26,578 nucleotides of DNA from a bacterium (GTDB taxonomy: Bacteria > Acidobacteriota > Blastocatellia > HR10): contig JBEPZV010000035.1 of the NCBI GenBank assembly GCA_041640655.1, positions 1-26,578 on the forward strand, in the 5' to 3' direction. A program made the position numbers and the translations under genes. Below, piece after piece: positions 1 to 26,578 of this stretch (positions are counted from its first letter, which is position 1; every line of letters starts with the position of its first letter). The notes beneath the pieces were generated by a model. It made no database searches and was not told where the DNA came from. It saw only the letters and a list, made by a program, of their open reading frames with translations.

Positions 1-214
1 AGCCGAGCGCCACATGCCCGATGACAAAGAGCGACCCCACGGTGAGGATCAGGTATCGGATCATCCGATCAATCCCGGCCCCATGTTCGGACGCCAGCGG
101 CGGCAACCACCGTCGCACGCCAAAGCCGATGCCCACAAGGGCGATAGTGAAGAGGGCAAAGGCGAAGAAGAATCCCTCGAGGGTTCTCCCCAATCGCTCG
201 CGTCCCTCAGCCAT
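1..214 (-). CDS. coxB: Cytochrome c oxidase subunit II, N-terminal part (runs off the window start; absent from the ORF track)
   Basis: Manual translation from ATG at 214: MAEGRERLGRTLEGFFFAFALFTIALVGIGFGVRRWLPPLASEHGAGIDRMIRYLILTVGSLFVIGHVALG. The W-x-P-x-x-A-S-x-H-G-x-x-I-D segment followed by a TM helix is typical of CoxII N-termini. RBS GGGAGGA lies just upstream. The CuA domain is outside the window. Confidence 0.7.
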   Translation of the reverse strand, partial: MAEGRERLGRTLEGFFFAFALFTIALVGIGFGVRRWLPPLASEHGAGIDRMIRYLILTVGSLFVIGHVALG

Positions 215-299
215 GGCTTCCTCCCGTATGCTCATGGCCCCGACCTTCCAATCGGGGAAATGACCGAGCCCAGTCTACCCCGCCTCCCAGATCGAAGGC

Positions 300-315
300 T
301 GTGACGAAAGTCACA
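300..315. promoter_or_regulatory. CRP/FNR-family binding site
   Basis: TGTGA-CGAAAG-TCACA is a perfect match to the CRP consensus TGTGA-N6-TCACA. A minus-strand -10-like TAGACT (277-272) puts the site centre at about -42, a class II geometry for coxB. Confidence 0.7.
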
Positions 316-420
316 CCGACCCCATCTCGTGCATGATCTCCTGCTTGCCCGGTTGCAAACTTCCCCGCCCATATCGTCAGCGAGTGAGACCATCGCGACC
401 TCACCCAGTGCAGAGGCAAT

Positions 421-436
421 AGCAAACGCTATGCCG
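421..436 (-). promoter_or_regulatory. Sigma54 (-24/-12)-like promoter pointing toward coxB
   Basis: The minus strand reads CGGCATAGCGTTTGCT: GG-N10-GC spacing with GGCA and TTGCT elements. Confidence 0.45.
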
Positions 437-732
437 CGAAAGCGAGGGTCTGTCGGCCGAACATCCAGAACTCCCAAGCAGACAAGAACTTCTTTCATCT
501 CGCGCATCATTTCCTGAATCCCATCCCTCTTCTCGCTCTGGGGGATAATCCCCAAAGCTGGGCGAAATCCCCACCGCGGAGTGAATCCTGACCGACCATG
601 AGTCGAACGAGCGACGAGGCGCTCGCCACAGCCCCCCCAATCCGATCGCGTCTGCCTCTTGACGGGAATCTCAATTGAGGTCTCTCTTCCGCCACCATGA
701 CGGAGGCCTGCGGTGAGCGAGAAGGCCCGATC

Positions 733-765
733 TGGGTGTAATCCCCCGATCGGTTCGGCTATACT
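733..765 (+). promoter_or_regulatory. Putative promoter of the multiheme cytochrome operon
   Basis: -10-like TATACT at 760-765. The -35 region is poor and is overlapped by the dyad TGGGTGTAATCCCC (733-746). Confidence 0.4.
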
Positions 766-850
766 TGTCCGGCTAACTCGGTCATCCAATGGACGATAGC
801 CGCAAGCGGGGCACGGGCACCGCAGGCGGCACGCCGCTTGCCTACGACGT

Positions 851-2983
851 GTGAACGAATTGATGAAGAGCCAGACAGAGCGCAGGATCGAACGACAGGA
901 AGGCGGAGGCGCGCTTGGAGTCTTCACTCTCGCCCTCATCCTCGCGCTCGGCCTTCCGACTCTGGCGCAGTCGTCGCGCCGCGCTTCGGCTCCGCGCCTC
1001 AGTTCGGCCGAATGCCTGGCGTGCCATAATGATCCGAATCTGAGCACGTCGGTGAACGGCCAGACCGTGAGCGTCCACGTGAGCGAGAGCGCGTTCAAGG
1101 CGTCCGTTCACGGAGCCTTCGACTGCGCGACGTGCCATGCGGATGTTCGAGACTATCCGCACGAGCCGCCGCCGCAGAAAGTCTCCTGCGCCACCTGCCA
1201 TCCGGATGCGGAAGAGGCGTACGCGCAGAGTCTGCACGCGAAGGCGGTGCGCGAAGGACGCGCGCGCGCGGCCAGTTGCCTGGATTGCCACGGCGACGCG
1301 CACACGATTCTCCCCTCGAGCGATCCGCGCTCGAAGACCCATCACACCCGGATTCCGCACACGTGCGGTTCCTGCCACGGCGTGCAGTTCGTCGTCGAGC
1401 CGGCGGGCATCAGCGCGCAACCGTTCTTCTCCTATCAGCAGAGCGTTCACGGGCGCGCGGTCGCGGCCGGCTCGATGCGCGCGGCCGTCTGCACCGACTG
1501 CCATCGCAGCCACGACGTGCGATCGGCGGCGGATCCGCAATCGCCCATTTTCAAGTTCAACGTGCCCGCGACCTGCGGGCAGTGCCACACCGCGATCCGC
1601 GATGAATTCCTGGAGAGCATTCACGGCCAGGCCATCCGCCGCGGGAACTGGCAAGCCCCCGTCTGCACGGATTGCCATGGCATTCACTTGATCAAGCCGC
1701 ATATTGATCCGACGTCTCCGGTCGCGCAGCAGGCGCTCGCCCGCACGACCTGCGGGCGATGTCACGAGGGCGTTCGTCTCACACAAGAGTTCGGCGTGCC
1801 GGGCGGGCGCGTGAGCACGTACCTCGATAGCTACCACGGGCGCGCATCGCAACTCGGTTCGACGGTCGTCGCCAACTGCGCCAGTTGTCACGGCGTCCAC
1901 AACATCCTGCCTTCCTCCGATCCTCGCTCAATGGTGCACAAGGCCAATCTCGCGCGCACCTGCGGGCAATGCCATCCGGGCGCCGGCGAGAACTTCGCGC
2001 GCGTGAGGGTGCATGCCGAAGTCCCCGTCTCCGAAGATCTCGGGAGCATCCTCAAACACTGGGTGCGGCGCATCTACCTCTGGCTCATCGCCATCACCAT
2101 CGGCCTGATGGCCCTCCACAACGGCGCGATCTGGCGCAGGAAAGCGCTGGCGCGACGCCGGACCGAAGAGCGCACGATTCTCCGCCTGACGCCGCAACAG
2201 CGATGGCAACATCTGCTGCTGCTCCTGAGCTTCTTCACCCTCGTGCTCACGGGCTTCGCCTTGAAATACCCGGACTCCTGGCTGGCGTGGCTGCTCGGCT
2301 CCAGCGAGAGCTTCCGCCGCATCGCCCATCGGGTGGCTGGTGCCGTCTTGCTCGGCATCGGCGCGTATCATCTCGTCTACATCATGGCGACGGCCGAGGG
2401 CCGACAGGTCTGGCGCGACATGCGACCGCGGCGCAAGGACATCGCCGATCTCATCCAGAATATGCGATACTACCTCGGTCGGAGCGCCCATCGCCCGCTC
2501 TTCGACCGCTGCAGCTACATCGAGAAGTTCGAATACTGGGCGCTTGTCTGGGGCACCCTCATCATGGGCGCGACGGGGCTCATGGTCTGGTTCAAGGCGC
2601 AGACGACGCGATGGCTGCCGGGTTGGGCCATTGATGTCGCCCTCACGATTCACTTCTACGAAGCCGTGCTGGCGACGCTGGCCATCTTCGTCTGGCATTT
2701 CTATCACGTCATCTTCGATCCGGACGTGTACCCGATGAACTGGGCCTGGCTGGATGGACGCGTCTCACTGCGCTGGTATCAGCACGAACATCCGCTCGAT
2801 TATGCGCGCCTGGTGGCTGCCGAGAGCCCCGGAGCGGCTCGGTCAGAGCGTGTGGCCGAGGACGCGGCGGCGATGGCAGCATCAGAGCGAGATCCTCGAG
2901 AGTCGGCCGAAATCCGCGCCACCGCGTCGGCCGATGGCGCCGAGGATCCCCCATCGGACCCTGCAGGAGGAGCAGTCGGATGA
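851..2983 (+). CDS. CbcL-like inner-membrane protein: periplasmic 11-heme cytochrome c fused to an FdnI/HydC-type di-heme cytochrome b
   Basis: Signal-like N-terminus (ATG 863 is an alternative start). 11 CxxCH motifs counted. C-terminal TM helices carry b-heme His ligands (RWQHLLL, IAHRVAG, TIHFYE, VWHFYH) and the YIEKFEYWALVWG motif. Confidence 0.9.
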   Translation: MNELMKSQTERRIERQEGGGALGVFTLALILALGLPTLAQSSRRASAPRLSSAECLACHNDPNLSTSVNGQTVSVHVSESAFKASVHGAFDCATCHADVRDYPHEPPPQKVSCATCHPDAEEAYAQSLHAKAVREGRARAASCLDCHGDAHTILPSSDPRSKTHHTRIPHTCGSCHGVQFVVEPAGISAQPFFSYQQSVHGRAVAAGSMRAAVCTDCHRSHDVRSAADPQSPIFKFNVPATCGQCHTAIRDEFLESIHGQAIRRGNWQAPVCTDCHGIHLIKPHIDPTSPVAQQALARTTCGRCHEGVRLTQEFGVPGGRVSTYLDSYHGRASQLGSTVVANCASCHGVHNILPSSDPRSMVHKANLARTCGQCHPGAGENFARVRVHAEVPVSEDLGSILKHWVRRIYLWLIAITIGLMALHNGAIWRRKALARRRTEERTILRLTPQQRWQHLLLLLSFFTLVLTGFALKYPDSWLAWLLGSSESFRRIAHRVAGAVLLGIGAYHLVYIMATAEGRQVWRDMRPRRKDIADLIQNMRYYLGRSAHRPLFDRCSYIEKFEYWALVWGTLIMGATGLMVWFKAQTTRWLPGWAIDVALTIHFYEAVLATLAIFVWHFYHVIFDPDVYPMNWAWLDGRVSLRWYQHEHPLDYARLVAAESPGAARSERVAEDAAAMAASERDPRESAEIRATASADGAEDPPSDPAGGAVG

Positions 2984-4434
2984 TCACACGCCTGAGCCTG
3001 TGGTTCTGGGACCTGATGCGCCTGGTGGGCCGAAATTGGATCACGGCTCTCGGAGGCGCCCTCACGACGGTCAGCGCCCTGCTCATCATCGCCCTCATGA
3101 TCCTCGGCCTGCTTGGCCTCTACGATACACCCTACGTCGGGATCATGGCCTTCCTCGTCCTGCCGGGGGTGTTCGTCCTGGGCCTGCTGCTCATCCCCTT
3201 CGGCCTCTATTGGGAGCGAAAGCGAGCGCCCCGAGATGACGCCCCGGCGAATCCGACATCCCGCCCGTTGTACCCGCGCATTGATTTCAACCGCGCATCG
3301 GTGCGCCGCACGGCCGGGATCGTGAGCGTCCTGACCGTCATCAATCTCCTCCTCATCTCCCTGACGACCTACAAGGGCGTGACCTATATGGACTCGGTCG
3401 AGTTCTGCGGCACGGTGTGCCACTCTGTGATGGAACCGGAATACACGGCCTATCTCAATTCACCCCATTCGCGCGTGAAGTGCGTCGAGTGTCATATCGG
3501 TCCCGGGGCCCCGTGGTTTGTGCGCTCGAAGCTCTCGGGCGTGGGACAGGTCTTCGCCACCGCCTTCAACACCTACTCGCGTCCGATCCCCACACCGGTT
3601 GAGAACCTGCGCCCCTCGCGCGATACGTGCGAGCAATGCCATTGGCCGGAGAAATTCACCGGGGATCGCGTCAAGGTCATCACCCGCTTCGCCGAAGATG
3701 AGGCGAACACGCCGCTCAAGACCGTCCTCCTCATGCATATCGGCGGGGGCGCGGCCGGCCATGGCGGCATTCACAGCTGGCATATTGATCCGAACAAGCA
3801 AACGCTCTATATCGCCGCGGACAAACAGCGGCAGATCATCCCCTGGGTCCAAGTGCGCGAGGCCAATGGGCGCGTGACGGAATTCGTCGCCCAGGACGCG
3901 TCGCTCACGCCCGAGCAGCTCGCTCGCGCCGAACGTCGCGTCATGGATTGCATTGACTGCCACAATCGCCCGACACACATCTTCAAACTCCCGGACCAGG
4001 CGATGGACGAAGCGCTGGCGATGGGACGGATTGATCGCACGCTCCCGTACATCAAGAAGCTGGGCGTCGAAGTCCTGCGAGCCGCTGCCGAGACCTCGGG
4101 GGACGCGGCCCAAGAGATCGCCCGCCGCGTCCGCGCCTTCTATCAGGAGAAATATCCCGACCTCCTCCGTTCCCGCCGCGAGGCCATCGAAGCCGCGATC
4201 CGCGAACTGCACGCCCTCTACCGTCGGAACGTCTTCCCTTCGATGAGGGTGACCTGGGGGACGTATCCCGATAACATCGGGCACGCGCGGTTCCCCGGCT
4301 GCTTCCGCTGTCACGACGAACAACATGTGAGCAAGGACGGGCGGACGATCAGCCAGAGCTGCGATCTCTGCCATACCATCCTGGCGGTCGAAGAGCCGAA
4401 TCCGCCGATCCTGCAGCAGCTCAATATCCGATAA
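2980..4434 (+). CDS. NapC/NirT-family multiheme quinol oxidoreductase, ImcH-like
   Basis: Three N-terminal hydrophobic helices. FCGTVCHSVM (CX3CH with a nearby Met) plus five CxxCH. ATGA overlap with the upstream gene; RBS AGGAGG. Confidence 0.85.
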   Translation: MITRLSLWFWDLMRLVGRNWITALGGALTTVSALLIIALMILGLLGLYDTPYVGIMAFLVLPGVFVLGLLLIPFGLYWERKRAPRDDAPANPTSRPLYPRIDFNRASVRRTAGIVSVLTVINLLLISLTTYKGVTYMDSVEFCGTVCHSVMEPEYTAYLNSPHSRVKCVECHIGPGAPWFVRSKLSGVGQVFATAFNTYSRPIPTPVENLRPSRDTCEQCHWPEKFTGDRVKVITRFAEDEANTPLKTVLLMHIGGGAAGHGGIHSWHIDPNKQTLYIAADKQRQIIPWVQVREANGRVTEFVAQDASLTPEQLARAERRVMDCIDCHNRPTHIFKLPDQAMDEALAMGRIDRTLPYIKKLGVEVLRAAAETSGDAAQEIARRVRAFYQEKYPDLLRSRREAIEAAIRELHALYRRNVFPSMRVTWGTYPDNIGHARFPGCFRCHDEQHVSKDGRTISQSCDLCHTILAVEEPNPPILQQLNIR

Positions 4435-4455
4435 GATTTCGCGAGCACGAGGTGG

Positions 4456-5448
4456 ATGATGAATCACCGGATGCGCACTCTCCGATCCCGCAGACATCGC
4501 TTGTTCTCCGGGCCGAGCGCCCTCGGCCTTCTCGCTTGTGGGCTCGCGCTCGGCCTGATGCTTCGCGCGGCGCCGATCACGTCCTCGCCGTCGAACCGCA
4601 TCGGCCCCCGCGCTCCATCCCAACAGCCCGAGAGCCCCTATGTGGGCTCCGAGACGTGCAAGTTGTGCCACGAGGACCTCTACGCGCACTTCGCGCGAAC
4701 GGCTCACTTTCTGACCATCAGCAGCCCGAAATACAAAGAGTCGGAGAAGGGATGCGAGGCCTGTCACGGACCGGGCCGGGAACACGTCGAGAGCGGGGGG
4801 GACGTGACGAAGATCTTCCCCTTTCGGGGGCGCCCGGTCTCGGAGCAAAACGCGCGATGCCTCGCTTGCCACGAGCGACAAGAGGAGCGCCACAACTTCC
4901 GCCAATCCGCCCACGGCCTGAATCAGGTCGCGTGCGCCGATTGTCACTCCTCGCACTCGCCGGTCGTGATCGAAGATCTGCTGGTGAAACGCACGCCCGA
5001 GCTGTGCTATCAGTGCCACGGCGAGATTCGCCAGGACTTCGCCAAACCGTTCCGGCATCGCGTCCACGAAGGGGGGATGAGTTGCACGACGTGCCACGAC
5101 GCGCACGGAGGGTTCAACGTGGCGCAAACGCGCGAGGTCCTCGGTGGGACCGACGCCATCTGCGTGAAATGCCACACGGACAAGCAAGGTCCCTTCGTCT
5201 TCGAGCACGTGCCGGTGAAGCTGGAGGGCTGCGCGAGCTGCCATGTCCCCCATGGGTCGAATAATCCCCGACTCCTCACGCGCCCCAGCGTGCACCTGCT
5301 CTGCCTCGAATGCCATACGGACACGCCGGGGATTCTCGGCACGGAGCCGCCCGCCTTCCACGATATTCGTCAACCGCGTTTTCAAAATTGCACGACGTGC
5401 CATGTGCGGATCCACGGCTCGAACGTCAACCGCTTCTTCTTCCAATAG
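4456..5448 (+). CDS. DmsE/MtrA/MtoA-family periplasmic decaheme cytochrome c
   Basis: Signal-like N-terminus, YVGSETC start of the heme domain, exactly 10 CxxCH, GPFVFEH and C-terminal CHxxIHGSN signatures. RBS GAGGTGG. Confidence 0.92.
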   Translation: MMNHRMRTLRSRRHRLFSGPSALGLLACGLALGLMLRAAPITSSPSNRIGPRAPSQQPESPYVGSETCKLCHEDLYAHFARTAHFLTISSPKYKESEKGCEACHGPGREHVESGGDVTKIFPFRGRPVSEQNARCLACHERQEERHNFRQSAHGLNQVACADCHSSHSPVVIEDLLVKRTPELCYQCHGEIRQDFAKPFRHRVHEGGMSCTTCHDAHGGFNVAQTREVLGGTDAICVKCHTDKQGPFVFEHVPVKLEGCASCHVPHGSNNPRLLTRPSVHLLCLECHTDTPGILGTEPPAFHDIRQPRFQNCTTCHVRIHGSNVNRFFFQ

Positions 5449-5456
5449 GAGGGGGT

Positions 5457-7499
5457 ATGCGCGCATTCATCCGCAACCGCTGCTTCCGCTTCGCTCCCGA
5501 TCGGTTCGCGGGGGCGATGGTCGTCCTCCTGCTGCTCCTTGGGCCGATCGCTCCCGGCCCGCGCGCTCAAGAGAACGCGGCATCGTCCGCCCAAGAGGGC
5601 CTTCGCTGGGGGCGCATGACGGCACACAGCGAAGTGGAATTCGGATGGCGACAGCTCTTCCTGGGCGGGAATCGCGATCTCTATCGCAGCCACGTCAATC
5701 TCGATGAAGGACTGCGCCTGTTTGGTCTCTCCTTCATCTCGCGGTATCCGGAGAACACGGGTCCGCTCTTCGATGTGCTCACCTACAGCATGGCGAGCTG
5801 GGGCGGCGATCCGCACAATACGACGAGCCTGCGTGTGGAGAAGCGCGGCCTCTATCGCTTCGACTTCGGCTACAGCCGGATCGTGTACTACAACTTCCTC
5901 CCGACCTTCGCCAACCCGCTTCTCAGACGCGGGGAGCTGCTCGGTCAGCATAGCGTGGACGCCGCGCGTCGCCGATCGGAATACCGCCTGACGCTCTTTC
6001 CCGATGCCACGTTCCGCATCCACATCGGATACGAGCGCAACACGCAGTTCGGGCGCGCGTTCACGACCTTCCCCATCGGCCTGGACGAATTCGTGCTGCT
6101 GGATCCCCCGCGCACGACGACGGACGAGTATCGCGTCGGTGTGGACGTCCAGCTTGGGCGCCTGCACGTCACGGTGGAGCAAGGCTTCCGCGCCTTCAAA
6201 GACGACATCCACACGACTCAGCCGGAGGGGACGATCAACCTCGGCAACAGCCGGAATCCAGCGAATCCGACCTCGGCCAATCCGCAGCAGATTCTGCTGC
6301 AGACGTTCGCCCGCGACAGCGGGATTCGCGGCCTGGTGCCGACGACGCGCATGGGCCTACAAGGACATGTGCATCGAACGCTCATGTTGAGCGGGCGCTT
6401 CGCGTATAGCGACAGCAACGTGGACGTCACGCGTCAGGAGCGAGCGATCGGCAACCTCTTCGACCTCTCCGTCCTCCGATACGTCACGGCGCAGACATCC
6501 TCCAGCCTCGCGCAGGCGTCGCGTCCCACGGCCATCGCCGATGCGAGCGTGAATTACCGCCCGCACCGCCGGATCACCATCACCAATACGGCCCAGTTTC
6601 ACCATTTCACGATCGCCGGGGATGTGCGCACGCGCACCGAACAGCAACTGGGCGCGGATTTGCGCGGAGCTCTCCCGCCCCCGCCCACGCGTCTGGTCGT
6701 GGAGTCGCTGGAAGCGCGCACCTCGGTCGACTCGTTCTTCAACCGCTTTGAGGGCGCGGTGGAACTCACCCCCCGCCTCGTCCTCCGCGCTGGCCATCGC
6801 TTCACGCATCGGCGCGTCACCCTCTGGCGTCCGGAGATGACCGAGCGCGAGGAATCGGAGCTGAACGCGCACGCCGTCCTGGGCGGACTCAGCCTCCGCT
6901 TGAGTCCCGCCTTCCGCCTCTTCTCCGAACTGGAGCGTGGCTCGAGCGATCGGGTCTTCACCCGCGTGACCCCTTCTCGCTTCACGCGTCTTCGTGCGCG
7001 CGCGCACTATCGCCCGACGCCCGCGCTCACCCTCGGCCTTCAGCTCCTGGTGACCGACTCCCGCAACCCGAACCCTCTGGTGGACAACGTGCGCCGAAAT
7101 CGCGGCCTGACGTTCACGACGCTCTGGACCCCCGGCGAACGCATCGCCCTCTCGCTCAGCTACACGCGCACGGACATCACGTCCACGATCCTCTTCCTTC
7201 ACCCGCGCCTTCGCACGATCGAGACCTCGCGCTACGTGGCCGACGATAATTTCGTGGATGGCGATCTCACGATCGCGCCCCTGCGGAACCTGCGCCTCGC
7301 CCTCGGCTACTCCCTCGTGAACGCGCAAGGGACACTGCCCCTCAACTTCCACCGGCCGCGCGGGATGATCGCCTACACCTTCCCGAAGCGCTTCACCTGG
7401 AGCGTCGGCTGGCATTGGTACGGATACAATCAGAAGGGGTCCGCCCTGGAGGATTACCGCGCGCACACTGTGACGAGCAGCCTGAAGATCGCGTTCTGA
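5457..7499 (+). CDS. MtrB/PioB-like outer-membrane beta-barrel (porin of a porin-cytochrome complex)
   Basis: Start reassigned to ATG 5457 behind RBS AGGAGGGGG, giving 680 aa. Signal peptide, many amphipathic beta-strands, C-terminal Phe beta-signal (SSLKIAF). Lies directly after the decaheme gene. Confidence 0.8.
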   Translation: MRAFIRNRCFRFAPDRFAGAMVVLLLLLGPIAPGPRAQENAASSAQEGLRWGRMTAHSEVEFGWRQLFLGGNRDLYRSHVNLDEGLRLFGLSFISRYPENTGPLFDVLTYSMASWGGDPHNTTSLRVEKRGLYRFDFGYSRIVYYNFLPTFANPLLRRGELLGQHSVDAARRRSEYRLTLFPDATFRIHIGYERNTQFGRAFTTFPIGLDEFVLLDPPRTTTDEYRVGVDVQLGRLHVTVEQGFRAFKDDIHTTQPEGTINLGNSRNPANPTSANPQQILLQTFARDSGIRGLVPTTRMGLQGHVHRTLMLSGRFAYSDSNVDVTRQERAIGNLFDLSVLRYVTAQTSSSLAQASRPTAIADASVNYRPHRRITITNTAQFHHFTIAGDVRTRTEQQLGADLRGALPPPPTRLVVESLEARTSVDSFFNRFEGAVELTPRLVLRAGHRFTHRRVTLWRPEMTEREESELNAHAVLGGLSLRLSPAFRLFSELERGSSDRVFTRVTPSRFTRLRARAHYRPTPALTLGLQLLVTDSRNPNPLVDNVRRNRGLTFTTLWTPGERIALSLSYTRTDITSTILFLHPRLRTIETSRYVADDNFVDGDLTIAPLRNLRLALGYSLVNAQGTLPLNFHRPRGMIAYTFPKRFTWSVGWHWYGYNQKGSALEDYRAHTVTSSLKIAF

Positions 7500-7821
7500 A
7501 CAGGAGCCGGATCCTTCGCGCCTGGCCGCTGTGGCGTCGAGCTGGACGAGTCCGGAGATTCGCGCGCTCGCTCAAGCCGTTTTGGCGGTCACCGCGCTCA
7601 AACGCGCGAAGGGGGAGTGCGAAGAGCGCTGAGAGTTGCTTCGGAGGCGATCAGAGCAACTCATCTCGCGAGGGGGGTACGAAAAGACGCTCCTCACGCT
7701 CACGGAATACGGGCTTGAGCTTTTGATCCCAAAGATGCCCTGTCCGAAAGGTGGGGATCTTTCCCCAAGGGCCCGGACGTCCCTTCGAGAAGGGCATCTC
7801 GGCACGTTCGGAAATCGGGGC

Positions 7822-7848
7822 TTGACATTGAAAAAAAAGTGCTAAAAA
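7822..7848 (+). promoter_or_regulatory. Sigma70-like promoter with an A8 run in the spacer
   Basis: Perfect TTGACA (7822-7827), 15 bp spacer containing A8 (7831-7838), then TGc-TAAAAA, an imperfect extended -10. Confidence 0.4.
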
Positions 7849-7879
7849 GGGGCCGATGATTTCCGTGAGGAGGCCGCGT

Positions 7880-9514
7880 ATGCGGAGTCATTGGAGCTGG
7901 CTGCTGTTCATCCTGCTTCCCCTCACTTCGCTCGGAAGGCCCGATGGGGGGATTTCTGCGGTCCACGCACCGGGGGCCCGGCGCGTCCAAAGCGAGGTGG
8001 GGGCGCGCCTGCGGCAACAATTGGAGTGGACATTGAAGCGCCGGACGTTCCAATCGGCTCGCCGGATGCTGCAGCACGCTCAAGTTCCCTTCGAACCCGA
8101 AGTTCTTTTGGAGCCCAACTGGCGGGAGGAGGTCGCACCGCGACTGTGGCTGATGCCCGAGATGCAGACGATCCGCTATGAGACCGAGCCGTTGGCGGGC
8201 GTGTACCTGGCCGACACGCTCTATTTGCCGGAGCGGGTGGAGCTGGCCGGAGAAACAATCCTGCTGGTGCGTCATCTGATCTTCGAGGGCACGCAGGCCG
8301 TGATCGAAGGGAATCATCAGATTTATCTCTTTCCGATCGAGACGATGGGGTTATTGGGAACCCCGCTGCGCAAGGCGACGGGTGAGGGCCGGACGTGGAT
8401 ACGACCGGTGAGTGTCGGAACAAGCGCGCTGCCGGTGATGCGAGGTGGGCAGATCATCATAGATACCAGCGGGCCCGGGCGAAAGGAATGGCTGGAGTGG
8501 AGACGGAGGGTAAGCGAAGGGGCGAATCGCCGCGTGGCGTGGGCTCAAGAGACGAGAGATACAAGTGGCCGCCCAGGCGCAGACGGAACCCCTGGGAACT
8601 CGGGAGAAGATGGCGGAGACGGACAACCGGGAACGAGAGGGGCTGATGGCGTCTGTGGAGCAAATGTTCATGGTGGGGATGGAGGGCGTGGTGGGAACGG
8701 CACTCCAGGGGGAGACGGCCAGCGTGGAGGAGATGGAAACCCGGGCGAAGACGCCAAGGACATTGTGCTTGATATTGCTCCAGGTACCACGGTCAGCTAC
8801 ACCTTGATCGCGCGTGGGGGCGATGGAGGGAATGGAGGCACCGGAGGAAATGGAGGTCGAGGGGGAAATGGCGGGGCGGGTGGAGATGGCGGCGATGGAG
8901 CCGATTGCCTCTGCAGTGAAGGAGGGGCCGGTAACGGGGGGCGGGGTGGTGACAACGGCTGGGGAGGAGACGGGGGCAATGGGGGGACGGGTGGCAACGG
9001 AGGAAATGGAGGCAATAGTGGAAACATCTATGTCTTCTATCCCCGCGGATATGACATCGGGAAAATTTCCGCTATAAAAAATAACGCAGGGATAGGCGGG
9101 CGCGGGGGCTACGGCGGTGCAGCCGGGCGACCGGGAATTGGTGGGGTCGGCGGAAAGGGAGGTAAAGGTGCCACCGGATTTCTCTGCCCCTCAAGTCGTG
9201 GTCGAGATGGCCAATTCGGGGATCCAGGCTCTGGTGGAGCCGGAGGAGACGGAGGTGCGGCCGGAAATCCAGGTGCTAACGGACAGAGTGGGATCGTCGC
9301 CTTCCTACTGCGTTCCGGCAGAGATGAGGACGGAGACGGGTGGACGACGGAAGAGAGGGACTGTAATGACGGGGATCCGGCGGTGAATCCGGGAGCAACT
9401 GAGGGAGGAGGCGCTTTGAACTGCGAGGAGTTTTTCTCCGGAGAGGGGGGTATGCTTCGATGGGGCGGACAACGATTGCGACGGGCTGGCAGATGGGGGG
9501 GATACCGGCTGTAG
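7880..9514 (+). CDS. Exported Gly-rich (PGRS/collagen-like) protein, N-terminal part of a frameshifted gene
   Basis: ATG 7880 behind GAGGAGG. Signal peptide MRSHWSWLLFILLPLTSLG, a globular N-domain, long G-x-x/GGxGGx repeats, then DEDGDGW..DCNDGDPAVNPGATE, the first half of a MopE-like putative metal-binding motif. The last ~20 codons are out-of-frame junk. Confidence 0.75.
   Translation: MRSHWSWLLFILLPLTSLGRPDGGISAVHAPGARRVQSEVGARLRQQLEWTLKRRTFQSARRMLQHAQVPFEPEVLLEPNWREEVAPRLWLMPEMQTIRYETEPLAGVYLADTLYLPERVELAGETILLVRHLIFEGTQAVIEGNHQIYLFPIETMGLLGTPLRKATGEGRTWIRPVSVGTSALPVMRGGQIIIDTSGPGRKEWLEWRRRVSEGANRRVAWAQETRDTSGRPGADGTPGNSGEDGGDGQPGTRGADGVCGANVHGGDGGRGGNGTPGGDGQRGGDGNPGEDAKDIVLDIAPGTTVSYTLIARGGDGGNGGTGGNGGRGGNGGAGGDGGDGADCLCSEGGAGNGGRGGDNGWGGDGGNGGTGGNGGNGGNSGNIYVFYPRGYDIGKISAIKNNAGIGGRGGYGGAAGRPGIGGVGGKGGKGATGFLCPSSRGRDGQFGDPGSGGAGGDGGAAGNPGANGQSGIVAFLLRSGRDEDGDGWTTEERDCNDGDPAVNPGATEGGGALNCEEFFSGEGGMLRWGGQRLRRAGRWGGYRL
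8563..9292 (+). repeat. Period-3 glycine-rich coding repeat (G-x-y / GGxGGxGG)
   Basis: Examples: GGDGGNGGTGGNGGRGGNGGAGGDGGDG and GRPGADGTPGNSGEDGGDGQPG. Runs are interrupted by short hydrophobic and Cys-containing linkers. Confidence 0.85.
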
Positions 9515-10052
9515 CGGCTGCGGGGGAATATCACCGATCGTCGTGGACACGCAGGGGGACGGGTTTCACCTGGTGGGGCTTGAGGCAGGCGTGCGGTTCG
9601 ATCTGCTGGGAACCGGACGTCCTCTGCGCCTGAGATGGATTCAAGGGGATGAGGCCTTCCTCGTTTGGGATCGCAACGGCAACGGGCGCGTGGACGATGG
9701 GCAGGAGATGTTCGGGAACGTGACGCGACGGCGGTCGGGAGAACGGGCGCCTAACGGATACGAGGCGCTCAAGGAATACGACGACAACCGAGACGGTCTC
9801 TTGGATGCCCGCGATGCCCTCTTTGCGCAGCTTCACCTGTGGAGGGATGGCAACGGGGATGGCGAGACGGACAGCGGAGAATTGCTTCCGCTTCAGGCGG
9901 TGGAGATCCGCGCTCTGGAGCTGACGTATCGGGAGAGTCGGCGTCGGGATCGGCATGGGAACGAGCTGAGGTACCGCGCCCTGGTGCACGGGGACCGACC
10001 GACGGTGACCCGCTTCTCTTATGACGTCCTCTTCATCTGGCGAGGCCGATGA
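9450..10052 (+). CDS. C-terminal part of the same frameshifted gene: rest of the metal-binding motif plus a Ca-binding DxDGDG/DxNxDG domain of RTX-associated type
   Basis: The frame of ORF 9543..10052 is open from 9420 and reads VCFDGADNDCDGLADGGDTGC..SPIVVDTQGDGFHL..GVRFDL..FLVWDRNGNGRVDDGQEMFG..NGYEALKEYDDNRDG..LWRDGNGDG..GELLPL. Confidence 0.75.
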   Translation, partial: VCFDGADNDCDGLADGGDTGCSGCGGISPIVVDTQGDGFHLVGLEAGVRFDLLGTGRPLRLRWIQGDEAFLVWDRNGNGRVDDGQEMFGNVTRRRSGERAPNGYEALKEYDDNRDGLLDARDALFAQLHLWRDGNGDGETDSGELLPLQAVEIRALELTYRESRRRDRHGNELRYRALVHGDRPTVTRFSYDVLFIWRGR

Positions 10053-10173
10053 ACGCAACGCGGTGTCTCTTCGCGCCTTTCGAAGAGGCTCCCAGACGCC
10101 GACAGCCGAGACGAGATATCTGCCCTCTCCCCACGCGAGGACGAGTTGGGCTTCTCAGAAGGCCAAAGGGGCG

Positions 10174-11427
10174 TTACTTCTTCTCCTCCTTCGGCTCGAT
10201 GTAGCTGCGGCGATGCTGGACTTCCAGGCGATCGTTATCGGGCTTGCCGTCGCCGTCCACATCCACCAGAACCTGAATGCGACGCCGCTTCCCCTCGCGA
10301 CGCGGATTCGTCGGCGTATAGCCGAGCGTGTATTGCGTGCGCAGCATCACGGAGATGGATTCGAGCACCGAGGGCAAGGCGCCCTGGAAGCGCACGCTGT
10401 AGAAGCGCCCGCCGGTCACCTCGGCGAAGGTCTTCAACGTGTTCTGCGCCTGCAGGAACGTCAGGCGCGATTCCGGCGGCAACCGATGTTCCAGCAGGAT
10501 ATAGGCCAATTCGCCGATGCCGATGGCGTAGATGGGGACGCCCGCGTTCTCCACGATCCGGCGCGCTTCATCGTAGTTGATCTTGCTGAACGTATCAATC
10601 CCGATGGCCACGAGCAGAATGGCCGTGCGCCCTTCGATCTGCTGCAAGCCCGTATATTCGACCCCGTCCAGCTCCCCTCCGCGGAGGACGAAGCTCAGGG
10701 CATCGAAGAGATTGCTCTCGCTGAAGGCCGGATAGTTCCGAATGAGCAGGTAGATGGCTTCGCGCAAGCGCGCCGGGCTGTCGGTGAAATCCGTCAGGAC
10801 GGCGGGTCGGATGTCGAAGGCGACGATGGCGATGTAATCCCCCGGCTTCACGAAGCGCGTCACGAAGAGCCCGGCCGGATTGATCACCTCCTCGCGGAAC
10901 CACTCGATCTGCCGGCTGTACTCCAAAAGCAGCACGAGCGTGATCGGCGATTCCTCCCCATTGAACGTGACGATCTCCTGCTTCACGCCGTCCTCCAGGA
11001 CGGTGAAGTTTTGCTTCTTCAGCCCGGTGTACACCCGCCCCGTTTTCTTGTCGAAGACGACGACCGGAACGATGACCAGATCAGCCTTGAGGCGAATCGG
11101 CTCACCTTCAACCCGTACCTCTTGCTCCCGTTGGCGTGGCGGCTTCGATTCCTGTTCCGACATCGAGGTCACGCCGGTGGACTTTTGCTCCTCGGATTTC
11201 TCCGCCGAGGGCTTCTCTTCCGCGGGTGGAGCTTGCGGCCGCTCACGTCGGGGGGGCCGTCGTCCGGCTTGCCCGCCAAAGGCCGCGCCCTCACCGGGAG
11301 GATGAAGGGGGATGCTCGCCCCAATGAGTCCGCTCACGACGATGAGCGAGAGGATGCGGGAGAGCACCTCACGCGATCGTCGGAGCTTGCGAAAGCGCGC
11401 GCCGATTTCCCGTCGTATACTCGTCAT
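10174..11427 (-). CDS. Acidobacterial-type exported VWA domain protein
   Basis: Start placed at ATG 11427 (RBS GGAGG). N-terminal hydrophobic segment, Pro/Glu linker, VxVPVVVFDKK..GLKKQNFTVLEDGVKQEI, TGG..F and LRTQYTLGYTPTN..G..R.I.V motifs. Confidence 0.85.
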   Translation of the reverse strand: MTSIRREIGARFRKLRRSREVLSRILSLIVVSGLIGASIPLHPPGEGAAFGGQAGRRPPRRERPQAPPAEEKPSAEKSEEQKSTGVTSMSEQESKPPRQREQEVRVEGEPIRLKADLVIVPVVVFDKKTGRVYTGLKKQNFTVLEDGVKQEIVTFNGEESPITLVLLLEYSRQIEWFREEVINPAGLFVTRFVKPGDYIAIVAFDIRPAVLTDFTDSPARLREAIYLLIRNYPAFSESNLFDALSFVLRGGELDGVEYTGLQQIEGRTAILLVAIGIDTFSKINYDEARRIVENAGVPIYAIGIGELAYILLEHRLPPESRLTFLQAQNTLKTFAEVTGGRFYSVRFQGALPSVLESISVMLRTQYTLGYTPTNPRREGKRRRIQVLVDVDGDGKPDNDRLEVQHRRSYIEPKEEKK

Positions 11428-11490
11428 GGGTTCCTCCGCCGCCATAATCCTACCAGCTCCCACAGGAGGCGACAAGCACCTGGAGCCTCC

Positions 11491-11520
11491 TTGACTTCCT
11501 CACTCGCTCCATGCCACTAT
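11491..11520 (+). promoter_or_regulatory. Putative sigma70 promoter for purD
   Basis: TTGACT, 18 bp spacer ending in TGc, then CACTAT. RBS GGAGGAGG precedes ATG 11564. Confidence 0.35.
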
Positions 11521-11563
11521 CGGGTGCTTCACAAAGCGGTGAGGTTGCCTGCGGAGGAGGCGG

Positions 11564-12841
11564 ATGAGAGTTCTCGTCATCGGCTCAGGGGGACGCGAGC
11601 ACGCGTTGGTGTGGGCGCTGGCGCGCAGCTCCGGCGTCACGGAGGTCATCGGCGCGCCGGGCAATGGAGGCATCACTGAGCAGGCTCGCTGCGTGCGCGC
11701 CGACGTCGGGAATCCGCGCGAGCTGGCCGACGTGGCCGAAGCGGAAGGCGCCGCCCTCACCTTCGTCGGTCCGGAATTGCCTTTGGTCAATGGCGTCGCC
11801 GATGAATTCGCCCGACGCGGACTCCGGCTCGTCGGCCCCGATGCGCGCGCCGCGCGATTGGAGGGGAGCAAAGCCTTCGCGAAAGAGTTCATGGCGCGAC
11901 ACGGCATCCCGACGGCGCGCTTCGCGATCTGCGCCTCCGCAGCCGAAGCTCGACGCCTGATCGCCTCCGGGCGCTTCGGCTTCCCCCTCGTGATCAAAGC
12001 CGATGGATTGGCGGCCGGAAAAGGCGTGAGCATCGCGCACACGCCGAGAGACGCCGAGGAGATCATCGAGCGCTTCATGGTCCAGAGAGTGCTCGGCCCG
12101 GCGGGCGAGCGCGTCGTCTTGGAGGAGTGCTTGACCGGGCGCGAATGTAGCTTCTTCGCCTTCACTGATGGGGAGTTCGTGCTCCCCCTGCCTCCGGCGC
12201 AGGATTACAAGCGCGCGCACGATGGTGATCACGGCCCGAATACGGGCGGCATGGGGGCGATCTCCGCTCCGCATCTGCTCGATGCGGCGACGCGCGAGCG
12301 CATCTTGCGAGAGATCGTCGAGCCGACCATCCGAGCGGCCGCGCGCGAAGGTTTCCCGTATCGAGGCGTCCTCTACGTGGGCCTCATGCTCACGCCAGAA
12401 GGGCCGCGCGTGCTCGAATACAACGTGCGCCTGGGGGATCCCGAAGCGCAAGCGATCCTCCCCAGATTGGAGAGCGATCTGTTGGAGATCGGCGAAGCTC
12501 TCGTGATCGGCTCGCTCTCGCGCATCCGGCCGCGGTGGAGCGCGGACGCCACCGTGTGCGTGGTCCTCGCCTCGGGCGGCTATCCGGGAAGCTATCACAC
12601 GGGCTACCCGATTCAGGGCCTCGAAGACGCGCGACGGTTGGCGGGGGTGCTGATCTTCCACGCCGGGACGACGCGCGCGCCTGATGGATCGTTCCAGACC
12701 GCCGGTGGTCGCGTCCTCAACGTCGTCGCGCGCGGTCGAACGCTCGCCGAAGCGCGCGCGCGCGCCTACCAGGCGGCCTCGCTCATCACCTTCGAACGCA
12801 TGCACTATCGGCGCGACATCGGCGCTGAGTGGAGCGGATGA
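11564..12841 (+). CDS. purD: Phosphoribosylamine--glycine ligase
   Basis: VLVIGSGGREHAL, APGNGG, VGPE.PL..G, LEGSK.FAK.FM, VIKADGLAAGKGV, QDYKR..DGD.GPNTGGMG, EYN.RLGDPE and FHAGT..GGRVL motifs. Confidence 0.98.
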   Translation: MRVLVIGSGGREHALVWALARSSGVTEVIGAPGNGGITEQARCVRADVGNPRELADVAEAEGAALTFVGPELPLVNGVADEFARRGLRLVGPDARAARLEGSKAFAKEFMARHGIPTARFAICASAAEARRLIASGRFGFPLVIKADGLAAGKGVSIAHTPRDAEEIIERFMVQRVLGPAGERVVLEECLTGRECSFFAFTDGEFVLPLPPAQDYKRAHDGDHGPNTGGMGAISAPHLLDAATRERILREIVEPTIRAAAREGFPYRGVLYVGLMLTPEGPRVLEYNVRLGDPEAQAILPRLESDLLEIGEALVIGSLSRIRPRWSADATVCVVLASGGYPGSYHTGYPIQGLEDARRLAGVLIFHAGTTRAPDGSFQTAGGRVLNVVARGRTLAEARARAYQAASLITFERMHYRRDIGAEWSG

Positions 12842-12851
12842 GGACTGACGA

Positions 12852-12875
12852 CGAGCGCGAAGACCGAAGCGCTCG
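12852..12875. terminator. Possible hairpin terminator between convergent purD and the serine hydrolase
   Basis: CGAGCGC/GCGCTCG stem with a 10-nt loop; only a weak U-tract. Confidence 0.25.
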
Positions 12876-12880
12876 CCTCT

Positions 12881-13837
12881 TCACCGGCTCGCGGACCTTG
12901 GTTCGGAACGCCGTCGCATCGCGTGTTCGGAGATGAGGCGCGAGATCTCGGCGATGAGCCGCTGCGCGTCGCGCTCCTCGGCAATCCCGCGCGTGAGGAC
13001 GACGAGCACATAAGGCGGCCCGACGGGGGGATAGATAATCCCCGCATCGTGCGCGATTCGGGTGATCGCCCCCGTCTTATGCGCCACGCGCACGCCGGGG
13101 GGCAAGCCAGCCGGGATCCCCTCGTTGAACTCCTGATCGAGCAGCAGGCGCACCATCTCCGCGCAGCTCTCCGGCGAGATGGCGCGTCCTTCGGCGAGCC
13201 GTCGAAACAGCAGCAGCAACGCGCGCGCCGTCGTCGTATTATTGAGCCCGCGCTCGAACGCCCGGCGATCCTCCACGCCTCGGAGGACGCGCATGCCCTC
13301 GATGCCCATCTCCCGCATCAACTGCTGCACGCGCGCGGCCGTGACGCGCTCGATGAGGAGATTCGTCGCCAGGTTACTGCTGCGCGTGATCATGGCGCGC
13401 ACCAGCTCGCGAATCGTCACCGCCTCCCCGATCTTCTCGTAGAGCGCGGGATCGGAATCGCTCTCCGGCGCGAGGGAGAACGAACTGCCATCGGCGAGAC
13501 TCCGAAATTCGTTCACCACCACGAGACGATCCTCCAGGGAGAGTCGCCCCTCATGCGCCTGCCGGAAGACCTCCAGCATCACCGCCACCTTCATCGTACT
13601 CGCCGCATGGAACGGCTCATCCGCCCGCAGGAGCAACTCCTCGCCGGTCGCCAGATCGGCATACGCCACAGCGACGGCCTCTGCGCCACTGGCGGCGATG
13701 GCGCGTTCAATGCGCGCCTTCACCCCCGAGAGGTCTGAAGCGATCGCAGGCGAGACGATGGCCAGTAGGAAGATGAAGATTCGCGCGCCATCCCGAACTC
13801 GAGTGCGGTGACCGGTTCGACCAAGCGTGTTCGCCAT
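12881..13837 (-). CDS. Exported serine hydrolase of the class A beta-lactamase-like family
   Basis: SxxK (ASTMK), SxN (SSNLATN) and KTG (HKTG) motifs; signal peptide. Start moved to ATG 13837 because a strong promoter lies at 13869-13897. Confidence 0.88.
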   Translation of the reverse strand: MANTLGRTGHRTRVRDGARIFIFLLAIVSPAIASDLSGVKARIERAIAASGAEAVAVAYADLATGEELLLRADEPFHAASTMKVAVMLEVFRQAHEGRLSLEDRLVVVNEFRSLADGSSFSLAPESDSDPALYEKIGEAVTIRELVRAMITRSSNLATNLLIERVTAARVQQLMREMGIEGMRVLRGVEDRRAFERGLNNTTTARALLLLFRRLAEGRAISPESCAEMVRLLLDQEFNEGIPAGLPPGVRVAHKTGAITRIAHDAGIIYPPVGPPYVLVVLTRGIAEERDAQRLIAEISRLISEHAMRRRSEPRSASR

Positions 13838-13868
13838 ACCGAACGCTCCGTCTCCGTTCGCTCCGCAG

Positions 13869-13897
13869 AGCGTATCAACCTTCGGAGAGATTGTCAA
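13869..13897 (-). promoter_or_regulatory. Sigma70 promoter for the serine hydrolase
   Basis: Minus strand: TTGACA, 17 bp spacer ending in TGa, then TACGCT. Confidence 0.7.
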
Positions 13898-13955
13898 TGC
13901 CCCCCCCTTCCGCGGGGAGGCGCGCGAATTCCGCATAGTCCCAGCCTCCACCTTG

Positions 13956-13964
13956 TGATAAACT
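13956..13964 (+). promoter_or_regulatory. Extended -10 element upstream of the pspA operon
   Basis: TGaTAAACT, about 90 bp upstream of the pspA ATG; no clear -35. Confidence 0.35.
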
Positions 13965-14051
13965 ATGGCACGGAATCCGTCGTATAAGAACACGTGACCG
14001 AGGGGCTCGCGCGTCAGATCCCCTCGGCATTTGAGAGGAGGCCTGCGGACG

Positions 14052-14834
14052 ATGTGGCAACGACTCAAGCGGCTCTTACGAGCCATCTTCGGGGGGCTCA
14101 TCGAGCGCGCGGAGGACCCGGAGCTGATCCTGCAACAGGTCATCCGCGACATGCGCGACAAGCTCCCCCAGATGAACGAGAATGTCGCTCAGGTCATGGC
14201 CACGCAGAAGCTTCTGGAGAAAGAGGTCGCGACCCTGGAGCGAGAGATCACCGAATTCGACGCCAAGATTCGCGCGGCCATCAAGCAGGGACGGGATGAT
14301 CTCGCCACGGCTTTCATCAGCGCCTTGCAGGAGAAACAGGTCGCCCTGGAGCGCTCCCGCCAGCAATTGGAGGCGGCTCGCCGGGCCTCGGAACAAGCGA
14401 TTCGCTTCCGCGACAACTACATCTTGCAGCTGAAGAAGCGGCAGCAAGAGGCCATGCAACTCATCGCCGAACACCGTCGGGCCCGCATTCAGGAGCAATT
14501 GGCGCAGACGATGGCCAGCTTCCAACTCGGCGACGAGGCCGGGACGTTCGAGGAGATGCGAGAGAAAGTCGCGCGCCGCGTCGCGGCGGCCGAGGCGAAG
14601 ATGGAGCTGGCGTCCACGGGCGTCGAGAGTCAGATCGCGGAGATCGAGAAGGAGGCCCTCTCGATGCAGGTCCAGGATATGCTGCTCGCCTACAAGCGAC
14701 AGATGGGGCTGCTGCCGGAGACGCCAGCGGCGACGCTCCCAGCCGGAGAGACGACTGCCCTGCCGGAGAAGACGCTCGGACCGGCCGAAGAAGAACCCGC
14801 GCGTCCGGAACCGACGAGGGCGAGTGAGGGATGA
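14052..14834 (+). CDS. pspA: PspA/IM30 (Vipp1/ESCRT-III superfamily) protein with a Pro-rich C-terminal tail
   Basis: ATG 14052 behind GAGGAGG. Amphipathic N-helix MWQRLKRLLRAIFGGLIERAEDPE, then LQQ.IRDM, AIKQGRDDLA, FEEMREKV and long coiled coils. Confidence 0.9.
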   Translation: MWQRLKRLLRAIFGGLIERAEDPELILQQVIRDMRDKLPQMNENVAQVMATQKLLEKEVATLEREITEFDAKIRAAIKQGRDDLATAFISALQEKQVALERSRQQLEAARRASEQAIRFRDNYILQLKKRQQEAMQLIAEHRRARIQEQLAQTMASFQLGDEAGTFEEMREKVARRVAAAEAKMELASTGVESQIAEIEKEALSMQVQDMLLAYKRQMGLLPETPAATLPAGETTALPEKTLGPAEEEPARPEPTRASEG

Positions 14835-14924
14835 AGCACGAACGCCGTCGCGCGAGGAATCAACCGGAGAGCCGAGGGCTCTCCGCACTCGAAGACAGCC
14901 CTCACGCTGTGTGAGGATGCGATT

Positions 14925-15743
14925 ATGGCGTCACGCATGGCATACATCTGGGAAGCGCTCAAGGAACCCGTGAACCTCTGGGCCATCGTCGGCGTGCTCG
15001 CCGCCGCCCTCTACGCCGATCCGCCGCTGAACACGCTCATTCTGCTGGGGGGCGCTGCGGCTGAGGTCCTCTACCTGCTGACGGTACCGGCGACAGCGGC
15101 CTACCAACGCCTTGCCGAGCGTCGCTGGCGACAACGCGCGGCGGCGGAACGACAGCGCGCGCGCGAGGAGTTGATCAAATCCTTCGATCCGCGTGAGCGG
15201 GAGGCCGTCGAATACCTTCGCTGGCTGAAGAAGCAGATCTACGCGAACTACATGCGCTTCACCCGCTCCAAAGAGGTGCCCGCCGATATCCGCACGCTCG
15301 ACGCCATGTGGGAGCGATTCGTGGATTTCCTCGATCTCTATCGCCGCTGCAAGACGCACCTGCGCGCGTTCAACCGCCAGGCCGTCCTGAATCAGATCGC
15401 GCAGGCGGAGCGCGCGCTTCACTCCGCCGATGAGAAGACCCGGCGGGTGATCGAGAACAACCTGAATATCCTGCGCGGGCGGCTGGCCGAATATGAGAGC
15501 ATCGAGCGCGCCGTGAAGCTGCTCGAAGCTCAACTGCAGACGATCGAGAACTTCTTCGGCCTAGTCAACGACAAAGTCATGACGATGTCCTCCGTGGAGA
15601 GCATCGCGGCCCTCGATTTCGAATCGGTGCTCTCGAGCATCGAGATGACGCGCTCGGTCCTGGAGGAGACAGCGCCGATCATGAGCGCCCTGGAAGCGCT
15701 CGAGCGCGAGCAAGCGCCGCCGCTGACGCCCGAACGCCAATAG
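14925..15743 (+). CDS. Hypothetical membrane-anchored alpha-helical/coiled-coil protein
   Basis: Two N-terminal hydrophobic segments followed by heptad-rich helices. Host-like codon usage; ends 4 bp before the AAA gene. Confidence 0.75.
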   Translation: MASRMAYIWEALKEPVNLWAIVGVLAAALYADPPLNTLILLGGAAAEVLYLLTVPATAAYQRLAERRWRQRAAAERQRAREELIKSFDPREREAVEYLRWLKKQIYANYMRFTRSKEVPADIRTLDAMWERFVDFLDLYRRCKTHLRAFNRQAVLNQIAQAERALHSADEKTRRVIENNLNILRGRLAEYESIERAVKLLEAQLQTIENFFGLVNDKVMTMSSVESIAALDFESVLSSIEMTRSVLEETAPIMSALEALEREQAPPLTPERQ

Positions 15744-15747
15744 GTCC

Positions 15748-17463
15748 ATGTCGCGCCCGAGACCCTTCCTCTCACTCGACGAGATCACGCGCCTCCCGCG
15801 ATGGGCCGGCGAACTGGTGCGAAAGTACTACGCGGGCGAAGCGAGCCATTTCCTCCTGCATCACAACATCCACGATCTCGTCCCAGCCAACGGCCAATAC
15901 GTGGGGTTGCTCGCGTTCTTGCAGCGGAAGCTGCTCGGCAACAAAAACATCGTCCTCTACAACCGCAGCGAGGGGATCACCTTCGGTTCCCCGGAAGCCG
16001 AACGCCAGTTCCTCGCGCAGGCGCGTGTGGCCGATCCGCTCCTCAGTCGCGAGGCCCTGCGCTCGCTCCCTCGCGAGCCGAGTCGCGCCCTCCCACTCAT
16101 CGAGCGCTACCTCTTTCACGGGGACCAGGTCGCCGTCATCATCACCTTCCTGGAGACGCTCGTCCCGGCCGGGGAGATCGGATACTTGAGCGGCGAGGAC
16201 CGCAACACGTTGGTCACCCTCCAGCGCTGGATCACCAGCTCGCGCCTGCTCCATTCGGACAACATCGTCATCCTCATCGCCGAGAGCCTGGCCGACGTCA
16301 ACGCGCGCATCCGGCAGAATTCGCGCCTGGTGACGATCGAGATCCCCTATCCCGATGAGAACGAGCGACTGGCCTTCATCCGCCATTTCCGCGCGCTCAA
16401 TCCCAACGTGCGGCTGGAGATGGATGACCGCCAATTGGCGCAGCTCACCTCGGGATTGAACTACGTCCACTTGAACGCCCTGCTGCGAAGCGCGCCGCTA
16501 GATCCGCGCGGCTTGACCTTCGAGGCCGTTCGGTTGAAGAAGAAGGAGATCATCGAGAGCGAGTGCTTCGGCCTCATCGAGTTCGTGACGCCCGAACACG
16601 GGTTGGAGAGCGTCGGTGGGATGACGAGCGCTAAAGAATTCCTCCGTCGCATCGCTGAGACGATCCGACAAGGGCGCTGGGAGGAAGCGCCGATGGGGAT
16701 CCTCATCTCCGGTCCCGTCGGCACGGGGAAGACGTTCCTGGCCGAATGTTTCGCCAAAGATTGCGGATTGAACGTCGTCGAGTTCAAGAACTTCCGCGAG
16801 AAATGGGTGGGCTCGACCGAGGCCAATCTGGAGAAGATTCTCAATCTCTTGCAGACGCTGGCACCGATCGTCGTCCTCATTGACGAGGCCGATGCGGCGC
16901 TGGGGACGCGTCGCGTCGAGGGCGACAGCGGCGTGAGCGCGCGCGTCTTCTCTCGCATCGCGAGCGCCATGGGCGACACGCGAAACCGAGGGCGCATCCT
17001 CTGGATCCTCATGACGTGCCGCCCGGATCTGCTCCCCATCGATCTCAAACGGCAGGGCCGCTGCGAGGAGCACATCTCGCTCTTCTACCCGCAGAGCGAA
17101 GAGGAACGCCTGGAGATCATTCACGCCATGCTGCGGAAGAACAAGATTCGGCACGCCATTGAGGATTGGTCCCCGATCACCCGACATCCGCAGGAGCTGT
17201 CGGGCGCCGACATCGAATCCCTGCTCATTCGCGCGCGGCGTCTGGCGCGGCAGGCGCAGCGCGACCTGGTGCTGCCCGAAGACCTCGAACGGGTCGCCCA
17301 AGAATTCATCCCCGCGCGCGATGAGCTGGCCTTGGAATATCAAACGCTCGTGGCCATTCTGGAGGCGACCTCGCGCGAGATGATCCCGCCGAAATATCGG
17401 CACCTCTCCCCGGCCGAGATCAGCCGCCGCGTGGAGGAGCTGAAGCGCCTGCTCGGCGAGTGA
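15748..17463 (+). CDS. Classical-clade AAA+ ATPase with a degenerate N-terminal AAA-like domain and an active C-terminal domain
   Basis: Walker A GPVGTGKT, pore loop KWVGSTE, Walker B VLIDEAD, SRH with RQGR, SGADIE. The N-terminal half has LLHHNIHD in place of a P-loop and an IEIPYPDENER helical-lid motif. Confidence 0.9.
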   Translation: MSRPRPFLSLDEITRLPRWAGELVRKYYAGEASHFLLHHNIHDLVPANGQYVGLLAFLQRKLLGNKNIVLYNRSEGITFGSPEAERQFLAQARVADPLLSREALRSLPREPSRALPLIERYLFHGDQVAVIITFLETLVPAGEIGYLSGEDRNTLVTLQRWITSSRLLHSDNIVILIAESLADVNARIRQNSRLVTIEIPYPDENERLAFIRHFRALNPNVRLEMDDRQLAQLTSGLNYVHLNALLRSAPLDPRGLTFEAVRLKKKEIIESECFGLIEFVTPEHGLESVGGMTSAKEFLRRIAETIRQGRWEEAPMGILISGPVGTGKTFLAECFAKDCGLNVVEFKNFREKWVGSTEANLEKILNLLQTLAPIVVLIDEADAALGTRRVEGDSGVSARVFSRIASAMGDTRNRGRILWILMTCRPDLLPIDLKRQGRCEEHISLFYPQSEEERLEIIHAMLRKNKIRHAIEDWSPITRHPQELSGADIESLLIRARRLARQAQRDLVLPEDLERVAQEFIPARDELALEYQTLVAILEATSREMIPPKYRHLSPAEISRRVEELKRLLGE

Positions 17464-17489
17464 CCGGTCCACCGCGCACCCACGCGGGA

Positions 17490-17518
17490 TTGCCCGCGCG
17501 AGCCCCTCGGTCTACAAT
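17490..17518 (+). promoter_or_regulatory. Sigma70 promoter for ggt
   Basis: TTGCCC-17 bp-TACAAT, upstream of RBS GGAGGG and ATG 17541. Confidence 0.65.
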
Positions 17519-17540
17519 CTGCGATGACCGGAGGGAACCG

Positions 17541-19283
17541 ATGAAGAGTCTGTCAGGGACGATCACCGTGCTCTGGCTCGGCTTCCTCGCGCTGATGCCC
17601 CTTCTCGCGCTCGTGACGAGGCCATCGGGCGCGGCGGCGCAAGACCGATGGCAGGCGCGCTCGATGGTGATCTCGCAACATGGGATCGTGGCCAGCGAGC
17701 ACCCGCTCGCCTCGCAGGTGGGCGCCCTGATCCTGGCGCGCGGCGGACACGCCGTGGACGCGGCGATCGCGGCCAACGCCGTCATGGGTGTGGTCGCGCC
17801 GATGAGCAACGGCATCGGCGGCGATCTGTTCGCACTCGTCTACGACGCGCGGACCGGTCGGCTTCACGGATTGAACGCCAGCGGATGGGCGCCTTCGGGG
17901 CTGACCATTGAATTCCTGAAGCGCCAGGGACATACGACGATGCCCCAACGCGGCGTTCACACGGTGACCGTTCCCGGGGCGGTGGACGGCTGGGCGAAGT
18001 TGCACGCGCGCTTCGGACGCGTGAAATGGGCCGATCTCTTCACCGCCGCCATCCAGTACGCCGAAGACGGTGTGCCCATCACGGAGCTGGTCGCCGACCT
18101 CTGGGCAGCCAACGAACGCCTGCTGCGTCAGAATCAGGAGGCGGCGCGCACGTATCTGCCTCAGGGTCGGGCGCCGCGCGTGGGCGAGATCTTTCGCAAT
18201 CCCGATCTCGCGTGGAGCTATCGGCAAATCGCCGCACACGGCCCTGCGGCGTTCTACCAGGGCGAGATCGCCCGCCGCATCCTGAGCGCGCTCCGGCGAG
18301 AGGGCGGGACGATGACGGCGGCGGATCTCGCCGAATTCTCCAGCGAATGGGTCGCGCCCATCTCGACGACCTATCGCGGCTGGACCATTTACGAACTGCC
18401 CCCCAATGGGCAGGGGATCGCCGCGCTGATCATGTTGAACATCATGGAGCAGTTCCCCCTGGCCGAATTCGGACACAATTCCGCGCGCGCTCTCCACATC
18501 ATGATCGAAGCGAAGAAGCTCGCCTACGCCGACCTGATCCGTTACGTCGCCGATCCGCGATGGGCGCGCGTTCCGGTGTCGGGCCTCCTCTCGAAAGAAT
18601 ATGCCCGTCAGCGCGCGCGCCGCATAGACTCGGCCAAAGCCCAGTGCGAGGTCGAGCCCGGAATCCCCCCGGACGCGGGCGATGAGACCATCTACCTGAG
18701 CGTCGTGGATCGCGAGGGGAACATGGTCTCGCTCATCCAGAGCAACTACGAGAGCTTCGGCTCAGGACTCGTCGCCGAAGGGACGGGCTTCGCCTTGCAG
18801 AATCGCGGCGCCCTCTTCAGTTTCGATCCCGCGCACCCGAATGCGCTCGCGCCACGAAAGCGCCCGCTGCATACGATCATCCCCGCCTTCATGGAGCGGG
18901 GGAACGTGCGCATCGCCTTCGGCATCATGGGGGGATGGAATCAAGCGCAAGCGCACGCGCAGTTCGTCTCCAACATTGTGGATCACGGCCTGAACCTTCA
19001 GGCCGCGCTCGAAGCCGCGCGCTTCACCAAGCGGACCTTCGGCGGCTGCGACGTGCAGATCGAAGCGCGCGTCCCCGAACGTGTGCGCGTGGAGCTGCAG
19101 GCCCTCGGCCATCAGCTCCAAGTGCGCGGCGCGTATTCCTCGCAGATGGGAGGCGGACAAGCCGTCGCCCGCGATTTCACGACGGGAGTGAACTTCGGCG
19201 CCTCCGATCCCCGCAAGGATGGGGCTGCCGTACCGGAGCCCTCGCCCGCGCTGCTCGCCTCGCCTCCACTGAATGAGCGGTGA
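17541..19283 (+). CDS. ggt: Gamma-glutamyltransferase (exported)
   Basis: Signal peptide; GG.AVDAAIA, GIGGD.F, TVPGAV.GW and PPNGQG motifs; nucleophile Thr in ETIYLSVVD.EGN.VS; KRP.HTIIP, GIMGG and GASDPRKDG. Confidence 0.95.
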   Translation: MKSLSGTITVLWLGFLALMPLLALVTRPSGAAAQDRWQARSMVISQHGIVASEHPLASQVGALILARGGHAVDAAIAANAVMGVVAPMSNGIGGDLFALVYDARTGRLHGLNASGWAPSGLTIEFLKRQGHTTMPQRGVHTVTVPGAVDGWAKLHARFGRVKWADLFTAAIQYAEDGVPITELVADLWAANERLLRQNQEAARTYLPQGRAPRVGEIFRNPDLAWSYRQIAAHGPAAFYQGEIARRILSALRREGGTMTAADLAEFSSEWVAPISTTYRGWTIYELPPNGQGIAALIMLNIMEQFPLAEFGHNSARALHIMIEAKKLAYADLIRYVADPRWARVPVSGLLSKEYARQRARRIDSAKAQCEVEPGIPPDAGDETIYLSVVDREGNMVSLIQSNYESFGSGLVAEGTGFALQNRGALFSFDPAHPNALAPRKRPLHTIIPAFMERGNVRIAFGIMGGWNQAQAHAQFVSNIVDHGLNLQAALEAARFTKRTFGGCDVQIEARVPERVRVELQALGHQLQVRGAYSSQMGGGQAVARDFTTGVNFGASDPRKDGAAVPEPSPALLASPPLNER

Positions 19284-19291
19284 TCTCTTGC

Positions 19292-19315
19292 AGGGGCGAC
19301 GCCGACATCGCCCCT
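19292..19315. terminator. Hairpin between convergent ggt and the ABC permease
   Basis: AGGGGCGA/TCGCCCCT 8-bp stem; no clear U-tract. Confidence 0.35.
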
Positions 19316-20465
19316 ACTCCAGCCGCCGCCGGAAGCGCCAGACGCTCAGGCCGAAGATGGCCACGCCGAAGATCAGCAGCGCCACCATCTGTGGCCAGAG
19401 CACTTCAATCCCCGTCCCCTTCAGGAAGACCCCGCGCACGATCTCCAGGAAATAGCGCACGGGATTCGCACGGGTGAGATATTGCACGGGCACGGGCATG
19501 TTCCGAATCGGGAAGGCGAACCCGCTCAACGTGAAGGCCGGCATGAAGAAGAAGAACGAAGCGAGCATGGCTTGCTGCTGCGTCCGAGAGATCGTCGAGA
19601 GGAAGACCCCCATGCCGAGCGTCGTCAGCACGAAGAGCACCGCACCGAGCAGGAGCACGAGCGCGCTTCCGCGAAACGGGACGCGGAAGATGAGAAGCGC
19701 TGCGCTCGTCACCAGGACGACGTCCACAAGGCCGATCAGCGCAAACGGCACGGTCTTGCCGAGAATGAATTCCACCGGGCGCAAGGGCGTCACCAGCAGT
19801 TGCTCCATCGTCCCCAACTCCCGCTCGCGCACGATGGCCATCGCCGTGAGGATCAGCGTGACGATCGCGATGATGTTGACCAGAACGCCCGGGACGAAAT
19901 AGTTCCGACTGCGCAGATCGGGATTGAACCAGACGCGCGTCTGCACCTGAAGCTCCGGGACCGTGATCGGCGCTTCCCGCGCGATCGCCAACGCCCTCAA
20001 CGTGCGCCGTTCCCGCTCGGCCATCACCTCATCCGCATAGCGCCGAAGGATGCGCATCGCATAGGCCATGAGGATGGAGGCCGTGTTCGAATTCGTCCCC
20101 TCGATGAGGATCTGCACGGCCGCCATCTCACCCCGCTGTACCCGCTCGGCGAATCCCGGCAGCACGCGCACGAGCATGAGCACGCGCCCGCGATCGAGCA
20201 GTTCGCGCCCCTCGTCCTCCCGCATGGGCGTCGCCACAACGCGAAAATGCGGCGACCCCTCGAAAGCGGCGCGCAATGCGCGACTGGCCGGCGTCCCATC
20301 CCCATCCATCCACGCGATGGGGGCTCGCTCGACATCCAAATTGACGGCGTAACCGAAGAGCGTGAGCTGAACCAGGGGCGGCAAAAACAGGAGGACACGC
20401 ATGCGCGGCTCGCGCAGCGCCTGCCGCAGTTCCTTCCGCATCATCTCCCGAATCCGCTCCCACAT
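19314..20465 (-). CDS. ABC-2 type transporter permease (YbhR-like)
   Basis: Start MWERIREMMRKELRQ at 20465 (the ORF track over-extends it). FGYAVN.D, WFNP.L.S..Y.VPG, ERE.GTMEQLLVTP and LSGF.FPI.NMP motifs. Confidence 0.92.
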   Translation of the reverse strand: MWERIREMMRKELRQALREPRMRVLLFLPPLVQLTLFGYAVNLDVERAPIAWMDGDGTPASRALRAAFEGSPHFRVVATPMREDEGRELLDRGRVLMLVRVLPGFAERVQRGEMAAVQILIEGTNSNTASILMAYAMRILRRYADEVMAERERRTLRALAIAREAPITVPELQVQTRVWFNPDLRSRNYFVPGVLVNIIAIVTLILTAMAIVRERELGTMEQLLVTPLRPVEFILGKTVPFALIGLVDVVLVTSAALLIFRVPFRGSALVLLLGAVLFVLTTLGMGVFLSTISRTQQQAMLASFFFFMPAFTLSGFAFPIRNMPVPVQYLTRANPVRYFLEIVRGVFLKGTGIEVLWPQMVALLIFGVAIFGLSVWRFRRRLE

Positions 20466-20470
20466 CACCG

Positions 20471-21604
20471 TCAGGCCAACCGCCGCTGCACGCACCGCGT
20501 GGCGAGTCCGAAGACGACGGCGGCGTACGCGATCAGAAACGCCACCTCCCCCACCAGCAACTCCACCCCAACCCCCTTCAAGAAGAGCCCGCGCAGGATC
20601 ACGATGAAATAGCGCGCCGGGACGAGATAAGTCACCGCCTGTACGACCGGCGGCATGTTCTCGATGGCGAAGATGAAGCCCGAGAGCAAGAAGGCCGGGA
20701 GGAATGACGTGAGCACTCCCAATTGATACGCGAGCACCTGCGAACGCACGAGCGCGGAGATGAGCACGCCCCAACCGAGCGCGCCGAACAGAAACAGCCC
20801 CCCCATCAGGAGGACCAGCAGCGGATCCCCCCGCAGCGGCACGCGAAAGAAGATGACGCCCACAAGGAGCGCGATGAGCATATCGAGCAGACCGATGGCG
20901 AAGAACGCGAGCATCTTCCCGAGGACGATCTCCGAAGGCCGCACCGGCGTCGAGAGCAGCTGCTCCATCGTCCCCATCTCCCACTCGCGCGCGAGGGTGA
21001 GCGACGCCAACAACGCAGCGATGATCATCAGGATGATGGCGATCAAGCCGGGGACGATGTAGTTGCGCGACCGCAGCTCGCTGTTGTACCAGACACGCAC
21101 GCGCCCGTCCACGGGTGGGTTCACCCTCACGCCCGTCGCGCGCCGAAGGACCGACATCTGCCACGACCCGACATGCTCGCGCAACAGCGCCTCCGCGTAG
21201 CCGAGAGCGATCGAGGCCGTGTTCGAGTCGCTGCCGTCGAGGATGAGTTGGATCGAAGCGCCCTCGCCCCGCAGCCAGCGACGGGAATAATCGGGCGGGA
21301 TCACCAGCGCCAGCAGACATCGCTGACGATCCATCTCGCGCCGGATGCGCGCGGGGTCTTCGACCATCCCGACCACATCGAAGAAGCGCGAGCCGGCGAA
21401 TCGCGCGATCAGGTCCCGACTCTGGGGGCTCCCATCGACATCGGATACGAGCACGGGGATGCGATCCACATCGAGCCGCAAGGCGTAACCGAACAACAGC
21501 AGCAGGACGATGGGCACAGCGAGCGCCAGCAGCAGACTCCTCGGATCGCGCCGGATGTGGAGGAACTCCTTTCGCGCCATCGCCCATGTGCGCCGCCACG
21601 TCAT
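20471..21604 (-). CDS. ABC-2 type transporter permease (YbhS-like)
   Basis: Start MTWRRTWAMARKEF at 21604, overlapping the upstream stop (ATGA). LFGYAL.LD, WYN.EL.SRNYIVPG and REWEMGTMEQL motifs. Confidence 0.92.
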   Translation of the reverse strand: MTWRRTWAMARKEFLHIRRDPRSLLLALAVPIVLLLLFGYALRLDVDRIPVLVSDVDGSPQSRDLIARFAGSRFFDVVGMVEDPARIRREMDRQRCLLALVIPPDYSRRWLRGEGASIQLILDGSDSNTASIALGYAEALLREHVGSWQMSVLRRATGVRVNPPVDGRVRVWYNSELRSRNYIVPGLIAIILMIIAALLASLTLAREWEMGTMEQLLSTPVRPSEIVLGKMLAFFAIGLLDMLIALLVGVIFFRVPLRGDPLLVLLMGGLFLFGALGWGVLISALVRSQVLAYQLGVLTSFLPAFLLSGFIFAIENMPPVVQAVTYLVPARYFIVILRGLFLKGVGVELLVGEVAFLIAYAAVVFGLATRCVQRRLA

Positions 21605-22542
21605 CGCTCGTTCCGCTCCCCCCCTTCGATCACGGCCACGAAGACGTCCTCCATCGAGGGCGCGACGACGTCGAGCCGAGAGATCGTGATCCCCCGCGCG
21701 TGCAAGGCGCGCTGAATGCGCTCGCGCGCTCGCTCGGGATCGCGCACGCGCAGGTGCATGCCCGCGCCAAAGAGCGTGATGCGCTCGACCGATGCCTCGC
21801 GCTCGAGCGCCTTCAAGCTCTCCCAGAGGTCCGACGACTCCAGATGCAGGAACGCCACCGACGCGAGCGACCGCGCGAGCGCCGCCGGCGCATCCAGCGC
21901 CACAATGCGCCCGCGATCCATGAGCGCCAGACGATGGCAATACGCCGCCTCATCCATGTAGTGCGTCGTCACCAGGATCGTCCGCCCGGCCTCCGAGAGT
22001 CGAACGATCATGTCCCAGAATTGACGGCGCGCGATCGGATCCACGCCCGACGTCGGCTCATCCAGGAAGAGGATCGGCGGCTCGTGCACGAGCGCGCAGC
22101 CGAGCGCCAGGCGTTGCTTCCACCCTCCGGGAAGCGCGCGCACCAGCCTTCGCCGCCAGGCCGTCAACCCCGCCATCTCCAGCACCTCCTGCTGGCGCTG
22201 ACGTCGGCGCTCGCGCGGCACCCCATAGAGACCGCTGAACAGCTCCACATTCTCCTCGACCGTCAAATCCTCATAGAGCGAGAAGCGCTGCGACATGTAC
22301 CCGATGCGCCGTTTGACCTGCTCCGCCTGGGCCACCACGTCCAGACCATCCACGCGCGCGCGCCCGCTCGTGGGGGCGAGCAAGCCGCAGAGAATGCGAA
22401 TCGTCGTGGATTTGCCCGCGCCGTTCGGCCCGAGGAGCCCGAAGATCTCCCCCCGCCGCACGCGGAAGGAGATGCGATCCACGGCGACGAATTCACCGAA
22501 TCGCTTGACCACGTCCTCGACCTCAATGGCCCACGCCGTCAT
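21601..22542 (-). CDS. ABC transporter ATP-binding protein (resembles the C-terminal half of YbhF)
   Basis: GPNGAGKST, YMSQRFSLY.DL, LPGGWKQRLAL, FLDEPTSGVDP and TTHYMDEA. Confidence 0.95.
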   Translation of the reverse strand: MTAWAIEVEDVVKRFGEFVAVDRISFRVRRGEIFGLLGPNGAGKSTTIRILCGLLAPTSGRARVDGLDVVAQAEQVKRRIGYMSQRFSLYEDLTVEENVELFSGLYGVPRERRRQRQQEVLEMAGLTAWRRRLVRALPGGWKQRLALGCALVHEPPILFLDEPTSGVDPIARRQFWDMIVRLSEAGRTILVTTHYMDEAAYCHRLALMDRGRIVALDAPAALARSLASVAFLHLESSDLWESLKALEREASVERITLFGAGMHLRVRDPERARERIQRALHARGITISRLDVVAPSMEDVFVAVIEGGERNER

Positions 22543-23503
22543 CGCTTCCCTTCCTCCGATCCGCGCGTTCGTGCTGGCGAATCAGCGTGATGAAAACGTC
22601 CTCCAGGGACGGAGCGAGGGGCCGAACCGTCACTTCGAGAATGCCCTCCGTCTCAAGCGCGCGCCGAAGGACCTCCGGCGACGTGAGCGCGGGATCAAAG
22701 AAGACGCGCAACGCCGCGCCGAAGGGCTCCACACCCACGACGCCCGCGGTCTGTCGAAGCACGCCGCGCGCCCGCGCGCGCTCGGGCGTGAGGACCTCGC
22801 ACCCCTGCCCGGAAAATCCGCGCCGCAAGACATCGGCCGAAGCGCATCGGAGCAACCGTCCGCGATACATCAGACCGAGGCGCGTCGCTCGCTCCGCCTC
22901 GTCCAGATACGCCGTCGCGAAGATGATCGTCACCCCCTCCTTCCGCAGCTCCGCCACAAGCGCCCAGAAATCCTGCCGAGAGATCGGATCAATGCCCGTC
23001 GTCGGCTCATCCAGAAGCAGGATCTGCGGACGATGCACGAGCGCGCACACGAGCGCCAGCTTCTGCCGCATGCCCCCGGAGAGTTGGTGCGCCCGATGCC
23101 GACGAAACGGCTCCAGACGCGTCAGGCGCAAGAGATCGGACATGCGCTCCTCGCGCGCGCGAGCGGGGACGCCATAGAGGTCCGCCGAGAAGCGCACGTT
23201 CTCCTCGACCGTGAGATCATCGTAGATCCCGCCGCGCTGCGCCATGTATCCGAGAGCCTCGCGAACGCGCTCCCTCTGCCGACGCGCGTCGCACCCGGCC
23301 ACTTCGATCTCCCCCTCATCCGGACTCAACAATCCGCAGAGCATGCGCAGCGTCGTCGTCTTCCCCGCCCCATCCGGTCCCACCAACCCGAAGACCTCCC
23401 CGCGCCGGACCTCCAGATCGAGACCCTCGACGGCCACGATCTCGCCAAACCGTCGCGTCACCCCCCGCGCCCGAACGACAATGTCAGCAGAAGAAGCGTC
23501 CAT
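22523..23503 (-). CDS. ABC transporter ATP-binding protein (resembles the N-terminal half of YbhF)
   Basis: ATG 23503 behind GGAGGGGGG. GPDGAGKTT, LSGGMRQKLAL, LLDEPTTGIDP and TAYLDEAE. Confidence 0.93.
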   Translation of the reverse strand: MDASSADIVVRARGVTRRFGEIVAVEGLDLEVRRGEVFGLVGPDGAGKTTTLRMLCGLLSPDEGEIEVAGCDARRQRERVREALGYMAQRGGIYDDLTVEENVRFSADLYGVPARAREERMSDLLRLTRLEPFRRHRAHQLSGGMRQKLALVCALVHRPQILLLDEPTTGIDPISRQDFWALVAELRKEGVTIIFATAYLDEAERATRLGLMYRGRLLRCASADVLRRGFSGQGCEVLTPERARARGVLRQTAGVVGVEPFGAALRVFFDPALTSPEVLRRALETEGILEVTVRPLAPSLEDVFITLIRQHERADRRKGSDDGVGH

Positions 23504-23619
23504 TTCCCCCCTCCACGATATTGAAATGGCCATCCGATGCGTCCTCGACCATTCCGCGACGCCTCCGACTTCTCCAGAACGCCGGCGATCACTTGAGTCA
23601 AATCGAACAGTGTATCCTC

Positions 23620-23815
23620 CGAGGTGTACTCCGCCTTACCCGCCCATTGGAGTTGCGGATCCAAATGCGGGTCGTAGGCGTAGCGGGTCGCCTGTTGCTC
23701 CCGCACTTCATAATGTGGGCGCGATGCCGGCGGGTGGAGTGTTCTTCCGCCGGGCTTCCTCGTGGCGGAAGTCCGCTACCTGCTCGCTGCTTGTCCGCCT
23801 CTTCCCTCTGGGCAT
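23620..23815 (-). pseudogene. Truncated, frameshifted 5' fragment of a site-specific adenine DNA methyltransferase (type III Mod-like)
   Basis: MPRGKRR..DFRHEEARRKNTPPAGIAPT, one extra base at ~23713, then YEVREQQATRYAYDPHLDPQLQWAGKAEYTS. RH..RKN.PPAG and YDPHLDPQLxWAGK are N-terminal signatures I recognise from this MTase family. RBS present; no catalytic motifs follow. Confidence 0.65.
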
Positions 23816-23958
23816 ATCCATCCCCCCTTCCTACCTTGTGCCCGAAGCTCCCGGCATGACGACGGCCCGTGCCGATTGGCTTCGCTCTCGCCGGCATGGG
23901 CTTGCGGACCTCCCTTCCGAATCGAAAATTCTCCCTCGACGCTCCTCTTCGCCCCCCT

Positions 23959-23967
23959 ATTATATCA
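23959..23967 (-). promoter_or_regulatory. Consensus extended -10 promoter
   Basis: The minus strand reads TGaTATAAT in otherwise very GC-rich DNA, about 145 bp upstream of the MTase relic. Confidence 0.55.
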
Positions 23968-24074
23968 CCATGTCGAGGCCGATCGTTCTGACCGAGAGAG
24001 GCATTGGTGCTCGCGCGCTTCACCGAGGTTCCTCAAAGCGAGCGGCTTCGGGCTATGCGATCCGGCCTCGAGCC

Positions 24075-25259
24075 TCACCGACGATCGAGGAGGATCTCGG
24101 CGGTGACCGGCATATTCACCTTCAGCTCCAGGTGGGGATTCTCCACCTCGATCTTGATGCGGTAGACGTAGCGGACGCGCTCCTCGGGCGTTTGAATCTG
24201 CTTGGGGGTGAACTCGGCCTCCGAGGCGATGAAGGCGACGCGCCCCCGGTAGACTTTGCCGGGGAAGGAATCGGTCATCACGCGGACGGGCGCGCCGAGT
24301 CGGACACGTCCGAGATCACGCTCGCTGATATAGGCGCGCACCCACGGACGGTGGAGATCGCCGAGGGTGAGCACGGTCGCGCCGGCGGCCAGGACTTCCC
24401 CCACCTCGGCGGCCTTCACGAGCACGATGCCGTCGCAGGGAGCCGTGACGACCGTCTCGCGCAATTGCGTCTCGATCAACGCCAGTTCGGCCTGCGCGCG
24501 ATCGCGCTCGGCCTCTCGCATGGCCAGCTCTTGCTCACGGCGACGCAGCTCCAGGCGCTGGGCTTCGGCCTGACGCACGGCCGCGCGCGCTCGCGCCACC
24601 TGCGCCTGTGCGGCCTCGATCTGCTCCCGGCGCGCCCCTTCCTGCAACAGGATCAAGGACTGCTCCGCCTGTTGCAGCTGAGCGCGCGCGCTCTCGTAGC
24701 GCGCCCTCGCCTGATCGTAGTGCGCCGTCGAGATCTCCTCCCGCTCATAGAGCGCGTGCGCGCGCTCCCAATCCCGTCGAGCGCGCTCGTATTCGGCGTG
24801 GGCCGCCTGCACGGCGGCGCGCGCGCGTTCGATCTCCGGCGTGCGCGATCCAGCGAGCAACTCTCGCACTTGCGCTTCGGCTTGCTCCAGCGCCGCCCGT
24901 CGCTCGGCGATCTGCGCCTCGATCGTCTCGCGCAAATACGCGAGTGCTGTCCGCAACTGCGCCACCTGCGATTCGGCGGCGCGCAGGGCGGCGTGCGCCC
25001 GCTCCCGTTGCCGTTCGAGCGGCTCGCGATCAAGTCGCGCCAGGACAGTCCCTCGCACCACTGAATCCCCCTCTCGCACGGGAAGCTCCACGAGCCGCCC
25101 CGAGACCTTGAAGGCGATCTCCACCTCGGTCACCTCAATGTTCCCGAAGACGATGATCCGATCTTCCGGCCGGCGTCCCCACCATCGGGTCGCCAACCCA
25201 ATGACCACCCCTCCCACGCCGATCCCCACAAGGAGCAGAATGAGCGACCGTCTGCTCAT
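24075..25259 (-). CDS. HlyD-family periplasmic adaptor (YbhG-like)
   Basis: N-terminal TM; GNIE..EV.IAFKVSGRL, long hairpin coiled coil, AP.DG.VL, WVRAYISE.DLG and AEFTPK.IQT.EER...VYR motifs. Confidence 0.93.
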   Translation of the reverse strand: MSRRSLILLLVGIGVGGVVIGLATRWWGRRPEDRIIVFGNIEVTEVEIAFKVSGRLVELPVREGDSVVRGTVLARLDREPLERQRERAHAALRAAESQVAQLRTALAYLRETIEAQIAERRAALEQAEAQVRELLAGSRTPEIERARAAVQAAHAEYERARRDWERAHALYEREEISTAHYDQARARYESARAQLQQAEQSLILLQEGARREQIEAAQAQVARARAAVRQAEAQRLELRRREQELAMREAERDRAQAELALIETQLRETVVTAPCDGIVLVKAAEVGEVLAAGATVLTLGDLHRPWVRAYISERDLGRVRLGAPVRVMTDSFPGKVYRGRVAFIASEAEFTPKQIQTPEERVRYVYRIKIEVENPHLELKVNMPVTAEILLDRR

Positions 25260-25340
25260 ACGGGCGATGCGTCCTCACGATCGCGCATATGGCTCGGCCC
25301 CTGATGTCCCACGCGCGGAAGTGTCACTCGCCGCCCTGCA

Positions 25341-26578
25341 CTAGGAGTCCCCGGCGACGGGCCAGCCCGCGATCTGGCGATACTGCAAGCGATAGAGTCG
25401 AGCATAGAGGCCATCACGCCGGAGCAATTCCGCATGCGTGCCGACCTCGCGAACGCGCCCTTTGTGAAGGACGATGATCCGATCGGCGCGCTGAATCGTC
25501 GCGAGCCGATGGGCGATGATCACGCTCGTGCGCCCGACCAGAAGCGTCTCCAGCGCTTCGCGAATGAGCCCTTCCGTGTGAGGATCAATATGGGCCGTCG
25601 CCTCGTCCAGGATGAGGATGGGGGGATCGAAACAGAGGGCGCGCGCGAAGGCGATCAGTTGTTTTTGCCCGGTGGAGAGCCGCGCCCCGCGTTCGCCCAC
25701 CTCCGTCTGATACCCGCGCGGCAACCGCTCGATGACCTCATGCGCGTGGACGCGGCGCGCGGCCTCGCGCACGCGCTCGTCGGAGATAGACGTCTCGCCC
25801 AAGCGGATATTCGTCAGGATGTCGCCCGAGAAGAGGAAGACATCCTGGGGCACCAACGCGACGGCGCGCCGCAGGGCGCGAAGATCCCACTCGCGGATAT
25901 CCACCCCATCGAGCAGGATCTGCCCCTGCTGCACATCGTAGAACCGGAGCAGCAGATGCGCGAGCGTCGTCTTGCCCGATCCCGTCGGCCCCACGAGGGC
26001 GACCGTCTCGCCAGGTTGCACTCGGAACGAGACGTCGCGCAAGACCCACTCCTGACCCTCATAGGCGAACCAGACGTGGCGGAACTCGATCTCGCCGCGC
26101 ACGCGCTCGGGCCGATACCCCCCTCGCGAGGCGATCGTGACCGGTGTATCCAGGAGCGCGAAGATACGCTCGGAAGCCGCCATGGCCGATTGCAGGATGT
26201 TGTACTTCTCGCTCAGATCGGAGATGGGCTGAAAGAAGCGCTGCGACAACTGCACGAACCCGATCAGGGCGCCGAGCGTCACCTCCCCCTCCAGGACCTG
26301 ATGCCCCCCGCGCCAGATGATGAGGGCGATCCCGAGGGCGCTCACCAGCTCCACGGCCGGGAAGAAGACGGCATAGTAGAAGATCGTCTCCAGATTGGCC
26401 TGCCGATGCTCGGCATTAAGGCGATCGAAGCGCTCGAAGCTCCGCCGCTCTGCATTGAAGAGCTGGACGATCGCCATGCCCGTGATGTGCTCTTGCAGGA
26501 AGGCATTGATGCGCGCGATGCGCGTGCGCACCTCGCGATAGGCGCGACGCGCATTCGTCTTGAACCACACGGTCAGGG
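25341..26578 (-). CDS. ABC transporter fused permease/ATP-binding protein (MsbA/MdlB-like), 5'-truncated by the window end
   Basis: Partial TM domain, then [39 protein letters not shown] and IAHRL.TI. Confidence 0.93.

Follow-up and report, generated by a model that had tools for sequence, protein, structure and literature searches.

Back-to-back cytochrome c oxidase and Mtr-type conduit operons around a predicted sigma-54 control region in one genus of hot-spring Acidobacteria

The window analysed here is a 26,578-nucleotide stretch from a member of the Blastocatellia (lineage HR10). Its left end is the end of contig C35, where the 5' part of a coxB gene runs off the sequence on the minus strand. 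Across a spacer of 648 bp, measured between ATG 214 and ATG 863, the conserved start of the first cytochrome gene, coxB faces four plus-strand genes (g1 to g4). The features of this region are listed below.

2..214, minus strand: 5' end of coxB, 71 codons beginning at ATG 214 (the conserved start); truncated at the contig end
219..225, minus strand: Shine-Dalgarno sequence GGGAGGA for ATG 214; purine-rich block and start codon kept in 6/6
272..277, minus strand: -10-like hexamer TAGACT; TAnnnT in 4/6, TAGATG in G004, different in G006
300..315, unstranded: CRP/FNR-type palindrome TGTGACGAAAGTCACA; invariant half-sites with a variable spacer in 5/6, absent in G006
421..436, minus strand: predicted sigma-54 -24/-12 promoter facing coxB, CGGCAT-N5-TTGCT; GG-N10-GC and TTGCT kept in 6/6
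539..554, unstranded: enhancer-like site 1, TGGGGGATAATCCCCA; 11/16 columns invariant in 6 genomes
558..573, unstranded: enhancer-like site 2, CTGGGCGAAATCCCCA; 9/16 columns invariant in 6 genomes
733..748, unstranded: enhancer-like site 3, TGGGTGTAATCCCCCG; 12/16 columns invariant in 6 genomes
758..769, unstranded: conserved box GCTATACTTGTC between site 3 and the plus-strand promoter; near-identical in 5/6 genus members
827..842, plus strand: CGGCAC-N5-TTGCC, predicted sigma-54 -24/-12 promoter directed at the cytochrome operon; kept in 6/6
863..2983, plus strand: g1, architecture like that of CbcL, MtrH and MtoC, with an 11-haem c domain fused to a cytochrome b membrane domain of the FdnI/HydC kind, from profiles and motif count
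2980..4434, plus strand: g2, ImcH-like protein with three N-terminal transmembrane helices and a NapC/NirT-NrfH-like multihaem domain, from profiles and motif count
4456..5448, plus strand: g3, MtrA/DmsE-family decahaem cytochrome, periplasmic, from TIGR03508 and 6r2q chain A
5457..7499, plus strand: g4, predicted large beta-barrel of the outer membrane, MtrB-like in fold, from an AF2 model and Foldseek

The minus-strand open frame can be read from ATG 235 (78 aa, P0001) and exits at the left end of the window. Alignment of the same-genus sequences shows that ATG 235 is not conserved and that ATG 214, with a GGAGG-type Shine-Dalgarno sequence 5' of it, is the start kept in all six. On its own, the window fragment finds no match in Pfam, even with the threshold set at E<=10, and its identity therefore depends on orthologues, of which five are full-length (94% identity in G002, 80% in G001, 77% in G003, 73% in G006, and 52% in G007). 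All five contain the COX2 domain PF00116 (47 to 51 bits, cut-off 22), which lies outside the window. The CuA site is recognised by H and C-x-E-x-C-x3-H-x2-M, and the corresponding pattern H...C-A-E-L-C-G-F-G-H-F-Q-M is present in 5/5; the CoxII motif HSFF...CAELCGFGHFQM is found in the same five and in the metagenome contig L037. The two-helix membrane domain PF02790 is detected at E<=0.001 in four of the five (residues ~36 to 124), with scores above the 22.8-bit cut-off in G003 (25.3) and G007 (25.8) and below it in G001 (21.7) and G006 (19.8). Through these orthologues, the coxB of the window encodes the CuA subunit (II) of an A-type cytochrome c oxidase. The unannotated CoxII-like gene that a sequence-only reading of this DNA had placed at ATG 214 is thus real, as PF00116 and the CuA ligands in all five orthologues show.

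Other assemblies extend 590 to 1,681 nt past window position 1. The conspecific contig L037, 96.4% identical to window positions 1 to 8183 and with one change in the 78 residues of P0001, encodes past the window edge a 285-aa CoxII (TIGR02866, E 1.1e-39, 136 bits, under the equivalog cut-off of 147.7), followed by coxA (TIGR02891, E 4e-184), two coxC-like genes and coxIV (PF03626). A complete CoxB of 276 to 285 aa with all CuA ligands, followed by the same genes, is encoded in L037 and in four same-genus genomes, so that the CuA motif and the coxA and coxC genes that the sequence-only reading proposed to look for to the left of the contig end are both there. In G002, as in L037, the genes 3' of coxB match PF00115 (476.7 bits) and, twice, PF00510. 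CoxI carries a GHPEVY motif. These matches are best explained by an accessory cytochrome c oxidase of type A1 (aa3-like), encoded in the order coxB-coxA-coxC-coxC'-coxIV.

Past the cox operon, outside the window, L037 and the genus encode a decahaem cytochrome of the MtrC/OmcA family (in L037 and G002, TIGR03507 at 505.8 bits with a cut-off of 209.3, PF22113, and MtrF 3PMQ at E 5e-34). Between mtrC and cox lies a gene for a class I monohaem cytochrome c (PF00034), which is also found in the conduit clusters of G008, G014 and G020. This protein matches c552-type cytochromes, and none of the 14 PDB sequences that it matches at E<=0.01 is named MtoD. The oxidase operon is therefore nested inside an Mtr-type cluster, in the order MtrC/OmcA decahaem, monohaem cytochrome c, reversed cox operon, control region, CbcL-like, ImcH-like, MtrA-like and MtrB-like genes.

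The sequence-only reading had taken the plus-strand genes for an electron conduit, and the MtrA-family decahaem and the barrel with an MtrB fold found among them bear this out. The 330-aa g3 product has 10 CXXCH motifs, scores 250.3 bits against TIGR03508 (cut-off 192.2) and aligns with 6r2q_A over residues 63 to 323 (E 8.5e-32). The g4 product matches no Pfam or NCBIfam family, including the MtrB/PioB sequence family, and each of its 22 homologues is either unnamed or labelled hypothetical. Its AF2 model (pLDDT 84.4) is all-beta, and a Foldseek search of the PDB returns MtrB (6r2q_B) at the top, with E 1.4e-14 and TM scores of 0.66/0.68; the next best is 0.38. Profile and model together support g3 and g4 as part of a predicted outer-membrane electron conduit of the Mtr type. 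The locus resembles MtrCAB of Shewanella (6R2Q) in these two proteins and in the OmcA/MtrC decahaem encoded nearby in the genus. It differs in that g4 falls outside the MtrB/PioB sequence families, the reversed oxidase operon separates mtrC from the mtrAB-like genes, CbcL-like and ImcH-like proteins take the place of CymA at the inner membrane, and sigma-54 control is predicted.

In g1, 11 CXXCH motifs occupy residues 51 to 371 and PF01292 matches residues 448 to 623 (46 bits, cut-off 30.1), with predicted transmembrane segments. This is the layout of Geobacter CbcL and of the CbcL/MtrH/MtoC group as described, an N-terminal multihaem c domain followed by a C-terminal HydC/FdnI-like cytochrome b (PMC6295460). 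ImcH-like proteins were recognised by three N-terminal transmembrane helices, a NapC/NirT-type domain and 6 to 10 haem motifs; g2 has three transmembrane segments, PF03264 at 39.1 bits (cut-off 24.1), and five CXXCH motifs plus one CX3CH, a layout like that reported for Geobacter ImcH (PMC6295460). The haem counts differ from those given for Geobacter, 11 in g1 versus 9 in CbcL and 6 motifs in g2 versus 7 in ImcH.

The spacer had been described as one control region of ~640 bp shared by the two operons. At its measured 648 bp, it holds divergent predicted sigma-54 promoters around joint enhancer-like sites, and no conserved small ORF, Rfam family or consensus sigma-70 promoter is found in it. 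The strict pattern GG[CT]A[CT]-N5-TTGC has 65 matches in the 3.1-Mb genome, so that ~0.013 would be expected in the spacer; there are two, both correctly oriented. Both promoters and the enhancer-like sites are kept in 6/6 genus members and the CRP-type palindrome in 5/6, and in G007 the equivalent promoter TGGCACGAAATTTGCA lies just 5' of the g1 orthologue. In the six-genome alignment, five motifs are 50 to 75% invariant, versus 70/514 (14%) of the remaining spacer columns. The pattern GGG-N3-AATCCCC occurs at 27 sites in the genome, three of them within window positions 541 to 746, whereas the perfect palindrome TGGGG-N6-CCCCA is not enriched (6 genome-wide versus ~10.9 expected). The candidate enhancer sites are 85 to 290 nt upstream of the sigma-54 promoters. 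The cox-facing promoter is off consensus at -24 (GGCAT/GGAAT/GGGAT), and the plus-strand promoter would give a leader of only ~10 nt, without a Shine-Dalgarno sequence. The housekeeping coxB paralogue on contig C2 has TTGACA-N18-TATATA upstream, and both the sigma-54 and the enhancer motifs are absent there; the predicted wiring would thus be particular to the accessory oxidase.

The spacer thus looks like a single common control region, in an arrangement that fits co-activation of both operons. Divergent sigma-54 promoters served by one common enhancer are a textbook case of NtrC-type activation. The locus would share with it the two outward -24/-12 promoters around common putative activator sites and a genome with rpoN and many activators (at least 13 Sigma54_activat proteins); the genes here, unlike those of the textbook pair, encode an oxidase and a conduit for extracellular electron transfer. 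The best candidate for the activator is a GAF-PAS kinase/REC-AAA+-HTH pair on contig C15. Its activator gene (C15:15381-16808, with the kinase gene beside it) is the 80% orthologue of the one that adjoins the conduit in G008, and homologues occur no more than 12 kb from conduit genes in G008, G013, G025 and G033. In G008, the activator gene stands directly before the conduit operon and abuts g1; no sigma-54 promoter is found between the two, and a loose enhancer regular expression matched no enhancer-like site at that locus. A -24/-12 promoter and a candidate REC-AAA+-HTH activator recall the Geobacter cbcBA operon, reported to require sigma-54 and the regulator BccR (10.1101/2021.04.15.440034). 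In contrast, Geobacter imcH and cbcL are described as constitutive and sigma-54 independent (PMC6295460; 10.1101/2021.04.15.440034), and the accounts of CbcL, ImcH and cbcBA used here place no oxidase in a common control region.

The adjacency of mtrC and cox has already been published for hot-spring GAL08 Acidobacteria, where an mtrC homologue adjoins a cytochrome c oxidase gene cluster (PMC8787282). The same adjacency is seen in L014, L015, L016, L017 and L037, and the present genome may lie outside GAL08. In the passages of that report used here, mtrAB is stated to be absent, in contrast to the MtrA-family decahaem and predicted MtrB-fold barrel across the cox operon in this genome, and a joint sigma-54 control region is not mentioned.

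The divergent arrangement does not extend across the Acidobacteriota. Phylum-wide, cox genes lie <=10 kb from a conduit gene in only 1/80 loci, and that locus belongs to the same genus; among 40 relatives, no cox-conduit adjacency was found in another genus. The g1-g2 pair itself is widespread (66/80 loci). A sigma-54 motif upstream of g1 is present in 2 of 76 loci across the phylum, one from the same genus and the other weak, at -386. On this genomic survey, the back-to-back layout is limited to one genus of hot-spring Blastocatellia. Within the genus, G004 retains the conduit and has its cox operon deleted. The coupling, being genus-specific and lost in G004, is therefore dispensable.

These data suggest a co-activated cox operon nested in an Mtr-type cluster, with quinol electrons split between two co-induced sinks and the conduit running outward, a reading to which we assign a probability of roughly 45%. 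Both operons would start from the sigma-54 promoters at 421-436 (minus) and 827-842 (plus), and since these flank the same three enhancer sites, one NtrC-type activator would switch on oxidase and conduit together. coxB alone could receive an extra input from a CRP/FNR-type site placed at about -42.5 relative to a second, proximal promoter. At an oxic-anoxic interface, the quinol electrons might then be divided between an outward route, from the CbcL/ImcH-like proteins to MtrA in the barrel, MtrC and Fe(III), Mn(IV) or humics, and a second route, in which a c-type cytochrome would pass them to the oxidase and on to O2; the conduit would not feed the oxidase. Outward metal reduction in parallel with O2 respiration is the preferred account of electron flow, favoured by the presence of the MtrC/OmcA family and the wide occurrence of the g1-g2 pair.

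The opposite direction, which the sequence-only reading had offered first, would take electrons from Fe(II), minerals or humics through MtrC, MtrA in the barrel and the monohaem cytochrome c to the co-induced aa3 oxidase, with the CbcL-like protein acting as a quinone reductase for reverse flow. To our knowledge, Mto and Pio clusters contain no MtrC-type outer cytochrome. The nested position of the oxidase operon and its apparently common enhancer would suit uptake, as would the monohaem cytochrome, which by its place between mtrC and cox resembles the proposed role of MtoD (PMC4412085). The combination of a decahaem and a porin with such a cytochrome and a link to an O2 reductase indeed recalls MtoAB/MtoD/CymA of Sideroxydans and PioAB (PMC4412085); CbcL/MtoC-family proteins are reported from Fe(II) oxidisers too (PMC6295460), and in Shewanella, cathode electrons can reach O2 (PMC5829830). 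However, the cluster departs from MtoAB and PioAB in its MtrC/OmcA outer cytochrome, its ImcH-like protein and its c552-like monohaem cytochrome with no match to MtoD. The analogy with MtoAB/PioAB lithotrophy is weakened because MtrC/OmcA and ImcH-like proteins are associated with metal reducers, ImcH homologues being reported, as far as that source is used here, only from Fe(III) reducers (PMC6295460). With a conduit that persists without the oxidase operon in G004 and an adjacency missing from 79/80 loci, uptake appears unlikely.

Also unlikely is an incidental neighbourhood, in which a recent genus-specific rearrangement brought an accessory oxidase operon, carrying a sigma-54 promoter of its own, next to the conduit operon, with no functional or regulatory coupling. 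Orthologous cox operons do occur elsewhere in G007 and G009, on contigs without mtrC or conduit genes; in G007 the cox operon comes with a sigma-54 promoter of its own and adjoins a different activator gene, and the divergent partner of the G007 conduit is an unrelated 153-aa gene. The single cox-proximal locus in 80 and the deletion in G004 point the same way. Against chance placement stand the distance of 103 to 137 nt from sites 1 and 2 to the cox-facing promoter, which is typical for activators, and the conservation of the elements in diverged genus genomes (5/6 for the palindrome, 6/6 for the predicted sigma-54 promoters and enhancer-like sites) in a spacer otherwise 14% invariant.

The least probable reading is a reciprocal switch, the second option of the sequence-only reading, in which two regulators make O2 respiration and extracellular reduction mutually exclusive; for example, a CRP/FNR-type protein would drive the proximal coxB promoter and block sigma-54 read-through, and the activator would drive the conduit when acceptors are scarce. 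The palindrome at 300-315 is a perfect TGTGA-N6-TCACA, and TAGACT would put its centre at about -42.5, close to the class II position near -41.5. It lies only on the cox side, in the ~195-nt leader that the cox-facing sigma-54 promoter would give, a Crp-family regulator is encoded at C15:20594-21301, and G006 lacks the palindrome and keeps everything else, so the two inputs would be separable. However, the palindrome is not enriched (2 sites genome-wide versus ~1.1 expected), and sigma-54 promoters of both genes flanking the same sites would predict common, not opposite, activation; co-induction is therefore favoured over a purely reciprocal switch.

Overall, the observation behind the sequence-only reading, an oxidase gene head-to-head with a conduit operon, is confirmed, and its interpretation is partly supported. 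Parallel outward reduction and O2 respiration remains the preferred reading. It is rather doubtful that an accessory aa3-type oxidase has been coupled to the sigma-54 enhancer of a conduit of the MtrCAB type so that the conduit could run inward, with Fe(II), reduced minerals or humics as electron donors for O2 respiration. If so, this thermophilic genus of Blastocatellia (Acidobacteriota) would possess a module for aerobic electron uptake based on Mtr, under the control of a cytoplasmic GAF-PAS redox sensor.

A minus-strand open frame of 78 aa starts at ATG 235 and runs off the left end of the window. Searched on its own against Pfam, this fragment gives no match, not even with the threshold relaxed to E ≤ 10, so its identity was taken from its orthologues. 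A six-frame search (E ≤ 0.01) finds it in 13 of 41 genomes (40 relatives and the window's own), with full-length frames of cytochrome c oxidase subunit II (CoxII) in the same-genus genomes G002 (94% identity), G001 (80%), G003 (77%), and G006 (73%) and in G007, a member of another genus (52%). The same-genus genome G004 retains only a coxB remnant, residues 2-56, within an 85-aa frame. All five full-length orthologues (276 to 289 aa) contain the PF00116 domain and the CuA ligand pattern HSFF...CAELCGFGHFQM. PF02790 covers the part equivalent to the window fragment in four of the five (E ≤ 0.001), reaching its 22.8-bit cut-off in two of those four. Downstream of coxB, G002 encodes a 590-aa PF00115 subunit I and has two PF00510 subunit III-like genes. 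The start at ATG 214, named in the sequence-only reading, is conserved in all six genus members and is preceded by GGGAGGA.

Because the window is an entire contig (C35), its left end is an assembly end. Contigs from four public DNA runs span the window start and reach 590 to 1681 nt past it, so that this end is an assembly break and the DNA goes on. The remainder of coxB and coxA is absent from the contigs of the same assembly, where only paralogues are matched (48/59% identity on C2; 44/43% on C41). Before the housekeeping coxB paralogue on C2 lies a sigma-70 promoter close to consensus, TTGACA-N18-TATATA (C2:196480-196581), and none of the sigma-54 or enhancer motifs is found there. Scanning metagenome contigs for exact words gave a single locus, the conspecific contig L037, which is 96.4% identical to window positions 1-8183. 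It encodes a complete 285-aa CuA-containing CoxII, differing from the window fragment in 1 of 78 residues, and behind it come coxA, which has the GHPEVY motif (TIGR02891, E = 4e-184), two coxC-like genes, and genes for a subunit IV (PF03626) and a small membrane protein. The oxidase identity suggested from the sequence alone is therefore borne out by the CuA domain and by the neighboring coxA and coxC-like genes. Past the cox operon, L037 carries a convergent opposite-strand pair that codes for a 122-aa class I monohaem cytochrome c (PF00034) and a 670-aa decahaem protein of the OmcA/MtrC family (TIGR03507, 505.8 bits; cut-off, 209.3).

On the other side of the spacer, the conduit operon consists of four genes.

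Genes of the conduit operon (window coordinates)
863-2983, plus strand: g1, CbcL-like; 11 CXXCH motifs followed by a membrane domain of cytochrome b type (PF01292/FdnI-like)
2980-4434, plus strand: g2, ImcH-like; three TM segments at the N terminus, a NapC/NirT-NrfH-like domain, 5 CXXCH motifs and 1 CX3CH motif
4456-5448, plus strand: g3, 10-haem protein of 330 aa exceeding the TIGR03508 (DmsE/MtrA family) cut-off
5457-7499, plus strand: g4, MtrB-like; product ends in ...KIAF

The g3 product matches chain A of the Mtr complex 6R2Q with an E value of 8.5e-32. For g4, whose start was re-set to behind the overlap with g3, no sequence family was found. Its AlphaFold model (22-sequence alignment; pLDDT, 84.4) is one large barrel with MtrB (6r2q_B) as the top PDB match (TM 0.66/0.68), far above the next matches, TonB-dependent receptors (~0.38). 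Judging from these similarities, and counting the mtrC-like gene past the cox operon, the genus possesses a complete MtrCAB-like set along with two candidate quinol dehydrogenases.

Farther to the right, a perfect palindrome, TGGGGATCTTTCCCCA, and a sigma-70-like TTGACA...TAAAAA (7752-7855) are found upstream of a gene (7856-9514) for a 552-aa secreted glycine-rich protein of no family, whose sole match, close to the C terminus, is to a MopE-like metal motif and stays below threshold. Two long ORFs, 10021-11679 (plus strand) and 10174-11475 (minus strand), overlap, and neither matches Pfam; on the plus strand the product would be rich in arginine, and the frame looks non-coding. From 11564 to 26578 the window is ordinary, encoding PurD, a class A beta-lactamase-family protein, PspA/IM30, an AAA ATPase, gamma-glutamyltranspeptidase, ABC-2 permease and ATPase proteins, an HlyD-family protein, and an ABC exporter.

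In an alignment of six genus members, the spacer between coxB and g1 is mostly diverged (70 of 514 columns invariant), so that conserved islands stand out.

Conserved elements of the spacer (window coordinates; conservation among the six aligned genus members)
300-315: CRP-type palindrome TGTGACGAAAGTCACA; invariant half-sites and variable spacer in 5/6, absent in G006
421-436, minus strand: putative -24/-12 promoter CGGCATAGCGTTTGCT; GG-N10-GC and TTGCT in 6/6
539-554: enhancer-like site 1; 6/6, 11/16 columns invariant
558-573: enhancer-like site 2; 6/6, 9/16 columns invariant
733-748: enhancer-like site 3; 6/6, 12/16 columns invariant
758-769: box GCTATACTTGTC, between site 3 and the plus-strand sigma-54 promoter; 5/6
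827-842, plus strand: putative -24/-12 promoter CGGCACGCCGCTTGCC; 6/6, 10/16 columns invariant

The three enhancer-like sites share the core GGG-N3-AATCCCC, and the box at 758-769 could be a site for a bending protein or a second regulator. TAGACT at 277-272 would set the center of the CRP-type palindrome near -42.5 (putative start site). In this genus and in that of G007, the distance from the sigma-54 -12 element to the conserved g1 ATG is just ~18-22 nt (window 827-865; 6998-7032 in L029, the G007 locus), which implies a predicted leader of ~6-10 nt without a Shine-Dalgarno sequence. Rfam has no match in window 1-1200 at E ≤ 1, and a sigma-70 consensus scan of window 1-1000 gives 0 sites. 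Small ORFs in the spacer (329-517, 401-640, and 507-698) were rejected, as they are conserved no further than the closest relative and their frames break.

The 3.1-Mb genome encodes RpoN and at least 13 Sigma54_activat proteins and contains 65 copies of the strict sigma-54 pattern. The 13-nt enhancer core occurs 27 times (~12.5 expected), three of them in this spacer, and the palindrome TGTGACGAAAGTCACA occurs twice (~1.1 expected). The perfect palindrome TGGGG-N6-CCCCA, with 6 copies against ~10.9 expected, is not enriched overall and was discarded as a marker for a regulon across the genome; it departs from chance only in where it lies with respect to sigma-54 promoters. Three of the six copies sit 97-281 nt upstream of sigma-54-like promoters, two of these between divergent promoter pairs, in the window spacer and on contig C59. 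Of 259 loosened sigma-54 promoter patterns, 10 have a site upstream, where 2.5 would be expected and the control side gives 3. The C59 region (6199-6466) is a second bidirectional sigma-54-like promoter pair around a perfect TGGGGCTTTTGCCCCA site, with the same layout as in the window. On contig C77 (1919-7042; L039), a sigma-54-like promoter and an enhancer-like site precede genes for a 5-haem cytochrome, a Rieske protein, cytochrome b, and a 9-haem cytochrome, apparently a bc-type complex that would belong to this putative regulon as well.

In the relative G008, the g1 orthologue is directly preceded by a gene for a REC-AAA+-HTH activator, next to which a GAF-PAS kinase gene runs divergently. 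The orthologue in the window's genome (C15:15381-16808; 80% identity) adjoins a GAF-PAS-HisKA kinase gene, and in G008, G013, G025, and G033, activator homologues are encoded no more than 12 kb from conduit genes. This is suggestive only, but makes the C15 activator a candidate regulator of the spacer. A regex search found no enhancer-like motif at the G008 locus. A Crp-family protein is encoded at C15:20594-21301. The plus-strand frame C15:13336-15408, for which no family was found, was rejected as the sensor kinase; the real kinase gene is on the minus strand (13441-15249), and autoregulation of the activator operon from a promoter at C15:13308 was therefore dropped.

An orthologous oxidase (CoxI identity of at least 75%) is found in six of the 40 relatives (G001, G002, G003, G006, G007, and G009), and the head-to-head arrangement with the conduit operon solely in four same-genus genomes. 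In G007, the oxidase is encoded on contigs other than the conduit's, preceded by a sigma-54 promoter of its own and by another activator gene, and the conduit has a perfect sigma-54 promoter just before g1 and an unrelated 153-aa gene as its divergent partner. This partner (L029, 5763-6224, minus strand) encodes a cysteine-containing protein of no known family and has a separate sigma-54 promoter, CGGCACATAAATTGCA; in the window's genome, C94:4413-4790 codes for a 60% homologue. In G004, the cox operon has been deleted and the control region and conduit kept. The loss is clean (contig C57, locus L019, about 9870-10035), leaving coxB codons 2-56 beside the intact control region, and the mtrC-like and monohaem cytochrome genes now abut the conduit operon.

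A phylum-wide scan returned at least 598 loci with g1 homologues. Among the best 80, g2 adjoins g1 in 66, and the g1 flanks include g3 in 18, g4 in 11, and an mtrC-like gene in 3. Conservation of the divergent arrangement across Acidobacteriota, a check named in the sequence-only reading, does not hold: cox genes flank g1 in just one of these 80 loci, a contig from the same genus. Of the 76 loci with enough upstream DNA, only 2 have a sigma-54 motif before g1, indicating that the predicted sigma-54 control is lineage-specific. From these distributions, the coupling of oxidase and conduit appears to be a young, genus-level feature. The CbcL-like/ImcH-like pair itself is very widespread in the phylum, including Terriglobales, Acidobacteriaceae, Sulfotelmatobacter, and Thermoanaerobaculia (L040-L119, by record titles).

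We tentatively propose, with a probability of about 0.45, that the oxidase and conduit operons are co-activated from a shared sigma-54 enhancer and provide two parallel electron sinks at the oxic-anoxic boundary, with coxB receiving an additional CRP-type input. In this proposal, the identities of the genes, the nesting of the oxidase operon, and the conserved motifs are established, and the promoters, the activator, joint induction, and the flow direction are inferred. Outward electron flow would be favored because of the presence of the MtrC/OmcA family, the loss of the oxidase in G004, which yet kept the conduit, and the presence of an ImcH-like protein, homologues of which are reported, in the accessible part of the source, from Fe(III) reducers only (PMC6295460). 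These same features speak against the reverse direction, in which conduit electrons are passed to O2 and which we consider rather unlikely, even though it is consistent with the nesting of the cox operon itself and with the monohaem cytochrome c in the cluster (c552-like; no MtoD match). The accessible parts of two studies also describe CbcL/MtoC-family members in Fe(II) oxidisers (PMC6295460) and cathode electrons that can go to O2 in Shewanella (PMC5829830). The two operons could also be adjacent incidentally, to which we assign a similarly low likelihood. A reciprocal switch, in which the spacer would alternate between oxidase and conduit, seems the least probable.

Taken singly, the parts of the proposed co-activated system are of familiar types: an A-type oxidase, MtrCAB, CbcL/ImcH-like proteins, and sigma-54 enhancers. 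As far as the available text of that report goes, sigma-54 control of a respiratory cytochrome operon has a precedent in Geobacter, namely cbcBA and its regulator BccR (10.1101/2021.04.15.440034). The accessible part of a study of the GAL08 hot-spring Acidobacteria describes an mtrC homologue adjoining a cox cluster and states that mtrAB is absent (PMC8787282); mtrC likewise lies next to cox here, but an MtrA/MtrB-like pair is found across the oxidase operon. The literature searched, in its accessible parts, contains neither such a pair with CbcL/ImcH-like genes across an oxidase operon, which the supplementary tables of PMC8787282 may list, nor a conserved bidirectional sigma-54 region. The published inventory may need correcting: if the window's genome belongs to that clade, hot-spring Acidobacteria described as mtrC-only may carry a complete MtrA/MtrB-like pair and two quinol dehydrogenase candidates directly beyond the oxidase operon. 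If both operons are co-activated from one enhancer, this would be a compact, sequence-defined case of coordinating O2 respiration with outer-membrane electron exchange, a question relevant to how iron is cycled in soils and hot springs, habitats in which Acidobacteriota abound and most of them are uncultured.

Follow-up and report, generated by a model that had tools for sequence, protein, structure and literature searches.

The window, a stretch of 26,578 nucleotides from a soil-type acidobacterium (contig JBEPZV010000035.1), carries three co-oriented genes on the (+) strand. The first, pspA (14052..14834), encodes a protein of 260 residues that belongs to the PspA/IM30 family of the ESCRT-III superfamily. 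After a spacer of 90 nt comes a gene referred to here as the middle gene (14925..15743), whose product of 272 residues consists of an N-terminal hydrophobic helical hairpin followed by an all-helical bundle, predicted to be cytoplasmic. The third gene (15748..17463) starts four bases after the stop of the middle gene and codes for a tandem AAA+ ATPase of 571 residues, in which a degenerate domain 1 precedes an active classical-clade domain 2. A first-pass annotation of the sequence had described this layout, with two transmembrane segments in the second product and a 4 bp gap before the third gene, and the analysis confirms it.

The PspA protein matches PF04012 with an E-value of 1.9e-28 and 100 bits (cut-off 33.9), and its residues 2-216 align to positions 3-216 of the 220 in the model, which covers the whole helical core. 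The start MWQRL is consistent with 46 homologues, and the protein is the single PspA_IM30 match in the genome (3.1 Mb, 90% complete). The locus does not show the composition of a canonical Psp regulon, with PspB, PspC and a divergent PspF beside pspA. The annotation had noted the absence of pspB and pspC, which extends to the whole 90%-complete genome, where neither family gave a match. Its parallel statement on pspF holds for this contig, which has none of the 18 sigma-54-activator matches of the genome; a PspF-like regulator could be encoded elsewhere. Like the canonical systems (E. coli PspF-PspABC, B. subtilis LiaIH and M. tuberculosis ClgR-PspAMN), the window has PspA beside a small membrane partner, but its genome differs from them in having no PspB or PspC match. 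PspA of E. coli also touches an AAA+ protein, PspF, whereas the ATPase of the window lacks a DNA-binding domain and falls in the classical clade, not among the NtrC-type proteins.

The middle protein has no Pfam or NCBIfam match, and more than 2,500 homologues were found. Hydropathy and the model helices place the hydrophobic hairpin at residues 18-31 and 36-56 (14976..15092, (+) strand). The second segment is clearly transmembrane-like, with a Kyte-Doolittle 19-residue maximum of 1.84, and contains a nearly invariant Glu-47 (at least 90% in 79 sequences); the first segment is short and marginal (1.45). The AlphaFold model has N-terminal helices at residues 15-30 and 35-56 and an all-helical remainder, with a mean pLDDT of 92.3. 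This family has been named "TM + divergent Snf7" by Ravi et al. (PMC11237479), an assignment that was not reproduced here. Among the 25 Pfam families that most of the 79 homologues match there is no Snf7 family, a genome search with PF03357 at E <= 10 did not match the middle gene, and hhalign of the middle protein against the PspA alignment gave a probability of 2.4%. The best hit of a profile search of PDB sequences had an E-value of 0.54 and fell among unrelated proteins, and Foldseek on the PDB returned nothing at E <= 0.001. A fold search with VIA-align lists BAR, F-BAR and designed bundles at Z ~9, which is noise level, and the ESCRT-III chain of CdvB2 (9s99_B; Z 7.6, rmsd 4.1, 139 aligned residues) at rank 42 lies within the same helical-bundle noise. 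These results speak neither for nor against the ESCRT-III fold that the annotation had suggested looking for in this protein. A language-model lead from Atlas pointed to PspM (Rv2743c) with a score of 0.88; it was rejected, as PF25587 searched at E <= 10 in five genomes matched no middle-gene locus.

In the ATPase, PF00004 is confined to residues 318-444 (92 bits). The catalytic core of domain 2 (16711..17061, (+) strand) is invariant in 47 homologues and contains the Walker A motif GPVGTGKT (residues 322-329; 16711-16734), pore loop 1 KWVGSTE (352-358; 16801-16821), the Walker B motif VLIDEAD (376-382; 16873-16893), a pore loop 2 region (16918-16947), a sensor-1 stretch (17011-17028) and the arginine-finger stretch DLKRQGR (432-438; 17041-17061). 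Over the 47 homologues, 42 positions of the ATPase are invariant, and the Walker motifs, pore loops and arginine fingers of domain 2 are intact in all of them. The classical clade is recognised by Walker A, Walker B, an aromatic-hydrophobic-Gly pore loop 1 and two arginine fingers in a second region of homology, and the ATPase fits this description. The degenerate domain (residues 1-280; 15748..16587, (+) strand) differs from this: no Walker A was found in residues 1-290, where positions 36-45 read LLHHNIHDLV. The same residues 1-290 are nevertheless modelled as an AAA domain with a pLDDT of 89.5, and their best Foldseek matches are p97 ND1/D1 and proteasomal Rpt subunits (E 2e-9). A dead N-terminal and an intact C-terminal domain of the classical clade, with the pore loop KWVGSTE, had been read from the sequence beforehand, and both points stand.

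Kinship of the ATPase to CdvC, CDC48 and PAN was judged by profile scores. The best solved relatives are the D2 domains of Cdc48/p97 (E about 1e-41), and the scores are 44 bits with the NCBIfam CdvC model (cut-off 650) and 91 with the CDC48 and PAN models. No MIT domain was matched in Pfam at E <= 0.01, and there is no match to Vps4_C. With its tandem AAA architecture, this sets aside the ATPase as a Vps4/CdvC orthologue; judged from its sequence, it is an analogue of Vps4. The comparison with Vps4 drawn in the annotation therefore does not extend to kinship, the nearest scores being those of Cdc48-D2 and PAN. Membership of the Cdc48/p97 family was also rejected, since the TIGR01243 score of 91.5 bits, which comes from D2 only, falls far below the cut-off of 802.65 and Walker A is lost in domain 1. 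The ATPase resembles Cdc48, p97 and VAT in its two stacked AAA domains, of which domain 2 is the best sequence match and domain 1 the best fold match, but it differs from them in having neither a double-psi-barrel N domain nor a Walker A in domain 1. Clients or cofactors of Cdc48, p97 and VAT dock via short linear motifs.

No intrinsic terminators were found between the pspA, middle and ATPase genes; one terminator-like match, below chance expectation, lies inside the ATPase gene. The spacer between pspA and the middle gene (14835-14924) contains a 9-bp G+C-rich hairpin (14865..14885, (+) strand) with no T run. Its folding energy of -35.3 kcal/mol (z -1.6) was equalled by 14 of 200 shuffled sequences, and the hairpin is not significant. 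Downstream of the ATPase gene, a promoter-like site (17490..17518, (+) strand; TTGCCC-17-TACAAT) precedes ggt (ATG 17538). It is the sole such site in 13600-17800, with 0.3 expected by chance, and the downstream position of ggt is not kept in the relatives examined. The site marks the end of the module, in agreement with the annotation, which had given ggt a promoter of its own. A sediment metatranscriptome yielded seven short contigs of 61-346 nt, 93-99% alike, which fall at the end of the middle gene, in stretches of the ATPase gene and across its junction with ggt; such contigs cannot prove a transcript, DNA carry-over is possible, and the parts they leave uncovered are uninformative. A second metatranscriptome run gave chance matches of 19-33 nt only. 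The pspA, middle and ATPase genes may well constitute one operon, as part of the overall explanation given below.

A survey of 301 genomes of the phylum found PspA and the middle protein in all 26 genomes of the class to which the window belongs, and in 22 of them the middle gene directly follows PspA. Outside the class, the middle protein occurs in 19 genomes, 18 of which encode the ATPase as well, and the middle and ATPase genes are adjacent in 13 of these 18, at 20-29% identity. In loci outside the phylum, whose taxon groups were assigned by hand from database record titles, the same families occur in other arrangements. In the Planctomycetota they cluster in the shuffled gene order PspA-AAA-VWA-SBP/OmpA-permease-ABC-middle, with PspA in 10 of 13 loci and both partners in 7 of 13, and in the Myxococcota the middle gene lies ~6 kb upstream, at the flank edge, in 8 of 25 loci. 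The linkage is thereby confirmed for three phyla, Acidobacteriota, Planctomycetota and Myxococcota, although the order of the genes is shuffled, and conservation of the module is far beyond chance.

The association is not obligate. Family f4 (16 genomes) keeps pspA and the middle gene and is missing the ATPase, and demonstrates that the two proteins can function in its absence. Conversely, in the Spirochaetota none of the 16 ATPase loci has PspA or the middle gene within 7 kb. There the ATPase adjoins TPR and AAA_16 proteins in all 16 loci and the pocket residues described below are kept; a search of its neighbours for the tail motif found none, and the five genomes checked all have an ordinary PspA that does not bear the motif. 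A partnerless ATPase with a kept pocket, in genomes whose PspA has no motif, implies that the ATPase family has other clients or adaptors. The three genes had been proposed as a unit to be traced by synteny, and they emerge as a conserved module whose members can also occur apart.

The C-terminal tail of PspA contains the motif E239-K-T-L-G-P-A-E246 (14766..14789, (+) strand), in which Gly-243 is conserved in at least 90% of 47 PspAs. The motif was defined as K/R-x-L/I/M-G lying no more than 25 residues from the C-terminus of PspA, and counts were made among related genomes that are not independent of one another. By this definition, 44 of 51 ATPase-linked PspAs have the motif, five have a K-T-L/M terminus instead and two are different. 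None of the 16 PspAs of family f4 and none of 13 PspAs from genomes that lack the ATPase has it; the loss of motif and ATPase in f4 is one event in one clade. In four genomes that have all three genes dispersed, the motif is present in 4/4 and the pocket in both of the ATPases fetched. The five PspAs ending in K-T-L/M all pair with a lysine or arginine at position 64 of the ATPase, as do 0 of the 46 other pairs, a covariation that likewise belongs to one clade. At the two motif-less loci the ATPase has the replacements Y27V and G64T.

When the ATPase was modelled together with residues 196-260 of PspA, the predicted complex scored 0.64 (runs 0.65, 0.63 and 0.64), and the best of three controls scored 0.02. 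The score is a model confidence, and the pass mark was reached by 116 of 157 solved complexes and 2 of 215 mismatched pairs in the calibration of the tool, counts that apply here only roughly because our own alignments were supplied. The partner has a pLDDT of 57 in the model, and at least 67% of the contacts are common to the runs. The predicted interface pairs PspA residues 239-246 with ATPase residues 5-8, 24-30, 60-65, 127 and 169-173; on the PspA side these are exactly the eight motif residues out of the 65 offered. In the putative pocket, Tyr-27 is conserved in 43, Gly-64 in 35 and Asp/Asn-171 in 44 of 47 homologues. From this model, the short conserved tail of PspA looks like the grip handle of the ATPase. 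The link between PspA and the ATPase that had been put forward for complex modelling thus gains computational support, to which the co-varying tail motif adds.

The gene set is not new. It was catalogued by Ravi et al. (mSystems 2024; PMC11237479, text and supplement), who describe operons of PspA, "TM + divergent Snf7" and "inactive classical AAA + classical AAA" and propose ATP-dependent membrane remodelling like that of Snf7/Vps4. The co-directional PspA, membrane-anchored helical protein and tandem AAA with an inactive N-terminal copy make the window one more member of this operon type; the remark in the annotation that PspA-AAA neighbourhoods had been noticed before is correct but understated, as the exact trio had been published. 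A long form in the same paper contains PspA, PBPB+OmpA, a permease, an ABC ATPase, TM-Snf7 and the tandem AAA (PMC11237479). We see it again in other Acidobacteriota and rearranged in Planctomycetota, and the window differs from it as a compact three-gene form with no transporter. Neither a tail motif on PspA nor a docking site is mentioned in the relevant passages of that paper (PMC11237479), and the motif with its predicted pocket would be the new part beyond the published gene set. As the annotation had assumed, literature searches found no experimental test of this operon type. Its statement that model bacterial Psp systems have no disassembly ATPase is matched by a 2025 review, according to which a Vps4-like ATPase "appears absent in bacteria".

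The reading we favour, with moderate confidence, is that the operon encodes a system for membrane maintenance that is built on PspA and includes a dedicated ATP-driven remodeller. A polymer of PspA would coat or repair the cytoplasmic membrane. The middle protein, seated in the membrane by its hydrophobic hairpin, would serve as the membrane partner of PspA through its cytoplasmic helical bundle; the nucleation of PspA polymers that the annotation had ascribed to it gained no support. The ATPase would assemble into a two-tier ring, in which the dead first AAA domain may act as a docking platform for E-K-T-L-G-P near the PspA C-terminus and the active second domain would pull PspA through its W-V-G pore loops. 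Such pulling would extract or unfold PspA subunits and so take the polymers apart or turn them over.

ESCRT-III MIM motifs bind the MIT domain of Vps4. In the window, too, an ESCRT-III-superfamily polymer is encoded with a classical-clade AAA unfoldase, and a short motif in the flexible C-terminal tail of the polymer is predicted to dock near the N-terminus of the ATPase, on a part that is not catalytic. The parallel would be functional: Vps4 is recruited via MIT (PMC11746142), but the present system is made of unrelated parts, with no MIT or Vps4_C and a tandem AAA whose first domain is dead. We tentatively suggest that an E-K-T/S/E-L-G-P peptide binding in the dead-domain pocket allows the ATPase to thread PspA and recycle its polymers, an independently evolved code of the ESCRT-III/Vps4 kind. 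This would fit the shedding of the motif with the ATPase and the covariation of peptide and pocket, whose candidate residues include Tyr-27, Leu-62, Leu/Phe-63, Gly-64 and Asp/Asn-171. In the sequences the covariation appears to include PspAs that have switched to a C-terminal K-T-M carboxylate and whose ATPases have Lys/Arg at position 64.

Binding of PspA to the ATPase is equally compatible with PspA as adaptor or regulator and with PspA as substrate, and the docking prediction does not separate the two. As an adaptor, the tail would recruit or gate the ATPase at a stressed membrane, and the motor would extract or unfold clients other than PspA, for example membrane proteins that are damaged, the middle protein itself or components of a co-encoded ABC transporter. 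We regard this as a possible but distinctly less probable account. It draws on the Spirochaetota loci, where the ATPase with its kept pocket has TPR and AAA_16 neighbours in place of PspA, and on the long operons, where an OmpA-tethered solute-binding protein, a permease and an ABC ATPase accompany it; the transporter genes are, however, absent in the class of the window, where the ATPase remains with PspA, and no alternative client was identified. Substrates of Vps4 are polymer-forming proteins with a docking motif on a flexible tail, and the same layout in PspA speaks against the adaptor role. In its favour, E. coli PspA binds and regulates the AAA+ protein PspF (PMC7619361, PMC11746142).

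Alternatively, the ATPase could be an assembly chaperone or holdase that keeps PspA soluble and competent for assembly, or primes it, instead of taking membrane-bound polymers apart. A precedent is the reported action of cpHsc70-1 on the C-terminal tail of VIPP1, which controls oligomers (PMC12798727). There, too, an ATP-driven chaperone that controls oligomers takes hold of a PspA-family protein by its C-terminal tail, but the chaperone is of another class and the tail is not the same (PMC12798727). Docking of the tail on a non-catalytic domain would suit holding as well, but the invariance of the pore loops, Walker B and arginine fingers in 47 homologues points to active threading and away from a merely passive hold, and we think this account improbable. 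Least credible, and disfavoured, is that the genes are neighbours with no shared function, the motif being a lineage marker of a PspA subfamily and the complex a false positive. The motif-bearing PspAs may indeed form one subfamily, so that the co-occurrence would partly reflect shared descent, and two of the 215 mismatched pairs did pass the complex test. Nonetheless, the linkage persists at 20-40% identity in at least three phyla and in rearranged order, dispersal of the genes has not separated the motif from the pocket, and the complex model picked out the motif from the whole tail fragment.

How bacterial polymers of the ESCRT-III type, such as PspA and Vipp1, are disassembled is an open question, and this operon type offers the best candidate for a bacterial remodeller of such polymers. 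A defined PspA peptide of 6-8 residues and a defined ATPase pocket, both predicted, provide an experimental handle, and nature supplies controls in the sister family that has neither ATPase nor motif and in the clade with the compensating change. Together, peptide, pocket and natural controls make the hypothesis that the ATPase would bind PspA and disassemble its polymers directly testable.

The three co-oriented genes that the first-pass annotation described are present at 14052–17463, in a 3.1-Mb acidobacterial genome that is 90% complete. The first gene, pspA (14052–14834, + strand), encodes a 260-residue protein that matches PF04012 at 100 bits, and it is the only gene of that family found in the 90% complete genome. 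A spacer of 90 nt separates it from the middle gene (14925–15743, + strand), an open reading frame of 272 residues for which searches of Pfam and NCBIfam gave no match. The gene for a 571-residue AAA protein (15748–17463, + strand) starts 4 bases past the middle gene stop codon, which is the short gap noted before. The downstream ggt gene had been placed outside the unit; it is preceded by a 74-nt gap with a promoter-like site, and its position is not conserved among relatives. The reported lack of pspB and pspC was also borne out, as searches of the 90% complete genome gave no member of either family; as to pspF, the contig carries no sigma-54 activator. Upstream of pspA lies purD (11564–12841, + strand; GARS domains), as in three relatives of the class (loci L014, L020 and L022), and a class-A-type beta-lactamase-family gene (12881–13738, − strand; PF13354, E = 1.7e-59) is situated between the two on the opposite strand. 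Two long tandem open reading frames with hydrophobic C-terminal halves occupy 19314–21940 (− strand).

The ATPase combines a dead N-terminal and an intact C-terminal AAA domain, as had been read from the sequence. Residues 285–520 form a complete classical AAA module, with Walker A, Walker B, the pore loop KWVGSTE, a second pore-loop region and the DLKRQGR arginine fingers all present. Among solved structures, the closest matches to the protein are the Cdc48/p97 and VAT D2 domains (E about 1e-41). Residues 1–290 contain no Walker A and are modeled as an alpha/beta AAA domain with a lid (pLDDT 89.5), for which the top Foldseek matches are p97 ND1/D1 and proteasomal Rpt subunits (E = 2e-9). Although the system would work like ESCRT-III/Vps4 in the mechanism proposed below, the ATPase differs from Vps4 in lacking an MIT domain and in its tandem AAA architecture, and it scores 44 bits with the CdvC model versus 91 bits with the CDC48 and PAN models. 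For these reasons the PspA-ATPase system does not, judged from sequence, belong to the ESCRT-III/Vps4 system.

The middle protein starts with two hydrophobic segments, residues 18–31 (short and marginal) and 36–56, followed by a very basic stretch and a helical remainder. The AlphaFold model has a mean pLDDT of 92.3 and contains helices at 58–85, 89–113, 120–148, 151–167, 170–219 and 232–263. The family is large, with more than 2,500 matched proteins as a lower bound and 352 matched representatives at 50% clustering. Among 79 homologues Arg-186 is invariant, and Ala-11, Glu-47, Gln-203 and Glu-208 are conserved in at least 90%. Glu-47 lies inside the second hydrophobic segment (window positions 15030–15092), an uncommon placement in a simple membrane anchor. 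The ESCRT-III fold that had been considered for this protein did not emerge from fold searches, and its published Snf7 assignment was not reproduced: no Snf7 Pfam match was found, comparison with PspA by hhalign gave a probability of 2.4%, a profile search of PDB sequences returned nothing, and Foldseek returned nothing at E ≤ 0.001. VIA-align retrieved BAR, F-BAR and designed bundles with Z about 9 (145–150 residues aligned, rmsd 5–6) as well as one ESCRT-III chain, CdvB2, with Z of 7.6; for helical proteins, these matches do not rise above the stated noise. A lead from a language model (score 0.88) to PspM, the mycobacterial PspA partner, was not confirmed by the PspM Pfam model.

Gene order was surveyed in 301 genomes of the phylum, using the middle protein, the first domain of the ATPase and PF04012 as queries. 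PspA and the middle protein both occur in all 26 genomes of the class, the window's own included, and in 22 of them the PspA gene sits directly upstream of the middle one. Ten of the 26 also gave a match for the ATPase domain. It follows the middle gene in six of these 10 genomes, two of which have a TonB_C protein inserted between the two genes. The inserted protein has 334–338 residues and is seen in one family of the class (L018:3391–4407 and L019:2929–3933). All three genes are dispersed in four genomes, all from family f6. In family f4, all 16 genomes have the PspA-middle pair, and the first-domain query found the ATPase in none of the 16. What stays constant throughout the class is therefore the pair of PspA and the middle protein, and the ATPase is dispensable in the f4 lineage. 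Outside the class, 19 genomes carry distant middle-protein homologues (20–29% identical), and 18 of them have the ATPase, directly next to the homologue in 13 and at most 7 kb away in 15. In 14 of these 18, less than 8 kb separates PspA from the ATPase. PspA and the middle gene are 3.5–4.4 kb apart, and the DNA between them encodes a fusion of an NMT1/phosphonate-type solute-binding domain with OmpA, a BPD_transp_1 permease and an ABC ATPase. The claim that the three genes are conserved together holds for their linkage in the class and beyond it, and does not extend to f4 or to the dispersed f6 genomes.

One genome per species was also scanned for ATPase relatives. A total of 566 were confirmed, and the best 80 of the 566 were screened with purpose-built profiles and assigned to taxon groups by hand from record titles. 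Among these 80 loci, PspA and the middle gene were found in 19 and 18 of 21 Blastocatellia-like loci, 10 and 7 of 13 from Planctomycetota, 1 and 8 of 25 from Myxococcota/delta, 0 and 0 of 16 from Spirochaetota, and 4 and 2 of the five others. The Planctomycetota order is PspA, AAA, VWA, SBP-OmpA, permease, ABC, middle gene. In Myxococcota the middle gene is about 6 kb upstream, at the edge of the flank, the intervening genes being a Ser/Thr kinase and an ABC/FtsX pair of another kind. The Spirochaetota ATPases have large TPR and AAA_16 proteins as neighbors, and because these loci are without PspA, the ATPase family is, by its gene context, not restricted to PspA. At three of them (L092, L095 and L050) the pocket residues described below are kept, and the ATPase is found among a TPR/AAA_16 protein of ~1,000 residues, a conserved 115-residue protein and a 379-residue TPR protein. 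Five loci titled Heliobacteriaceae/Heliomicrobium (L038, L040, L041, L042 and L045) combine an ATPase 65–68% identical to that of the window with a Blastocatellia-type operon; their bin labels look doubtful.

In ATPase-linked PspAs, helix alpha-5 (AYKRQMGLL) is followed by a variable Pro/Ala-rich linker and then by E-K-T-L-G-P, which is residues 239–244 in the window's PspA. Gly-243 is among the top eight conserved positions in an alignment of 47 sequences. Of 51 loci that carry PspA together with the ATPase, 44 have K/R-x-L/I/M-G in the last 25 PspA residues, five end exactly with K-T-L/M, and two have a different tail. Variants among the 44 include T-K-E-L-G-P in Planctomycetota, E-K-T-I-G-P at a Riflebacteria locus and E-K-T-I-G-K at a Myxococcota locus. 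The motif is kept in all four genomes with dispersed genes. It is absent from all 16 f4 tails, in PspAs 49–61% identical to that of the window, and from all 13 PspAs of genomes where the ATPase was not found; the relatives in these counts are not independent, and the f4 loss counts as one event. The PspAs of five Spirochaetota genomes also have no motif. In genomes with an unlinked ATPase homologue, none of 10 readable PspAs has it, and seven of the 10 share another tail, Q/E-K/R-I-S-S. Six unlinked ATPases that were fetched belong to a divergent subfamily with a different pocket. These ATPases (L150–L155) show no PspA linkage and occur alongside PspAs with the Q/E-K/R-I-S-S tail (L122–L129); the two may represent a second peptide-pocket pair. 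A seventh, from genome G015, keeps the Planctomycetota-type pocket and is split over two reading frames (L158, contig C9 of that genome), which could reflect an error of assembly or the decay of this copy. Of two PspA matches in this genome, the longer one was fetched, and it has no tail motif.

A complex predictor received the full-length ATPase with an alignment of 47 sequences and residues 196–260 of PspA with an alignment of 46, the motif being unmarked. The complex scored 0.64 (0.65, 0.63 and 0.64 in three runs), versus 0.02 for the best of three controls, so that this check, suggested by the first-pass annotation, favors a predicted PspA-ATPase contact. Of 157 solved complexes 116 reached the pass mark, as did 2 of 215 mismatched pairs; with our own alignments this calibration is only rough. 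Partner pLDDT was 57, and at least 67% of contacts were common to the runs. The predicted confident interface on PspA is 239–246, exactly E-K-T-L-G-P-A-E. On the ATPase it comprises residues 5–8, 24, 27–28, 30, 60–65, 127, 169, 171 and 173, all of them part of the dead first domain. We know of no similar complex, and it therefore seems unlikely that the predictor passed by remembering a solved structure; the docking is a model's prediction. The predicted pocket is conserved at Tyr-27 (43/47), Leu-62 (33/47), Leu/Phe-63 (41/47), Gly-64 (35/47) and Asp/Asn-171 (44/47). All five PspAs ending with K-T-L/M pair with Lys or Arg at ATPase position 64, as do none of the 46 other pairs; this side chain could meet the free carboxylate of the tail. 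At the two loci without the tail motif, the ATPase carries Y27V and G64T. Both covariations fit a direct contact between PspA and the ATPase.

Taken to a mechanism, the dead first domain would form the tier on which the PspA tail docks, the live second domain would thread PspA so that polymers are disassembled or turned over, and the middle protein would be PspA's membrane partner. We give this reading an even chance. PspA might instead serve as adaptor or regulator and lead the motor to other clients, a reading favored by the precedent of PspF, by the occurrence of the ATPase without PspA in Spirochaetota and by the transporter genes in the cluster; we consider it rather unlikely. A holdase or priming role for the ATPase is less probable still. 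That the genes stay linked in several phyla even where their order has changed speaks for a common function, and the absence of any functional link among them is very improbable.

The module has a precedent in print. Passages of Ravi et al. 2024 (mSystems, PMC11237479) describe bacterial PspA co-occurring with a protein of two AAA+ domains, the N-terminal copy being inactive, and extended operons in which an ABC ATPase, a permease and a PBPB+OmpA protein are encoded as well, the same arrangement as found here outside the class. They propose an ATP-dependent membrane remodeling comparable to Snf7 and Vps4, and a 2025 review still states that a Vps4-like ATPase appears absent in bacteria. Full-text literature searches found no experimental study of this ATPase. 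The module is real and conserved, and it is ordinary, since it was predicted in 2024. The window contributes a compact member, and what is added is a specific, falsifiable hypothesis of recognition, in which the PspA tail would be bound by the dead domain of the ATPase.
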